From an uncultured Bacilli bacterium (lineage in GTDB: Bacteria > Bacillota_I > Bacilli_A > RF39 > UBA660), in the NCBI GenBank assembly GCA_947629815.1, contig CANRFG010000004.1, positions 266 to 64,265 on the forward strand: a stretch of DNA of 64,000 nucleotides. The letters run 5' to 3'. This document shows, piece by piece, positions 1-64,000 of the stretch. How positions within the stretch are numbered: the stretch's first letter is position 1; each line of letters starts with the position of its first letter. A program made the translations under genes and the position numbers. Under the pieces are notes generated by a model. That model ran no database searches. It was not told where the DNA came from and saw only the letters and a list, made by a program, of their open reading frames with translations.

Positions 1-99
1 AGAAATTCTACTATATTTTGGTCAAATAGATTAAAATTTTCTGTTTTTATGCTATAATATTTAACGAAACAAATATTAATTAGAAAGTTGGGCAATATT

Positions 100-1179
100 A
101 TGAAAATCAATTGTGATGGTATTGTGCATAATCCGCTTGGAGGGGCTTCGTATATGTTTGAAAAAGAAATAATACCATATATTTTAAAACAATATACAAA
201 AAATATAATTAAAATTAGTGTTGGTGCACAGCCTAATTCTTCACCACATTTTGGTACTTTAGAAACAATAGCACTATCTTTTGGACTGGCATCAAATATT
301 ATGAAATATGATAAAAACAAGAAAGTTATAATTTTATACGAAGTAATTGATTCAGCTCCAAGTGAAACATCAATAATTAATGAAATAAAATATCAAAAAA
401 GTCTAAAATATACGGGAAAAATAAATGAATTTTTCAATGAATATTTAGAAATTTTAAATTATTATAAGAATTTAACCGGTATTGATTATGAAATAAGGTA
501 TCAGAAAGAATTTAATAGCCAACCTGAAATATCTAACATTATTAAAAAGATTATTGAAAATAAAGAATATATCAGTTCAAGACTTGATCCAAAATATAAT
601 AAAATCAGAATTAGAATGTCTTGCCCAAAATGTGGATTAACTGATAAGAATAGTATTTTAAACAAATATGAAAATAACAAAATAATATTTAATTGTCCTA
701 TACATGGCGAGTATTATGCAGATTTAAACAAAGATACATCAATGTTAGAATACAATTCGCCATATAGAAATTTAATTAGATGCATTTATTATACTTTAGT
801 TAATAATAATTCTAATTACGATTATCAAATTATTAGAGTTACGGGAAGTGACTATGCAGGATTTTATCAAGAAGAAATGAGATATAAACTTGCTTCTTAT
901 TTAGGTTATCCAGCACATACGTTATCAATGATATTTTATGCTCCACTTATATTAGATTGGTCTGGTGCTAAAATGTCTAAATCGTTATATGTTAAAGAAG
1001 GTGCTTATTCAGATATTCCTACTGCATTTATTAATTATAAATATTTAAAACAGGAATATGGATTAAATGGTTTAAAAAAATTATATGATATTGTTTCTAA
1101 TTGGTTTGAAAATCCTTATATGCTTTTTAGGCATTATACAATTTATTATTTTATTAAGGAGTTTGAAGAAAATGAATAA
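100..1179 (+). CDS. Class I aminoacyl-tRNA synthetase catalytic-domain paralog (LysRS-I/GluRS-like Rossmann core) lacking an anticodon-binding domain
   Basis: N-terminal HIGH-like signature PNSSPHFGTLETIALSFG and C-terminal SGAKMSKSLYV (KMSKS). CxxC...CxxH knuckle (CPKCG...CPIHG) as in class I CP insertions. Only ~60 aa follow KMSKS. TTG at 88 is an alternative start; ATG at 100 preceded by GGG. Confidence 0.55.
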   Translation: MKINCDGIVHNPLGGASYMFEKEIIPYILKQYTKNIIKISVGAQPNSSPHFGTLETIALSFGLASNIMKYDKNKKVIILYEVIDSAPSETSIINEIKYQKSLKYTGKINEFFNEYLEILNYYKNLTGIDYEIRYQKEFNSQPEISNIIKKIIENKEYISSRLDPKYNKIRIRMSCPKCGLTDKNSILNKYENNKIIFNCPIHGEYYADLNKDTSMLEYNSPYRNLIRCIYYTLVNNNSNYDYQIIRVTGSDYAGFYQEEMRYKLASYLGYPAHTLSMIFYAPLILDWSGAKMSKSLYVKEGAYSDIPTAFINYKYLKQEYGLNGLKKLYDIVSNWFENPYMLFRHYTIYYFIKEFEENE

Positions 1180-1588
1180 TGCAATTTTTGTCAGTATTAA
1201 TCCTATAGCAGCAGATAAAATTGAAAAAGGAATAAAGACATATGAATTTAGAAATTATATTTCCAAAAAAGAGTTTAATAAACTTTATGTATATGTTACT
1301 ACTCCCATTTGTGAATTAAAATATATAATGGAGATAACCGATATAATTAGCACTCCTCAAAAAATAGAAATTGAAGGAGATGGCAATAAACTTTTTAATG
1401 AAGGAAAAAAATCAAAATACGCATATAAAATTGATAAAGTTTATAAGCTAACTCATCCTATAAAACTATCTACTTTAAGAGAGAAATTTTATTTCACTCC
1501 ACCACAAAGTTATGCATATGAAACAAGATATCAAGAACTATCTGTTTTTTTGGAAAGAAGTGACAAGAAATTAATATGGAAAAGATAA
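1172..1588 (+). CDS. ASCH-domain protein (PUA-like beta-barrel)
   Basis: GxKxxExR ASCH signature (EKGIKTYEFR). ATG at 1172 with AAGGAG RBS. ORF-track start at 1085 lies inside the upstream gene and is not supported. Confidence 0.6.
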   Translation: MNNAIFVSINPIAADKIEKGIKTYEFRNYISKKEFNKLYVYVTTPICELKYIMEITDIISTPQKIEIEGDGNKLFNEGKKSKYAYKIDKVYKLTHPIKLSTLREKFYFTPPQSYAYETRYQELSVFLERSDKKLIWKR

Positions 1589-2277
1589 TAAATTTAGATA
1601 TAAATGATCAAGCATTTAAAGCCATAAAAAATGGTATCAAAAAAGTAGAAATAAGAGTTACTACTAATAAAAAAAAGAAAGATTATGGTAATATTAATTC
1701 AGGAGATATAATTATTTTTTCAAATTCTAAAAATGAAAGATTAAGATGTAAAGTAATAGAAAACATATGGTATAAAAATGAAAAGGAATTATTAATGGTT
1801 GAAGGGACAAAATATACCTTATCATCTACAAATGATTTCCAAATAGGTGTCAAATCAATTAATTCGTTTAAAAATTATACTCAGGGAATAAAAGAAAACG
1901 GCATATATGCAATTCACATTAAATGTATAGAAGTTAATAATTTTGATATGAAGTTAAAAAAAGAATATTATAATTCTGTCATCAATGGAACTAAAAGAAT
2001 AGAATTAAGATTAAATGACGAAAAAAGGCAAAAAATAAAAATAAATGATACAATAACATTTCATTTATTTGATGATTATAATAAATTTTTTACAGTTAAA
2101 GTTGTTGGATTGTCTTACTATAAATCAATACGAGATTTAATAAATGATTATAAAATAGAAAATTTAATTTCCAATAATATTACATCAGAAGAATTAATTA
2201 ATATTTTTAATAGTATTTATAAATTAGAAGATCAAGAAAAGTATGGTATTTTAGGTATCAGTTTCGTTATTATTTAA
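1576..2277 (+). CDS. Tandem double ASCH-domain protein
   Basis: Two GxKxxExR motifs (NGIKKVEIR and NGTKRIELR). Start overlaps upstream gene by 13 nt, suggesting coupling. Confidence 0.6.
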   Translation: MEKIINLDINDQAFKAIKNGIKKVEIRVTTNKKKKDYGNINSGDIIIFSNSKNERLRCKVIENIWYKNEKELLMVEGTKYTLSSTNDFQIGVKSINSFKNYTQGIKENGIYAIHIKCIEVNNFDMKLKKEYYNSVINGTKRIELRLNDEKRQKIKINDTITFHLFDDYNKFFTVKVVGLSYYKSIRDLINDYKIENLISNNITSEELINIFNSIYKLEDQEKYGILGISFVII

Positions 2278-2434
2278 TTTTAAGACAAATTTGTTTTAAT
2301 AATTTATATGAATAAATTTACTAAATGTAAAATATGTAACATAATTATATTAGTTGGTAGTTATTACTACTTGATTATTGGCATAAGAAAAGTTATTCGA
2401 CTTCTTCTCTATATACTCCAATTTTGTTTATAAC

Positions 2435-2463
2435 TTGCACAAACATTAATTTTATGGTATTAT
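2435..2463 (+). promoter_or_regulatory. sigma-A-like promoter, unit 1 (TTGCAC-17nt-TGg-TATTAT)
   Basis: Near-consensus -35, 17-nt spacer, extended -10. Same architecture conserved in unit 2. Confidence 0.45.
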
Positions 2464-2469
2464 GTATTT

Positions 2470-2584
2470 GGCAAGAGAAATTGCATAAAATAAAAAGGGA
2501 ACGTTCAGTTTTTGCGAGTTGAATGTCTACCCAAAAAATTAGTTCGACATTTAATTCTTATGAATTAAGTGTCATTTCTTTATT
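2470..2584 (+). ncRNA. Candidate ~110-nt sRNA (putative type I antitoxin RNA), copy 1
   Basis: Bounded by the promoter at 2435-2463 and the intrinsic terminator at 2546-2584. No conserved ORF. Internal hairpin gggaacgttca/tgaatgtctaccc. Confidence 0.4.
2546..2584. terminator. Bidirectional intrinsic terminator shared by convergent sRNA and peptide ORF (copy 1)
   Basis: Stem gacatttaattc/gaattaagtgtc with loop ttatg. T-run follows on the + strand and an A-run precedes it (T-run on the - strand). Confidence 0.5.
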
Positions 2585-2664
2585 ACTACTATCATAATGA
2601 TAAGGAGAAATAAAATGATAGTAATGAACTTTAGAACTTTTATTGTAAAAGTCTTAGTTTTCAC
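2572..2664 (-). CDS. 30-aa hydrophobic KK-terminated peptide, type I toxin-like (MKTKTFTIKVLKFITIILFLLIIMIVVIKK)
   Basis: GTG start 8 nt downstream of GAGGAGG, which lies in the perfectly conserved block. Stop abuts the terminator. Paralog in unit 2 has identical length and conservative or synonymous substitutions only. Confidence 0.5.
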   Translation of the reverse strand: MKTKTFTIKVLKFITIILFLLIIMIVVIKK

Positions 2665-2895
2665 TATATCAAACCTCCTCTCTGTAAGAGATTTGGTAGA
2701 CACTCAACAACTGATATTCCCTATATGAATTATATATCGTATATAATTATAAAACAAGCGAACAGACTACAAAATGAAATAAAATTTTTAAAAATATTCT
2801 ATAATTATATTAGTTAGTAGCTATTACTACTTGACTTATTGGTATAAGATTAGTCATTTGACTTTTTCTCTATATATTTTAATTTTGTTTATAAT

Positions 2896-2924
2896 TTGCA
2901 TAAATACTAATTTTATGATATTAT
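2896..2924 (+). promoter_or_regulatory. sigma-A-like promoter, unit 2 (TTGCAT-17nt-TGa-TATTAT)
   Basis: Positional homolog of the 2435-2463 promoter. Confidence 0.45.
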
Positions 2925-2930
2925 GAATAT

Positions 2931-3044
2931 GTCAAGGAAACTTGAATAAAATAAAAAGGGAACATTCAGTTTTTGCAAGTTGAATGTCTACCCAAAATAA
3001 ATTTGTTTAGGCACTTATTCTAGCGAATGAGTGTCATTTTTTTA
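2931..3044 (+). ncRNA. Candidate ~110-nt sRNA (putative type I antitoxin RNA), copy 2
   Basis: Promoter at 2896-2924, terminator at 3012-3044. Homologous to copy 1 with compensatory stem changes. Confidence 0.4.
3012..3044. terminator. Bidirectional intrinsic terminator (copy 2)
   Basis: Stem cacttattc/gaatgagtg (includes one G-U pair), loop tagc, T7 run. Stem sequence differs from copy 1 but pairing is preserved. Confidence 0.5.
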
Positions 3045-3126
3045 TTACTATAACCATTATGATTAGGAGTAGTAAAATGATAGAAATAAGCCTTAGAATT
3101 TTTATAATAAAAATCCTTTTCTTCAT
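3034..3126 (-). CDS. 30-aa hydrophobic KK-terminated peptide, type I toxin-like (MKKRIFIIKILRLISIILLLLIIMVIVIKK)
   Basis: ATG start 8 nt after GAGGAGG. 93 nt with no indels relative to copy 1. 16 differing codons, of which 4 are synonymous and most of the rest conservative. Confidence 0.5.
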   Translation of the reverse strand: MKKRIFIIKILRLISIILLLLIIMVIVIKK

Positions 3127-3380
3127 TTATATCAAACCTCCTCTCTGTAAGAGATTTGGTAGACACTCAACAACTGATATTCCCTATACAAATTATATAT
3201 TATATATAATTATAAAACAAGCGAACAACTATAAAAATATAACAAAATTATTAATTAAATATAGATTAGTTATATAATTTTTTATTTTTAACTACAATTT
3301 ATTTATACAAATTATTGAATATTATTAGGTCTTTTTTTTTGTAAAAAAAAATTGTATAATTATCTATATGGAGGTAAATT

Positions 3381-4637
3381 ATGGTTAGAGGAGTAAAATT
3401 ACCTAAATTTAAATCAATTTCAAAAAATAAAAGAATAGGTTTTTATAATAAACCAAACTTTGTTTATATACCATTAATAAGTGGAAATGATGAAGACATT
3501 ACTATAACAGTAAAAAAAGGTGACTATGTTTATAAAGGTAGTGTAATTGGAAGAAGAAAAGGAAACTTCAAAATACCTATAAATTCAAGTATAAGTGGAA
3601 CAGTAATAGACTATGTTCAAAAAACTTATTCAAATGGAAAAAAAGTAAAATGTGTAGTAATAGAAAATGATTTCAAAGAAAAAGAAGAAATAAAAAAAGT
3701 AGTAAACAAAAAAATAAATGAATATACAAAAGAAGAATTTATAAAAACAATAAAAGATTGTGGAGTAGTAGGAATGGGTAGTGGTTATCCAACTTACTTA
3801 AAATACGAAACAGAAAATAAAATAAATACTTTAATAATTAATTGTACAGAATGCAGTTCATATGTAACAAGCGATTATGTTTTATTAGTAGAGAGATGTG
3901 AAGAAATACTAGAAACAATTGATGCAATGCTTGAAATAAACGAAATAGATAAAGCACTAATAGCAGTTAGAAAAAATGATTTAGAACTTTTAAACATTTT
4001 AAATTCATTCATAGGAACATATTTAAAAATCAAAATTGTAACAGTTCCTGATATATATCCAATAGGTTGGGAAAGAAATTTGGTAAAATATATTTTAGGA
4101 ATTAACTATAATGAAATGCCTATTGAAAAAGGAGTAGTTGTAAACAATGTTTCAACAATATATGCAATATATGAATCATTAAAATATAATAAACCTTTAT
4201 GCGAAAGAATAATAACATTTACAGGAGATGGAATAAAAAAACCACAAAATGTTTATGTAAAAATAGGAACTCCATTAATAGAAATAGTAAATAAAATAGG
4301 AAAGACAACAAGTAATATAAATATGATTGTTGGAGAACCAATGATGGGAAAATATATAGAAGACATAGAAGATGTTATCGCAACAACGGATACATCATGT
4401 GTAATTATTTTAAAAGAATTACAACAAAATAAAGAAACAGAATGTATAAGATGTGGACAATGTACAAAAAATTGCCCTGTGAAAATATCACCTGTTCTTA
4501 TAAAAGATAATCAAAACAATAAAGAAAAACTAAAACAATTAAATATTGATAAATGTATTCACTGTGGACTTTGTTCATATATATGCCCTGCAAAAATAGA
4601 TTTAAGAAGTATTATAGAAAAGGTGGGTGATAAATAA
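3381..4637 (+). CDS. rnfC: Electron transport complex subunit RnfC
   Basis: N-terminal RnfC_N barrel-sandwich. GMGSGYPT matches the RnfC GGAGFPT motif. Two C-terminal 4Fe-4S motifs (CIRCGQCTKNCP and CIHCGLCSYICP). Confidence 0.8.
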   Translation: MVRGVKLPKFKSISKNKRIGFYNKPNFVYIPLISGNDEDITITVKKGDYVYKGSVIGRRKGNFKIPINSSISGTVIDYVQKTYSNGKKVKCVVIENDFKEKEEIKKVVNKKINEYTKEEFIKTIKDCGVVGMGSGYPTYLKYETENKINTLIINCTECSSYVTSDYVLLVERCEEILETIDAMLEINEIDKALIAVRKNDLELLNILNSFIGTYLKIKIVTVPDIYPIGWERNLVKYILGINYNEMPIEKGVVVNNVSTIYAIYESLKYNKPLCERIITFTGDGIKKPQNVYVKIGTPLIEIVNKIGKTTSNINMIVGEPMMGKYIEDIEDVIATTDTSCVIILKELQQNKETECIRCGQCTKNCPVKISPVLIKDNQNNKEKLKQLNIDKCIHCGLCSYICPAKIDLRSIIEKVGDK

Positions 4638-5629
4638 TGAATACAAATGGACCTTTCATACACACTGAAAACACTTCCTTTAAAATAATGAAAAACATTT
4701 CCATTGCGCTTATACCAATAATAATATTTGCTATATATAAAAATGGATTAGTATTATTATTTAAAGGACAAACAGATTTTTTAAATAGTTTGTATCCATT
4801 GTTTATAATAATTATATGTGGACTATCTACATTTGTATTTGACACTTTATATACAATTGTTTTCCATAAAGAAAATGTAGATATAAAAGAATACATAAAA
4901 AATTCATTTTCATTTTTGCCAGGTATTATATTAAGTTTAGTTATTCCAATGAATACACCTATACTTGTAATAGTATTATCGTGTTTTATTTCAACAATCT
5001 TAGAAAAAATATTATTTGGAATTTCAAATAAACATATATTTAATACAGTCGCACTTTCATTCATTATAATATCCATATTTTCCCTTATAAATGGTGGATA
5101 TAGTTATTTAAATAAATTTGAAAGTACAAAATATAATAATGCACCACTTCAAAGTGAAATCCAGTCAAACTATGACTATGAAACAGTAGTAAAACCATAT
5201 GGAGATTTAAAACAATATTTTGTTGGAAATGTTCCAGGAGGAATTGGAGAAGTAAGCATATTATTTTGTATTATAAGTTTTATTTATCTTGCAATAAAAA
5301 AAGCAATTAAATATTTAATACCAATTTCCACTTTAATAACACTTTTAATTGGATTTTCAATTATAGGAATATTAAATAATTTTGATATATATTTTGTAAT
5401 ATTTAATCTATTTATAGGGTCAATTATATTTTCATTAATATTTATAAGTTCATCAACATACACAAGCCCTGTTACAAATTTAGGACAAGTAGTGTATGGA
5501 ATATTAATAGCGTTATTTACACTTATATTTAGATTTATACTACCATTTGCAGATATATTTTTATCTACGATTATTGCAAATCTATTAGTACCAATTATAG
5601 ATAATATTTGCGTAAAATTTGAAAAATAA
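4637..5629 (+). CDS. rnfD: Electron transport complex subunit RnfD (NqrB/RnfD family)
   Basis: Polytopic membrane protein. Four motifs align with E. coli RsxD: GPFIHTENTS-KIM vs SSPYTHNQRQTSRIM; KKAIKYLIPISTLITL vs QKAIRWHIPLSFLVTL; TSPVT vs TDPVT at the FMN-attachment site; ANLLVPIID vs ANITVPLID. Confidence 0.8.
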   Translation: MNTNGPFIHTENTSFKIMKNISIALIPIIIFAIYKNGLVLLFKGQTDFLNSLYPLFIIIICGLSTFVFDTLYTIVFHKENVDIKEYIKNSFSFLPGIILSLVIPMNTPILVIVLSCFISTILEKILFGISNKHIFNTVALSFIIISIFSLINGGYSYLNKFESTKYNNAPLQSEIQSNYDYETVVKPYGDLKQYFVGNVPGGIGEVSILFCIISFIYLAIKKAIKYLIPISTLITLLIGFSIIGILNNFDIYFVIFNLFIGSIIFSLIFISSSTYTSPVTNLGQVVYGILIALFTLIFRFILPFADIFLSTIIANLLVPIIDNICVKFEK

Positions 5630-5636
5630 AAACAAG

Positions 5637-5819
5637 TTAAGCGTTAGCTTTACTTGTTTTCTTTAATTCTCTTAATTCCCTTGCAGAAATCCTTACTGAT
5701 TTACCATTATCTAAAGTGATTTTTTGTAAATTTGGTTTTTGAGCATGTTTTGTAGCGTTACAAGCATGACTTCTTCTATTTCCGGACAAAGGTTTTTTAC
5801 ATGTTACTTTTTTAGCCAT
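5637..5819 (-). CDS. rpmB: 50S ribosomal protein L28
   Basis: MAKKVTCKKPLSGNRRSHA..NLQKITL matches L28. Strong AAGGAGGG RBS. Confidence 0.9.
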   Translation of the reverse strand: MAKKVTCKKPLSGNRRSHACNATKHAQKPNLQKITLDNGKSVRISARELRELKKTSKANA

Positions 5820-5938
5820 AAATGTCCCTCCTTATAAAATCTCTATGCCATATAACTTTATCACATTATTTTTAATAAGTCAAATATAATATTTTAAAAA
5901 ATAAAAAATATGGTAAAATTATAACTAGAGGTGATTAT

Positions 5939-8851
5939 ATGTATACACCATTATATATTAAAACTGATAATTCATTGTTATCAAGTTTGATAAACATTGA
6001 TTCATTAATAGATTATGCAGTTAAAAATAATATTAAATCACTTTCAATTACAGATAATAATATGTATGGTGTAATTGAATTTTATAATAAGTGTATATCA
6101 AATAATATTAAACCTATAGTAGGATTAGAACTAATAATAGAAGATAATCCTATAGTTTTATATTGTATCAATAATATTGGTTATAAAAATTTAATTAAAC
6201 TATCAACATTAACAACAGAAGACAAAATAAATTTTGATATATTAAAAGAATATAACAAATCGATTATATGTATAGTGCCTTTTAAAAGTTTATCTTTATA
6301 CGATAAGTTAGAAAAAATTTACGAAATAATTTACAAAGGATATAAAAATAAATATGAATTTGAAAATATAGATAAAAATAAAATATACTTAAATCAAATA
6401 TGTTACTTAAATGAACAAGATAATATTTATTTAAAATACTTAACAGCTATTAAAGATTCCATATTAATTGAAAATGTAGAAAATGTACTTATGAATAATA
6501 GCTTTATAAAAGAAGAAGAATTAATAAAATTAGGATATGATTTAAAAAACAATTATGAACTTACAAAAATTTGTAATATAAAAATAGAACATGAAGATAA
6601 TTTGATACCAAAATTTGTTTGTCCTGATAATTTAGATAGTTATTCTTACTTAAAAAAATTATGTATAGAAGGATTAAAAAAAATATTTGGAACAACAGTA
6701 TCAAGAATATATATGGATAGATTAAAAAAAGAATTAGAAATAATCAATAAAATGGGATTTTGTAATTATTTTCTAATAGTTTGGGATTATGTAAAATATG
6801 CAAAAGAACATAATATTTTAGTAGGTCCAGGAAGAGGTAGTGCAGCAGGCTCATTAGTATCATATGTACTTAATATAACTACTGTTGACCCAATAAAATA
6901 TAATTTATTATTTGAAAGATTTTTAAACCCTGAAAGAATTACTATGCCAGATATAGATATAGATTTTGAATATAGATATCGTGATGATATGGTAAATTAT
7001 GTAATAAATAAATATGGTATTAAAAATGTCGCACCAATTATTACATTTGGAACATTAGGTGCGAAACAAGCAATAAGAGATGTCGCACGAACTATGTCTA
7101 TAGAAGCAAACATGGTAGATAAATTATGTAGAATGATAAGTTCAAACTTAAACTTAGTAGAAAATTATAATACAAATCCTAAAATAAAAAAATACATAAG
7201 TTTAAATGATGAATTAAAAACATTATATAAAGTAGCTAGTAAGATAGAAGGACTTAAAAGACATACAAGCATACATGCAGCAGGTGTTGTAATGTGTGAT
7301 AAACCACTTGATGAAATAATTCCACTTGATAAATCACATAAACTTTTCTATGTTACAGGGTATTCAATGGAATATTTAGAAAGTTTAGGACTTCTTAAAA
7401 TGGATTTTCTCGCACTTAAAAATCTTACATTAATAAAAGATGTAATAGATGAAGCAAATATAGACTTTGATAGTATACCAATAAATGACGCTAAAGCTAT
7501 TAAAATATTCACTGATGTTAATACAATAGGTATATTTCAATTTGAATCAGAAGGTATGATGAATTTTTTAAAAAAATTTAAACCAGATAGTGTTGAAGAT
7601 ATAATTGCTTCAATCGCACTTTATAGACCTGGGCCAATGCAAAATATAGATTTATATATAAGAAGAAAAAGAAAGTTAGAAAAAATAGATTATTTGCATA
7701 ATGATTTATATGATATTTTAAAAGATACTTATGGAATTATAATATATCAAGAGCAAATAATGCTTATTGCTGTTAAAATGGCATCATATACATTAGGAGA
7801 ATCTGATGTACTTAGAAGAGCAATGAGTAAGAAAAAAGAAGATATTTTAATAAAAGAAAAAGATAAATTTGTTTCTAGATGTATTAAAAATGGATATGAT
7901 GAGGCAACAGCTATTAAAGTATATGATTTAATTTTGAAATTTGCTTCATATGGATTTAATAGGGCACATTCAGTATCTTATGCAATAATATCAATAAAAA
8001 TGGCTTATTTAAAATCCCATTATAGTTTATTATTTATGAAAAATTTACTTAATATGGTAATAGGTAACTCAATAAAAACAAATGAATATATTTATGAATG
8101 TAAAAAATTAGATGTAAAACTACATAAACCAGATATTAATATAAGTACAAATAAATATATTGAAAAAGATGGATTTTTGTATTTCCCACTTAATTCAATA
8201 AAAAATGTTGGTATAAGCACAGTTGAATCAATAATAAGTGAAAGAGAAAAAGGACAATTTGTAGATATATTTGATTTTGTAAATAGATGTTATGGAAAAA
8301 ATACGAATAGATCAACTATAGAAGCACTAATATATTCAGGCTGTTTTGATAATTTAGGATATAACAAAAAAACATTAATTAATAATTTAGATATAATAGT
8401 AAATTATGCTGAAATAGGAAGTTTACTTCAAGATGAGTTAAAACCTATAATAGAGCAAATAGAAGATTTTAAGCAAGATGAACAAATGAATTTAGAATTA
8501 GGAACATTTGGATTTTATATTAGTAGTCATCCAATAACTAAATATAAAGTAAAATATAATACACCTGCTATTAATGAAATAGAAAAATATTTAAATAAAA
8601 AAGTGGAACTAGTTTTATTAGTAAAAAGAGTATCTGAAACTACCACAAAAAAAGGAGATAAAATGGGCTTTATAACAGGTTTAGATGAAACAGAAAGTAT
8701 AGATTTAACTTTATTTCCAAGAATATATGAAAAAAATAATAATATACATAAATCAGATATTATTCATGTATGGGGAAATCTTGAAAAAAGGTATGATAAA
8801 CTTCAAATTATTGTAGATAATATAGAAATATTAAAAGAGGATTCAAATTGA
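5939..8851 (+). CDS. dnaE: DNA polymerase III alpha subunit, DnaE type
   Basis: N-terminal PHP domain. Polymerase core motifs (GPGRGSAAGS, PDIDIDF). Clearly distinct from the PolC further downstream. Confidence 0.85.
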   Translation: MYTPLYIKTDNSLLSSLINIDSLIDYAVKNNIKSLSITDNNMYGVIEFYNKCISNNIKPIVGLELIIEDNPIVLYCINNIGYKNLIKLSTLTTEDKINFDILKEYNKSIICIVPFKSLSLYDKLEKIYEIIYKGYKNKYEFENIDKNKIYLNQICYLNEQDNIYLKYLTAIKDSILIENVENVLMNNSFIKEEELIKLGYDLKNNYELTKICNIKIEHEDNLIPKFVCPDNLDSYSYLKKLCIEGLKKIFGTTVSRIYMDRLKKELEIINKMGFCNYFLIVWDYVKYAKEHNILVGPGRGSAAGSLVSYVLNITTVDPIKYNLLFERFLNPERITMPDIDIDFEYRYRDDMVNYVINKYGIKNVAPIITFGTLGAKQAIRDVARTMSIEANMVDKLCRMISSNLNLVENYNTNPKIKKYISLNDELKTLYKVASKIEGLKRHTSIHAAGVVMCDKPLDEIIPLDKSHKLFYVTGYSMEYLESLGLLKMDFLALKNLTLIKDVIDEANIDFDSIPINDAKAIKIFTDVNTIGIFQFESEGMMNFLKKFKPDSVEDIIASIALYRPGPMQNIDLYIRRKRKLEKIDYLHNDLYDILKDTYGIIIYQEQIMLIAVKMASYTLGESDVLRRAMSKKKEDILIKEKDKFVSRCIKNGYDEATAIKVYDLILKFASYGFNRAHSVSYAIISIKMAYLKSHYSLLFMKNLLNMVIGNSIKTNEYIYECKKLDVKLHKPDINISTNKYIEKDGFLYFPLNSIKNVGISTVESIISEREKGQFVDIFDFVNRCYGKNTNRSTIEALIYSGCFDNLGYNKKTLINNLDIIVNYAEIGSLLQDELKPIIEQIEDFKQDEQMNLELGTFGFYISSHPITKYKVKYNTPAINEIEKYLNKKVELVLLVKRVSETTTKKGDKMGFITGLDETESIDLTLFPRIYEKNNNIHKSDIIHVWGNLEKRYDKLQIIVDNIEILKEDSN

Positions 8852-9061
8852 ACCCTCTTTCATATTATTGCTTATAATATTTAAAATATTTTGTTTTTCA
8901 ACCTCATCACTATTTTTCCATAGTATTTCAAAAAATACTCCTAATCCTGGTAAAGTTATTTCATCATTTTCTTTTATAGAAGATGAAATTGAATCATTTA
9001 TTTCATCTTTTGAACTATCTTTAAAATTATTTATAATACTTTTTCTTATATCTATATTCAT
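8843..9061 (-). CDS. Small hypothetical protein with HU/IHF-like N-terminal helix and LPGLGVF turn but no beta-arm
   Basis: GAAAGGAAA RBS. Motif ITLPGLGVFFEI resembles the HU I-L-GFG-FEV segment. The DNA-binding arm (RKGRNP) is absent. Confidence 0.35.
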   Translation of the reverse strand: MNIDIRKSIINNFKDSSKDEINDSISSSIKENDEITLPGLGVFFEILWKNSDEVEKQNILNIISNNMKEGSI

Positions 9062-9112
9062 ATATATTTTCCTTTCTAATTATATAGTGATTAAAAACAA
9101 ATTATTTATTCA

Positions 9113-9388
9113 TTACATTATTTGAAAATTTGAAGAATTATATTTGTTTCCAACTAGTGCTTCTAAATTACTTACTCTTTTTTCAAGAGAAGAAACTTGA
9201 TTATTTAAATTTGATAATTGTTGTTCGATTGTATTAGAAGTCGTTTGATAATTAAAACTTTGACTTGGCATAGGCATTGGACCATTCATAGGAATAACAC
9301 TTCCTGGCATTACTGCTCCTGGCATCATTCCTTGATACTGAGGATAAATAGGATATGGAACATTTCCACAATTTCTGTCTTTTTTCAT
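9113..9388 (-). CDS. Small Pro/Met-rich protein with C-terminal coiled coil (hypothetical, possibly spore-associated)
   Basis: Strong AAAGGAGAG RBS. Low-complexity PYPIYPQYQGMMPG N-terminus followed by a heptad-like segment. Confidence 0.45.
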   Translation of the reverse strand: MKKDRNCGNVPYPIYPQYQGMMPGAVMPGSVIPMNGPMPMPSQSFNYQTTSNTIEQQLSNLNNQVSSLEKRVSNLEALVGNKYNSSNFQIM

Positions 9389-9492
9389 TTTACACTCTCC
9401 TTTAGTTCTAATTAATTATATGCTTAATAAAAAAATAGGTTCATATCTTTACTTTTTAACTTAAAAATGTAAAAATAAATAAGGAGGTTTTT

Positions 9493-10122
9493 ATGAGACT
9501 TAAAAAAGTAAAAGGCGCAGAAGAAAAAATAGATAAATCACTATATATAATTAAAAATCCAAGTTATTATAAAGGCAACTTTAAAAGTTTATTTGGAAAT
9601 GATAATCCTATTGAAATTGAAATAGGAATGGGTAAGGGTAATTTTATTATAAATAAAGCATTAAAAAATACTAATATAAATTATATTGGAATCGAAAAAT
9701 TTGATAGCGTTATGGTAAGAGCTGTTGAAAAATTAGAAAATTTAGAAATCAAAAATTTAAAGTTAATCAAAATAGATGCAATAGAAATAGATAATGTATT
9801 TGAAAAAGAAATAGATGTCATATATCTTAATTTTTCAGACCCTTGGCCTAAAACTAGGCATGAAAAAAGAAGATTATCTAGCTTAGATTTTTTAGTAAAA
9901 TACGATAATATATTTAAAAAAAGTAAAAGAATTATTATGAAAACAGACAATAGAAAATTATTTGAATATTCTATAAAATCATTTACAGATTATAATTATA
10001 AAATAGATAAAATTTCACTTGATTTATATAATGATGATATAAAAGAAAACATACCAACAGAATATGAAACTAAATTTGTATCAAAAGGTGAAAAAATATA
10101 TATGGTAGAAGTATATAAATAG
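9493..10122 (+). CDS. trmB: tRNA (guanine-N7)-methyltransferase
   Basis: IEIGMGKGNF SAM motif and FSDPWPKTRHEKRRL. AAGGAGG RBS. Confidence 0.85.
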   Translation: MRLKKVKGAEEKIDKSLYIIKNPSYYKGNFKSLFGNDNPIEIEIGMGKGNFIINKALKNTNINYIGIEKFDSVMVRAVEKLENLEIKNLKLIKIDAIEIDNVFEKEIDVIYLNFSDPWPKTRHEKRRLSSLDFLVKYDNIFKKSKRIIMKTDNRKLFEYSIKSFTDYNYKIDKISLDLYNDDIKENIPTEYETKFVSKGEKIYMVEVYK

Positions 10123-10251
10123 TTTATTTAAAAAAAATTAATATTTGTTAGTAAATATTGATTTTTTTAGTAATTAAAAAACTTTTGTGATAATTTTGTG
10201 TAATTGATGGAAAAAAAATATATTTAATGTTATAATTGTTATGGTGATGAT

Positions 10252-11350
10252 ATGGAACTCTATGAACTATCAAATATTTATAGCAATCTACTAAATAGAA
10301 TTAATGAATTATGGAGGTTACTTTGACCCAAATTCAAAAGAACAACAAATAAAGGAATTAGAATCAAAAACATTATTGCCAAACTTTTGGGATTCAAAAA
10401 AAGATAGTGAGAAAGTAATTTCACAATTAAATGAATTAAAAAATAAACTTGAAAAGACATCAAAACTAAAAGAAAAAATCGAATCTAATGTAGAAATATT
10501 AGAGTCAATAAAAAATGAAATGGACTTAGAAATAAAAGAATTATTAGAAAGTGAAATAGATTCTTTAACACAACAATTAGAAACATTAGAAATAGAAACA
10601 CTCCTTTCTAAGCCATATGATTCATGTAATGCTATACTTGAAATACACTCTGGAGCAGGTGGAACAGAAGCTTGTGATTGGGCAGAAATGCTTTATAGAA
10701 TGTATCAAAGATGGTGTGAAAAAAAAGGCTACAAAATAGAAGTAACAGATATTCAAAATGGTGATGAGGCTGGAATAAAAAGTTTAACAGCAATAGTAAA
10801 AGGAATAAATGCATATGGGTATTTAAAAAACGAAAAGGGAATACATAGATTAGTAAGAATTTCACCATTTGATTCAAATTCAAGACGACATACTTCTTTT
10901 GCAGGTGTAGATGTAACTCCACTTTTTGAAAACGAAAAAATTGATATAGAAATAAAACAATCAGATATAAGAATAGATGTATATAGAAGTAGTGGTTGTG
11001 GAGGACAAGGAGTTAATACAACAGATTCAGCTGTACGAATAACTCATATACCTACAAAAATAGTAGTCACTTGTCAAAACGAAAGAAGTCAAATTCAAAA
11101 TAAAGAAAAAGCAATGGAAGTCTTATTGAGTAAATTATATAAACTAGAGATAGAAAAAAGAAATGATGAATTAAAAAATATAAAAGGTAACTTAGATGAT
11201 ATAAATTTTGGGTCACAAATACGAAGTTATATAATGTGCCCATATACATTAGTTAAAGACCATAGAACAAATACAGAAGTAACTAATGTAGAAGATGTTT
11301 TAGATGGAAATATAGATGTATTTATAAATAGTGCTTTAAAGGAAGGTTAG
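10252..11350 (+). CDS. prfB: Peptide chain release factor 2 with programmed +1 frameshift at CTT TGA C (10321-10327)
   Basis: Frame-0 ORF from ATG 10252 encodes MELYELSNIYSNLLNRINELWRLL then in-frame TGA. Internal SD-like GGAGG sits upstream of CTTTGAC. The +1 frame continues DPNSKEQQ... with SPF and GGQ motifs. Confidence 0.85.
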
Positions 11351-11351
11351 T

Positions 11352-12230
11352 ATGTTTTTTAAAAAGAAAAATGGTCAAAAATTAATTTTACAAGAAATTT
11401 ATTCAAAAACGAGGTTAATTAGATATGCACAATTTTTAGCAGGTCTTTTACTTGTTTCAGTAGCATTTAACATATTTGTTTTACCATATGGCGTTGTATA
11501 TGGAGTAAGTGGACTTGGTGTAATATTAAACAAAACATTAGGTATAAATCCATCTTTAGTTATTTTAATTGGTTCAGTAATATTATTAGTTTTAAGCTTT
11601 TTAGTTTTAGGAAAGGACCAAACAAGGAACTCAATAGTAGGTTCACTTTTATATCCAATATTTGTTGAATCTACAAGTTGGATTATACAATATGTGGATT
11701 TAGGTTCAACAGAAATAATAGTAATAATAGTTTTTGGCGCAATTATAAGTGGACTTGGTCATGGATTAATATTTAAATCTGGTTTTACAACAGGTGGAAC
11801 GGATATTTTAAATCAAATAGTATCTACTAAGTCAAAAACATCAATAGGAAAGGCGATGGTATTTACAGATGGAGTAATAATACTTAGTTCACTATTTATA
11901 CTTGGTTGGCAAAACTTTATTTATTCAATTATAAATATGTATATAATAGGTGTTATTACAGATAAAGTAATACTTGGAATTTCAAATTCAAAAACATTCT
12001 ACATAATAACAGAACATGAAGATAAAGTAAAAGAATTTATTTTGCAATATTTAAGCCATGGTGTAACCATTTTAGAAGCAAGAGGAGGTTACACAAATTC
12101 AAAACAAAAAGTTATAATGTGTACAATACCAACGAAAGAATATTTTAAAGCAAAAGAAGGAATTCATGCAATCGATAAAGAAGCATTTTTCCTAGTTACT
12201 GATGCTTATGAGGTATATGGAGGAGAATAA
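11352..12230 (+). CDS. YitT-family membrane protein (DUF161 plus C-terminal DUF2179)
   Basis: Multi-TM N-terminus. C-terminal ILEARGGYTN...FLVTDAYEVYG is typical of DUF2179. Confidence 0.65.
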   Translation: MFFKKKNGQKLILQEIYSKTRLIRYAQFLAGLLLVSVAFNIFVLPYGVVYGVSGLGVILNKTLGINPSLVILIGSVILLVLSFLVLGKDQTRNSIVGSLLYPIFVESTSWIIQYVDLGSTEIIVIIVFGAIISGLGHGLIFKSGFTTGGTDILNQIVSTKSKTSIGKAMVFTDGVIILSSLFILGWQNFIYSIINMYIIGVITDKVILGISNSKTFYIITEHEDKVKEFILQYLSHGVTILEARGGYTNSKQKVIMCTIPTKEYFKAKEGIHAIDKEAFFLVTDAYEVYGGE

Positions 12231-12231
12231 A

Positions 12232-12927
12232 ATGGATTTAATTAGATTTCAGAAAGTAACAAAAAAATATAAAAATGGCGTAGTTGCTGTTAATGATATA
12301 GACCTTGCAATCGAAAAGGGAGATTTCGTATTTGTAATAGGTCAAACAGGTTGTGGTAAATCAACTCTTATAAAAATGTTATACAGAGAAGAAAGACCAA
12401 CAAGTGGAAAAATAATTGTTGGAGGAATCGATGTAGCAAAATTAAAAAATTGGAAAGTATTTAAAATAAGAAGAAAGATAGGTGTAGTATTCCAAGACTT
12501 CAAGTTATTACCTAAGCTTAATGTTTACGAAAATGTAGCTTTCGCACTTGAAATATTTGGACTACCAAAATCAGAAATATATTCAAGAGTTATGAAAGTA
12601 TTAGACCTCGTTGGGTTAAAATCTAAAGCAAAACAATATCCAACACAATTATCAGGTGGAGAACAACAAAGAGTCGCAATTGCTCGTGCTATTGTAAATG
12701 AACCAAAACTATTAATATGCGATGAACCAACAGGTAATCTAGATGAAGATACTAGTATGGAAATAATGTCAGTACTAGAAGAAATTAATAAATTAGGAAC
12801 AACAATAATAATGGTTACACATGATACAGAAATTGTATCAAAGATGAAAAAAAGAGTAATTTTACTTGATGCAGGTAGAATACTAAAAGATTATGAGAAA
12901 GGAACTTATGTACATGAAAGCAATTAG
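12232..12927 (+). CDS. ftsE: Cell division ATP-binding protein FtsE
   Basis: Walker A GQTGCGKST, ABC signature LSGGEQQR, Walker B LLICDEPT. GGAGGA RBS at ATG 12232. Confidence 0.85.
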   Translation: MDLIRFQKVTKKYKNGVVAVNDIDLAIEKGDFVFVIGQTGCGKSTLIKMLYREERPTSGKIIVGGIDVAKLKNWKVFKIRRKIGVVFQDFKLLPKLNVYENVAFALEIFGLPKSEIYSRVMKVLDLVGLKSKAKQYPTQLSGGEQQRVAIARAIVNEPKLLICDEPTGNLDEDTSMEIMSVLEEINKLGTTIIMVTHDTEIVSKMKKRVILLDAGRILKDYEKGTYVHESN

Positions 12928-13843
12928 AATTTTTGGAAGAAATATAAGAGATGCCTTTAAAAGTGTTTTTAGAAATTTTTCACTTTCATTTGCATCAATA
13001 TCATGTATAACTATAACATTATTAGTTGTTTCAATTGCTGTTATACTTTCTTATAATGTAAATAATTTCACTAGACTTGTTGAACAAGATGTAACCATAG
13101 TAGCGTTTTTAGATACAAAAACAGATGAGGATACAGCTAAACAATATTTAGAAAAAATAAAATCTATTGATGGTGTTGAGTCAGTTGAACATCAAACTAA
13201 AATACAAATTGCTGAAGAAATGATGGAATCTTCTGAAACATATAATAATATTATGAGTCAATGGAAAGTTGATGGTAAATGGGTAGAAGATGAGATACCT
13301 TTAAGACCAACTTTATTAGTAAGAGCAACATCACTTTCTAAAATAGATAATGTGGCAGATGAAATAGAAAAATTAGACCCTGAAAAAGAAACAATAAAAC
13401 TTGTACAATATGGGGAAGATATGGTAAAACAATTAATTTCATTATTTGATGTTATAAGAAAAATAAGCATAGGTGTAGTAGTTGCTTTAATACTTGTAAC
13501 AGCATTCTTAATTGCAAATACTATAAAAATAACAATTTTCTCAAGAAAAAGAGAAATAGAAATAATGAGATTAGTTGGAGCATCAAATATGAATATAAAA
13601 ATACCATTTGTATTTGAAGGTTTATTTTTAGGAATATTAGGTTCTATAATACCAATATTAGTAACAACATATGGATATGTTGCAATATTTGAAAACTTCA
13701 ATGGCCAAATATTCTCACCATTTATTAGATTAATAGCGCCAGAACCATTTATATATTTGGTTTCAGGTATATTACTATTAATAGGAATGTTAGTAGGTAT
13801 GTTTGGTAGTTTAGTAGCAGTAAAAAAACATTTAAAAATATAA
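12893..13843 (+). CDS. ftsX: Cell division permease-like protein FtsX
   Basis: Follows ftsE with overlap. N-terminal TM, extracellular domain, then 3 C-terminal TMs. Start ambiguous among 12893, 12908 and 12914. Confidence 0.8.
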   Translation: MRKELMYMKAIRIFGRNIRDAFKSVFRNFSLSFASISCITITLLVVSIAVILSYNVNNFTRLVEQDVTIVAFLDTKTDEDTAKQYLEKIKSIDGVESVEHQTKIQIAEEMMESSETYNNIMSQWKVDGKWVEDEIPLRPTLLVRATSLSKIDNVADEIEKLDPEKETIKLVQYGEDMVKQLISLFDVIRKISIGVVVALILVTAFLIANTIKITIFSRKREIEIMRLVGASNMNIKIPFVFEGLFLGILGSIIPILVTTYGYVAIFENFNGQIFSPFIRLIAPEPFIYLVSGILLLIGMLVGMFGSLVAVKKHLKI

Positions 13844-13845
13844 TA

Positions 13846-13873
13846 AAAATGGTTCAAATTGAACCATTTTTTA
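13846..13873. terminator. Bidirectional intrinsic terminator between ftsX and the convergent gene
   Basis: aaaatggttcaa-at-ttgaaccatttt perfect hairpin with an A-run on one side and a T-run on the other. Confidence 0.6.
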
Positions 13874-13877
13874 ATAA

Positions 13878-14408
13878 TTAAATAATATCTTTGTTTTTTT
13901 GTTTTGGTGTCATAAAGTATCCAACTATTGAAATAACAGAATAAATTATCATTATTAATCCAATTGAAGAAAATACTAAATTTGATTTAAGTATAACATA
14001 TAAACCAATAATAAGAAGTAGAATAGAAACTATCAATACTTTAATCCAATCATTAGATTTATCTTTCATATTGATTGCAATAACTAATTTATTAATACCT
14101 CCTATTAATATCCAGCCACCTATAAAAAATCTAAATACTATTTCAATTATAGGACCACAGAACATTAATACAATACCAATAACAATACATAATATTCCAA
14201 TTGTTAATTTAGCATTATAATTAGGAGTATTTTTACTTTTTGTTGCATTAAAAATTCTAAAAGCTCCAATAATTATTACAACAATTCCTATTAAGTATGC
14301 TATAAGAGATACTATTCCATTTGGATTAGCGAACAATATAATACCAATCAATAAAAATAAAACTGAATTAACAATACTAGATGGGTCTTTACTTAAAACT
14401 TTATTCAT
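13878..14408 (-). CDS. DUF308/HdeD-like small membrane protein
   Basis: Repeated short TM segments with Gly-rich periodicity. GAGGTGA RBS. Confidence 0.45.
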   Translation of the reverse strand: MNKVLSKDPSSIVNSVLFLLIGIILFANPNGIVSLIAYLIGIVVIIIGAFRIFNATKSKNTPNYNAKLTIGILCIVIGIVLMFCGPIIEIVFRFFIGGWILIGGINKLVIAINMKDKSNDWIKVLIVSILLLIIGLYVILKSNLVFSSIGLIMIIYSVISIVGYFMTPKQKNKDII

Positions 14409-14455
14409 ATATTCACCTCATACTTAATTTTACACCTTATTTAAGCAAAATACAA

Positions 14456-14884
14456 CTAATTTTCTATTTCACAAGAATAACCTTTTTCGATTAAATCTTT
14501 CTTTAAATAATTTAAAGACATATTTTTATTAATATTTATTTTTTCTAAAGAATCATCAGAAGAATTTATATTAATATCTATATTAGTAATAATACTATTA
14601 CTTGTTTTATTTATATTTGTACTAGAACCTTTTATATTTTCATTAACAACTATTAAATATTCATTGTAGTATTCAAATAAATTCTCTATATATTTAATCA
14701 TATCATTATCAAAATAAATAATTTTATTATTAGTATAATGTAAAAATTTATCATTTTTAAAATTATATGTTTCTGTTATAGTTTCTTTACCATAAATTGT
14801 TGAATAATTAACTTTAGAACATGTTAAAGTAGAACTAGAACAACCTGTTAAAAAAATTAAAATTATAAGTAATATTTTTTTCAA
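14456..14884 (-). CDS. Lipoprotein (hypothetical)
   Basis: Signal peptide with lipobox LTGC (MKKILLIILIFLTGCSSS). TTG start with weak RBS. Confidence 0.5.
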   Translation of the reverse strand: MKKILLIILIFLTGCSSSTLTCSKVNYSTIYGKETITETYNFKNDKFLHYTNNKIIYFDNDMIKYIENLFEYYNEYLIVVNENIKGSSTNINKTSNSIITNIDININSSDDSLEKININKNMSLNYLKKDLIEKGYSCEIEN

Positions 14885-14934
14885 ATTACATCACTACTTT
14901 AATTTATGTGATATAATTAAAATGGGTGAATGAC

Positions 14935-17520
14935 ATGGAAAAAATAATTCTAGTTGATGGTAATAACTTACTTTTTAGAAGCTATTATGCAACAGCATAT
15001 AGTGGAAATTTTATGAAAAATAGTAAAGGATTTCCTACTAATGCATTGTTTGGATTTACTAATATGATAAATAAAATTGTATTAGAAGAAAAACCAACAT
15101 ATATATTAGTTGCTTTTGATAAAGGTAAAACTTTTAGACATGAAAAATACAAAGATTATAAAGCCGGTAGAATGGAAATGCCAAACGAATTAAGAGAGCA
15201 GTTTCCTATTGCTAAAGAATTATTAACATTGATGGGTATAAAATATTATGAAATAGAAAATTATGAAGCAGATGATATAATTGGTACTTTTGCTCAATTT
15301 TGCGATAATACAAATTATGTAGGTACTATAATAAGTAGTGATAAAGATTTACTTCAATTAATATCTGATAGTGTAGATATTAAATTATTAAAAACAAGAG
15401 ATTATATAAGATATAATAAAGAAAGTTTTTATGAAGAATATAAAATAAATCCTATAAATATAATAGATTTAAAAGCATTAATGGGGGATACTTCAGATAA
15501 TATAAAAGGCGTTAAAGGAATAGGTGAAAAAACCGCTTTAAAACTATTACAAGATTATAAAACATTAGATGGTATATATGAAAATATAGAAAATATAAGT
15601 GGAAAAATAAAAGAAAAGTTATTAGACGGAAAAAATGATGCATATGAAAGTTATTATTTGGCTACCATAGTTAAAAATGTACCAATTGAAATAAGTTTAG
15701 AAGATATTGTTTACAAAGGAAATCAAAAAGGTCTTAACGATTTATATGAAGAATTAGAATTTTATTCATTCTTAAAAAATGAAAAAATAGAAGAAAAAAT
15801 AACAGAACCATTTGAAGTAAAAATAATTAAAAATGTAGATGAGATAAATATAGATAGTAAGTGCGCAGTATATTTAGAAATACTTGGAACGAATTACCAT
15901 AATTCTAAAATACTTGGAATGGGAGTATATAATGAAAATAATAGTATTTTTATACCATTTGAAGTATTAAAACAAAATCCAACTTTTTTAACAACAGTAG
16001 AAAAATATACATATGACATTAAGAAAGTTTATGTTGCATTAAAGTGGAATCAAATAAAAATCGATAATATGAATTATGACGCTATGCTTGCAGGTTATTT
16101 ACTTGACTACAATGTTAAAGATGATATAGCTTATTTAGCAAATCAATTTGACTATGATATTCCATTTTATGATGCTATTTATGGAAAACAAAATAAGTTA
16201 GTAGAACCAAATATAGATGTAATTGCTTATACATGTGTATCTAAAGCAAAATTTATTTATGAAACTCATGATATTTTAATTGATAAATTAAAAAAAGAAG
16301 AATTAATAACTTTATTTAATGATGTAGAAATACCTTTATCATATACATTAGGTGATATGGAATATAATGGAGTGATTGTAGATAAAGACATTTTAAATAA
16401 AATGGGAGTTGAATTTAAAGAAAAAATAGATGAGGTAGAAAAAAATATATATGAAGCAGCAGGGCATGAATTTAAAATAGCATCTCCAATACAATTAAGC
16501 ACAGTATTATTCGAAGAATTAAATTTACCACATGGTAAAAAAGGTAAATTTGGATATTCAACTGCTATAGAAATTTTAAATAAATTAGTTGATAAACACC
16601 CAATTATAAATATGATAATAGAATATAGAATGCTTACAAAACTTTATAGTACTTATATAGAAGGATTAATATCTTCTATACATTCAGATGGTAGAGTACA
16701 TACAATTTATACTCAAGCACTTACTCGTACAGGTAGACTTTCATCAATAGAACCTAATTTACAAAATATACCTGTAAGATATGAATATGGAAAACTTATA
16801 AGAAAAGCCTTTTTACCTTCTAAGGATTCTGTTATTTTAAGTTCTGATTATTCTCAAATTGAACTTAGAATTCTTGCTCATGTTTCACAAGTAGAAGCAT
16901 TAAAAGAGGCATTTAAAAATGATATAGATATTCATACTAAAACTGCTAGTGATATATTTAAAGTTGATATAAATGATGTTACTAAAGATATGAGAAGAGT
17001 AGCTAAGGCAGTTAATTTTGGAATAATATATGGAATTAGTGGATATGGACTTTCTGAAAATTTAGGAACGACTACTAAAGAAGCATCTAAATTTATAGAA
17101 GACTACTTAAACACTTATCCAGGTATAAAAAAATATATGGACGATACTATAAGAATCGCTCATGAAAATAATTATGTAAAAACTCTATTTAATAGGAAAA
17201 GGAATATACCTGAACTTTCTAATAAGAATGCTTCAATAAGAAAAAGTGCGGAAAGAATTGCTCTTAATACTCCAATACAAGGGACAAGCGCTGACATAAT
17301 TAAGATTGCTATGATAAATGCAGATAAAGAAATTAAAAGTCGAAATTTGAAATCTAAAATGATATTACAAGTACATGATGAATTAATATTTGATGTAGTT
17401 AAAGATGAATTAGAGGAAATAAAAAGTATTGTTAAAAACACTATGGAAAATGTATGTGATTTAACAGTTCCAATGAAAGTTGATATACAAACAGGTACTG
17501 ATTGGTATAACGCTAAATAA
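14935..17520 (+). CDS. polA: DNA polymerase I
   Basis: 5'-3' exonuclease N-terminus. Polymerase motifs DYSQIELRILAH, RRVAKAVNFGIIYG and QVHDELIFD. ATG 14935 after GGGTGA (GTG 14926 alternative). Confidence 0.85.
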   Translation: MEKIILVDGNNLLFRSYYATAYSGNFMKNSKGFPTNALFGFTNMINKIVLEEKPTYILVAFDKGKTFRHEKYKDYKAGRMEMPNELREQFPIAKELLTLMGIKYYEIENYEADDIIGTFAQFCDNTNYVGTIISSDKDLLQLISDSVDIKLLKTRDYIRYNKESFYEEYKINPINIIDLKALMGDTSDNIKGVKGIGEKTALKLLQDYKTLDGIYENIENISGKIKEKLLDGKNDAYESYYLATIVKNVPIEISLEDIVYKGNQKGLNDLYEELEFYSFLKNEKIEEKITEPFEVKIIKNVDEINIDSKCAVYLEILGTNYHNSKILGMGVYNENNSIFIPFEVLKQNPTFLTTVEKYTYDIKKVYVALKWNQIKIDNMNYDAMLAGYLLDYNVKDDIAYLANQFDYDIPFYDAIYGKQNKLVEPNIDVIAYTCVSKAKFIYETHDILIDKLKKEELITLFNDVEIPLSYTLGDMEYNGVIVDKDILNKMGVEFKEKIDEVEKNIYEAAGHEFKIASPIQLSTVLFEELNLPHGKKGKFGYSTAIEILNKLVDKHPIINMIIEYRMLTKLYSTYIEGLISSIHSDGRVHTIYTQALTRTGRLSSIEPNLQNIPVRYEYGKLIRKAFLPSKDSVILSSDYSQIELRILAHVSQVEALKEAFKNDIDIHTKTASDIFKVDINDVTKDMRRVAKAVNFGIIYGISGYGLSENLGTTTKEASKFIEDYLNTYPGIKKYMDDTIRIAHENNYVKTLFNRKRNIPELSNKNASIRKSAERIALNTPIQGTSADIIKIAMINADKEIKSRNLKSKMILQVHDELIFDVVKDELEEIKSIVKNTMENVCDLTVPMKVDIQTGTDWYNAK

Positions 17521-17574
17521 ATATTTACAAACTAATTAATATAAGGTATAATTTTACTAGAATTGAGGTATATT

Positions 17575-18252
17575 ATGAAAAAAAATGGATTGAAGATCTC
17601 TGTATTTATAATTATGTTACTTTTTTGTGTGGGGACTGTTTATGCAGAAGATTCTAGTCTTTCTGATGTAGTTTCATGTGGTGGGGGTATCGAATTACCA
17701 TCGAAATTAGTTAATTTAATTTCAATATTTATAACTGCATTACAGGTCGCTGTGCCAATTATATTGATTGTAATGGGAATGCTTGATTTTGCTAAAGCAA
17801 CAGCAGCATCTAAAGAAGAAGATATTAAAAAAGGTCAACAAACTTTTGTAAGAAGGTTAATAGCAGGTGCGTGTGTATTTTTCGTAATATTTGTTGTTAA
17901 AGTTACTATAGGTGCTTTAAATACAGATGATAGTAATCAATTACTTGCTTGCGTCGATAAACTATTAAATGGTACTTCTGGATTAAGTAAAGAAGAACAA
18001 TTTGAGATTCAACAAGGAACACTTAAATCAGAGTGCGAGGAATTATATGCAACAGGTGGTAATTGGAAAAAGTGTATATGTGAAGTTGCAATCGATGTAT
18101 ATTCAGCTAAAGGGGATATGTTTGAAGGAGTAGATGAAAAAGATATACCAGAATATATAAAGAATAATAGTGAATTTAGAGATATATTTGATATTTATGC
18201 AACAGAAGAAAAATCACAATATGGTTATTCAAATTGTGAACATCTTTATTAA
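17575..18252 (+). CDS. Secreted/membrane Cys-rich hypothetical protein
   Basis: Signal peptide MKKNGLKISVFIIMLLFCVGTVYA. Two hydrophobic helices follow, then a C-terminal domain with several Cys. GAGGT RBS. Confidence 0.5.
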   Translation: MKKNGLKISVFIIMLLFCVGTVYAEDSSLSDVVSCGGGIELPSKLVNLISIFITALQVAVPIILIVMGMLDFAKATAASKEEDIKKGQQTFVRRLIAGACVFFVIFVVKVTIGALNTDDSNQLLACVDKLLNGTSGLSKEEQFEIQQGTLKSECEELYATGGNWKKCICEVAIDVYSAKGDMFEGVDEKDIPEYIKNNSEFRDIFDIYATEEKSQYGYSNCEHLY

Positions 18253-18317
18253 TTTAAAGGGAATGTTATAGAATATTATTATACATACTCTTTTTCTATA
18301 TAAAGGAGGATATTAAA

Positions 18318-19607
18318 ATGATAGACATAAGATTAATAAGAGAAAATAAAGAAATGGTAAAAGAAAATATAAAGAAAAAATTTCAAGATAGTAAATTACC
18401 ATTAGTAGATGAAGTAGAAAAATTAGATATAGAACTTAGACAATTAAAATTAGAGGGCGATAATTTAAGACAAGAAAGAAATACAATCAGTAGTGAGATT
18501 GGTTCTTTAATGCGTGATAAAAAATTAGAAGAAGCAAATTCTAAAAAATTAGAAGTTGTAGAAATTAATAAGAAACTACAAACTATTGAAGAAAAAGAAG
18601 AAAAAATAAATCAAGAAATTAAAAGTAAAATGATGTTAATTCCTAATATAATTGATGAAAGTGTTCCAATTGGAAAAGATGATAGTGAGAATGTTGAGAT
18701 TGAAAAGTTTGGAGAACCAATCGTTCCAAACTATGAAATTCCATATCATGCAGACATAATGGAAAAGTTGTCAGGGCTTGATAAAGAATCTGCTGGAAGA
18801 ACAAGTGGTAATGGTTTTTATTATTTAATGGGTGATATTGCAAGACTTCATGAAGCAACAATTGCTTATGCAAGAGATTTTATGATTAATAAAGGTTTTA
18901 CATATTGTATACCTCCTTTTATGATAAGAGGAGATGTTGTTAATGGTGTAATGTCTTTTGCAGAAATGGATTCTATGATGTATAAAATAGAAAATGAAGA
19001 CTTATATTTAATTGGTACTTCTGAACATTCAATGATAGGTAAGTTTAAAGGCGAATTAATAGATGAAAAAGAGTTACCTATAACGATGACTTCTTATTCT
19101 CCTTGTTTTAGAAAAGAAGTAGGTGCGCATGGATTAGAAGAAAGAGGACTTTATAGAGTACATCAATTTGAAAAACAAGAAATGGTAGTTTTATGTAAGC
19201 CTGAAGATTCAATGGATTGGTATAATAAAATGTGGCAATTTACTGTTGAATTCTTTAGAAGCTTAGATGTCCCTGTTAGAACATTAGAATGTTGTAGTGG
19301 CGATTTAGCTGATTTAAAAGTAAAATCATGTGATGTTGAAGCATGGAGTCCAAGACAAAAAAAATATTTTGAAGTTGGCTCTTGTTCAACACTTGGAGAT
19401 GCCCAAGCAAGAAGATTAGGTATTAGAATGAAAACGGAAAGTGGCAATCAGTTCCTATCTACTTTAAACAATACTGTAATTGCAAGCCCTAGAGCGTTAA
19501 TAGCCATTATAGAAAATAATTATCAGGAAGATGGGTCAATAAAAATACCAAAAGTATTACAACAATATATGGGTGGAAAAGAGAAAATCGAAAAGAAGTA
19601 TATATAA
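18318..19607 (+). CDS. serS: Seryl-tRNA synthetase
   Basis: N-terminal coiled-coil arm. Class II motifs (RVHQFEKQEMV, GSCSTLGDAQARRL). AAGGAGG RBS. Confidence 0.9.
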   Translation: MIDIRLIRENKEMVKENIKKKFQDSKLPLVDEVEKLDIELRQLKLEGDNLRQERNTISSEIGSLMRDKKLEEANSKKLEVVEINKKLQTIEEKEEKINQEIKSKMMLIPNIIDESVPIGKDDSENVEIEKFGEPIVPNYEIPYHADIMEKLSGLDKESAGRTSGNGFYYLMGDIARLHEATIAYARDFMINKGFTYCIPPFMIRGDVVNGVMSFAEMDSMMYKIENEDLYLIGTSEHSMIGKFKGELIDEKELPITMTSYSPCFRKEVGAHGLEERGLYRVHQFEKQEMVVLCKPEDSMDWYNKMWQFTVEFFRSLDVPVRTLECCSGDLADLKVKSCDVEAWSPRQKKYFEVGSCSTLGDAQARRLGIRMKTESGNQFLSTLNNTVIASPRALIAIIENNYQEDGSIKIPKVLQQYMGGKEKIEKKYI

Positions 19608-19655
19608 AGGCTCTTTGAAAAAATTAAAGAATTATATAATACTTCTTTTTCCTTG
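19471..19655. repeat. serS 3' end plus terminator region (repeat copy 1, native)
   Basis: This segment recurs at 20293, 21663 and 23433 at about 85-90% identity. Confidence 0.8.
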
Positions 19656-19768
19656 TTCAACTATATTATTTATATTTTTAATGAGTTAGGTTATATTGAA
19701 GAAAAATGTCACAAGTGGCAAAAATCTTCAAAAAGTTTAAAGAATGATAGAAAGGAAGTTAGTTAACT

Positions 19769-20230
19769 ATGAAAGAAATTAAAAGAGATATTTACTTAAA
19801 CAGATTAATTAATCGAAAGGAAAATGGCTTAATTAAAATTATAACTGGTATTAGAAGATGTGGTAAGTCTTATTTATTAAATCCACTATTTAAAAATTAT
19901 CTACTTGATAGTGGTGTAAAAGAAAATCATATAATGGAAAATATTATATATAACGAATTAATGATAAGGGGCTATAATGTTGATGTAGGTGTAGTTGAAA
20001 TTAGAGATGAAAATAAAGATAGGAAGCAGTTAGAAGTTGATTTTGTATGCAATTTAGGAGATAAAAGATATTATATACAATCGGCATAAATTTAGAAACA
20101 AGAGAAAAAACAATACAAGAAGAACGACCTTTAATGAATATAAATGATAATTTTAAAAAAATAATTGTAGTAAAAGACAACATTAAGCATTGGTATACAG
20201 AAGAAGGTATATTAGTAATTGGGGTGAAGA
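19769..20230 (+). pseudogene. Degraded AAA_14/DUF4143 ATPase (internal deletion plus premature stop)
   Basis: 106-aa ORF has the N-terminal P-loop (GIRRCGKSYLL) fused directly to a C-terminal-type segment (EVDFVCNLGDKRYYIQ). The extreme C-terminus (IIVVKDNIKHWYTEEGILVIGVKNSC) is encoded out of the ORF at 20163-20240. Intact homologs are about 400 aa. Confidence 0.6.
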
Positions 20231-20292
20231 ATTCTTGCTAAATCAAAATAGTATGGATTTATAGTTTTATTGGTGTATATTGAAACTATAAG

Positions 20293-20528
20293 AAATATTG
20301 TAATTGCAAGCCCTAGAGCGTTAATAACTATTATAGAAAATAATTATCAGGAAGATGGGTGAGTAAAATACCAAAAGTATTACAACAATATATGGGTGGA
20401 AAAGAAATTATAAAAAAAGACATTAAATAGATTAACTATTTATGTGTTAAAAAGATTAGTCATTTATAAAAAAGAAGTATATAAAGATTCTTTCAAAAAT
20501 TGAAGAATTAGTTACATACTTCTTTTTA
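20293..20528. repeat. serS 3'-end/terminator repeat copy 2
   Basis: aatattgtaattgcaagccctagagcgttaata...tatgggtggaaaag plus a downstream aagaagtatataaag...tacttcttttt hairpin segment. Confidence 0.8.
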
Positions 20529-20545
20529 GTAATTTTTTTAATTGT

Positions 20546-21547
20546 TTAAACTTTATAATAACTTTGATTTTTGCTTGTTGGCTTTTCTGGATTAGTCATT
20601 TTTATAAGACCATTCGCAAGAGCTGGGGCTAGATAATTTTTTCTAAACGATAATCTTGATTTTAGACCTAATTTATCCATTAACTCTTTAGTTGACATAG
20701 CAGGTTGCCCTTCCATTGCGGTTAATAGTTTTTTAACATAAGTACTAATATGATTTGCCTCTATTGATGTACTTTCAATTAAGTTTTCTAAAATTTCATC
20801 AATCATTTTTAACATAAATTCAATGAATTCAGTTGAATTTCCCTTTAAATTACAATTATTGATAGTTTCATAATATTCATCCTGATATTCTTTTATTTGT
20901 GATTCAATTGGAACATATTCAAAGATATTTTCCCAATTAGATAGCTGTATGTTTTGCCATAGTCTTACAGTTCTTCCGTTTCCATCACTAAATGGGTGAA
21001 TAAAAACAAATTCATAGTGAAATACTGATGATAATATTAAAGGATGGATAGTATTTTTGTTTTCTTTCATCCAACTAAATAATTGCTCCATAAGTGAACT
21101 TACCATTTCAGGTTTAGGACACATATGAATACATTTATCTCCATCAAAGACGCCTTCATTACCTTTTCTAAATTCTCCTGATTCTTGAACAGTTAAAAAG
21201 GTCATTATGCCATGAATTTTTTTTAAATCTTTTATAGAATATGGATTTATTTCTTTCATCATTTCATAAGCTTTATAAGCATTTTTTACTTCTTGTATTT
21301 CTTTTTGATTGCCAATAACTATTTTCCCGTCGATAATATCTTTTACTTCTTTAAAAGATAAAGAATTATCTTCTATTGCAAGTGAAGAATGAATAGATTG
21401 AATTCGATTATTCCTTCTTAAAATTGGTAACTTACTTAAATCTTTATAATTATCTAATTTTCCTATCTTTTTCATTATGGAAGCAACCAAGTAGAGCATT
21501 TTATTTGTTATTTCAAAAGGTGGAGCATATTTATTCATTAAAATCAC
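20546..21547 (-). CDS. Fic-family protein with C-terminal winged-helix domain
   Basis: Canonical Fic motif HPFSDGNGRTVR. GAGGTGA RBS. Confidence 0.85.
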   Translation of the reverse strand: MILMNKYAPPFEITNKMLYLVASIMKKIGKLDNYKDLSKLPILRRNNRIQSIHSSLAIEDNSLSFKEVKDIIDGKIVIGNQKEIQEVKNAYKAYEMMKEINPYSIKDLKKIHGIMTFLTVQESGEFRKGNEGVFDGDKCIHMCPKPEMVSSLMEQLFSWMKENKNTIHPLILSSVFHYEFVFIHPFSDGNGRTVRLWQNIQLSNWENIFEYVPIESQIKEYQDEYYETINNCNLKGNSTEFIEFMLKMIDEILENLIESTSIEANHISTYVKKLLTAMEGQPAMSTKELMDKLGLKSRLSFRKNYLAPALANGLIKMTNPEKPTSKNQSYYKV

Positions 21548-21662
21548 CTCATTTTTAATACTATTATTATACTAAAAACAACTATAATAGTCAATCATCT
21601 TATATGTTTTTCTATATGCTATCTTGTATTCTAATATTATTTAAATTGGTGCAAATAGAAAA

Positions 21663-21945
21663 AATATTGTAATTGCAAGCCCTAGAATGTTAATAGCTAT
21701 TATAGAAAACAATTATCAGGAAGATAGGTCAATAAAAATATCAAAAGTATTACAATCATATATGGTGGAAAAGAAATTATAAAAAAGACTTAAAATAGAT
21801 TAAATATTTATGTTATATTTGTTATTTATTTAATAGGTATAAAAATGTTACATATAATCTCAAAAAAAGATTATTTGCTATAAAAAGGAGTATATATAAA
21901 GGTTCTTTTAAAAATTTAAAGAATTATATAATACTTTTTTTTAAC
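21663..21945. repeat. serS 3'-end/terminator repeat copy 3
   Basis: Homologous to 19471-19655. Shares an extra ttggtgcaaatagaaaaaat 5' extension with copy 4. Confidence 0.8.
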
Positions 21946-21966
21946 TTGTTTATTGAATTAAATAAA

Positions 21967-22005
21967 TTTATAGTGACATTTATAGTGACATTTATAGTGA
22001 CATAT
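21967..22005. repeat. 3 x 12-bp direct repeats (tttatagtgaca) about 30 bp upstream of the AlbA_2 gene
   Basis: Perfect triple tandem. Candidate operator/iteron. Confidence 0.6.
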
Positions 22006-22033
22006 GGTAATATTATAATGGAGGTAAAAATCA

Positions 22034-23359
22034 ATGCTAGGATTATTAGAGGATAAAAGAAATGAATTTAAAATAAAACTTACAGACACCCTTGAAAAAG
22101 AAGTAATTGCCTTTTTAAATACTGAAGGAGGAAATATATTTATAGGAATTGATGATAAAGGAAATATTAACGGGGTAACTGGTAATATTGATTTATTGCA
22201 AAGAACAATAAAAGATAGAATAAAAGATAACATTATGCCTTCAACTTTAGGTTTATTTGATGTTGTTGTAAATGAATTAAAAGGGAAGAAATATATTCAA
22301 ATTGTTGTAGCAAAAGGTGCAGAAAGACCATATTATTTAAGGGGAATGGGTATGACTCCAGATAGTTGTTTCATTAGAGTAGGGTCAGCTGTTGAAAGCA
22401 TGAATGGGGAAACGATTCTTAATTTATTTTCAAAACGTGCTAGAAATTCTTTAAAAAATATAAAGTCACCAAAACAGGATTTAGAATTTAAAACATTAAA
22501 AATATATTATCAAGAAAATGGTTTTGAAATAAATGATAATTTTTTAAAAAAATTAGATTTTTATGATGATAACGATGACTTTAATTATATTGCTTATTTA
22601 CTTTCAGACAACAATAATATATCCGTACAATTTGCAAAATATGCTGGAGACGATGTTTATAATTTGATAGAAAATGAAGATTTTGGTTTTTGTTCTTTAA
22701 TTAAAATAACAGACAATGTTTTAAATAAAATTATGATAGAAAATAAAACCTATACAAAAATAGAAACTCCAGTTAGAAAAGAAATAAAAATGTATGATTA
22801 TAATGCAGTAAAAGAATTGATTACTAATGCACTTATTCATAATGATTGGTGTAATGGTTATTCTCCAAAATTTGAAATGTTTGATAACAAGTTAGTTATA
22901 TCCTCAAATGGAGGGATACAAGAAGGAGTTAGTCAAGAAGAATTTTTAGAAGGTTTTTCTAATCCTAGAAATCCCGAATTAATGAGAATTTTTAGAGATT
23001 TAAATTTTGTGGAACAACTTGGAACAGGAATACAAAGAGTACTAAAAACGTATGATAAAAGTATTTTTGAATTTTTTCCTAATCACATACGAGTAACAAT
23101 ACCTTTTAATAATAATGAATTTAAAGATAATAATGAAGCTTCAGAAAATGTATCATTCAAATCTTTTAATAATTTACAAAAATCAATTATAAAATTAATA
23201 ATGGACAAACCATCAATAACTCAAGAAGAATTGGCTAGGTTGCTAGATGTAAATAAAAGGACTATTATAAGAAATTTTAAAATTCTTATTGAGTGTGATT
23301 ATATTGAAAGAGTGGGCGCCAATAAAAATGGTTATTGGAAAGTTAATCATAAATTATAA
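22034..23359 (+). CDS. AlbA_2 (Schlafen-like) + HATPase_c_4 + wHTH putative transcriptional regulator (RecG-C-like divergent AAA)
   Basis: N-terminus NEFKIKLTDTLEKEVIAFLNTEGGNIFIGIDDKGNI is typical of AlbA_2. C-terminal HTH (ITQEELARLLDVNKRTIIRN). GGAGGT RBS. Confidence 0.7.
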   Translation: MLGLLEDKRNEFKIKLTDTLEKEVIAFLNTEGGNIFIGIDDKGNINGVTGNIDLLQRTIKDRIKDNIMPSTLGLFDVVVNELKGKKYIQIVVAKGAERPYYLRGMGMTPDSCFIRVGSAVESMNGETILNLFSKRARNSLKNIKSPKQDLEFKTLKIYYQENGFEINDNFLKKLDFYDDNDDFNYIAYLLSDNNNISVQFAKYAGDDVYNLIENEDFGFCSLIKITDNVLNKIMIENKTYTKIETPVRKEIKMYDYNAVKELITNALIHNDWCNGYSPKFEMFDNKLVISSNGGIQEGVSQEEFLEGFSNPRNPELMRIFRDLNFVEQLGTGIQRVLKTYDKSIFEFFPNHIRVTIPFNNNEFKDNNEASENVSFKSFNNLQKSIIKLIMDKPSITQEELARLLDVNKRTIIRNFKILIECDYIERVGANKNGYWKVNHKL

Positions 23360-23432
23360 ATTAGAAATAAATGCATTTATATAAAACAAAAAAATAAGTG
23401 ACGTATTATAAACTTTTGGTGCAAATAGAAAA

Positions 23433-23545
23433 AATATTGTAATTGCAACTCCTAGAGTGTTAATAGCTATTATAGAAAATAATAATCAGGAAGATGGGTG
23501 AATAAAAATACCAAAAGTATTACAACTATATATGGGTGGAAAAGA
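23433..23545. repeat. serS 3'-end repeat copy 4
   Basis: Homologous to serS 19471-19600. Followed by its own terminator hairpin. Confidence 0.8.
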
Positions 23546-23562
23546 AAACATAAAATGCAGTT

Positions 23563-23595
23563 TTAAGACAATAAAATGACAAAGTTATTGTCATT
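23563..23595 (+). terminator. Intrinsic terminator
   Basis: gacaataa-aatgacaaag-ttattgtc followed by a T-run. Confidence 0.5.
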
Positions 23596-23638
23596 TTTAG
23601 TTTATTTGATATAATTTAATTAGGTTATTTAGAAAGAG

Positions 23639-24340
23639 GTGGTTTTGTTGCCATTTTTAATAGGAGTCATAATACTTATTACAGCAGTATTAATAGGTTA
23701 TTTCATAATAAGAAAAAAAATAAGAGATTTTTCAACACAATTTTTTGGTACTTCAAATATAAAATCAGCAATACAAAAATTAGAAATTGAAGCAGAAGAA
23801 ACGCCAAAATCCTTATCAGGTATGGAGTCTTTAGCGTTACCAATATTGCAAGAAGATTTTCCAGACCTTAATATAAATGAAATGAAATCTTTATGCGAAA
23901 ATAAAATATTAGAATGTTTTAAAAAAGTAAATGACGCAAATAATGATGAACATTTTGAATCACAAAAAATAGAAAATTGGGTTAAAGATAAAATATCAAA
24001 ATCAACTAAATATGATTCTATAAAAATACATAAGACAATATTAAATAAATATAATAAAGTAGATAATATTGCTACATTATCTTTTAGAACAGCTTTACAA
24101 TATATTTACAGTGATGATAAAATTAAAAATAAAAAAGTGCAAACTAGGTTTGAAACTGAATTTATATACATAATTGATTCATCAAAACTATCAGAAAATC
24201 AAAAAGGTTTAGCGCTTAACTGTCCAAATTGTGGCGCTCCAATAAAAAATTTAAAACAAAAGTATTGTGTTTACTGTAATTGTGGTATAATAGATGTAGT
24301 TAAAAAGGTATGGACTTTTAACAATATAAGAGAGTTTTAG
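23639..24340 (+). CDS. Membrane-anchored protein with C-terminal zinc ribbon
   Basis: N-terminal TM. C-terminal CPNCG...CVYCNCG. Directly precedes the SPFH-like gene. Start may be TTG 23645. Confidence 0.5.
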   Translation: MVLLPFLIGVIILITAVLIGYFIIRKKIRDFSTQFFGTSNIKSAIQKLEIEAEETPKSLSGMESLALPILQEDFPDLNINEMKSLCENKILECFKKVNDANNDEHFESQKIENWVKDKISKSTKYDSIKIHKTILNKYNKVDNIATLSFRTALQYIYSDDKIKNKKVQTRFETEFIYIIDSSKLSENQKGLALNCPNCGAPIKNLKQKYCVYCNCGIIDVVKKVWTFNNIREF

Positions 24341-24351
24341 GAGGAAAAGAA

Positions 24352-25608
24352 ATGGGATTAATTAAAGCTTTAACAAGTTCAGTGTCTTCAGGACTTGGGG
24401 ATCAATTCAAAGAGTATGTTGAATGTCCTCAAATTGAAAATGATGTAATTATTCAAAGAGGAATGGTTAGACACGGAGAAGGAAACAAAAATTATTCAGA
24501 AGGAATAATATCAAATGGAAGTACAATCGCAGTTCCAGAAGGAATGGCTATGATGATTGTAGATAATGGTAAAATTGCAGAATTTTCTGCTGAGCCAGGT
24601 ACATATACTTGGGATACAAGTAGTGAACCTAGTGTATTTACAGGAGGTTTCTTTAAAGGTGTTGGAGAAACTATAAAGAACATAGGTAATCGTTTTACAT
24701 ATGGTGGTCAAACTGCAAAAGATCAAAGAGTATATTTTGTAAATACTAAAATTATACCAGGTAATACATTTGGTTCAACACAACCTGAAACAGTATTTGA
24801 CCCTGTATATGGAAGTGTAGAAATAACTTACAATGGAGAATATTCAATTAGAATTGCAGACCCTGTAATGTTAGTAAGTAATGTAATTGGTGCAAATCCA
24901 AAGGATACATTAACATTTGATGATATATTTGTTTCAACAGGACAAAATATATTAAAATCAAAATTTGCTCAAAAAGTAAGTGAAGCAATTTCTAATATTA
25001 TGACAATGCATAATGTATCATTCAATAGAATTCAAAATTATAAATCAGATATTACTGAACAAATGAATGAAATTCTTGATAGCGAATGGATGCAAAAATA
25101 TGGAATTAGAGTAGAAGATGTTGCCTTAAGAATAAATGCAACAGATGAAGCTAGAAAAATTATTCAAGAAATGGATTCAGAAATTGCTAAAACAACTCGT
25201 ATGGGTCAAGTTTATAGTAATAATATGGCTGGAACAATGGCAGCAGCGAGTGCAGAAGCTATGAAGAATGCTGCAGGAAATCCAAATGGTTCAATGATGG
25301 GATTCATGGGAATGGGATTCGCTCAACAACAAGGCGCTAATATGATGGGTGCAGTTTCAGGTATGCCACAAGGACAACCAGAAAATCCAAATGCAAATAA
25401 TATGAATAGTGAAATGCCACAACCAGGAACAATTTTTGGAACACCTAATCAAGCACAACCAACTTCAGAACAAGCACAACCTACTCAAGAAACTGCACCA
25501 CAAGTATCAGAACAGACACCTACACAAACAGCTAAAAAATTCTGTACAAATTGTGGAGCTGAAGCAGTAGGAGCTTATTGTGGAAATTGTGGTCAAAAAA
25601 TACAATAA
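24352..25608 (+). CDS. SPFH/virion-core-protein-like domain protein (YdjI-like) with Q/P/M-rich linker and C-terminal zinc ribbon
   Basis: Resembles B. subtilis YdjI (PspA-associated SPFH-like protein). C-terminal CTNCG...CGNCG. AGGAGG RBS. Confidence 0.6.
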   Translation: MGLIKALTSSVSSGLGDQFKEYVECPQIENDVIIQRGMVRHGEGNKNYSEGIISNGSTIAVPEGMAMMIVDNGKIAEFSAEPGTYTWDTSSEPSVFTGGFFKGVGETIKNIGNRFTYGGQTAKDQRVYFVNTKIIPGNTFGSTQPETVFDPVYGSVEITYNGEYSIRIADPVMLVSNVIGANPKDTLTFDDIFVSTGQNILKSKFAQKVSEAISNIMTMHNVSFNRIQNYKSDITEQMNEILDSEWMQKYGIRVEDVALRINATDEARKIIQEMDSEIAKTTRMGQVYSNNMAGTMAAASAEAMKNAAGNPNGSMMGFMGMGFAQQQGANMMGAVSGMPQGQPENPNANNMNSEMPQPGTIFGTPNQAQPTSEQAQPTQETAPQVSEQTPTQTAKKFCTNCGAEAVGAYCGNCGQKIQ

Positions 25609-25688
25609 ATAAATTTATAAATATTTAAAAAGAATGAGTTAATTCATTCTTTTTTATGTTACAATATTTGTATACAAAAGGTGATTTT

Positions 25689-28004
25689 ATGAAGCAATAT
25701 ATAAATACAGGTCTTACTGATAAAGAAATAAAAGAAAGAATCGATAAAAATTTAGTGAATTACGATACTTCTTTACCAACAAAATCAGTAAAAAAAATAA
25801 TATTTGATAATATATTTACGCTATTTAATATAATAAATTTGGTGTTAGGCCTATTAATATTTCTAACAGGTTCTTACAAAAACATGCTTTTTTTAGGAGT
25901 AATAGTATGTAATACATTAATAAGTACAATACAAGAAATTCGTTCAAAAAAAACAATAGATAAATTATCTTTACTTGCAGAAACGAAAGCAAAAGTTATT
26001 AGAAATAGTAAAGAAATTGAAATAGATATAAATGATATTGTAAAAGATGATTTAATATTATTAAAAATAGGAAATCAAATAATGGTTGATTCTACAATAT
26101 TAGATGGAAGTGTAGAAGTTAATGAGTCATGCATAACAGGAGAATCAGAACTTATATATAAACAAAAAGGAGATATGTTATTATCAGGTAGTTTTATAGT
26201 AAGTGGTAAATGCAAAGCTAAAGTAGAACATGTTGGAGTTGAAAACTATTCATCAAAAATATCCACAGGTGCAAAATATGTAAAAAAAGTAAATTCTGAA
26301 ATAATGAATTCACTTGAAAAAATAATAAAAATTATATCAATATTAATAATACCAATAGCAGTATTACTATTTATAAATCAATATTATTTGATAAATAATA
26401 ATTTAAATGATTCCATAATAAATACTGTTGCAGCACTTATTTCAATGATACCAGAAGGTCTTGTATTATTAACAAGTACAGTACTTGCAGTAAGTGTTGT
26501 AAGATTATCAAAATATAATGTTTTAGTTCAAGAACTTTATTGCATTGAGACACTTGCTAGAGTAGATGTTATATGCTTTGATAAAACAGGTACATTAACA
26601 GAAGGAAAAATGGAAGTATCACAATATATAAATTTATCTAAAACAGATGAAAAAAAATACATAAAAGAATTTTGCAATGTTTTAAATGACAATATAACTA
26701 TGAATGCCATAACAGAAAAATATGGCACTTCTAATAATTTTATAGTAGAAGAAATAGTTCCTTTTTCATCTGAGAAAAAATGGTCTGGTGTGACATTTAA
26801 AAATGAAGGTACTTATGTAATAGGTGCTCCAGAATTTATATTAAAAGATACATCAAAAATAGATGATTATTTAAATAAATATGCTAAAGAAAATAGGGTT
26901 TTACTATTTGCGCATTCTAAAAATAAATTTATAAATAAAAATTTACCAAATAATATAGAAGTACTTGGATTAATATTACTTAATGATAAAATTAGAAAAG
27001 AATCATTAAATACTATAAATTATTTTAAAAAACAAGGTGTAGAAGTTAAAATAATATCTGGTGATAATCCTGATACAGTAAGTAATGTTGCAAAAAAATT
27101 AGGGATAGATTTTAAATCATCTGTAGATATGAGCAAAATAAAAGATGATGAAATTAAAAATTATATAGATACATCAATATTTGGCAGAGTAACACCTAAT
27201 CAAAAACAAGAAATTATAAAACAATTAAAAACAAAATATACAGTTGCATATGTAGGTGATGGTGTTAATGATGTTTTAGCGCTTAAAGAATCAGATTGTA
27301 GTATATCACCGATAAATGGAAGTGATGCAGCAAGAACCGTTTCACAATTGGTTTTAATGGATTCTAATTTTGATTCAATGCCTATAATAGTTGATGAAGG
27401 TAGAAAAACAATAAACAATATAGAAAGGTCAGCAAGTTTATTTATTGTTAAAACAGTATATGCAACATTACTTGCAGTAATATTCATATTTGTTAAATTA
27501 AAATATCCATTTATACCAATTCAACTAACACTTACAAGTGCACTTACAATAGGAATACCTTCTTTTGTTTTAGCGCTCGAACCTAATTATGAAAAAATAA
27601 AAGGTAATTTCTTCATAAATATTTTTAGTGCTGCTATACCAACCGCACTTACAATAGTAATAAATATATTAATTGCTGTAATACTTGGTAGTATATTAAA
27701 ACTAACAGAGGAGCAAGTATCAACAATTACAGTCATACTTACAGGTTTTGTAGGATTTATGCATATTTATAGAATGTGTAAGCCACTTAATACATTAAGG
27801 GCTTTACTATTGAGTGTACTTATAATTATATTTGTTGTAGGTATAGTTGGATTAAGAACACTTTTCTCACTTGCTTTTATTACTCCAAAATTATTAATAC
27901 TTACACTTATACTAATGTTAAATACTCTTTTGATATTTGTTTTTATGACAAATCTATTTTATAAATATATATATAAATTTATTAAAAGGATAAGTGAAAA
28001 ATAA
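25689..28004 (+). CDS. Cation-transporting P-type ATPase
   Basis: TGES (CITGESE), DKTGTLT and GDGVNDVLAL motifs. About 10 TMs. ATG 25689 after AAGGTG. Confidence 0.8.
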   Translation: MKQYINTGLTDKEIKERIDKNLVNYDTSLPTKSVKKIIFDNIFTLFNIINLVLGLLIFLTGSYKNMLFLGVIVCNTLISTIQEIRSKKTIDKLSLLAETKAKVIRNSKEIEIDINDIVKDDLILLKIGNQIMVDSTILDGSVEVNESCITGESELIYKQKGDMLLSGSFIVSGKCKAKVEHVGVENYSSKISTGAKYVKKVNSEIMNSLEKIIKIISILIIPIAVLLFINQYYLINNNLNDSIINTVAALISMIPEGLVLLTSTVLAVSVVRLSKYNVLVQELYCIETLARVDVICFDKTGTLTEGKMEVSQYINLSKTDEKKYIKEFCNVLNDNITMNAITEKYGTSNNFIVEEIVPFSSEKKWSGVTFKNEGTYVIGAPEFILKDTSKIDDYLNKYAKENRVLLFAHSKNKFINKNLPNNIEVLGLILLNDKIRKESLNTINYFKKQGVEVKIISGDNPDTVSNVAKKLGIDFKSSVDMSKIKDDEIKNYIDTSIFGRVTPNQKQEIIKQLKTKYTVAYVGDGVNDVLALKESDCSISPINGSDAARTVSQLVLMDSNFDSMPIIVDEGRKTINNIERSASLFIVKTVYATLLAVIFIFVKLKYPFIPIQLTLTSALTIGIPSFVLALEPNYEKIKGNFFINIFSAAIPTALTIVINILIAVILGSILKLTEEQVSTITVILTGFVGFMHIYRMCKPLNTLRALLLSVLIIIFVVGIVGLRTLFSLAFITPKLLILTLILMLNTLLIFVFMTNLFYKYIYKFIKRISEK

Positions 28005-28636
28005 TGAAATTTGAACTTGATGGTAAAGAATATGATGTCATAATACAAAAGAAAAACAACAAAAATACATATATAAGAGTTAAAGATGATTTAAAAATAT
28101 ATGTTACAACTTCATATTTTGTAAGTAAGCAATATATATTTAGATTATTAGATGAAAATAAAGACTATTTAAGAAAAGTAATTTCTAAAAAAGAAGAAAA
28201 AAAAGAAAATACATTATATAATTATTTAGGTAATAGTTATCAAGTTATAACTTGTAATTTATTTGATAAAATAGAATTTGATAATGATAAAATATATATA
28301 CCAAATTATAAAGAATTAGAAAAATTTATAAAAAATAAAATTAATACATTATTTAAAGAAAGATTAGACTATAATTATAATTTATTTATAGAAAATATAC
28401 CTTATCCAAAATTAAAAATAAGAAGTATGAAAACAAGGTGGGGTGTTTGTAATATAAAAGATAATTCTGTTACACTAAATTCAAAATTAATAGAATATGA
28501 CATAGAAGCATTAGATTATGTAATAGTACATGAATTATCGCATTTTATACATTTTAATCATTCAAAAGAATTTTGGCTTTTAGTAAGTAAATATAAACCT
28601 AATTATAAACAAATAAGAAAATATTTAAGAGATTAG
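28004..28636 (+). CDS. YgjP-like (DUF45/M48-family) metal-dependent hydrolase
   Basis: HExxH in VIVHELSHFIHFNHSKEFW. Confidence 0.7.
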   Translation: MKFELDGKEYDVIIQKKNNKNTYIRVKDDLKIYVTTSYFVSKQYIFRLLDENKDYLRKVISKKEEKKENTLYNYLGNSYQVITCNLFDKIEFDNDKIYIPNYKELEKFIKNKINTLFKERLDYNYNLFIENIPYPKLKIRSMKTRWGVCNIKDNSVTLNSKLIEYDIEALDYVIVHELSHFIHFNHSKEFWLLVSKYKPNYKQIRKYLRD

Positions 28637-28646
28637 TAGGTGTAGT

Positions 28647-29597
28647 ATGAATCATTTAATTTCAATAATTGTTCCAATTTATAATACTGAAAAATATTTA
28701 AAAAAATGTATTGAGAGTATATTGCATCAAACATATAAAAATATAGAATTAATATTAGTTGATGATAATTCGACTGATAGCAGTTTAGATATATGTAATA
28801 AATACTTAAAAGATAAAAGAGTAAATGTTTTTCATATAAAAAAAAGTGGTGTATCAAATACAAGAAATTATGGTTTAAAACAAGCTAAAGGAGATTTTAT
28901 AACATTTGTAGATTCAGATGATTATATAGATAAAGATTATATAAAGATTTTATATGATAATATTTTATATAGTAATTCTGATGTAAGTATTTGTAATTAT
29001 AATAATATTTATAAAAATAAAGTAGAAAAATTTTGTAAAAAAAATATAAAATTTGAAAATGAAGGTAATTGTTTAAATTTATTGTTAGAACATAAATATT
29101 TTAAAGGACAAGTATGGGGTAAGTTATATAAAAAAAGTATAATAGAAAATATAAAATTTTCATCTGATTTAGATTATTATGAAGATTTATTATTTAATTT
29201 TGAAGTTTTTAAAAAAGTTAATAAAGTAATTTATGATTCGACCCCACTTTATAATTATTTATATAAAGAAAATAGTTATAATTATAATAAATTAATGTTT
29301 ATAGATGTTTGTGGTGAATTTGAAAAATATTATATAGAAAAAAATTATAATCTAAGTGTTGTATATAGTTTAATAGATTACTTTTATATATGTAATATAA
29401 ATTCAATGTCAATTAATTTTAATAAAAATAATATAGATAAATATAAGTTATTAGTAAAACATATTAGAAATAATATATTAAGAATAATATTTAAAGATAA
29501 GATGAATTTTAAATATAAAATTGCTGCATCTATAATATTTATAAATAAAAATTTATATATAAAATTGTCAAAATATATAAATAAGGATAAGGTGTAA
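28647..29597 (+). CDS. Family 2 glycosyltransferase
   Basis: ISIIVPIYNTEKYLKKCIESILHQTY and DDNSTDSS. DXD motif FVDSDD. Confidence 0.8.
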   Translation: MNHLISIIVPIYNTEKYLKKCIESILHQTYKNIELILVDDNSTDSSLDICNKYLKDKRVNVFHIKKSGVSNTRNYGLKQAKGDFITFVDSDDYIDKDYIKILYDNILYSNSDVSICNYNNIYKNKVEKFCKKNIKFENEGNCLNLLLEHKYFKGQVWGKLYKKSIIENIKFSSDLDYYEDLLFNFEVFKKVNKVIYDSTPLYNYLYKENSYNYNKLMFIDVCGEFEKYYIEKNYNLSVVYSLIDYFYICNINSMSINFNKNNIDKYKLLVKHIRNNILRIIFKDKMNFKYKIAASIIFINKNLYIKLSKYINKDKV

Positions 29598-29598
29598 T

Positions 29599-30969
29599 AT
29601 GAAAAATTTAAAGGAAAAATTAAAAAAAATTGATTATAAATTTTTAATAATTAATTTAATAATAATAGTTTCATATGTATTAATTTTAAGTGCTTTTGGA
29701 TTACATGGACATGATGATGAATTTGCGTATACTTATTATTCAAATCCAGCTATATCATTTATAGGTAAAATAAAACAAATTCTAGGTAGAAGTATAAATT
29801 GGAATCTTAGAATAGGAGAATTATTATATTTTACATTTGGAGCTTTTCCACTTTGGGTTTCATATATAATGCATTCTATTATTATGATAACTTTTTTGAA
29901 TTTAGTTGTTTACTATGCTTTAGGCTATGATAAATATAAAAAAAGTAATATTAAAAATATTTTACTTATAGTAACTTTTTTAATATTTATGTTAGTTAAT
30001 CCAATAATATCTGAGGTGTTTTTTTGGACAGGTGGAATATTTAATCATTTATTTTCTATTGTCATAATATTGCTTGTTGGTATTCCTTTTAGAAATCTAA
30101 TGGATAATTATGATAATCTAAATTGTTTTAATAAAAAATATATTTTATATTTAATATTCTGTTTTTTAGCTAGTTTTAATGTTGAATCTACGGTAGCAAC
30201 TTTAATAGTTGGTTTATTTGTTATAAATCTAGTGCTGCTCATTAAAAATAAAAAAATTGATATTTTAAAATTACTTCCATTAATTGTGTTATGTATTGGT
30301 TTTTTAATGCTTTTATTGTTATCTAAAAATCGTGTTATTGCCCAATCGATGAATAGTTATAATGTTTATACTAAAGAAAATATGTTTTCATTATTTATGG
30401 CTAATAGGTTATTACAAATAATTATGCTTGTGGCTATGACTTTGTTATATTTTATAGTATTCAAATTGAATAATATAAATCAATACAAGAAAAGACTTTA
30501 CATTTTACTTGTTTCTTTTTCATCCTTTATAGCTATGATGTTTTCTCCATATTATGTCGATAGGGGTGTTCTAATACTAGATGTTGGAATTGTTATATAT
30601 GTAATATATATTTTATATAAAATTATTGATAAAATAAAAAACAAATTTGTATTTGTACCTATATATATTTTACTTACTATAGTAATAATTTTTGTAACTT
30701 ATAATTATAGACAATTATTTATAGATTATAATGAGTTTGACAAAATAAGAGATTCATACATAAGAGAACAAATAAAAGAAGGAAAAGAGTTCATCTTTTA
30801 TACCTATGATAATAAATATAATATTAAACTTATATATAAATTTAGTGAAAGGTTAATAAATATCATTGATGGTAATTCTTCAACTACGGGGGCAATCGAG
30901 TTTAAGTATGGTTATAAAGGTAATTACTATACAGAATGGGATAAAAATAATATAATTTTAAGAAAATAA
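29599..30969 (+). CDS. Polytopic membrane protein (putative polysaccharide polymerase/GT-C-like)
   Basis: About 12 predicted TMs. Sits between GT2 and lipoprotein genes. No diagnostic motif recognised. Confidence 0.45.
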   Translation: MKNLKEKLKKIDYKFLIINLIIIVSYVLILSAFGLHGHDDEFAYTYYSNPAISFIGKIKQILGRSINWNLRIGELLYFTFGAFPLWVSYIMHSIIMITFLNLVVYYALGYDKYKKSNIKNILLIVTFLIFMLVNPIISEVFFWTGGIFNHLFSIVIILLVGIPFRNLMDNYDNLNCFNKKYILYLIFCFLASFNVESTVATLIVGLFVINLVLLIKNKKIDILKLLPLIVLCIGFLMLLLLSKNRVIAQSMNSYNVYTKENMFSLFMANRLLQIIMLVAMTLLYFIVFKLNNINQYKKRLYILLVSFSSFIAMMFSPYYVDRGVLILDVGIVIYVIYILYKIIDKIKNKFVFVPIYILLTIVIIFVTYNYRQLFIDYNEFDKIRDSYIREQIKEGKEFIFYTYDNKYNIKLIYKFSERLINIIDGNSSTTGAIEFKYGYKGNYYTEWDKNNIILRK

Positions 30970-31023
30970 GTTGATGTTTTTTTATAAATATGATAGTATG
31001 TTTTCTAGAATAGGAGTAGATGT

Positions 31024-32316
31024 ATGAAATATTTAAAAAAATTTTTTGTGTTGTTTTTTGTTGCAATATTTATTTGTGGTTGTAGTATTAAAACAGAAGT
31101 TTCAATGAATATAAAAAATGATAAGTCTATGGATTTCTCTTATTTAATAGCTTTAGATGATGAGTTGATTAATGCTGCAATGTCTATGCAAAATAGTATC
31201 GGAACTGAAGACTCAGAAAATAATGAAGTTAAAGAGTATACAGAAGAAGAAAAATGGAAATTTATTGAAGATGAAATTTCTGAACAATATAGTACTCAAG
31301 GTTTTCAGAAAGAAAAATATGAGCAAGATGGATATAGAGGATTTAGATTTACTAAGAAAATATCTAATATAGATTATATATCAGGTGATGAAATTAATTT
31401 TAATTTTTCTGATTTTTCAAATATTGACAAATCAATAGTTTTTATAAAAGATGGCGATACATATACTGCAAAGTTTTCTTCAGCAGGAATTGTTAATGAA
31501 AATTCACAAGACTTGGATGGAAGTTCACAGCCTTTAGATGAAAATTCACAGGATTTTGGCGAAGGTACTCAGGATATGCCTAGTATTAAATATGATACAA
31601 AATTTATAGTAACTTTACCAAATAAATCAATAAGTAATAATGCAGATGAAGTATCTAAAGATGGAAAAACTTTAATATGGGATTTATCTAGTTCTGAAGA
31701 TAAAGACCTAAATTTTTCATTTAAGTTTTCAGGAATAAGTATGGATACTATCGTGTACATAGTACTTGGTGTATTAATTATAGGTATATCAATTGGAATT
31801 TTATTTGTTATCAAAAAAGGAAAACATAATAAATCTAATCTTAATAAATCTAATAATGTCAATGACCAAAATTTTGATAATAATATAAATGAGATACAAG
31901 GGATTCAAAATCAACAAGTAAATATGATGAATCAAACACCAATCATGCCAGAGCAACAAATAAATACGATGAATCAAACACCAATTATGCCAGACCAACA
32001 ACTAAATATAATGAATCAAACACCAATTATGCCAGACCAACAAGTAAATATGATGAATCAAACACCAACTATGCCAAATCAACAAGTAAATATGATGAAT
32101 CAAACACCAATCATGCCAGACCAACAAATAAATATGATGAATCAAACACCAATCATGCCAGACCAACAAATAAATGCGATGAATCAACCAAATACACCAC
32201 AAGAACAACCATTTGATGTTAATGCAATGATAGAACAATCGCTTAATTTAAATAACACACAAAATAACTTAAATGATAGTTCAAATAACCAATCTAATGA
32301 TTCTATAAATATGTAA
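31024..32316 (+). CDS. Lipoprotein with internal TM and Q/N/M-rich tandem-repeat C-terminus
   Basis: Lipobox FICGCS. Six to seven 14-aa repeats QQ(V/I)NMMNQTPIMPD. Confidence 0.6.
   Translation: MKYLKKFFVLFFVAIFICGCSIKTEVSMNIKNDKSMDFSYLIALDDELINAAMSMQNSIGTEDSENNEVKEYTEEEKWKFIEDEISEQYSTQGFQKEKYEQDGYRGFRFTKKISNIDYISGDEINFNFSDFSNIDKSIVFIKDGDTYTAKFSSAGIVNENSQDLDGSSQPLDENSQDFGEGTQDMPSIKYDTKFIVTLPNKSISNNADEVSKDGKTLIWDLSSSEDKDLNFSFKFSGISMDTIVYIVLGVLIIGISIGILFVIKKGKHNKSNLNKSNNVNDQNFDNNINEIQGIQNQQVNMMNQTPIMPEQQINTMNQTPIMPDQQLNIMNQTPIMPDQQVNMMNQTPTMPNQQVNMMNQTPIMPDQQINMMNQTPIMPDQQINAMNQPNTPQEQPFDVNAMIEQSLNLNNTQNNLNDSSNNQSNDSINM
31911..32200 (+). repeat. 42-bp in-frame tandem repeats (~7 copies) inside the lipoprotein gene
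   Basis: caacaa(g/a)taaatatgatgaatcaaacaccaatcatgccagac units with point variants. Confidence 0.85.
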
Positions 32317-32390
32317 TTTTAAAAGGAGTTTAATTACTTCTTTTTTTCATAAAATAAAATATTTTTTCATATAATTAAGTGGGTGATTTT

Positions 32391-33158
32391 ATGGATTTTG
32401 AAATAGGTGATTTAGTAACAAGAAATTCTCATGGCAATGATTTAATATTTACAATTACAGATATAATTGATGACATATATTATTTAAAAGGATTAAATAT
32501 TAGACTTATAGCTGATGCAGAAAAAGAAGATTTAAAATTATATGAAGATGGAGATATTGAGGAAGAACAAGAATTTTTAGATAGAATAAAACCAATTAAT
32601 GATTTAGATAGAAGTGATTACTTTTATCTCCCAGGTAAAATACTTCATATAGATGGAGATAAAGAATATTTAGATAGATGTTTAAAATATTATGAAGAAG
32701 CAAATATTTGGGCAATGGGAATAAATGAAACAGAAGAAAATATTCCTTTTAAAATAAGAGAACTATTAGAAGAATATAGACCAAATATAGTAATAATAAC
32801 AGGTCACGATGCTTACTATAAAAACAGAAATGGAGAATATAAAAATAGTGATAATTTTGTGAATGCAGTAAAAGAAGCAAGAAAATATGAAAAAGAGCAT
32901 GATAAATTAATAATAATTGCAGGTGCATGCCAATCAAATTATGAAGAATTAATAAGAGCAGGCGCTAATTTCGCATCAAGCCCAAAAAGAATAAATATAC
33001 ATGCACTAGACCCTGCAATAATTGCTACTAAGATAAGTTTAACAGATGTAAATAAAGAGATAGATGTAAAAGCAATAATAAAAGAAACAAAATATGGTGA
33101 ATCTGGAGTAGGTGGAATAATTACAAAAGGTACCATGTATGTTGGTTATCCTAGATAG
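32391..33158 (+). CDS. yabG: Sporulation-specific protease YabG
   Basis: Extensive identity to B. subtilis YabG (ITGHDAY, IIAGACQS..ELIRAGANFASSP.RINIHALDP). Confidence 0.85.
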   Translation: MDFEIGDLVTRNSHGNDLIFTITDIIDDIYYLKGLNIRLIADAEKEDLKLYEDGDIEEEQEFLDRIKPINDLDRSDYFYLPGKILHIDGDKEYLDRCLKYYEEANIWAMGINETEENIPFKIRELLEEYRPNIVIITGHDAYYKNRNGEYKNSDNFVNAVKEARKYEKEHDKLIIIAGACQSNYEELIRAGANFASSPKRINIHALDPAIIATKISLTDVNKEIDVKAIIKETKYGESGVGGIITKGTMYVGYPR

Positions 33159-33166
33159 GAGATAAA

Positions 33167-33388
33167 ATGAAATTAGAAGAAATTAAGATGAAGCTTAATG
33201 AATATGTTGGAAAAAAAGTTACAATAAAATATAATTTAGGTAGAAATAAATTTGAAGAATACGAAGCAAAAATAAAAGAATTATATAACAATGTCTTTTT
33301 AGTTGAACTTGATAATAAAGAAAATAAAGAAATAAAGTCTTTCTCATATACAGATATAATAACAAAAACAATAAAAATAAATTATTAG
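33167..33388 (+). CDS. veg: Veg protein
   Basis: Matches Veg (VFLVELDNKENKEIKSFSYTDII vs [24 protein letters not shown]). AGGAGA RBS. Confidence 0.8.
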   Translation: MKLEEIKMKLNEYVGKKVTIKYNLGRNKFEEYEAKIKELYNNVFLVELDNKENKEIKSFSYTDIITKTIKINY

Positions 33389-33505
33389 TGCAAAATAATG
33401 TAAAATAATGGAAAAATGTATTGATTTTTAATGTTTCATATTATATAATCAAATTGTAACATATGAACAATGTAAATTTTGCATTGACTGAAGGGAGAGA
33501 TTTGC

Positions 33506-33763
33506 TTGAAAATTACATCTGTAAATGTTCGTAAAGTTGAAAAAGAAGATTCAAGAATGAAAGGAATAGCATCTGTTTTAATAGATGATTGTTTTGCAGT
33601 TCATGATATTAGAATCATTGAAGGAGATAATGGATTATTTATCGCAATGCCTAGTCGTAAAACTGCAACAGGTGGTTATAGAGATATAGCGCATCCAATT
33701 AATCAAGAAGTAAGAACTCTATTTGAACAAGAAATTCTAAAAGCATATAACGAAGCAGAATAA
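33506..33763 (+). CDS. spoVG: Septation/sporulation regulator SpoVG
   Basis: RMKGIASVLIDDCFAVHDIRIIEGDNGLFIAMPSRKT...RDIAHPIN is near-identical to SpoVG. TTG start after AGGGAGAGA. Confidence 0.9.
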   Translation: MKITSVNVRKVEKEDSRMKGIASVLIDDCFAVHDIRIIEGDNGLFIAMPSRKTATGGYRDIAHPINQEVRTLFEQEILKAYNEAE

Positions 33764-33827
33764 ACTCTTATAGAGTTTTTTTCATATATATTTTTTTTCT
33801 TCATATAATTTTATAGGAGGAAATTAT

Positions 33828-34112
33828 ATGGACAAGGATAATATATCATTAAATCATAGTATAGTAATTAACGAAAGAAAAAATATAAGTATAACAGGAG
33901 TAAAAAAAATTGACAATTTCGATAATGAAGAATTTTTAATGGAAACAAATATGGGATATGTAGTAATAAAAGGTGAGGATTTAGAAATATTAAAATTAGA
34001 CACATATCAAGGTAATGTAATGATAAAAGGAAAAATAAATAGTTTAGCGTATGTAGAAGGAACAAGTAAAAAAAATAAAGAAGATGGAATCTTCAATAAA
34101 TTATTCAAATAA
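33828..34112 (+). CDS. yabP: Sporulation protein YabP
   Basis: Matches YabP (ITGVKKIDNFDNEEFLMETNMGYVVIKGEDLEILKLD). AGGAGG RBS. Confidence 0.8.
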   Translation: MDKDNISLNHSIVINERKNISITGVKKIDNFDNEEFLMETNMGYVVIKGEDLEILKLDTYQGNVMIKGKINSLAYVEGTSKKNKEDGIFNKLFK

Positions 34113-34396
34113 TGGATATTAATACACAATTTGTAACAATTGGGATTTCCTTTCTATTTGGTATAATATTTTCATTACAATTATCTTTAACTTATAAATT
34201 TATATATTCAGATAAAAAAATATACAAGATTATCTTTACTTTTTTATTAGTATTAGTAAACACATTATTATATTTCATATTACTTAAAAAATTTAATAAT
34301 GGCATTCTACACCCATATGGTATACTTTTTATAATAGTAGGTTTTATTGTAGAAATATTTGTAAAAACATTGGTTGTAAAAAAATTACATAAATGA
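34112..34396 (+). CDS. yabQ: Spore cortex biogenesis membrane protein YabQ
   Basis: Small 3-TM protein immediately after yabP with overlapping start, as in Bacillus. Confidence 0.6.
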   Translation: MDINTQFVTIGISFLFGIIFSLQLSLTYKFIYSDKKIYKIIFTFLLVLVNTLLYFILLKKFNNGILHPYGILFIIVGFIVEIFVKTLVVKKLHK

Positions 34397-34425
34397 TATA
34401 ATTTATCATAAGGTAGGTGTGTTTG

Positions 34426-34845
34426 ATGGTAAAAAGAAAAGTTTCAAAAAAATCAAAAAGACGATTAGTTATTTTTGGCATACCTTCTTTAATTATAATT
34501 GCATATGCAATATCAACAACTATATATTATAGTGTTAATTTATTTAAAGTAAAAAATGAAAATAAAGCTTTAGAAACAGAGTTGAAACAATTACAAAATG
34601 ATGAAGAAAATTTAAGAATACAAATTCAAAAATTAAAAGACCCAGAATATGTCGCTAGATATGCAAGAGAAAATTATTTATATTCAAAAGATGGAGAATA
34701 TATAATAAAATTAGATTCAAAAAAAGAAGATGAAAAAGAAGTAGAAGAACAAGAAAATAATTATATTTACTATGCAATTATCGGTGTATGTGTAGTTGCA
34801 ATATTAGTTGTAATAATACCTAAAAAAAATAAACCTGTGGAATAA
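34426..34845 (+). CDS. divIC: Septum formation initiator DivIC/FtsB family
   Basis: TM plus coiled coil plus DPEYVARYARENYLYSKDGEYIIKL. ATG 34426 after AGGTAGGTG. Confidence 0.7.
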   Translation: MVKRKVSKKSKRRLVIFGIPSLIIIAYAISTTIYYSVNLFKVKNENKALETELKQLQNDEENLRIQIQKLKDPEYVARYARENYLYSKDGEYIIKLDSKKEDEKEVEEQENNYIYYAIIGVCVVAILVVIIPKKNKPVE

Positions 34846-34854
34846 TCACAGGTT

Positions 34855-35397
34855 TTATAGTCTGAAATCATTTATTATTTCGTCGTCCATATTTTTTCCA
34901 TCATAATAAGTTTTCTTCTTGAATCTAAATATTAAAGCAACAAGTACAGATGGAAAGCAATTAACATATTTATTATAATCAGTTATGATATCATTATAAT
35001 ACTTTCTTAATGCAGACATTTCAACTTCAGATTGACGAATTGTTAAATCTATTTTCATGAATTCCTCATTATCTCTTAAATTACTATGTCTTTCTTTAAA
35101 TGTATTGAATTCATTAATACAATCATATAATTTTCTATCTAATTCAAAATTAGTTAATTTTTTACTTCTTAAGTTAGCTATGTTTTCTAATACTTCAGTT
35201 TCTTTAGTATTTTCTTTTATAATATTTATTGATTTATTTAAAAGGTCATATCTTTTTCTTAATGTAGAATCTATATTTGCTTCAGCTTCATTTGCTCTTA
35301 TAATAAATTCTTGAAATCTGTTATAACAACCAACTGCCCATAGAGCAATTAAGCCTAATATAGCTATTACAAATAAACCTACCATAAAAAAATTCAT
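34855..35397 (-). CDS. lemA: LemA family protein
   Basis: N-terminal TM plus CYNRFQEFIIRANEAEANIDSTLRKRYDLL signature. Confidence 0.8.
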   Translation of the reverse strand: MNFFMVGLFVIAILGLIALWAVGCYNRFQEFIIRANEAEANIDSTLRKRYDLLNKSINIIKENTKETEVLENIANLRSKKLTNFELDRKLYDCINEFNTFKERHSNLRDNEEFMKIDLTIRQSEVEMSALRKYYNDIITDYNKYVNCFPSVLVALIFRFKKKTYYDGKNMDDEIINDFRL

Positions 35398-35438
35398 ACT
35401 ATCACCTTAAATAATTATAACAAACAAGTGTTTAAAAA

Positions 35439-35792
35439 TCAATTATTTGGTATAAATTCTTGGCTATAGTTTATTTTTTCTTCAAATGTTATAAAGTCAA
35501 CATATATCATTAATAATAAGTACCAAGCTCCTGTTGTTGGGTCACTTAATATTATATGGTCCCTTCCAGATTGTTCTATAACTCCACGAAATTCTCTGTC
35601 CCTAAACTCATTAGAATCTGGGAAGGTCATATGTACAGTAACCTTTTTACCTTTGTTTAATCTTAAAATATTTTCAATATAAGATTGTTCCATTGGCAAC
35701 TCAGTATTGGTTACTATTGATTGGTTAGGTGTTGGTACATTTCCTGCATATAATGGATTACCCGGAAATATATTTTTATAAGCATTATTCAC
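35439..35792 (-). CDS. gerQ: Spore coat protein GerQ
   Basis: QSYIENILRLNKGKKVTVHMTF...FRGVIEQSGRDHIILSDP..YLLLMIYVDFITFEE matches GerQ. Likely GTG start 35792 after AAAGGAA. The longer ORF to 35891 would overlap the divergent pduL-like gene. Confidence 0.65.
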   Translation of the reverse strand: MNNAYKNIFPGNPLYAGNVPTPNQSIVTNTELPMEQSYIENILRLNKGKKVTVHMTFPDSNEFRDREFRGVIEQSGRDHIILSDPTTGAWYLLLMIYVDFITFEEKINYSQEFIPNN

Positions 35793-35866
35793 AAAATCAT
35801 TCCTTTCATTTAAGTATATTAATAATATATAAAAATATGATATAATCATTGTGGAGAGTGAAATAA

Positions 35867-36433
35867 ATGGAAATAAAAGTAGGTGTTTCAAATAGACATA
35901 TTCATTTATGTAAAGAAGATTTAGAAAAACTATTTGGAAATAATTATGAACTTGTAAAATTAAAAGATTTAACTCAGCCAGGTCAATTTGCTTGTAATGA
36001 AGTAGTTACAATAAAGACTGAAAAAAATGAAATTGAAAAAGTTAGAGTAGTAGGACCTGTTAGAAATTATACACAAGTAGAAATTTCAAAAACAGATGCA
36101 TATATTTTAGGAATCAATCCTCCTATTAGAGATTCAGGAGACTTAAAAAATAGTAGTGGTATTACTGTAATAGGACCAAAAGGAAGTATTGATTTAAAAG
36201 AAGGCTGTATTATACCTAACAGACATATACATGTAACAAAAGAAGATATAAAAAAATATAATTTAGACGAATCTAAATTATATGATGTAATAATAAAAGG
36301 TGAAAAAGGTGGAGTAATAAGTAAAGTTAAACTTAAAGTAGACGACAATTATTTATTTGAATTACATATAGATACTGATGACGCTAATGCACACCTTGTT
36401 AAAAATGGAGATATATTAGAACTTAAAAATTAA
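35867..36433 (+). CDS. PduL-like phosphate acyltransferase (PTAC family)
   Basis: Two PduL repeats: VGVSNRHIHLCKEDLE and CIIPNRHIHVTKEDIK. Confidence 0.7.
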   Translation: MEIKVGVSNRHIHLCKEDLEKLFGNNYELVKLKDLTQPGQFACNEVVTIKTEKNEIEKVRVVGPVRNYTQVEISKTDAYILGINPPIRDSGDLKNSSGITVIGPKGSIDLKEGCIIPNRHIHVTKEDIKKYNLDESKLYDVIIKGEKGGVISKVKLKVDDNYLFELHIDTDDANAHLVKNGDILELKN

Positions 36434-38403
36434 TTTTCATATTTTATAGTAGGAATTGAATCATCTAAAGAAACTTCTTTAGCAGTAGGTTCAGTTCCTT
36501 TTATGTAGTAAAGTATTTTTTTGTTCTTACTTTCTTCAGTTGCAAGTTCTCCATTTATAGGATTTACTAAAACTCCAACTACATTTGAAGGAATTTCATA
36601 CCAATTATCTTTTTTATCTTTAAGACAACCTTCTATTGTTTCTAACCATATATTTTGTGATATTTTTTTATCTTCACTAGGTGTTGGTTTATTATCATCA
36701 TATCCTGTCCAAACTCCTACTACTAAATCTTTATTATATCCAAATATTAATCTATCATAATCTGTAGTACCTGTTTTAATAGCGTATTTTTTAGTCATTT
36801 TATCTTTATAATTTATCATAGTAGGGTAACTATAATCATTAAAACTAGGAGAATAAGTATTTGTTAAAAGTTCATTTAAAATAAACACTAAACTTTTATT
36901 TAATACATTTGTTTTTTCTTCTTCATGTTGATATAAAATATTTCCATCTAAATCTGTAACTTTTTCTATTAGATATCCATCTACTTTATATCCTTCGTTA
37001 GCGAATGTTGAGTATGCTTCTGTCATATCAATTAAGTTTATTTCTTGTGAACCTAAAGCTAAAGATGGTATTGGGTCTAGTTTTTCATCTATTCCAATTC
37101 TATTTGCAAAATTAACAAGTGTTTCTTCACCTAAAAATAAGTGTGTTTTAACTGCATATATATTGTCAGAATAAGCGATAGCAGCAGCCATTGTTATAGG
37201 TTTTTCTGCATAAATGTTTCCATAATTTTGTGGACTATAAGTTTTATCATAAGAAAAAGTAAAGGTAGTTTTTTCACTCGTAAAAGTAGTACTTGAAGTA
37301 AATCCATTTTCAAGTGCTGCATAGTATAAAAATGGTTTCATTGTTGAACCTACTTGTCTTTTTGAATTAACAGCTCTGTTATATTGACTTTTAGAATAAT
37401 TTTTCCCACCTACGAGCGCTAAAATCTTACCTGTATTTGGGTCCATTACAACGCTAGCGACTTGTATCTCAGCATTTTCACTTGTGTTTTTAGTAACACT
37501 TTCTTCTAATATTTTTTGATATTCTAAATTAATATTTGTATATATTTTTAATCCACCTGTTTCTAAAAATGAAGTTGGAATTGTTTTAATACTTTTTAAT
37601 TCTTCAATAACAGCATCTTGATAATACATTACAGATGACATATCATTTAATGGATTCCTTCCATAAAATACTAATTCTTCATTTAGAGCATCATTTTTTT
37701 CTTCTTGAGTTATATATTTATTTTCAACCATAGAATTTAAAATTAATTTTTGTCTTGCTTTTGCATTTTCTAAATTAGATATTGGATTGTAATAAACAGG
37801 CGATTTAGGTATTCCAGCAAGTATTGTTGCTTCAGCTAAAGTTAAATCCTTGCTACTTTTATTAAAATAGTATAAAGAAGCATTTTCTATACCAAAAACT
37901 CCACCATAGTTAATAGTATTTAAATATCCTTCTAGTATTTCATCTTTAGAATAGTGAGATTCTAATCTAATAGTAAGCCAAGCTTCTTCTATTTTTCTTT
38001 CCCAAGTTTTATCAAAAGTTAAAAATAAATTTTTTGCGTACTGTTGTGTAATCGTGGAAGCCCCTTGCATATTTTTCCCACTTTTAAAATCAATATATAA
38101 AGATTTAAGTATTCTTAAATAGTCAAAACCTATATGTTCGTAAAAATGTTTATCTTCAATAGATATAGTTGCGTTTATTAAATTTTGTGAAATATCACCT
38201 AGACTAACCCAATTATCATTATTTCCATTGTATAAATTTTCGTCTACATCATAAAAATAATAATTGTTAGCTGAATTTATGGAAAGTTTAGGAGTGAGTC
38301 TTGCATATACATATAATCCTATATAAAATAAAAGTAAAATACCAATTATAATTAAAAAAGTAATAAATATTTTTTTTAAGACTTTCATTTTATCACGCAC
38401 CAT
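36430..38403 (-). CDS. Class A penicillin-binding protein (glycosyltransferase + transpeptidase)
   Basis: GT51 motif GASTITQQYAKN. Transpeptidase SxxK STMKPF. KTGT. N-terminal TM. Start could be the Met 5 codons downstream. Confidence 0.8.
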   Translation of the reverse strand: MVRDKMKVLKKIFITFLIIIGILLLFYIGLYVYARLTPKLSINSANNYYFYDVDENLYNGNNDNWVSLGDISQNLINATISIEDKHFYEHIGFDYLRILKSLYIDFKSGKNMQGASTITQQYAKNLFLTFDKTWERKIEEAWLTIRLESHYSKDEILEGYLNTINYGGVFGIENASLYYFNKSSKDLTLAEATILAGIPKSPVYYNPISNLENAKARQKLILNSMVENKYITQEEKNDALNEELVFYGRNPLNDMSSVMYYQDAVIEELKSIKTIPTSFLETGGLKIYTNINLEYQKILEESVTKNTSENAEIQVASVVMDPNTGKILALVGGKNYSKSQYNRAVNSKRQVGSTMKPFLYYAALENGFTSSTTFTSEKTTFTFSYDKTYSPQNYGNIYAEKPITMAAAIAYSDNIYAVKTHLFLGEETLVNFANRIGIDEKLDPIPSLALGSQEINLIDMTEAYSTFANEGYKVDGYLIEKVTDLDGNILYQHEEEKTNVLNKSLVFILNELLTNTYSPSFNDYSYPTMINYKDKMTKKYAIKTGTTDYDRLIFGYNKDLVVGVWTGYDDNKPTPSEDKKISQNIWLETIEGCLKDKKDNWYEIPSNVVGVLVNPINGELATEESKNKKILYYIKGTEPTAKEVSLDDSIPTIKYEN

Positions 38404-38532
38404 TCTATTGTTATTATTAATAAAATCAACAATTTTATAATAAAAATTAAAACTAATATAAAAAAATTTAAAATATTAGTTGCAAATATCTAGATGTATG
38501 CTATAATTAATGCGGGAAAAAGTAGGTGATGT

Positions 38533-38895
38533 ATGTCAAAAATAAATATAAAAGTTTCACTTACTTGTAATGAAAGTATAATATATAATGACCATAAGTT
38601 TATAGGAATAAAAACATCAAATGAAATAAAATACAAAGAAAATGATGTAATGGTTACTATTAAAATAAATGAAAATCAAATTGAAATTCAAAGACGAAAT
38701 AATGAATATAAATTAGATTTAATTTTCATTGAAAATAAAGAAACAACTTGTTTATATGAACTTAATAAATATGGTACTATAAAGTTAGAATTATTTACAA
38801 AAAAAATAATTTGTGATAATCATATTAGTATAGAATATTATATAAATAAACAAGATGAACTTTATAAATTTGATTTATACTATGAGGTGATATAG
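38533..38895 (+). CDS. DUF1934-like small protein upstream of argS
   Basis: About 120 aa. Position immediately upstream of and abutting argS, as with ywiB-type genes in Firmicutes. AGGTGA RBS. Confidence 0.45.
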   Translation: MSKINIKVSLTCNESIIYNDHKFIGIKTSNEIKYKENDVMVTIKINENQIEIQRRNNEYKLDLIFIENKETTCLYELNKYGTIKLELFTKKIICDNHISIEYYINKQDELYKFDLYYEVI

Positions 38896-40565
38896 TGGAC
38901 ATAAAAGAACAATTAAAAAATGATGTATATGAAGTATTAAAAGATTATGTAAAAAAAGAAGACATAATAATAGAAAAACCTAAAATAAGGGAAATGGGAG
39001 ATTATGCTTTACCTTGTTTTACATATTCAAAAATACTTAGAAAATCTCCAAATGATATAGCTAATTTAATAAAAGAAAATCTAAAAAATTATGAAATTAA
39101 TGTAATAAATGGATATGCTAATGTATTTATAAATAAAAAAGATTTTTCTAAAAATATATTAAATAAAATATTACTTGATAAAGAAAATTATGGTAGTTCA
39201 AATATAGGCAATAATAAAAAAATAGTAATTGAATATTCATCCCCTAATGTAGCGAAACCATTTGGAGTAGGACATTTAAGAAGCACTGCAATAGGTGAGG
39301 CTTTAAAAAATATATGCTTAAAAACAGGATATAAAGTTTATACAATAAATTACTTAGGTGATTATGGAACACAATTTGGGAAACTTATATATGCTTATAA
39401 AAAATGGGGAAATGAAGAAGAAGTTAAAAAAAATCCAATTGTCGAACTTAAAAAACTTTATGTTAAGTTTCATGATGAAGCAAGTATTAATCCATCTCTT
39501 GAAGATGAAGGAAGAAAATGGTTTAAAAAGTTAGCTGAAAATGATAGTGAGGCTTTAGAACTTTGGAATTGGTTTAAAGAAGAATCAATAAAAGAATATG
39601 AAAAAACTTATAATTTGTTAGGAATAAATAAATTTGATTCATATATAGGGGAATCATATTATAAAGATGCTTGTAATGATGTTGTAAAAGAAATAGAACA
39701 AAAAGGTCTTTCTAAAATAAGTGAAGGCGCAACCATAGTTGATTTAGGAGAAGATAAAGTACCTGCTATTATTAAAAAAAGTGATGGAACTACTCTTTAT
39801 ATAACTAGGGATATTGCTGCTTTATTAGATAGAAAAAAAACATATGATTTTGATGAGATGTTATATGTAGTAGGAACTGAACAAAAGTTGCATTTTGAAC
39901 AATTAAAAGAAGTATTAAATAAAATGGGATATGATTATAATATTACTCATATTGGATTTGGAATGGTTTTACAAGATGGTAAGAAAATGTCTACTAGAGG
40001 AGGTAAAACTGCTTCATTAGAAAGTTTATTAAATGATTCTATTGATTTAGCGCGAAAAATAATAGATGAAAAAAATCCTAATTTAAAAAATAAGGAAGAA
40101 GTTATAAAACAAGTAGGTGTAGGCGCTGTAATATTTAATGATTTAAAAAATTATAGAATTAATGACATAGAATTTAAATTAGAGGATATATTAAAATTTG
40201 AAGGTGAAACAGGTCCTTATGTTCAATATACACATGCAAGGATAAATTCACTTATAAAAAATATGAATAATATTAACATAAATTATGATTTAATAAATAT
40301 TAATGAATATGAATGGAATGTATTATTTAGTCTAGGGGAATTTAAAGATGTTATTGTTAAATCAAAACTTAATTATGACCCTAGTTTGATTGCTAAATAC
40401 ATTATTGATTTAGCTCAAGATTTTAATAAGTTATATGCTAATTATAAATTTATAATTGAAGATGAAAATTTAATGGAATTTAGATTACAAATAGCTTATT
40501 GTACTAAAATAATTCTTAAAGAAGGAATGCGTTTACTTGGAATAAATGCACCAGATGAAATGTAG
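38895..40565 (+). CDS. argS: Arginyl-tRNA synthetase
   Basis: SSPNVAKPFGVGHLRST (HIGH region). Class I core. C-terminal DALR-like domain. GTG start after GAGGTGA. Confidence 0.9.
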   Translation: MDIKEQLKNDVYEVLKDYVKKEDIIIEKPKIREMGDYALPCFTYSKILRKSPNDIANLIKENLKNYEINVINGYANVFINKKDFSKNILNKILLDKENYGSSNIGNNKKIVIEYSSPNVAKPFGVGHLRSTAIGEALKNICLKTGYKVYTINYLGDYGTQFGKLIYAYKKWGNEEEVKKNPIVELKKLYVKFHDEASINPSLEDEGRKWFKKLAENDSEALELWNWFKEESIKEYEKTYNLLGINKFDSYIGESYYKDACNDVVKEIEQKGLSKISEGATIVDLGEDKVPAIIKKSDGTTLYITRDIAALLDRKKTYDFDEMLYVVGTEQKLHFEQLKEVLNKMGYDYNITHIGFGMVLQDGKKMSTRGGKTASLESLLNDSIDLARKIIDEKNPNLKNKEEVIKQVGVGAVIFNDLKNYRINDIEFKLEDILKFEGETGPYVQYTHARINSLIKNMNNININYDLININEYEWNVLFSLGEFKDVIVKSKLNYDPSLIAKYIIDLAQDFNKLYANYKFIIEDENLMEFRLQIAYCTKIILKEGMRLLGINAPDEM

Positions 40566-40575
40566 GAGGGAAAAT

Positions 40576-41016
40576 ATGAAATTAAAAAACATGACTAAGG
40601 AAGAAATTGAGGCTCTTTCTTATACTGATTTAACTTTTATTTTATTAACTGAAAACAAGAAACCAATGTCAACAGCAGAAATTTTTAAAAAAATATGTGA
40701 ACTTTTAGATTTTACTGATGAAGAATATTCAGAAAAAATAGGAGATTTTTATACATCACTTACTATAGATAAAAGATTTGTTTTACTTGATGACGCTAAA
40801 TGGGATTTAAGACAAAACCATGCAATAGAAATAACTGTTGATGAAGATGATGAGGAAGTAGAAGATGAAGAAGAACAAGAAGAAGATGTAGAGGATGACG
40901 AAATGGAAGAAGACGATAGTATAGAAGATTCTATAGATGATGAAGATATAGATGTAGATGATGATTTAGATGATTTATCAGTATTACCAGATGAAGAATT
41001 AGAAGAAGAAAGCTAA
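40576..41016 (+). CDS. rpoE: RNA polymerase delta subunit
   Basis: N-terminal HARE-HTH-like domain matching RpoE. Highly acidic D/E C-terminal tail. Confidence 0.8.
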   Translation: MKLKNMTKEEIEALSYTDLTFILLTENKKPMSTAEIFKKICELLDFTDEEYSEKIGDFYTSLTIDKRFVLLDDAKWDLRQNHAIEITVDEDDEEVEDEEEQEEDVEDDEMEEDDSIEDSIDDEDIDVDDDLDDLSVLPDEELEEES

Positions 41017-41126
41017 TTCTTTTTTTTAATGTGAAATTATAATTATTGTAAAATAACATATATTATGGTATCATGTATAATGAATTTTAATTAATAAATT
41101 TTATTAATTTGTTGAGGAGAAAAAAT

Positions 41127-42182
41127 ATGATAGAGAGATTAGATGCTATAGAAAAAAGATATAATGAATTATCAGAAGAAATGGTTAAACCAGATGTCAT
41201 TTCAGATATTAAAAAAACACTTGAATTAACTAAAGAACAATCTTCACTTAAAGATGCATATGAGATATATCAAACATATAAAACAGTTTTATCAGATATT
41301 TCAACTGCAAAAGAAATGGTAAAAGACCCAGAAATGAGCGAATTTGCTAAAGAAGAACTAAATACTTTAGAAGAAAAAAAATCAAAATTAGAAAATGAAA
41401 TAGAAATACTTTTATTACCAAAAGACCCTAACGACAATAAAAATGTTATAGTTGAAATAAGAGGAGCAGCAGGTGGAGATGAAGGAAATATATTTGCTGG
41501 AGACTTATTTGATATGTATAAAAAATATTGTGAAAATAATGGTTGGAAAGTAGAAGTATTAGAAGAAGAAAAATCAGAAGCAGGTGGATATTCATTAATA
41601 AGTTTTTCAGTAAAAGGTGATAATGTTTATTCTAAACTAAAATACGAAAGTGGAGCGCATAGAGTACAGAGAGTACCTGTAACAGAAACACAAGGGAGAG
41701 TACATACATCAACTGCAACAGTTCTTGTAATGCCTGAAGCAGAGGAAGTCGATTTTGAACTAGACATGAACGAAGTTAGAATCGATATTACAAGAAGTAG
41801 TGGATGTGGAGGACAAGGCGTTAATACAACAGATTCAGCAGTAAGACTTACACATATACCAACAGGAATTGTTGTTTATTCTCAAACTGAAAGAAGTCAA
41901 ATAAAAAATAAAGAAAAAGCTATTAAAATTTTACAAACTAGATTATATGATTTAAAAATGCAAGAAAGAGAAAAAGAATTAGGAGAAGAAAGAAAAAGTA
42001 AAATAGGTACAGGTGACCGTTCAGAAAAAATAAGAACATACAATTATCCACAAAATAGAGTAACAGACCATAGAATTGGATTTACATTAAATACTCTTGA
42101 TAGAGTAATGAATGGTGAAATAGGTAAAGTTATAGATGCACTTATAGTAGAAGACCAAAATAGAAAATTAAGAGGAGAATGA
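41127..42182 (+). CDS. prfA: Peptide chain release factor 1
   Basis: PVT tripeptide, GGQ (SGCGGQGVNTTDSAVR). GAGGAG RBS at ATG 41127. Confidence 0.9.
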   Translation: MIERLDAIEKRYNELSEEMVKPDVISDIKKTLELTKEQSSLKDAYEIYQTYKTVLSDISTAKEMVKDPEMSEFAKEELNTLEEKKSKLENEIEILLLPKDPNDNKNVIVEIRGAAGGDEGNIFAGDLFDMYKKYCENNGWKVEVLEEEKSEAGGYSLISFSVKGDNVYSKLKYESGAHRVQRVPVTETQGRVHTSTATVLVMPEAEEVDFELDMNEVRIDITRSSGCGGQGVNTTDSAVRLTHIPTGIVVYSQTERSQIKNKEKAIKILQTRLYDLKMQEREKELGEERKSKIGTGDRSEKIRTYNYPQNRVTDHRIGFTLNTLDRVMNGEIGKVIDALIVEDQNRKLRGE

Positions 42183-42238
42183 CAAAATATTTTGTCATTT
42201 TAATTTATGTGGTATAATTTTATATAGTAGGTGATAGT

Positions 42239-43315
42239 ATGAGTAAAAGAGAAGCAGTGTTAGATAATAAATGTCCAAATTGTGGCGCTACCCTTGCTTT
42301 TGACCCTAAAATAGGAAAATGGAGTTGCAAATATTGTGATGGTGTATTTACACTAGAAGAATTACAAAAACATAATAATGCAAGTTCTGTTAAAAATAAT
42401 GCAAATGAAAATAAAGACGATGTAGATATTTCACATGTTTCATATCATTGTAATAATTGTGGAGCAGAAATAATTGCAGATGAACAAACAGCTGCAACAT
42501 TTTGTGTTTATTGTGGAAATACTGCTATACTTAAAAGTAAATTATCAAATAAATTCGCACCAAATAGAATAATACCTTTTAAAACAGAAAAAAAACAAGC
42601 AATAGAAGCCTTTAAAAAATTAGCGAAAGGAAAACCTCTAGTTCCAAAAGATTTTGTAAGCGAAAAAAACATAGAAAAAATAAGAGGAATTTATATACCA
42701 TTTTGGTTATATGACATAAAAGTAGAAGGAAACTTAGATTGTGATGCACAAAAAATAAGCACATGGACTGTTGGAAATACTCATTATACAAAAACAAGTA
42801 TATATAAATTATATAGAGCAGGGTCTATGGAATTTTATGGTGTACCTGTAGATGGCTCTACTAGATTTGCAAACGATATTATGAATACAATAGAACCATT
42901 TAGGTATGAAGATTTAACAGAATATAATCATGCTTATTTGTCAGGATTTTATGCTGAAAAATACGATGTAAATTCAGATACAGCATTTGAAGATGCTAAA
43001 AAAAGAAGTTTAGAATCAGCTAAAGAAATAATGATGAATGATAGTTTAGGATATACATCAAAAGTTGTTACTCAAAATACTTTATCTCCTTCTATTACAA
43101 AAACAGAATATATATTACTTCCTGTTTGGATGGTTAATGTAAAGTATAAAAATGAAATGTATCTTTTCGCAATGAATGGTCAAACAGGTGAGTTTGTAGG
43201 TAATATACCTCTTGATAAAACAAAAGCAGTAGTGTATGGAATAATAACTTTTGTAATATCTGTTTTAATTTGTATATTAGTTAGTTACTTGATATTTTTA
43301 GGTGGAGGGTATTAA
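42239..43315 (+). CDS. Double zinc-ribbon protein with C-terminal TM (YdjG-like)
   Basis: CPNCG..CKYCDG and CNNCG..CVYCGN. C-terminal hydrophobic anchor. Confidence 0.55.
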   Translation: MSKREAVLDNKCPNCGATLAFDPKIGKWSCKYCDGVFTLEELQKHNNASSVKNNANENKDDVDISHVSYHCNNCGAEIIADEQTAATFCVYCGNTAILKSKLSNKFAPNRIIPFKTEKKQAIEAFKKLAKGKPLVPKDFVSEKNIEKIRGIYIPFWLYDIKVEGNLDCDAQKISTWTVGNTHYTKTSIYKLYRAGSMEFYGVPVDGSTRFANDIMNTIEPFRYEDLTEYNHAYLSGFYAEKYDVNSDTAFEDAKKRSLESAKEIMMNDSLGYTSKVVTQNTLSPSITKTEYILLPVWMVNVKYKNEMYLFAMNGQTGEFVGNIPLDKTKAVVYGIITFVISVLICILVSYLIFLGGGY

Positions 43316-43316
43316 T

Positions 43317-44249
43317 ATGAAAACAATTAAAAAAATTATATGCTTATTTATAGTATTTTTTACAGGTATTACAATATCTAATGCATCAACACAAACTTTT
43401 GATAGACAACAACTTAATAATTATGGTGTAAATAAAAAATGGAATATAAATTCTAATAATTTATCAAATGTTTTAAACACATATAAAGTAGATGCAAGCG
43501 AAAAAATATATGATTATTCTGATATATTAACAGATGAAGAAGAAAAAGAATTATATGATAAAATAAATAAATTTATAAGTAAAACAAATATAGATATGGT
43601 TCTTGTTTCAGTAGATTTACCATATTATAGTGATAAAACAAATGAAGACTTTGCTGCTGATTTTTATGACTATAATGATTTTGGAATAGATTTTAAAAAT
43701 TATAGTGGAGTTTTACTATTAAGAAATACATATGAAAAGGATCCTTATTTTAATATATATACATTTGGGGATGCACAATTATATTTTTCATATAATAGAT
43801 TAGAAAGAACCTTAGATTATATATATAGTGATTTTCATAGTGGGTATTATTATGATGGAATTGATACATTTATAAATAGAATGACTTCATATTATAATTC
43901 AGGAATACCAAATGAAATGAAAGGATACAAAGTAAATGAAGATGGATATTTATATAAAATATATAGAGTGCCATTTATACCTGTTATATTAATATCTGGA
44001 ATAATTACTTTAATCTCTACTTTAATAATGGTACATAAAAATAAAATGGTCTTTACTGCTAAAAAAGCAACAGAATATTTAGATAAGAGTACAATTAACT
44101 ATACGAACAAACAAGATAATTTTATAACTTCTCATACTAGTAGTTATGTAATGTCTTCATCAAGTGGTGGTTCTGGTGGAGGAAGTTCTCATTCTTCTGG
44201 TGGAAGTAGTGGTGTAGGCCATAGTTCTGGTGGAGGACGCCATGGATAA
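43317..44249 (+). CDS. TPM-domain protein (YgcG/YdjH-like) with TM and Gly/Ser-rich tail
   Basis: Signal/TM. YDYSDILTDEEEKELYDKI is typical of TPM. C-terminal SSGGSGGGSSHSSGG. Confidence 0.7.
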   Translation: MKTIKKIICLFIVFFTGITISNASTQTFDRQQLNNYGVNKKWNINSNNLSNVLNTYKVDASEKIYDYSDILTDEEEKELYDKINKFISKTNIDMVLVSVDLPYYSDKTNEDFAADFYDYNDFGIDFKNYSGVLLLRNTYEKDPYFNIYTFGDAQLYFSYNRLERTLDYIYSDFHSGYYYDGIDTFINRMTSYYNSGIPNEMKGYKVNEDGYLYKIYRVPFIPVILISGIITLISTLIMVHKNKMVFTAKKATEYLDKSTINYTNKQDNFITSHTSSYVMSSSSGGSGGGSSHSSGGSSGVGHSSGGGRHG

Positions 44250-44298
44250 AAATATTGATTATTTCAATATTTTTTTTTATAATTAAAATGGTGGTATT

Positions 44299-45018
44299 AT
44301 GACTGATATAGAATATTTGAAAAAATATTTACCTAGTGATGAATTAGAAGAAGGAATAAAAAAATTAAAAAAAGGAATTCCTGTACAATATATAGTTGGT
44401 AATGTAGATTTCTATGGATATAAAATAAATGTCAATAAAAATGTTTTAATACCAAGATTTGAAACAGAACAATTAGTTTCTATAACAATCGATTATATAA
44501 ATAAAATGTTTGATAAAAAGATAAATATTTTAGATATAGGAACAGGTAGTGGTTGTATTTCCATAGCTTTGAAAAAAAAGCTTAATGCAGATGTAACTGC
44601 AATAGATATATCAGATGAAGCTTTAGAAGTTGCTATTAATAATGCAAAAGAAAATGATTGTGAAATAAATTTTATTAAGAGTGATTTATTTAACAATGTA
44701 CATGATAAATATGATGTTATAATAAGCAACCCACCATATATAAGTTATGATGAAGAAATAATGGATATAGTTAAAAATAATGAACCACACATTGCTCTTT
44801 ATGCTGAAGATAATGGATTATATTTTTATGAACAGATAATAAGTAAGTGTAGTAGTTATTTAAAAGAGAAAAGTATTATTGCTTTTGAAATAGGATACAC
44901 TCAAGCTTCAGCAATAAGTAAGATAGCTAAAATATATTTTCCAACATCAAAAATAATAGTAGAAAAAGATTTACAAGGAAAAGATAGGTTTTTATTTATA
45001 ATAAATAAAGGAGATTAG
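44299..45018 (+). CDS. prmC: Release factor glutamine N5-methyltransferase PrmC/HemK
   Basis: NPPY motif (ISNPPYIS). SAM-binding DIGTGSGCI. Confidence 0.8.
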   Translation: MTDIEYLKKYLPSDELEEGIKKLKKGIPVQYIVGNVDFYGYKINVNKNVLIPRFETEQLVSITIDYINKMFDKKINILDIGTGSGCISIALKKKLNADVTAIDISDEALEVAINNAKENDCEINFIKSDLFNNVHDKYDVIISNPPYISYDEEIMDIVKNNEPHIALYAEDNGLYFYEQIISKCSSYLKEKSIIAFEIGYTQASAISKIAKIYFPTSKIIVEKDLQGKDRFLFIINKGD

Positions 45019-45019
45019 T

Positions 45020-45496
45020 ATGAAGAATGAAATTAATATAACTATAGATAATAAAAATGATTTTTACAATAAATTTGATAATACTAAATTATCAGAAGAT
45101 TTAGGTAATTATATTCATTCCCAAAGTTTAGGAATGACACTTAAAAATAATTTTGTAATAAACATTAAAACTAGTTTTAAATTAAGTTCTAAAGAAATAA
45201 ATGATATAACTGATATGATTAGACAATATTTTGGTTTACAAGTACAAGAAACACTTATATATAATAAATTTGATAACTTAAAAAGAATTTTTTTGTCTAT
45301 TTTAGGAATAATACTTATTTTTATTTCACACTTTGTAGAAATAAAAAATGAGTTTCTAATTTCTGAAGTATTTTTAATAGTAGGTTGGGGAGCAATATGG
45401 GAAGTATTTGATAATGTACTTCTTAGTAATAATAAACAAAAATATAATTTAAAGTTATTAAAAAAATTAGTTAAAAGTAAAATTTCATTTGTATAG
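45020..45496 (+). CDS. Hypothetical membrane protein
   Basis: AAAGGAG RBS. Two C-terminal TM helices. Confidence 0.45.
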   Translation: MKNEINITIDNKNDFYNKFDNTKLSEDLGNYIHSQSLGMTLKNNFVINIKTSFKLSSKEINDITDMIRQYFGLQVQETLIYNKFDNLKRIFLSILGIILIFISHFVEIKNEFLISEVFLIVGWGAIWEVFDNVLLSNNKQKYNLKLLKKLVKSKISFV

Positions 45497-45596
45497 ATTT
45501 ATCAAAGTTACATTTCCATATAAAAATCATAAGTTTGAATTTGATATAGGTATAAAAATAGTGTAAAATGTAGTTGTAAAAAAGGAGTGAATTAAA

Positions 45597-46682
45597 ATGA
45601 ATGAAGAAAATAATTTAAATGAAATTAATAATTCAGTAGATAATAGTTTAAATAAAAATGAAAATCAGATAAATATAAATCAAGAAAATAACAATCAATT
45701 AAATAACAATATAAGTAATCAAAAGAATAACAAAAATACATTAAAAGTAATATTAATAGTAATACTTACAATACTATTAATAGCAGCATTAAGTTTTATA
45801 GTATATGATAAGTTTATCAATAAGGATGAAGTAAATAGTAATACAAACACTGAAGAAAATAGTAATCAGGGAAATAATACTCAAGCAAATGATGATAAAC
45901 AAAACAATAATCAAGAGAATAATAATCAACAAAATATAGAGGAAAATGACAATGCCAATAATTCTTCAATTGTTGTTGATGGAAATTTGCAGTACATGAT
46001 TAGTGATAAGGAAAAAGATTTGATAAAAAATCTTACATTTCCATTTAGTTATGTTAATTGGATTGGTAGTTCGTATGGAATAGTATCTCCAACCAATTTT
46101 AATGTTTCAAATATGACTAAGAATGATAAGATGTGGTTTACTCTTTCATTAACGGACAAATATAATGAATCTGGGGAGAGCAATCCAGATTGTAAAGACT
46201 GCACTTTGACAATTGGTGATGAATATTATAATACTTCTATAAATGAAGAAGAAGTCAAGAAGACATACGAAAAAATTTTTGGATATGAAACACCATTTGA
46301 AAATATGGATATAGATACAAAAGGTGGCATTCCTTGCTACACACCATATAAATATGATGCTAATACAAAGAGATATTGGGGAAATAGTAGTTGTGGAGGA
46401 GATACCTGTTCAATGTCTTTCAATATTATAACGAAAGTAGAGGAAGGTAACGATGAAATAATTGTTTATTTCCAATCTGGAATTTTTAATCCCTGTGAAG
46501 AGCCAGCTAAGATTGAAATGATAAATTATGATAAAGTGTTGTGGACAGGAACAAATAATATTGATATTGTAAACTCTGCTATAATAAATTTAGCGAAACA
46601 AAATAAATTAGATACATATAAGATAACATTTAAAAAACAAAGTGATGGAAAATACTATGTATATAGTGGAGAATGGCAATAG
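45597..46682 (+). CDS. N/Q-rich single-pass membrane protein with Cys-rich variable ectodomain (paralog A)
   Basis: N-terminal ~95 aa and C-terminal ~20 aa shared with 46793..48193. Central domain unrelated. Confidence 0.6.
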   Translation: MNEENNLNEINNSVDNSLNKNENQININQENNNQLNNNISNQKNNKNTLKVILIVILTILLIAALSFIVYDKFINKDEVNSNTNTEENSNQGNNTQANDDKQNNNQENNNQQNIEENDNANNSSIVVDGNLQYMISDKEKDLIKNLTFPFSYVNWIGSSYGIVSPTNFNVSNMTKNDKMWFTLSLTDKYNESGESNPDCKDCTLTIGDEYYNTSINEEEVKKTYEKIFGYETPFENMDIDTKGGIPCYTPYKYDANTKRYWGNSSCGGDTCSMSFNIITKVEEGNDEIIVYFQSGIFNPCEEPAKIEMINYDKVLWTGTNNIDIVNSAIINLAKQNKLDTYKITFKKQSDGKYYVYSGEWQ

Positions 46683-46732
46683 TCATTCTTTTTCCAATTT
46701 ACACAAAATCTGTAAAGAAAATAACCCCAAAC

Positions 46733-46763
46733 TTGACAAAGATTGGGGGGGGGAGTGTACAAT
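46733..46763 (+). promoter_or_regulatory. Candidate promoter TTGACA-19nt-TACAAT with G9 homopolymer (46745-46753) in the spacer
   Basis: Consensus -35. Spacer is 2 nt longer than the optimum solely because of the G tract. 30 bp upstream of ATG 46793. Confidence 0.45.
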
Positions 46764-46792
46764 ATAATTGTACAAAAAAGGAGTGAATTAAA

Positions 46793-48193
46793 ATGAATGA
46801 AGAAAATAATTTAAATGAAATTAATAATTCAGTAAATAATAGTTTAAATGAAAGTGATAATCAGCAAAATGTAAATCAAGAAAATAACAATCAATTAAAT
46901 AACAATATAAGTAATCAAAAGAATAACAAAAATACATTAAAAGTAATATTAATAGTAATACTTACAATACTATTAATAGCAGCATTAAGTTTTATAGTAT
47001 ATGATAAGTTTATTAATAATGATAAAGTAAATAGTTCAACAAATACTGAAGAAAATAGTAATCAGGGAAATACGAATGGGAATGAATTTTTAGGAAATAG
47101 TCAATACTCTTTAATAAATCTTTCTGAGGAAGAAAAAGCATTTTTAGAAAAGTATTCTATTTTATCATATGAACCATCATTGTCAGACGATAACAGATGG
47201 ATAAATATTTATTATGGTTTTGAAGATTCTAATACAATATGCTACAATTGTAAGAATAGTGATAAAAAAACTATAAAATTAAACGAAGAAATTCTTTATG
47301 GTACTTCATTTTCCTATGGATTTACTTATGGACTTGTTTTTTTAACAGAATCTGGTAACTTATATTTCTGTGATGATGAATGTTTACAAAATGGTAATGG
47401 CATTGATGATATGTATTTCATTTTAAATGATAAAAATATACTTGGTTTAAATTATATATATAATGATGATAGCATGTTCGCACTTTTAGTTGTTAAGACA
47501 AATAGTGGATTAAAAAAAATTTATTATAGTGATGTAAATGACCCTAACAATGAAGATTTAAAAAATGAAAATCATATAAATAGAATCGTTGAAATGCTAG
47601 ATGGTTCTATGTGCCCAACTAGAGAGACACAGACTAACACTGATTGTGATAAAGCACTTAATCCAAATAACAAAAATAGACTTGTTAATATGCTAGAATT
47701 AGCTATTTCTACACTCAATTATTATGAGGATAAAGTAGTTGGTAATACTTCTTATGGTTCATTTGATGCAAAACAAGTAGAGGAACACTTTAGAGAAATT
47801 TTTGGACCAGATGTTGAGTATAAAAACATGGATATTAGAAATGAAAAAGATAGTTTCTTAACATATGATTCAGAGACAAACATGTATAATGAAGGTAGTA
47901 TTATGGTAGGAGATACACCATATGAAAATAGAATTGAATTATATAAACAAGAACATGATAATGAAAATGAAATAAGTATATATTGGTACTCATATGGAGT
48001 TAATTATGCTTGTAATGAAGAATGTGAATATTTGACAGTAGATTCAAAAGGAAAAGAGTATAAAGTATCAAATGATAATATGGAAAGTGATATTGCTAAA
48101 TTAAAAAAAGAGGGAAATATTGCTATATATAAAATAACATTAAAAAAACAAAGTGATGGAAAATTCTATGTATATAGTGGAGAATGGCAATAA
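46793..48193 (+). CDS. N/Q-rich single-pass membrane protein with Cys-rich variable ectodomain (paralog B)
   Basis: First ~285 nt are about 93% identical to paralog A. C-terminus KITLKKQSDGKFYVYSGEWQ is shared. Confidence 0.6.
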   Translation: MNEENNLNEINNSVNNSLNESDNQQNVNQENNNQLNNNISNQKNNKNTLKVILIVILTILLIAALSFIVYDKFINNDKVNSSTNTEENSNQGNTNGNEFLGNSQYSLINLSEEEKAFLEKYSILSYEPSLSDDNRWINIYYGFEDSNTICYNCKNSDKKTIKLNEEILYGTSFSYGFTYGLVFLTESGNLYFCDDECLQNGNGIDDMYFILNDKNILGLNYIYNDDSMFALLVVKTNSGLKKIYYSDVNDPNNEDLKNENHINRIVEMLDGSMCPTRETQTNTDCDKALNPNNKNRLVNMLELAISTLNYYEDKVVGNTSYGSFDAKQVEEHFREIFGPDVEYKNMDIRNEKDSFLTYDSETNMYNEGSIMVGDTPYENRIELYKQEHDNENEISIYWYSYGVNYACNEECEYLTVDSKGKEYKVSNDNMESDIAKLKKEGNIAIYKITLKKQSDGKFYVYSGEWQ

Positions 48194-48218
48194 TAAAAAT
48201 CTTTTATAAAAGGATTGA

Positions 48219-48246
48219 AAAGCATTTACTAAAATGCTTTTTTTTT
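48219..48246 (+). terminator. Intrinsic terminator
   Basis: aaagcattt-act-aaatgcttt followed by T9. Confidence 0.6.
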
Positions 48247-48270
48247 GATATACTTATTAAGGTGATAAGT

Positions 48271-51200
48271 ATGCATGATAAATTAAAACTTTTATTAGAA
48301 CAAATAAATTTACCAATAGAAAACTACCAATATTTTAAAGATGGAAATTTAGTAAAAATAATTTCTAATAAAAATAAAGATTCATATGTTTTTATAATAC
48401 AAATAAAAAACATATTACCTGTTAATATATATGATTTATTTATAAAATTATTAAAAGAAAGATATAAAACAGTAGAAAATGTAGATGTAAAATTTGAAGT
48501 TTTAAATAAAGATTTAAATTTAATAAAAGATTATTATAAATACATAATAACAAATAAAAAAGAAGAAAATCCATTATTAGAAACATTTATAGACTATAAT
48601 GCATACTTAGAAGATGAAAAATTATATATAGAGTGTGCGAATATAGCAGAACAAATGAAATTAGAAACAATAACAAAAGATTTAGAAAATTTATTTTCCT
48701 CTGTAGGATATGGCAATATAAAAACTAATATAAAAATAAATCCTTCGTTAAATGAGGATTTACTTGAAGAAGTAAAACAAAGTTTAGTTGTAGAAATACC
48801 TAAAGAAGAAATAAAAAAAGAAATAGTTGAAGAAAAACCAAAACAAAAATATAATGGAATGCATAGAAGAGTAAAAACAGAAGATAGTCCTAATGTTGTT
48901 TTAGGAAGAACAATAGATTCTATTGCAACTGATATAAGAAACATAAAAACAGAAATAGATGATGTAACAGTAGATGCAAATGTATTTGGAATAGATTATT
49001 TCGAATCAAGCAAATCAAATTTTAAAATAATAACACTTAAAATAACAGATTTAACTGATAGTATATATTGTAAAATATTTTCAAAAGATGATGAAGAATA
49101 TAATACATTAAAAAGTAAATTAAAAGAAGGAAAATACTATAAAATAAGAGGATATACAAAAAATGATATATACTCAAAAGAATTAGTATTAAATGCAAGA
49201 GATATAAATATATTAGATAAAGTAATAGAACCAAGAAAAGATGAAGCAGAAATAAAAAGAGTTGAATTACATGCACATACTATGATGAGTCAAATGGATG
49301 GATTAACTAAAGTAGATTTAGGAAAACATACATGTGAACTTGTTAGTAGAGCAATTGATATGGGATATAGAGGAGTTGCAATAACAGACCATAATGGTTG
49401 TCAAGCATTTCCAATTGCATATGGAATAATAAATTCTTATAATAAAAAAATAGAAGATAAAGATAAACATTTTAAAGGTTTATATGGAACAGAATTAACG
49501 CTCGTAGATGATACAGTTAATGTTGTAGTAAGACCTACTGATTTACCACTTAAAGAAACTACATATGTCGTATTTGATACAGAAACAACAGGATTTAATG
49601 CAGCAGGAGAAGACCAAATGATAGAAATAGGCGCAGTTAAAATATGTAATGGAGAAATAATCGATAGATTTGATGAATTAATAGACCCAGGTAGACATAT
49701 ACCAGATAAAATAACAGAACTTACTTGTATAACTGATGAAATGGTAAAAGGTAAAGACAATGAAGAAACTGTAACACGCAAATTTTTAGAGTGGGCAAGT
49801 GATTTACCAATGGTTGCTCATAATGCTAAATTTGATATTTCATTTATAGAAATGTCAATGAAAAAATACAATATTGGACAATTTAAAAATACAGTAATTG
49901 ATACATTAGAATTATCAAGAACATTAGACCAAGGATTTGCTCGTCATAGTTTATCAGCTTTAGTAAAAAGATATGATGTTGAATGGGACGAAGATGCACA
50001 TCATAGAGCAGATTATGATGCACAAGGTACTGCATATGTATTCCACAAAATGTTACAAAAATTAACTGCTCAAAACTTTAAAAAAATAAGTGATTTAGAT
50101 AAACTAATATCAAAAGATGAAATACATAAATTTGGTAGAACTTTTCATTTTAATGCGATAGCAGTTAATAAAAAAGGACTTAAAAACTTGTTTAAAATAA
50201 TTTCACTTGCAAATACAGTTTATTTATATAAAACACCTAGAATACTTAGGAGTAAATTAGAAGAATTAAGAGAAGGCTTACTTATAGGTAGTGGTTGTTA
50301 TGAATCAGAAGTATTTATAGAAGCAAGAAGTAAAGAAGGACAAGAATTAACAAACATTATAAACTTTTATGATTATGTAGAAGTTCAACCTCCAGAAGTA
50401 TATGGTCATTTAATTCAAACAGGAGATTTTAATAATGAAATAGAACTACAAAACCATATTAAAAAAATAATAGAAGAAACAAAAAATGCAGGAAAAATAA
50501 TAGTCGCAACAGGAGATGTACATCATTTTGATAGAGAAGATAAAATATATAGAGAAATAATTATAAATCAAAAAGTTCCAGGTGGAGGAAGACACCCACT
50601 TTGTAAAAAAAATATAACAGAAATACCTTCACAACATTTTAGAACAACAGAAGAAATGTTACAAGATTTTAGTTTTCTAGATAAAAAACTTGCTTATGAA
50701 ATAGTTGTTGAAAATACAAATAAAGTACTAGACATGGTAGAAGAAATAGAAGTAATAATAGATACAGGCGGAATACCTTTTTCACCAAGGGTAAAAAGTG
50801 ATGATGGTAAGTCTTATCTTGATTGTCCAAGTGTAGTAACAGAACTTGTTTATTCAAAAGCTAAATCATGGTATGGAGATAATTTGCCATATAATATAGA
50901 AGAAAGAATAGCTAAAGAATTATATGGTGATATTGTATATAAATGTTGGAATGAAAAAATAAAACTTGAAAATCCAAATATGACAGAAGAAGAAATAGAA
51001 AAAAATACATTTTTAAACTTACATGAAAACATATTAAAAGGATTTGATTCAGTAAAAGAAACAATAAGGAATTACTTAAAAGAAAATTGGAGTGAAGAAG
51101 AATTTAGTGATGAACTACTAGAAAAGAAAGTAAAAAAAGAACTAGGTGGAATAATAGGTGGTGGATTTGACCCTATATATTTAATTGCCCAAAGACTTGT

Positions 51201-52932
51201 AAAACACTCCAATGATGAAGGATATCTAGTAGGTTCCCGTGGTTCAGTTGGTTCGTCTTTTGTTGCTACTATGATGGGGATAACAGAAGTAAATCCACTT
51301 CCCGCACATTACAGATGTTTAAAATGTAGAACAAGTATATTTGAAGATGAATCTGGAAAAGCATTAGGTGCAACATACTCATCAGGATTCGATTTGCCTG
51401 ATAAAATGTGTCCAAATTGTAGCGAAAAGATGTATAAAGATGGTCAAGATATGCCATTTGCTACATTCTTAGGTTTTAATGCAGATAAAGTACCTGATAT
51501 AGACCTTAATTTTTCAGATTTAAATCAAGCTTCTGCTCACGATTATACTAAAGTACTATTTGGTGTTGATAATGTTTATAGAGCAGGTACAATTGGTACT
51601 GTTGCAGATAAAACAGCCTTTGGATTTGTAAAAGGATATTGTGAAGAAAAAGGAGTATCTTTGCGTACTGCAGAAGTAGAAAGACTTGCTTTAGGTTGTA
51701 CAGGAGTTAAAAGAACAACAGGACAGCACCCTGGAGGAATAGTAGTTGTACCAGATTATATGGATGTTTCAGATTTTACCCCTTTTCAATTTCCGGCAGA
51801 TGATGCAACTTCTCCTTGGAGAACAACACACTTTGATTACCATGCAATCGACCAAGATTTATTAAAACTTGATATATTAGGTCATTCAGACCCAACTCAA
51901 CTTCGTATGATACAAGATTTAACTAAAACAGATATTCTAAAAGTACCTTTAGATGATAAAGATACTATGAGTATATTTACTTCCACTGCAGCGTTAGGTG
52001 TTACAAATGAACAAATTATGTGTCCAACAGGAACATTGGGTATACCTGAATTTGGTACACCATTTACAATAAGTATGGTTGAAGAAACTAAACCAACAAC
52101 ATTTGCTGAATTAGTAAAAATTTCAGGTTTATCTCATGGTACTGATGTTTGGCTTGGAAATGCACAGGAATTAATTAAAAATAATATTGTTCCATTTAAA
52201 GAAGTAATAGGTTGTCGTGATGATATTATGGTTTACTTAATGTATAAAGGTGTTGAACCAATTAAAGCATTTAAAATAATGGAATTTGTTCGTAAAGGAA
52301 AAGCCAGCAAATCACCAGATGAATGGGCTTTACATAGAAAGACGATGGAAGATGCTGGAATCGAAGAATGGTTTATTGACTCATGTCAAAAAATAAAATA
52401 CATGTTCCCAAAAGCACACGCTGCTGCATATGTCATTAGTGCATTTAGAATAGCTTGGTATAAAGTGCATATGCCAGTATACTTTTATGCATCATGGCTT
52501 ACTTCTAAAGCAACAGATGTAGATGTAGAAACTATGATAAAGGGATACGATGATATAAAAAATAAAATAATTGAAATAGAAAATAAAGGTTATGATGCTA
52601 CTAACAAAGAAAATGGTCAATTAGAAAGTTTAAAGGTAAGTTTAGAAGCAACAGCAAGAAATATTAAATTTTTACCTGTAGACTTAAATAAGAGTTTAGC
52701 AAGTACTTGGGATGTAGCAGATGAAACATCAATTTATCCACCTTTCTCATCTATAGATGGACTTGGTGATACAGTTGCTCAAAATATAGTTGAGGAAAGA
52801 GAAAAGAAAGAATTTTTAAGTATAGAAGACCTACAAAGAAGAGCTAAAATATCTACAACATTGATAGAAAAAATGAAATCTATGGGTATTTTAGATGGCA
52901 TGGAAGAATCTAGTCAATTAACTTTATTTTAA
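48271..52932 (+). CDS. polC: DNA polymerase III PolC-type
   Basis: OB domain, PHP, DEDD 3'-5' exonuclease (VVFDTETTG..., HNAKFDISF) and polymerase core. ATG 48271 after AGGTGA. ORF-track start 48184 overlaps the upstream terminator. Confidence 0.9.
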   Translation: MHDKLKLLLEQINLPIENYQYFKDGNLVKIISNKNKDSYVFIIQIKNILPVNIYDLFIKLLKERYKTVENVDVKFEVLNKDLNLIKDYYKYIITNKKEENPLLETFIDYNAYLEDEKLYIECANIAEQMKLETITKDLENLFSSVGYGNIKTNIKINPSLNEDLLEEVKQSLVVEIPKEEIKKEIVEEKPKQKYNGMHRRVKTEDSPNVVLGRTIDSIATDIRNIKTEIDDVTVDANVFGIDYFESSKSNFKIITLKITDLTDSIYCKIFSKDDEEYNTLKSKLKEGKYYKIRGYTKNDIYSKELVLNARDINILDKVIEPRKDEAEIKRVELHAHTMMSQMDGLTKVDLGKHTCELVSRAIDMGYRGVAITDHNGCQAFPIAYGIINSYNKKIEDKDKHFKGLYGTELTLVDDTVNVVVRPTDLPLKETTYVVFDTETTGFNAAGEDQMIEIGAVKICNGEIIDRFDELIDPGRHIPDKITELTCITDEMVKGKDNEETVTRKFLEWASDLPMVAHNAKFDISFIEMSMKKYNIGQFKNTVIDTLELSRTLDQGFARHSLSALVKRYDVEWDEDAHHRADYDAQGTAYVFHKMLQKLTAQNFKKISDLDKLISKDEIHKFGRTFHFNAIAVNKKGLKNLFKIISLANTVYLYKTPRILRSKLEELREGLLIGSGCYESEVFIEARSKEGQELTNIINFYDYVEVQPPEVYGHLIQTGDFNNEIELQNHIKKIIEETKNAGKIIVATGDVHHFDREDKIYREIIINQKVPGGGRHPLCKKNITEIPSQHFRTTEEMLQDFSFLDKKLAYEIVVENTNKVLDMVEEIEVIIDTGGIPFSPRVKSDDGKSYLDCPSVVTELVYSKAKSWYGDNLPYNIEERIAKELYGDIVYKCWNEKIKLENPNMTEEEIEKNTFLNLHENILKGFDSVKETIRNYLKENWSEEEFSDELLEKKVKKELGGIIGGGFDPIYLIAQRLVKHSNDEGYLVGSRGSVGSSFVATMMGITEVNPLPAHYRCLKCRTSIFEDESGKALGATYSSGFDLPDKMCPNCSEKMYKDGQDMPFATFLGFNADKVPDIDLNFSDLNQASAHDYTKVLFGVDNVYRAGTIGTVADKTAFGFVKGYCEEKGVSLRTAEVERLALGCTGVKRTTGQHPGGIVVVPDYMDVSDFTPFQFPADDATSPWRTTHFDYHAIDQDLLKLDILGHSDPTQLRMIQDLTKTDILKVPLDDKDTMSIFTSTAALGVTNEQIMCPTGTLGIPEFGTPFTISMVEETKPTTFAELVKISGLSHGTDVWLGNAQELIKNNIVPFKEVIGCRDDIMVYLMYKGVEPIKAFKIMEFVRKGKASKSPDEWALHRKTMEDAGIEEWFIDSCQKIKYMFPKAHAAAYVISAFRIAWYKVHMPVYFYASWLTSKATDVDVETMIKGYDDIKNKIIEIENKGYDATNKENGQLESLKVSLEATARNIKFLPVDLNKSLASTWDVADETSIYPPFSSIDGLGDTVAQNIVEEREKKEFLSIEDLQRRAKISTTLIEKMKSMGILDGMEESSQLTLF

Positions 52933-52948
52933 TAAAAAATTTATAAAA

Positions 52949-53010
52949 AAATGTCAGTTATCGACCAAAAATTGATAGTATAGTGCTAAAATTGGTCGAT
53001 AACTTGACTT
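52949..53010. repeat. Near-perfect 16-17 bp inverted repeat (tcagttatcgaccaa ... ttggtcgataacttga) with 27-nt spacer
   Basis: Located 17 bp after the polC stop. No T-run follows. Confidence 0.5.
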
Positions 53011-53216
53011 TAAAGTATTTTCAATATATAATTTATTTGTTTCTGATTTAATATTACAAAAAAATATTGATGGTATCAATAATATTAATATTGTTGACTT
53101 TATATATAATAATAGTGATTTAAAATAATATTTGTTTGTAACTTTATTTATAAATCTACAATAAAAATGTAGATTTATTTTTTTAGTTATGTTAAAATTA
53201 ATAGTAGGTGACTAAT

Positions 53217-53756
53217 ATGTTAGAGGATATAAGAATTTCTTTAGATAATAACTTGAATTTAACAAGAGAAGTTAAAGCAAGATTATTTGAATTAGTAGTA
53301 ATATTTAATGACAAATTTCCAAAAGTAAATTTACAAAACTTAAATAATCGCCTAAAAACATTAAAAATACAAAAAAATGATAAATTTTTAAATGATGATG
53401 TATCAATGTATGATTTTAAAAATAACATATTATATTTGAATACAAAAGAAATGGAAAAACCATATGATATGCGTCATGTACTAATGTTTGAACTTATTAA
53501 CATGATATCTGCTACAAACTATTATATGGGATTTGATACAGATGGAAGATTAGAATCTTTAAATATAGGTTATACAGAGGTTTTGGCTAATTATTTAGTT
53601 GGTAATAGTGGAGAAATACAAGTTTATCCAGAGGAAGCTATAATGGCTAACATGGTATCAATAATAGTTGGTTCTGATAATATGTTTAATTCTTACATAA
53701 ATAACGATTCAAAAATTTTACTTAATAAATTAGTAGAAGCGGGGGTACAATTATAA
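53217..53756 (+). CDS. Hypothetical protein
   Basis: AGGTGA RBS. No recognisable motif. Confidence 0.45.
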   Translation: MLEDIRISLDNNLNLTREVKARLFELVVIFNDKFPKVNLQNLNNRLKTLKIQKNDKFLNDDVSMYDFKNNILYLNTKEMEKPYDMRHVLMFELINMISATNYYMGFDTDGRLESLNIGYTEVLANYLVGNSGEIQVYPEEAIMANMVSIIVGSDNMFNSYINNDSKILLNKLVEAGVQL

Positions 53757-54001
53757 TGGGGTTTTATAAGGCAAATGCATTAGCAAACAACAGATTAAAC
53801 GAAAAGAGAAGAGGAAACAATATAACAACTTCTTATACAGAAGTTATGATTGAATTACTTTCAGCTTTTCCAGATTTATATTTTAGAATGGTTGAACATT
53901 CTGTTCCAACTAAAGGTCAAGTAATTGGCACAGATGAAAATTTAGATGGATTAAAAGAATATATGGAAGATAGAGCAAGTATGAAAGTAAGACACAGATG
54001 A
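53756..54001 (+). CDS. Hypothetical small protein (translationally coupled, TAATG overlap)
   Basis: Start overlaps upstream stop by 1 nt. Confidence 0.4.
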   Translation: MGFYKANALANNRLNEKRRGNNITTSYTEVMIELLSAFPDLYFRMVEHSVPTKGQVIGTDENLDGLKEYMEDRASMKVRHR

Positions 54002-54061
54002 CCAAATGGTCATTTTTTGCATAATAAAACATAATGAAATCATAATAATAATGGTGATTTT

Positions 54062-54556
54062 ATGTATTATGCAAAATATTTCTTTATAACATCAGTACTC
54101 GGTTTTATAATAGAATCATTCGTATATGGTAACTTTGGTGGCAAAAGTGGTATATTATATGGACCATGGACAATAGTATATGGATTTGGAACAATATTAA
54201 TACTTTTAGTAGATAAAATCGTATCTAAAAAAATAAACAATAAAATTCTAAAAGCTTTTTTAATATTTACAATATGCATGCTAATACTTACAATATTAGA
54301 ATTAACAGGTGGAATATTAATTGAAAAAATATTTAATGTAGTATATTGGGACTATTCAAATTGTAAATTTAATATTGGTAAATATATATGTTTAGAAATG
54401 GCTTTACTTTGGGGAGTTGCTTCTTTAGCGTTCGTTTATATTTTTAAACCTATAGTAGATAAAATATTAAAATACATTCCAAACTTTTTAATCTATATAC
54501 TTGTAGTATTAATGATATGTGATTTTATACTAACTATTTTATTTAAGAAGTTATAA
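54062..54556 (+). CDS. Small polytopic membrane protein (CmpB-like putative transporter component)
   Basis: Five TM helices with WDYS motif. GGTGA RBS. Confidence 0.4.
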   Translation: MYYAKYFFITSVLGFIIESFVYGNFGGKSGILYGPWTIVYGFGTILILLVDKIVSKKINNKILKAFLIFTICMLILTILELTGGILIEKIFNVVYWDYSNCKFNIGKYICLEMALLWGVASLAFVYIFKPIVDKILKYIPNFLIYILVVLMICDFILTILFKKL

Positions 54557-54660
54557 AATTAAAAAAAATTAATAAATTAGTAATAAAAATATTAAGTAAT
54601 TATATTATTTAATTGATTTTTATTACTTTTTTTTTTATAATATCTAAAGAGGTGTTGGGA

Positions 54661-57150
54661 ATGTTAAAACGTGAATATAAAAACATATTAATATTATTTT
54701 TAATTTTACTTTTAATAATAGTAATACCAACAGGATTCAATTTATTTGGGTCAGATACTGATTGGTTAAATCAACATACAATATTCCCAGAATACTTTAG
54801 ACAACTTTTTTACGATACAGGTAATTTAATACCTAATTTTTCATTAAATTATGGAGCTGGGCAAAATATGTTTAATTTTGCTTATTATGGATTATTAAAC
54901 CCTATAATACTAATTTCATATTTATTGCCTTTTATAGAAATGCGTTACTATATTATAGGAATAAATATAATTATATTATTTGTATCAATAGTTTTATTTT
55001 ATAAATGGCTTAGAAGTAATGAATTTACATCAAAATTATCTTTAATTACATCAATAATATTTATAACAGCAGGACCGATTATATTTCAAATGCATAGACA
55101 TATAATGTTTGTAAATTATATACCTTTTTTACTACTTGGACTTATAGGAACAGATTCATACATAAATAAAAATAAAAAAATATTACTTATAATAAGTGTA
55201 TTTTTAATGATAATGACAAGCTTTTATTATAGTGTAGGTGGAATAATTGTACTTATTTGTTACTTTATATTCAAAAAAATAAAAGTAAGAAAAAAAATAA
55301 ATATGAAATTATTTTTAAAAGAAATTTTATTTTATGTTTTAAATATATTAGTTTCAATACTTATGAGTTCAATACTTTTATTACCTGTCTTTTATACAAT
55401 ATTACAAACTAGAATAGGTAGTAATTATGATTTACTTAGTTTATTTATAATTGATATTGAACCTACTAAAATATTATATGGAGCATATTCGTTAGGACTA
55501 ACAGCTATCGCATTTATTTCTATATTATGGTTTATATATGTAAAGAAAAAAAATTATAGATTTTTAGGAATTACTTTATTTTTAATATTTTTTATTCCAA
55601 TATTTACATGTCTATTAAATGGAGGGCTTTATTTTAGAGCAAAAGTATTTATACCATTTATACCGCTTGTATGTATGATGATAGGACTATTTTTAAAAAA
55701 TTTAACTGAAAATAAAATAAAAATAGAAAATTTTGTAATATTTTTGTTTATCGCAAACATTTTAGTGCTAGCTAGTCAAACAGATTCAATATTATATTAT
55801 CTTGACTTTTTTGTATTTATATTAATATTAATATTATTTAAAAGATTCAAAAGACCATATATAGTTTATATACCTGTTGTTTTATTAAGTTTATTTTCTG
55901 GTTTTTATATGAATTTTACAGAAGATTATGTGAGTTTTGATGAATATGATAAAATATTCAATATAGATTCTAAAACATTATTAAAAGATATAGATACAAA
56001 CTATAGAGTAAACAATTTAGTTAATTCAAATTATACAGTAAATAAAATATATAATTCAAAATACTATACAACAAATATATATTCATCAACATATAATAAT
56101 AAATATTATAATTTTGTCAGAAATGAATTTAATGTAAGCAATCCATATTATAATAGTTTCCTATTAGGCTCAACTAATAATATATTATTTGATACATATA
56201 TGGGAAATAAATATTTAATAAGTGATATAGATACTAACCTAATTGGATATAATTTAAAAAATGAAGTTGATGGAATAAAACTATATGAAAATAAAAATGT
56301 ATTACCACTTGGATTTGTAAATAGTAATATGATGAGTGAAGAATATTATAATAATTTAGAATATCCATACAATTTAGAAGCACTTATAAATAATACAATA
56401 GTAGATAAAGAAGTTGATGGTAAATATGATACAAGTATAGAAAAAGTTAATTTACGATATACAAGTAAAAAACAAGGAATAAAAATGCGCAAATCTACAT
56501 CTAGATATACAATAACAGTAGAAGAAAAAGGAACAATAGATATAAAATTAAATAGACCCCTTGAAAATAAAATATTGATTATTTCTTTTGATGGAGTAAA
56601 ACCAAATGATTGTTCACAAAAAGAAGTAGCAATTACAATAAATGGAATAAAAAATAGTATTACTTGTGATACATGGATTTATCCAAATAATAACAATACG
56701 TTTCATTATGTAATATCAGAACAAAATTTACAAAATATTAAAGTAGAATTTAGTAAAGGCAATTTTATTATAGAAAATTTAAATGTTTATACTCTTGATT
56801 ATGATAAAATAATAAAAGATTATGATAAATTTAATATATCACAAATTAAAGATAATAAAATAGAAGGAACAATAAATGTAACAAAAAAAGGTTACTTTAA
56901 TTTGACAATACCATATGACAAAGGTTTTACAATATATGTAGATGATAAAAAAACAGATTATGAATTAGTAAACAAAGCTTTTATTGGTTTTCCAATAGAA
57001 GAAGGAGAACATACAATAAAAATAATATACAATTCTCCATTATTGTTACAAGGAAAAATATTATCTTTAATTGGATTTATTATATTTTTGGGTATTATTG
57101 GAAAAGAAGTAGAAGTTGGTAAATATTTTAAGAAAGTGAAGTGGAAGTAA
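54661..57150 (+). CDS. YfhO-family membrane glycosyltransferase-like protein
   Basis: About 830 aa. N-terminal ~420 aa carry 12+ TMs. Large extracytoplasmic C-terminal domain and final TM. AGAGGTG RBS at ATG 54661. Confidence 0.55.
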   Translation: MLKREYKNILILFLILLLIIVIPTGFNLFGSDTDWLNQHTIFPEYFRQLFYDTGNLIPNFSLNYGAGQNMFNFAYYGLLNPIILISYLLPFIEMRYYIIGINIIILFVSIVLFYKWLRSNEFTSKLSLITSIIFITAGPIIFQMHRHIMFVNYIPFLLLGLIGTDSYINKNKKILLIISVFLMIMTSFYYSVGGIIVLICYFIFKKIKVRKKINMKLFLKEILFYVLNILVSILMSSILLLPVFYTILQTRIGSNYDLLSLFIIDIEPTKILYGAYSLGLTAIAFISILWFIYVKKKNYRFLGITLFLIFFIPIFTCLLNGGLYFRAKVFIPFIPLVCMMIGLFLKNLTENKIKIENFVIFLFIANILVLASQTDSILYYLDFFVFILILILFKRFKRPYIVYIPVVLLSLFSGFYMNFTEDYVSFDEYDKIFNIDSKTLLKDIDTNYRVNNLVNSNYTVNKIYNSKYYTTNIYSSTYNNKYYNFVRNEFNVSNPYYNSFLLGSTNNILFDTYMGNKYLISDIDTNLIGYNLKNEVDGIKLYENKNVLPLGFVNSNMMSEEYYNNLEYPYNLEALINNTIVDKEVDGKYDTSIEKVNLRYTSKKQGIKMRKSTSRYTITVEEKGTIDIKLNRPLENKILIISFDGVKPNDCSQKEVAITINGIKNSITCDTWIYPNNNNTFHYVISEQNLQNIKVEFSKGNFIIENLNVYTLDYDKIIKDYDKFNISQIKDNKIEGTINVTKKGYFNLTIPYDKGFTIYVDDKKTDYELVNKAFIGFPIEEGEHTIKIIYNSPLLLQGKILSLIGFIIFLGIIGKEVEVGKYFKKVKWK

Positions 57151-57425
57151 TGTCAAAGTATTGTTCTGATTGTACATATTTTAATCCAAATGATAAGAAA
57201 GCACCAGGTTATTGCAAATGCTCCAAAATAGGTAAAAATGTTTTTGGAAATCAACCAAGATGTGAGAAATTTTCTGAAGCTTATGCAAGAGGATGGTATG
57301 AAAAAGAAAAGCTATATGATGACGCAATAGAAACGCAAAAAAAGGGAAGTGATTCAAATATACCATTTATATTTGGAATACTATTATTTGTTTTCGCACT
57401 TATTATTTTCTTTTTCTTTACTTAA
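57150..57425 (+). CDS. Small zinc-ribbon protein with C-terminal TM
   Basis: CSDC...CKC...C motif. Start overlaps the yfhO-like stop. Confidence 0.4.
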   Translation: MSKYCSDCTYFNPNDKKAPGYCKCSKIGKNVFGNQPRCEKFSEAYARGWYEKEKLYDDAIETQKKGSDSNIPFIFGILLFVFALIIFFFFT

Positions 57426-57489
57426 ACCTTGAAATAAAATTAGTTTATGATATAATACTTAATAGTTAAAAGTTATGACGAAAAAGTAG

Positions 57490-57678
57490 TAATAAAATAA
57501 GTTATTTAAAGAGAGCTAGTGTAGGTGTGAATCTAGTAATAACATTTTATGAATTCATTTTCTGAACTTTATAATGCAAAGTTATAACGGTAACGCGTTT
57601 TAGTTAATGAGGTAGTATAATCTACGAATTAAGGTGGTACCACGTAATCACGTCCTTATAATAGGATGTGATTTTTTT
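57490..57678 (+). promoter_or_regulatory. T-box riboswitch leader for pheST
   Basis: T-box sequence aattaaggtggtaccacg (57627-57644). Terminator atcacgtcc-ttataata-ggatgtgat plus T6. Upstream extended -10 TGaTATAAT. Confidence 0.75.
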
Positions 57679-57692
57679 AATAGGAGGATATT

Positions 57693-58730
57693 ATGAATAA
57701 TGAAGAAATATTAAAAGAATTAGAACAAAAAATTAAGAAAGTTACAAATCTAAATGAATTAAATGATGTAAAAATAGAGTATTTGAGTAAAAAAGGTATT
57801 ATTAGTTCTTTAACTAGTAAATTATCTTCTTTGCCTGTTGAAGAAAAGAAAAGTTTTGGTGCGAAATTAAATGAATTAAAAGATAAAGCATCAACTATGA
57901 TAGAAGAAAAAAGAAGTGAAATAGAAACAAAATTATTAAATGAAAAATTAAATAATGAAAGTATTGATATAACACTTCCATCAACAAAAATACCTTCGGG
58001 TGTTCCTAATATATTAGAAAAAATAGTAGAAGAAGTAGAAGATTTATTAATGTCTATGGGATATGATGTAGTAGATGGACCTGAGATAGAAGAAGATAAA
58101 TTTAACTTCGAACTTTTAAATATACCAAAAGGACACCCAGCTCGTGATGCACAAGATACATTTTACATAAAAGATGAGGAAATATTACTTCGTAGTCAAA
58201 CTTCACCTGTACAAGCTCGTACTATGCTTGAAGGAAAAGGAGAAGTTCCAATAAGAATGATTTGTCCTGGAAAAACATATAGAAGAGATGATGATGACGC
58301 AACACATTCACATCAATTCATGCAAATAGAAGGCCTACTTGTAGATAAAAATGTAAGTTTGTCAGATTTAAAAGGAACTTTTGATTTAATAGCTAAAAGA
58401 TTATTTGGTGATGATTGTAAAACAAGATTTAGACCAAGTTATTATCAATTTACAGAACCATCAGTAGAAACAGATATAAGTTGCTTTAATTGTCATGGAC
58501 AAGGTTGTAATATTTGTAAAAACACAGGCTGGATTACAGTTGCAGGAGCAGGTATAGTTCACCCCAATGTATTAAGAAATTGTGGATATGACCCTGATGT
58601 TTGGACAGGTTTTGCTTTTGGTTTTGGCGCTGAAAGACTTGCAATGTTGAAATATGGAATAAACGATATAAGAACATTTTATTCAACAGATTTAAGAGAA
58701 GTAAAAACATTTGATAGAAAGGACATGTAA
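57693..58730 (+). CDS. pheS: Phenylalanyl-tRNA synthetase alpha subunit
   Basis: Class II motifs (FRPSYYQFTEPS, GAGIVHPNVL, GFAFGFGAERLAM). Confidence 0.9.
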   Translation: MNNEEILKELEQKIKKVTNLNELNDVKIEYLSKKGIISSLTSKLSSLPVEEKKSFGAKLNELKDKASTMIEEKRSEIETKLLNEKLNNESIDITLPSTKIPSGVPNILEKIVEEVEDLLMSMGYDVVDGPEIEEDKFNFELLNIPKGHPARDAQDTFYIKDEEILLRSQTSPVQARTMLEGKGEVPIRMICPGKTYRRDDDDATHSHQFMQIEGLLVDKNVSLSDLKGTFDLIAKRLFGDDCKTRFRPSYYQFTEPSVETDISCFNCHGQGCNICKNTGWITVAGAGIVHPNVLRNCGYDPDVWTGFAFGFGAERLAMLKYGINDIRTFYSTDLREVKTFDRKDM

Positions 58731-58731
58731 T

Positions 58732-61104
58732 ATGATTAGTTTAGATTGGGTTAAAGATTATATAGATTTAGAAAATGAAGATTTAAAAGAATTGGCTGTA
58801 AAAGTAACACAAGCAGGAGTTAATGTAGAAAAAGTAATAACTAATCATATAGATAATTTAGTTATAGGAAAAGTTATTGAATGTTATGCTCATCCGGATA
58901 GTGACCATCTTCATATATGTAAAGTAGATGTTGGAAATGAAACTTTACAAATTGTTTGCGGCGCTCCTAATGTTAGAGAAGGTATAAAGGTTATAGTTGC
59001 GCTTCCAGGTGCAGTTTTACCAGGAGATTTTGAAATCAAAAAAGGAAAAATTCGTGGTGAAGAGTCTAATGGAATGATATGTGCTTTATTTGAACTTGGT
59101 TTAGAAGAAAAAACAGAAGAAAATTATAACAAAGGTATACATGAATTAGGAAATGATGCGATAGTTGGTTCTAATCCTTTTGAATATTTAGGTTTAGAAG
59201 ATACTTTATATGAATTAGATGTACATAAACATCGTAACAATGACTGTTATTATCATATTGGTTTTGCTTATGAAATCGCTTCTATATTAAATAAAAAAGT
59301 AACACTTCCTTCTACATCATCAAATAGTATTAGTGATGACATTAAAAATCATTTTGAGTTATCAGTAGAAACAAATAAATGCCCATACTATTTAGCTAAA
59401 ATGGTTACAGATGTTAAAGTAAAAGAATCTCCAGAATTTATTAAAAGAAGATTATCATCTGCAGGAATGCGTTCTATCAATAATGTAGTAGATATATCAA
59501 ATTATGTAATGTTAGAATTTGGTCAACCTTTACATTTCTTTGACAAAGACAAATTAGGTAATAAGGTAGTTGTAAGAGATGCTAAAGAAAAAGAAGAAAT
59601 TGTAACTTTAGATGGAAAAAATAGAATTTTAAAATCAAGTGATATTGTTATCACTGATGGAGTAAAACCTGTTTGTATAGCTGGTGTTATGGGTGGAGAA
59701 AATACAGAAGTAGATGAAAATACAAAAACAATTTTAATAGAAAGTGCGATATTTGACGCTACTAGTATAAGATATACTGCAAATAATTTAAATTTAAAAA
59801 GTGAAGCTTCAATTCGTTATGGTAAAGGTTTAAATTATGAATATACCGATTTAGCGATTAATAGAGCTTGTCATTTGTTAGAAAAATATGCAGATGCTAA
59901 AGTACTTTCTGGTATTGTAAAACACGATAAAGTCGATAAAACTCCTAAAAAAGTTTCATTTACAAATAAAGATATAAATTCTATATTAGGTATTGAAATA
60001 AGTTTAGAAGATGTAAAAAAAGAACTTGAAAGATTAGATTTTGATTATAAAGTAAATAATGGTGTTTTTGAGGTTACTATACCTAATAGAAGACTTGATA
60101 TTGACCCTAATGTAAATGATATTGCAGAGGAAATAGGTAGATTATATGGATATCATAATTTAGTATCTACTTTACCTATTGCAAGTATTAAAAAGGGTGA
60201 ATATAAAGGTGATGTAAAATATAGGAAAATGATTTCTAAAAGACTTAGAAGTTTAGGCATAAATGAGTCAAAAACTTATACTTTAGTATCACCTGAGATG
60301 TCTAAGTTATTTAAATATGATAATAAAGATAATGTAGTTTTGCCAAATCCTATGAGTGTAGATAAATCTATTGTAAGAACTACTATATTACCATCTTTAT
60401 TAAATGTTTATGAGTATAACAAAGCAAGAAAAGTAAAAGATGTTTTAATATATGAAATAAGTAAGACTTATGATTCTACACTTACTGAAGAAACTAAAAT
60501 AGCTATTTTAATGAAAGGAAATTATATAACTAATAGTTGGCAAAATAATAGTGTTAAAGTCGATTTTTATTTAGTGAAAGGCATAGTTGAAAATATACTT
60601 GATTATCTTGGACTTAAAAATAGATATTCATTTGAAAAAGATACTATACCTGATTTACATCCAGGCATTTGTGCGAATGTAATTCTTGATAAAGAAAAAG
60701 TAGGAATAATTGGTAGAGTTCATCCAACTTTAAAGAAAGATGAAATTTATGTATGTGAGTTATCACTTACTAAACTTATTAAAACTGTAAAACCAATTAA
60801 ATATAAACAAGCATCAAGATATCCAGAAATTGTTAAAGATTTAGCTTTTATAGTAGATGAAAATGTAACTTCACAACAATTAGTTAATCAAATTAAAAAA
60901 TCTGGTGGAAGACTTTTAACTGATATTGATGTTTTTGATGTATATGTTGGTGAAAATATAGAAAAAGGTAAAAAATCTATTGCTTATTCTTTAACTTTTA
61001 GCGATCCATCTCGTACACTTAATGATTTAGAAGTAACAGAAATATTTAATAAAATAATAGATGAAGTACAAGAAAAATGTAATGCAAAAATAAGAGATAA
61101 TTAG
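58732..61104 (+). CDS. pheT: Phenylalanyl-tRNA synthetase beta subunit
   Basis: N-terminal tRNA-binding domain, B3/4, B5 and C-terminal FDX-ACB domains. Immediately follows pheS. Confidence 0.9.
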   Translation: MISLDWVKDYIDLENEDLKELAVKVTQAGVNVEKVITNHIDNLVIGKVIECYAHPDSDHLHICKVDVGNETLQIVCGAPNVREGIKVIVALPGAVLPGDFEIKKGKIRGEESNGMICALFELGLEEKTEENYNKGIHELGNDAIVGSNPFEYLGLEDTLYELDVHKHRNNDCYYHIGFAYEIASILNKKVTLPSTSSNSISDDIKNHFELSVETNKCPYYLAKMVTDVKVKESPEFIKRRLSSAGMRSINNVVDISNYVMLEFGQPLHFFDKDKLGNKVVVRDAKEKEEIVTLDGKNRILKSSDIVITDGVKPVCIAGVMGGENTEVDENTKTILIESAIFDATSIRYTANNLNLKSEASIRYGKGLNYEYTDLAINRACHLLEKYADAKVLSGIVKHDKVDKTPKKVSFTNKDINSILGIEISLEDVKKELERLDFDYKVNNGVFEVTIPNRRLDIDPNVNDIAEEIGRLYGYHNLVSTLPIASIKKGEYKGDVKYRKMISKRLRSLGINESKTYTLVSPEMSKLFKYDNKDNVVLPNPMSVDKSIVRTTILPSLLNVYEYNKARKVKDVLIYEISKTYDSTLTEETKIAILMKGNYITNSWQNNSVKVDFYLVKGIVENILDYLGLKNRYSFEKDTIPDLHPGICANVILDKEKVGIIGRVHPTLKKDEIYVCELSLTKLIKTVKPIKYKQASRYPEIVKDLAFIVDENVTSQQLVNQIKKSGGRLLTDIDVFDVYVGENIEKGKKSIAYSLTFSDPSRTLNDLEVTEIFNKIIDEVQEKCNAKIRDN

Positions 61105-61158
61105 TTTTTTACAAAAATAAGGATAGTAATTCAATTATTTGTATAAAATTTTATTTTA

Positions 61159-61188
61159 ACTTCACTTTAATAAGTGAAGTTCTATTTT
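61159..61188 (+). terminator. Intrinsic terminator after pheT
   Basis: aacttcactt-taat-aagtgaagtt followed by a T-rich run. Confidence 0.5.
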
Positions 61189-61285
61189 GTATAGAAATAT
61201 TTTATATAATTTTTAATATAGCAAAAACAAAATTAATTTTTCTTTTTTTTATAATAATGTTATAATAAAAATGAGGAGAATAAAC

Positions 61286-62425
61286 ATGAAAATATTAGTT
61301 ATACCAAGTTGGTATCCAAGTGAAACAAATAAAGTATGGGGAAATTATTTTATAAAGCAAGCAGAAGCTTTAAATAATTATGTAGAAGTATCATTTTTAA
61401 ACATAAATAGAGTTGGAATAAAAGAATTCAGTAAATTATTTAAAGAAAAAAAACAAGATGGATATACTAATAAAAAATATCCATTCCATTTTTATCAAAA
61501 ATCAATATTAAATGTTAAAGGAATAAATTTAGAATGGTCGTATAAAAAGTATCAAAAAGCTGCATATAAAGCATATAAAAAATTAGAAAAGAAAATAGGA
61601 AGAGTAGATATAATACTAGTAGAATCAATTTTACCTGCTGGTCTTGGAGCATTATATATATCAAAAAAAGAAAATATACCTTATATAATACATCATCATA
61701 GTAAAGATGTACTTACAAATCCACTATATGTAAAATATGATGCAGAAATAATAAAAAACGCTAAATACTGTATGGTGGTACAAGATGAAATAAAAGATGT
61801 TATAGAGTCTTATGGTAAAAAATGTGAAATAATTCCAAACTATATAGATGTAGAAAAATTTAAAATAAAACAAAATAAAAATAAAAATTTTACATTAATA
61901 AATATTTGTAATTTTTATAAAGTAAAAGCATTAGAAATACTATTACAAGCATTAAGTAAAGTAATTTATGAAGATAATATAAAAGATATAAGATTGAACA
62001 TAGTTGGAACAGGGGATTATGAATCATATTATAAAAATGTTTGTAATGAATTAAAATTAAATAAATATGTACAATTTTTAGGTTATATTCCTAATGAAAA
62101 TATACCAAATATAATATCAAAAAGTGATTGTTTATGCGTTTCAAGTAGAAAAGAAACCTTTTGTATTCCAATATTAGAAGCATTTGCAAGTGGTAAACCT
62201 GTAATAACTACTGCATGTGGTGGGCCAAATAAATTAGTAAATGAAAAAAGAGGAATAAAAGTAGAAATAGATGATGTAGAAGGTTATAGAACTGCTATCA
62301 AAAAAATGAAAAAAAGTCATGAAAAGTATGATTCAGAACAATTAAGAAAATTTGTTTATGATAACTATGATAAAGAAGTTGTATGTAAAAAAATAATTAA
62401 TATATGTAAAAAGGTTATTCAATAA
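61286..62425 (+). CDS. Family 4 glycosyltransferase
   Basis: GT4 C-terminal EAFASGKPVITTACGGPNKLV. GAGGAG RBS at ATG 61286. Confidence 0.75.
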   Translation: MKILVIPSWYPSETNKVWGNYFIKQAEALNNYVEVSFLNINRVGIKEFSKLFKEKKQDGYTNKKYPFHFYQKSILNVKGINLEWSYKKYQKAAYKAYKKLEKKIGRVDIILVESILPAGLGALYISKKENIPYIIHHHSKDVLTNPLYVKYDAEIIKNAKYCMVVQDEIKDVIESYGKKCEIIPNYIDVEKFKIKQNKNKNFTLINICNFYKVKALEILLQALSKVIYEDNIKDIRLNIVGTGDYESYYKNVCNELKLNKYVQFLGYIPNENIPNIISKSDCLCVSSRKETFCIPILEAFASGKPVITTACGGPNKLVNEKRGIKVEIDDVEGYRTAIKKMKKSHEKYDSEQLRKFVYDNYDKEVVCKKIINICKKVIQ

Positions 62426-62433
62426 TGAATAAC

Positions 62434-63129
62434 CTATTCTTTTGACATACATTTAACATAAGTATCATATGCTTTTTCTTCTAGTGAAAAATCAAATTTT
62501 TTAAATTTAAAACTTTTATCCTTTTCTAAAACTAATTTTGTAATTATATATTTAAGTAAATCAGTATTTCTAATTAATATTGGACCTAATAAGTAAGTTG
62601 CATAAAAGTTTTTATAATGAATTCCTTCTTTAATATTATTTTTATCTTTAAACATAGGATTATATTTATTGTTATCTATAATACAATCATGATTTTCAAA
62701 ACCTATTATAGATTTTTTTATAAATTCACATTTTAAAGTACATTCTTTTACAATTCTTTTATCTTGTTTAATACTTTCATAATTAAAAATATTTAAACAA
62801 TTAATTTTATCATTATCTATTATTTGTTTTCCAAATAATTCAATACTATTACCTGTTGCGAATAAAAATTTATTATTTTCAATATATTTTGTAATTTCAT
62901 CTTTATATTTCATTAAATGTGATAAAGCTAGTTTTTGATTATTTTCAGTACCAGAACCTATATAAACAAAATCATATTTTTCAAAATTTAAGTTATCATT
63001 TATTGATAAATTTAAAACATTAACTTTAATATTTTGATTTTCAAGATTTTTTACTAAAGCTTTTATATTACCACTATCACCATAAAGATTAAGCAAATCA
63101 TAATAAAGGTTAGCTATAGTTATTTTCAT
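62434..63129 (-). CDS. gatD: Lipid II isoglutaminyl synthase glutaminase subunit GatD (CobB/CobQ-like GATase)
   Basis: LNLYGDSGNI, GFENHD and KEGIHYKN...GPIL align with S. aureus GatD. Confidence 0.8.
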   Translation of the reverse strand: MKITIANLYYDLLNLYGDSGNIKALVKNLENQNIKVNVLNLSINDNLNFEKYDFVYIGSGTENNQKLALSHLMKYKDEITKYIENNKFLFATGNSIELFGKQIIDNDKINCLNIFNYESIKQDKRIVKECTLKCEFIKKSIIGFENHDCIIDNNKYNPMFKDKNNIKEGIHYKNFYATYLLGPILIRNTDLLKYIITKLVLEKDKSFKFKKFDFSLEEKAYDTYVKCMSKE

Positions 63130-64000
63130 TATTTATCACATCCATTCATTAAATTAGTAAATGGTATTACATAATCAAAATTTAGTATTGCATATATATT
63201 TCCATTAGTGTTTTTCTTTATATAATCAGTTGCTTCATCCAAAGTTTGTATAACTTTTATTTTTTTATTATCTATATTTGCATATTTTATTCTTGTTGCT
63301 ATATCATATCTATTTGGACCAACACATATGATTTTATCCATATCATGTTTTTTTAGTAATTCAAATTCTATATCATATAACCAAGATAAATCATCAAAAT
63401 TATATCTTCTACTGATTTCTTTCCAACCAATTATTATAGTTTTTTTATCTTTTTTTTCATCTAAAAATAATAAAGATTGATTAAATGAAGCAGAGTTTTC
63501 ATTTTTATTATTAAGTATAAAACATTTTCTATTATTAAATTCATAAAATCCATATGTTGTTTTTTTATTTGAAGATAAATACTTACATATTTCATTTTCA
63601 TTTATTCCAATAAGAGATAATGTAGTATATGCAGCAAGTGTATTATATGCTGAATAAAGTATATCACTACAATTATTAATTGTGTATTTATCGTTTATAA
63701 TTAATTCGTTTTTATCATAATTTAATTTAGTAGCAAGAAAATCTATTTTAGGTGTCTTAAAATCACAATTACTACAATAATAATTACCTAAATATTCAAA
63801 ATTATAAAAATTATAATTTAATTTTGAACTACATCTAGGACAATAATTTATATTTAAATTGGAAAATTTATTTTTAGTGTATGAGTATTTATTTTTATCT
63901 ATTCCATAATATGTAATTTTAAAATTTTTTTCAAGGTTAAATTTTTGTAAATAAGGGTCATCACCATTTAATATTAGATGCATATCATTAGTTAATGCTT
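63129..64000 (-). CDS. murT: Lipid II isoglutaminyl synthase MurT (partial, runs off the window end)
   Basis: LILNGDDP and Cys4 ribbon CPRCS...CSNCDF. C-terminal DUF1727-like. The ORF stays open through 64000, so the N-terminal Mur ligase domain lies outside the window. Confidence 0.7.
   Translation of the reverse strand, partial: ALTNDMHLILNGDDPYLQKFNLEKNFKITYYGIDKNKYSYTKNKFSNLNINYCPRCSSKLNYNFYNFEYLGNYYCSNCDFKTPKIDFLATKLNYDKNELIINDKYTINNCSDILYSAYNTLAAYTTLSLIGINENEICKYLSSNKKTTYGFYEFNNRKCFILNNKNENSASFNQSLLFLDEKKDKKTIIIGWKEISRRYNFDDLSWLYDIEFELLKKHDMDKIICVGPNRYDIATRIKYANIDNKKIKVIQTLDEATDYIKKNTNGNIYAILNFDYVIPFTNLMNGCDK

What the first reader, a model, noticed from the sequence alone, without database searches (positions are those of the whole stretch)
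45540..48193. Tandem paralogous surface-protein cassette with swapped ectodomains and a G9 tract in the promoter spacer
Genes 45597-46682 and 46793-48193 share about 93% nucleotide identity over the first ~285 nt. That stretch covers the N/Q-rich cytoplasmic tail plus the TM. They also share an upstream RBS region and the last ~20 codons (KIT[FL]KKQSDGK[YF]YVYSGEWQ). Their central Cys-rich extracellular domains are unrelated. This is a domain-cassette, gene-conversion architecture.
Only the second gene has a TTGACA -35 separated from TACAAT by 19 nt, and 9 of those are a G homopolymer (46745-46753). In a genome of about 25% GC, a G9 run is conspicuous. Loss of 2 G by slipped-strand mispairing would give the optimal 17-nt spacer. 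This is a classic phase-variation switch design, as in Neisseria or Mycoplasma surface antigens.
Basis: partly seen in the sequence, partly recalled or inferred. Interest (0 to 1): 0.7.

Follow-up and report, generated by a model that had tools for sequence, protein, structure and literature searches.

The report
Poly-G promoter switch, paralogous surface genes
Two neighbouring genes for membrane-anchored surface proteins share a near-identical front end, and the second carries a run of nine G's inside its promoter. The same odd G-run recurs at the same promoter position in relatives from at least five uncultured gut bacteria, so it is probably a slippage-driven random on/off switch, although no length change has yet been seen directly.

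Summary
The sequence features are real. Gene A (45597-46682) and gene B (46793-48193) share 268/285 nt at the 5' end, the RBS and 57/60 nt at the 3' end. G9 (46745-46753) lies between TTGACA and TACAAT (19-nt spacer) and is the only G/C run of 6 or more in 64 kb.

Two corrections. The C-terminal ~150 aa of A and B are homologous (35% identity), not unrelated. Gene A has its own homologous promoter, TTGATA-17-TAAAAT.

The genes belong to an uncharacterised family (no Pfam; about 1,950 50%-identity clusters) of N-terminally anchored proteins from uncultured low-GC, walled gut Bacilli.

Main new result: in 373 kb of related low-GC loci plus the window, every G/C run of 8 or more (11 non-redundant promoters, 5 lineages, G9-G13) sits in this same promoter spacer, on the sense strand. 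Tract-bearing spacers span 16-21 nt. Tract-less or interrupted paralogues have 17-18 nt.

The 5' module evolves in concert, and a 7-SNP patch looks like a gene-conversion footprint.

Best reading: a slipped-strand, promoter-spacer phase-variation family, a new member of a known kind. Direct polymorphism is unproven: three clonal sample pairs all show the same G9.

The parts
45541..45569 (+). Gene A promoter: TTGATA (-35), 17-nt spacer, TAAAAT (-10); no homopolymer
   Evidence: It aligns with gene B's promoter in A1 and A4.
45582..45589 (+). Gene A ribosome-binding site AAGGAGTG
   Evidence: identical in gene B.
45597..46682 (+). Gene A, 361 aa: N/Q-rich tail (1-48), TM (about 50-70), low-complexity linker, ectodomain with conserved C-terminal domain
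   Evidence: This is the P0002 sequence.
45560..45881 (+). Copy A of the shared 5' module (-10 region, RBS, first 285 nt of CDS)
   Evidence: 268/285 nt in the CDS and 19/20 nt upstream are identical to copy B.
46623..46682 (+). Conserved 3' end of gene A (…YKITFKKQSDGKYYVYSGEWQ*), 57/60 nt identical to gene B's end
   Evidence: The motif is invariant across the family.
46670..46693 (+). Weak terminator-like hairpin overlapping gene A's stop codon, followed by T5
   Evidence: -10.4 kcal/mol, z -2.4. It does not pass the consensus terminator scan. The same GGAGAATGGCAATAGTCATTCTTTTT occurs in related loci.
46725..46748 (+). Inverted repeat CCCCAAaCTT-GACA-AAGaTTGGGG centred on the -35 hexamer; its 3' arm runs into the G tract
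   Evidence: -12.2 kcal/mol, z -2.0. The equivalent repeat in L004 is CCTAATATT-GACA-AATATTAGG, with two compensatory pairs.
46733..46738 (+). Gene B -35 hexamer TTGACA
   Evidence: conserved column block in A4.
46745..46753 (+). G9 homopolymer inside the promoter spacer (proposed slipped-strand switch)
   Evidence: It is the only G/C run of 6 or more in the window. Homologous tracts of G9-G13 occur in 10 other family promoters.
46758..46763 (+). Gene B -10 hexamer TACAAT, 19 nt from the -35
   Evidence: The A, A, A, T columns are invariant in A4.
46763..46768 (+). Second, overlapping perfect TATAAT, 24 nt from the -35; a possible -10-only start
   Evidence: The 'double -10' register is seen in Lapin paralogues.
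46756..46774 (+). Perfect palindrome TGTACAAT-ATA-ATTGTACA covering the -10
   Evidence: Co-varying equivalents occur in L006 and L059.
46778..46785 (+). Gene B ribosome-binding site AAGGAGTG
46793..48193 (+). Gene B, 466 aa: same tail and TM, an extra membrane-proximal module (about 95-320), then the family C-terminal domain (323-466)
   Evidence: This is P0030; the 99% variant is P0001.
46754..47077 (+). Copy B of the shared 5' module
46835..46871 (+). Patch of 7 SNPs that are the only differences from near-clonal contigs L001 and L002; there gene B carries gene A's allele (gene-conversion footprint)
48134..48193 (+). Conserved 3' end of gene B
48217..48246 (+). Intrinsic-terminator-like hairpin and U-run after gene B
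   Evidence: -13 kcal/mol for the region, z -3.35.

Best explanation
Genes A and B are tandem paralogues of a large, uncharacterised family. The proteins have an N-terminal single-pass anchor (short cytoplasmic tail, one TM) and exposed ectodomains. They come from uncultured, low-GC, peptidoglycan-walled gut Bacilli.

Each gene carries a portable 5' module: -35, spacer, -10, RBS, MNE… tail, TM. Gene conversion homogenises this module among paralogues, while the ectodomains diverge and are shuffled.

In gene B, and in many relatives, the promoter spacer holds a poly-G tract. Slipped-strand mispairing during replication adds or removes G's, which changes the -35/-10 spacing. G9 gives 19 nt (poor or OFF), G8 gives 18 nt, and G7 gives 17 nt (optimal or ON, as in gene A). 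Gene B would therefore switch on and off stochastically and heritably, independently of constitutively promoted gene A, diversifying the cell surface.

Shown: the anatomy, the homology of the two promoters, the family-wide recurrence and length diversity of the tract, and concerted evolution of the module.

Inferred: that the hexamers are the active promoter, that tract length changes on short time-scales, and that it controls expression.
For: 1. G9 lies exactly between TTGACA and TACAAT, 19 nt apart. With G9, no 16-18-nt promoter match exists upstream of gene B. Gene A's homologous promoter scores 10/12 at 17 nt.
2. G9 is the only G/C run of 6 or more in 64 kb; the expectation for 9 or more is 0.0017. 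It is reproduced in independent contig L002.
3. In 373 kb of related low-GC loci plus the window, all 16 G/C runs of 8 or more (11 non-redundant promoters) are poly-G on the sense strand, 27-43 nt upstream of a family-gene ATG. They come from 5 lineages: window species, Lapin-030 bin39, NALB_7821b_8, L059 and L061.
4. In promoter alignment A4, the -35, the -10 (invariant A, A, A, T), the RBS and the start are conserved. The only length-variable zone is the G tract.
5. Tract-bearing promoters have spacers of 16, 17, 18, 18, 19, 19, 19, 19, 20 and 21 nt. Tract-less or interrupted paralogues have 17-18 nt: winA 17, Lap_g2 17, L003 18, GAIO_g3 18, L037 17.
6. Paralogous promoters with near-identical flanks differ only in the tract. 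Examples are G10 / GGGGGC / GTGGG in Lapin-030 and G12 / G9 / GGTGTGGG in L059, the pattern expected for slippage plus 'locking' interruptions.
7. The mechanism has precedent. Spacer indels switch vlp, maa2 and vmm in mycoplasmas (PMC2268961).
8. Concerted evolution and a conversion footprint support the cassette part.
Against: - No length polymorphism was seen where it could be checked. Window vs L002, L059 vs L060 and L061 vs L062 each have the same G9. These pairs are clonal (0 SNPs outside the conversion patch) and are low-coverage consensus assemblies.
- Three NALB paralogues all have G11.
- A homopolymer next to a -10 is not always a switch. The M. agalactiae vpma poly-T tract was shown not to vary (PMC2268961).
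- The TSS is unmapped.
- A perfect TATAAT (46763-46768) and possible read-through from gene A, whose terminator is weak, could give tract-independent expression.
- The human-gut clade of the family has no tract and a 15-nt TTGACA/TATAAT spacing. The simple hexamer model may therefore be incomplete in these organisms.
- Poly(dG) DNA geometry could make nominal spacer length a poor guide (own knowledge).
Confidence: 0.6

Rival explanations
1. Fixed promoter element. The poly-G is a conserved structural or protein-binding feature of the family promoter, for example a rigid A-form-like spacer, a weakening element, or part of an operator together with the flanking inverted repeats. It sets expression level or responds to a regulator and does not change length at an appreciable rate.
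For: - Tract length is the same in three clonal sample pairs.
- G11 occurs three times in one genome.
- Inverted repeats centred on the -35 (with two compensatory pairs between the window and L004) and over the -10 suggest operators.
- The M. agalactiae poly-T tract is a precedent for a non-variable tract.
Against: - Tract length ranges from 9 to 13 and the spacer from 16 to 21 nt among homologous promoters. Neither a defined binding site nor a fixed geometry is conserved.
- Paralogues with interrupted or absent tracts keep the same hexamers at 17-18 nt.
- The -35 inverted repeat is absent from the NALB, L059 and L061 promoters, which still carry tracts.
Confidence: 0.2
2. RNA-level element in an A-B operon. 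Gene B is mainly transcribed by read-through from gene A. The C-run/G-run hairpin (46725-46748) acts in the mRNA as an attenuator, processing site or stabiliser, and the 'promoter' hexamers are incidental.
For: - Gene A's terminator is weak and fails the consensus scan.
- The intergenic region folds better than shuffles: -33 kcal/mol, z -3.6, 0 of 200 shuffles.
- In some related arrays, downstream genes follow with no promoter.
Against: - The hairpin has no U-tract.
- The tract and hexamers also precede single-copy or first-in-array genes: L061 after glyS, L059 gene 1, L007 and L005.
- The -35, -10 and RBS spacing is conserved family-wide.
- There is no Rfam match.
Confidence: 0.07
3. Neutral hitch-hiker. 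A poly-G arose once in an ancestral 5' module and is merely copied around by gene conversion and duplication, with no function.
For: - The tract always has the same orientation and position within a homologous module that demonstrably spreads by conversion.
Against: - In genomes of 22-28% GC, a G9-13 run is mutationally fragile and AT-biased mutation should erase it. Yet it persists in 5 lineages whose proteins are at most 45% identical, while flanking spacer bases have diverged.
- Decayed versions (GTGGG, GGTGTGGG, GGGGGC) exist alongside intact ones. This implies turnover with retention.
Confidence: 0.08
4. Sequencing or assembly artefact, such as poly-G from two-colour Illumina dark cycles or a mis-joined repeat.
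For: - One related contig (L006) begins exactly with G11.
- L001 begins inside the repeat.
- Coverage of L001 and L002 is low.
Against: - The tract is internal, with unique sequence on both sides. It is identical in two assemblies.
- It occupies the same promoter position in 11 loci from different studies and assemblers.
Confidence: 0.02

Closest known systems
Mycoplasma hyorhinis vlp genes (also M. arthritidis maa2 and M. mycoides vmm): homopolymer or dinucleotide tract in the -35/-10 spacer
   Same: - Multiple tandem paralogous surface-protein genes.
- Each gene has a highly conserved 5' block (promoter, leader, N-terminal membrane-targeting region) and a divergent exposed region.
- A repeat tract between -35 and -10, whose indels switch transcription ON or OFF (PMC2268961; vlp details from own knowledge).
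- A very AT-rich genome.
   Different: - The tract here is poly-G, not poly-A or TA.
- The proteins have a cytoplasmic tail plus a TM anchor, with no lipobox Cys before residue 150.
- There are no tandem-repeat ectodomains.
- The host has a class A PBP and FtsW, so it is walled.
- There is no sequence homology.
- Switching has not been demonstrated here.
Neisseria meningitidis porA (poly-G) and opc (poly-C) promoter-spacer tracts; Bordetella fim poly-C; Haemophilus hif TA repeats (own knowledge)
   Same: - A G/C homopolymer placed in the promoter spacer, so that changes of 1-2 nt grade or switch transcription of a surface protein.
   Different: - Those are Gram-negative outer-membrane proteins or fimbriae at single loci.
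- They are not a multigene family with a shared, gene-converted 5' module.
- Their genomes are not extremely AT-rich.
Campylobacter jejuni poly-G/C contingency loci (own knowledge; C9 to C8 example in PMC5530802)
   Same: - A low-GC genome in which long G/C runs are rare, conspicuous and concentrated in surface-structure genes.
- Typical lengths are G8-G13.
   Different: - In C. jejuni most tracts are intragenic and act by frameshifting. Here every tract is in the promoter.
- The phylum and the gene family are different.
Mycoplasma agalactiae vpma promoter poly-T tract (negative precedent)
   Same: - A homopolymer immediately upstream of the -10 of a variable surface-protein locus.
   Different: - It was shown experimentally not to contribute to switching, which there is done by Xer1 inversions (PMC2268961).
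- No recombinase or inverted-repeat inversion system is evident at the window locus.
NTF2-like / cystatin-like alpha+beta fold (structural resemblance of the C-terminal domain)
   Same: - The AF2 model of gene A has pLDDT of about 85-93 over residues 200-361.
- Its best PDB matches are NTF2-like, SnoaL-like and cystatin-like proteins.
   Different: - There is no sequence-family match in Pfam or NCBIfam.
- Function cannot be transferred.

Membership tests
Slipped-strand promoter-spacer phase variation (contingency locus) | Homopolymer of about 8 nt or more located between the -35 and -10 hexamers | tested here: met
   G9 at 46745-46753 lies between TTGACA (46733-38) and TACAAT (46758-63).
Slipped-strand promoter-spacer phase variation (contingency locus) | The flanking hexamers are a genuine promoter | tested here: inconclusive
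   The -35, -10, RBS and ATG are conserved across 13 family promoters (A4). A homologous 17-nt-spaced promoter precedes gene A. No TSS or expression data exist.
Slipped-strand promoter-spacer phase variation (contingency locus) | Tract is strongly over-represented against the genome background and tied to a class of surface genes | tested here: met
   All G/C runs of 8 or more, in 373 kb of related loci plus the 64-kb window, lie in family promoters. The iid expectation in the window is 0.0017.
Slipped-strand promoter-spacer phase variation (contingency locus) | Tract length differs among homologous promoters with conserved flanks, moving the spacer in and out of 17±1 nt | tested here: met
   Tracts are G9-G13 and spacers 16-21 nt. 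Paralogues G10/GGGGGC/GTGGG and G12/G9/GGTGTGGG share the same flanks.
Slipped-strand promoter-spacer phase variation (contingency locus) | Length polymorphism within a strain or population (reads or isolates) | tested here: inconclusive
   Three clonal contig pairs show identical G9. Only consensus assemblies were available, some at 3-5x coverage. A metagenome pattern scan found no further copies.
Slipped-strand promoter-spacer phase variation (contingency locus) | Expression switches reversibly with tract length | not testable with these tools
   Needs reporters, transcriptomics or cultured isolates.
Mycoplasma Vlp-type variable surface lipoproteins | Lipoprotein signal peptide with lipobox cysteine | tested here: not met
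   The first Cys is at residue 199 in A and 150 in B. The N-terminus is a 48-aa N/Q-rich tail followed by a TM.
Mycoplasma Vlp-type variable surface lipoproteins | Conserved 5' block (promoter with homopolymer plus leader) shared by tandem paralogues | tested here: met
Mycoplasma Vlp-type variable surface lipoproteins | Size-variable tandem-repeat external domain; wall-less host | tested here: not met
   Only imperfect low-complexity repeats are present in the N/Q tail. The window encodes a class A PBP and YfhO.
Silent-cassette gene-conversion antigenic variation (pilE/pilS, vlsE type) | Single expression site plus promoterless partial cassettes | tested here: not met
   Both genes are complete ORFs with RBS, start, stop and their own promoter-like elements.
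Silent-cassette gene-conversion antigenic variation (pilE/pilS, vlsE type) | Segmental non-reciprocal sequence transfer between copies | tested here: met
   Seven clustered SNPs in gene B nt 43-79 equal gene A's allele in L001 and L002, with no other SNP in about 10.6 kb. Within-genome 5'-module identity exceeds between-genome identity. Caveat: bubble-popping at 3-4x coverage could mimic the SNP patch.
[not shown]
   [not shown]

The most novel reading that the evidence does not exclude
The poly-G may not be merely a length counter. It could be one arm of a conserved DNA or RNA structure. The upstream C-run pairs with the G-run around the -35, with compensatory changes between species, and a co-varying palindrome covers the -10. 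Together these could form a structure- or regulator-gated switch that coordinates which member of the whole paralogue family is expressed, in the manner of mutually exclusive expression. That would be a control logic not described for homopolymer contingency loci.

A more modest novel reading is that this is the first 'phasome' of an uncultured, walled gut Bacilli lineage. It would consist of a family of about 2,000 clusters of surface proteins whose portable promoter-anchor module carries the mutable tract.
Probability: 0.1. Interest if true: 0.8.

Novelty: new member of a known kind. Interest (0 to 1): 0.6.

Why it matters
Phase-variable surface proteins are well studied in pathogens such as Neisseria, Haemophilus, Campylobacter and mycoplasmas. 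Work on gut commensals has focused on invertible promoters (for example PMC11602134 and PMC10028968, listed).

Here an uncharacterised protein family, with about 1,950 50%-identity clusters and no Pfam model, carries the hallmark of a homopolymer contingency locus in at least five lineages of uncultured, low-GC gut Bacilli. The tract comes with a gene-converted promoter-anchor cassette and shuffled ectodomains.

If confirmed, three things follow:
- These organisms diversify their surface stochastically, which bears on phage and immune (IgA) escape in the gut.
- There would be a simple sequence signature, poly-G between TTGACA and TATAAT upstream of MNE…FIVYDK genes, for mining phase-variable genes in MAGs.
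- Such genes would be flagged as sites where assemblies break and where consensus sequences hide population heterogeneity.

Tried and rejected
- Exact look-up of gene B in public assemblies gave nothing. The 99% variant P0001 gave L001 and L002.
- A metagenome-wide scan for the exact flanks with a variable tract (AACTTGACAAAGATT N4-16 AGTGTACAATATAATTG) returned 0 hits. No further samples of this locus were therefore available.
- The look-up of encoding contigs collapses same-strain places: 4 similar places for P0008 and 1 for P0006 were not shown. Extra copies of the Lapin and NALB tracts could not be compared. P0004 is not on record.
- Pfam, NCBIfam and Rfam gave only sub-threshold hits to the TM or low-complexity region, or nothing.
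- No tRNA, mobile-element or inversion signature was found near the locus. A recombinase-driven switch was therefore not pursued.
- The consensus terminator scan found no terminator in 44900-48400. The hairpins are reported from folding only.
- The anti-sigma-factor idea was dropped. The weak Sigma_reg_N hit (E about 1e-3, below cutoff) covers only the TM, and relatives have tails of about 10 aa.
- The artefact explanation was rejected.
- Literature searches found no description of this family or of poly-G promoter switches in these lineages. Absence from this library is not proof of absence.
Full report
**Observation**

The window is 24.4% GC. Two same-strand ORFs lie at 45597-46682 (gene A, 361 aa) and 46793-48193 (gene B, 466 aa).

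- Anchored at the ATGs, 268 of the first 285 nt are identical. Nucleotides 80-221 are perfectly identical.
- 19 of the 20 nt upstream, including the RBS AAGGAGTG, are identical.
- 57 of the last 60 nt are identical.
- G9 occupies 46745-46753, between TTGACA (46733-46738) and TACAAT (46758-46763), which makes a 19-nt spacer.
- It is the only G or C run of 6 or more in 64 kb. The next longest are four G5 runs. An iid model expects 0.0017 runs of 9 or more.
- An independent metagenome contig, L002 (ENA ERZ27249608), spans both genes and has the same G9 and flanks. The tract is therefore real sequence.

- The ectodomains are not unrelated. A 214-361 and B 323-466 align at 35% identity, E 6e-17.
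- Gene A is not promoterless. TTGATA-17 nt-TAAAAT (45541-45569) is one of the highest-scoring + strand promoter matches in the scanned 44900-48400 region (10/12, tied). It aligns column for column with gene B's hexamers. The duplicated unit therefore begins at the -35.

**What the genes are**

Neither protein matches Pfam or NCBIfam above threshold. The sub-threshold hits cover only the TM and low-complexity region. There is no Rfam hit in 45300-48400.

Both proteins have a 48-residue tail with 26-27 N+Q, one strong hydrophobic segment (about residues 50-70), and then the exposed part. A has 6 Cys and B has 8, partly as CxxC or CxxxC pairs.

A word-indexed search found 29 relatives. A profile search of 1.84 billion cluster representatives found 1,957 at E ≤ 1e-3, 379 at ≤ 1e-10 and 59 at ≤ 1e-30. 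Most are 260-340 aa. Ten sampled members have no Pfam domain apart from one zinc ribbon.

Alignment A3 shows the family signature:
- MNE…, a TM, then FIVYDKxIKK;
- a variable middle;
- (I/V)FGPD…Y.N, CGGD, IYKAEK..DEIYVY;
- an invariant C-terminal YKxTFKKQSDGKYYxYSGEW.

The conserved C-terminus is therefore a protein-level constraint across species, not only a product of conversion. At the DNA level it also overlaps a weak terminator-like hairpin, GGAGAATGGCAATAGTCATTCTTTTT (46670-46693), which recurs in other genomes.

Gene B carries an additional membrane-proximal module. It resembles separate 201-204-aa 'short' family genes of a human-gut clade, which share the same anchor and end in …KTTSGNKKIVLK (E 1e-7). 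A third ectodomain type sits behind the same anchor in L004. This supports a shuffled-cassette view.

**Host and context**

Relatives come from MAGs labelled uncultured Bacilli (rabbit 'Lapin' bins), Clostridium sp. NALB_7821b_8, Tenericutes UMGS872 and Mollicutes, and from human-gut metagenomes.

The window is core chromosome. It carries dnaE, polA, argS, prfA, prmC and polC, together with a class A PBP and YfhO, so the organism has a wall. Relatives have FtsW/RodA next to the arrays.

The array lies downstream of prfA-prmC both here and in the human-gut clade locus L037.

**Gene conversion**

L001 and L002 are 99.8-99.9% identical to the window over 7.7 kb and 4.4 kb. All 7 mismatches fall in gene B nt 43-79 (window 46835-46871), and at each one the contigs carry gene A's base. 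There are no other SNPs.

This is what a short conversion tract from A into B would leave. The caveat is that both contigs have only 3-4x coverage, and assembler bubble-popping within a repeat could produce the same pattern.

Independent support comes from the 5' module (-40 to +135):
- It is 72-92% identical among most same-genome paralogue pairs (NALB's divergent L006 copy is 62-64% to its genome-mates).
- It is 56-64% identical between genomes.
- The remaining gene bodies are only about 30-76% identical.

Paralogues in NALB_7821b_8 mostly lie at contig ends, as expected for repeats that break assemblies.

**Key comparative result**

I fetched 63 related loci. In the low-GC ones (373 kb) plus the window, every G/C run of 8 or more has the same three properties. 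It is poly-G, it is on the sense strand, and it lies 27-43 nt upstream of the ATG of a family gene.

The non-redundant tract-bearing promoters are:

| Promoter | Tract |
|---|---|
| Window gene B | G9 |
| Lapin-030 bin39 gene 0 | G10 |
| NALB L005 | G13 |
| NALB L006 | G11 |
| NALB L007 | G11 |
| NALB L009 | G11 |
| NALB L012 | G11 |
| NALB L014 | G12 |
| L059 gene 1 | G12 |
| L059 gene 2 | G9 |
| L061 | G9 |

That makes eleven promoters in five lineages, whose proteins are at most about 45% identical to A or B.

In promoter alignment A4, the -35 (TTGAC-A), the -10 (TAnAAT, with four invariant columns), GGAGTG and ATGAAyGAA are conserved. The only length-variable zone is the G tract.

Spacer lengths:
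- Tract-bearing promoters: 16, 17, 18, 18, 19, 19, 19, 19, 20 and 21 nt.
- Tract-less or interrupted paralogues: 17 (gene A), 17 (Lapin g2, via the second -10), 18 (L003), 18 (L059 g3) and 17 (L037).

Within a genome, promoters with near-identical flanks differ essentially only in the tract. Examples are G10 vs GGGGGC vs GTGGG in Lapin-030, and G12 vs G9 vs GGTGTGGG in L059.

Three features fit hypermutable contingency promoters, most of which are caught in sub-optimal (OFF or low) states:
- a G-run that persists in genomes of 22-28% GC;
- tract length that is unconstrained, so that it drags the spacer away from the optimum;
- 'locked' interrupted copies that sit at the optimum.

They fit a fixed binding site or fixed geometry poorly. 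A sister clade (human gut, L024-L046, L063) has the same arrays and module but no tract. The tract has therefore been gained or lost at species-level distances.

**Mechanism proposed**

The model is slipped-strand mispairing in the G tract, which changes the -35/-10 spacing.
- G9 gives 19 nt. No 16-18-nt promoter match then exists upstream of gene B.
- G8 gives 18 nt.
- G7 gives 17 nt with an 11/12 consensus match, better than gene A's 10/12.

The mechanism itself is established for vlp, maa2 and vmm in mycoplasmas (PMC2268961). From my own knowledge it is also established for Neisseria porA and opc, Bordetella fim and Haemophilus hif.

The anatomy and the comparative pattern are shown. That the hexamers are the active promoter, that the tract changes length on short time-scales, and that it governs expression are all inferred.

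**Evidence against, and limits**

Direct polymorphism could not be demonstrated.
- Window vs L002, L059 vs L060 and L061 vs L062 each have identical G9.
- These pairs are clonal: 100% identity over 2.2 kb and 1.5 kb, and 0 SNPs outside the conversion patch.
- They are consensus assemblies, so the test is weak.
- A pattern scan of JGI metagenomes found no further copy. The contig look-up tool hides same-strain places.

Other limits:
- The M. agalactiae vpma poly-T tract is a published example of a promoter homopolymer that does not switch.
- A perfect TATAAT at 46763-46768 and read-through from gene A could give tract-independent expression.
- The human-gut clade's 15-nt TTGACA/TATAAT spacing shows that the hexamer model may be incomplete.

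**Additional structure**

- An inverted repeat centred on the GACA of the -35 lies at 46725-46748 (-12.2 kcal/mol as RNA, z -2.0). Its 3' arm enters the G tract. The Lapin-030 equivalent keeps the pairing through two double substitutions. It is absent from the NALB, L059 and L061 promoters.
- A perfect 8+3+8 palindrome, TGTACAAT-ATA-ATTGTACA (46756-46774), covers the -10. L006 (TACAAT-ATT-ATTGTA) and all three L059 genes (TATAAT-NNT-ATTATA) have co-varying equivalents. Gene A does not.
- These may be operators. They feed the less likely 'fixed element or regulator' and 'structure-gated' readings.

**Comparison and novelty**

Functionally the closest system is the M. hyorhinis vlp family. Both have tandem paralogues, a conserved promoter-leader-anchor block, a homopolymer in the spacer and divergent exposed domains.

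It is not a member of that family:
- it has no lipobox;
- it has no tandem-repeat ectodomain;
- the host is walled;
- there is no homology.

It is also not a silent-cassette system, because both genes are complete.

I found no paper in the held library describing this family or poly-G promoter tracts in these lineages.

**Verdict**

This is a real and non-random feature. It is most likely (about 0.6) a homopolymer promoter-spacer phase-variation module in a new gene family and a new host lineage, making it a new member of a known kind. Interest is 0.6.

Noticed in passing
window 46756-46774: A perfect 8+3+8 palindrome, TGTACAAT-ATA-ATTGTACA, covers gene B's -10. Co-varying equivalents occur in other family promoters: L006 TACAAT-ATT-ATTGTA, and L059 genes 1-3 TATAAT-GGT/AGT-ATTATA. 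Gene A has none. It may be an operator.
   Followed up: partly
window 46725-46748; L004 105-126: An inverted repeat is centred on the GACA of the -35 hexamer, and its 3' arm runs into the poly-G. The window has CCCCAAaCTT/AAGaTTGGGG and Lapin-030 has CCTAATATT/AATATTAGG, with two compensatory pairs. It is absent from the NALB, L059 and L061 promoters.
   Followed up: partly
window 46670-46693: Gene A's stop codon lies in the loop of a weak terminator-like hairpin followed by T5. The same GGAGAATGGCAATAGTCATTCTTTTT follows family genes in other genomes. Part of the 3'-end nucleotide conservation may therefore be a transcription signal.
   Followed up: partly
window 47075-47760 (gene B residues about 95-320): Gene B looks like a fusion. 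Its membrane-proximal module resembles stand-alone 201-204-aa 'short' family genes (ending KTTSGNKKIVLK). In the human-gut clade these sit immediately upstream of a C-terminal-domain gene (BLASTP E 1e-7).
   Followed up: partly
L002 4405-4436 vs window 48269 onward: Contig L002 diverges from the window exactly at the polC start region (…GGTGATAATATGGCTAAAAGAAG… instead of …GGTGATAAGTATGCATGATAAA…). This is either a contig-end chimera at 2.9x coverage or a rearrangement.
   Followed up: no
window 48184-52932: The mechanical ORF for PolC starts at 48184 and overlaps gene B's end. The likely true start is the ATG at 48273 (MHDKLK…), preceded by AAGGTG. The gene caller gave 1,553 aa on L001.
   Followed up: partly
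L058 (same sample as L001), 511-2430: Two further tandem paralogues (P0007 and a P0004-like gene) have a gene-A-type AGTGTAAAATG -10 region and no poly-G. The second follows after only 15 nt, in operon style. This is probably another locus of the same or a sister genome.
   Followed up: partly
L017-L015 set: JAMPDH01 contigs (NALB_7821b_8): At least 11 family genes occur in one MAG, most within a few hundred bases of contig ends, and one contig (L006) starts exactly with G11. The family and its tracts appear to fragment short-read assemblies.
   Followed up: partly
window 41109-45018 vs L037 1137-2414: The family array lies downstream of prfA-prmC both in the window and in the human-gut clade. 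In the window, two genes (zinc-ribbon protein 42239-43315 and TPM-domain protein 43302-44249) are inserted between prfA and prmC. A 158-aa membrane protein (45020-45496) precedes gene A.
   Followed up: partly
window 22034-23359: This ORF has Schlafen AlbA_2 and HATPase_c_4 domains (a putative DNA-binding or ATPase regulator or defence-type protein) and sits among housekeeping genes.
   Followed up: no
window 28001-30969 and 54613-57150: GC drops to 17% at 28-30 kb, next to a DUF6056 membrane protein (29599-30969). A YfhO-family protein lies at 54613-57150. Both suggest cell-envelope glycosylation genes near the surface-protein array.
   Followed up: no
window 45597-45740 and 46793-46936: The 48-aa N/Q-rich cytoplasmic tail is specific to this genome's copies; relatives have tails of about 10-15 aa. 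It is built from imperfect 15- and 33-nt AAT-rich repeats (TRF), suggesting recent expansion by slippage.
   Followed up: partly
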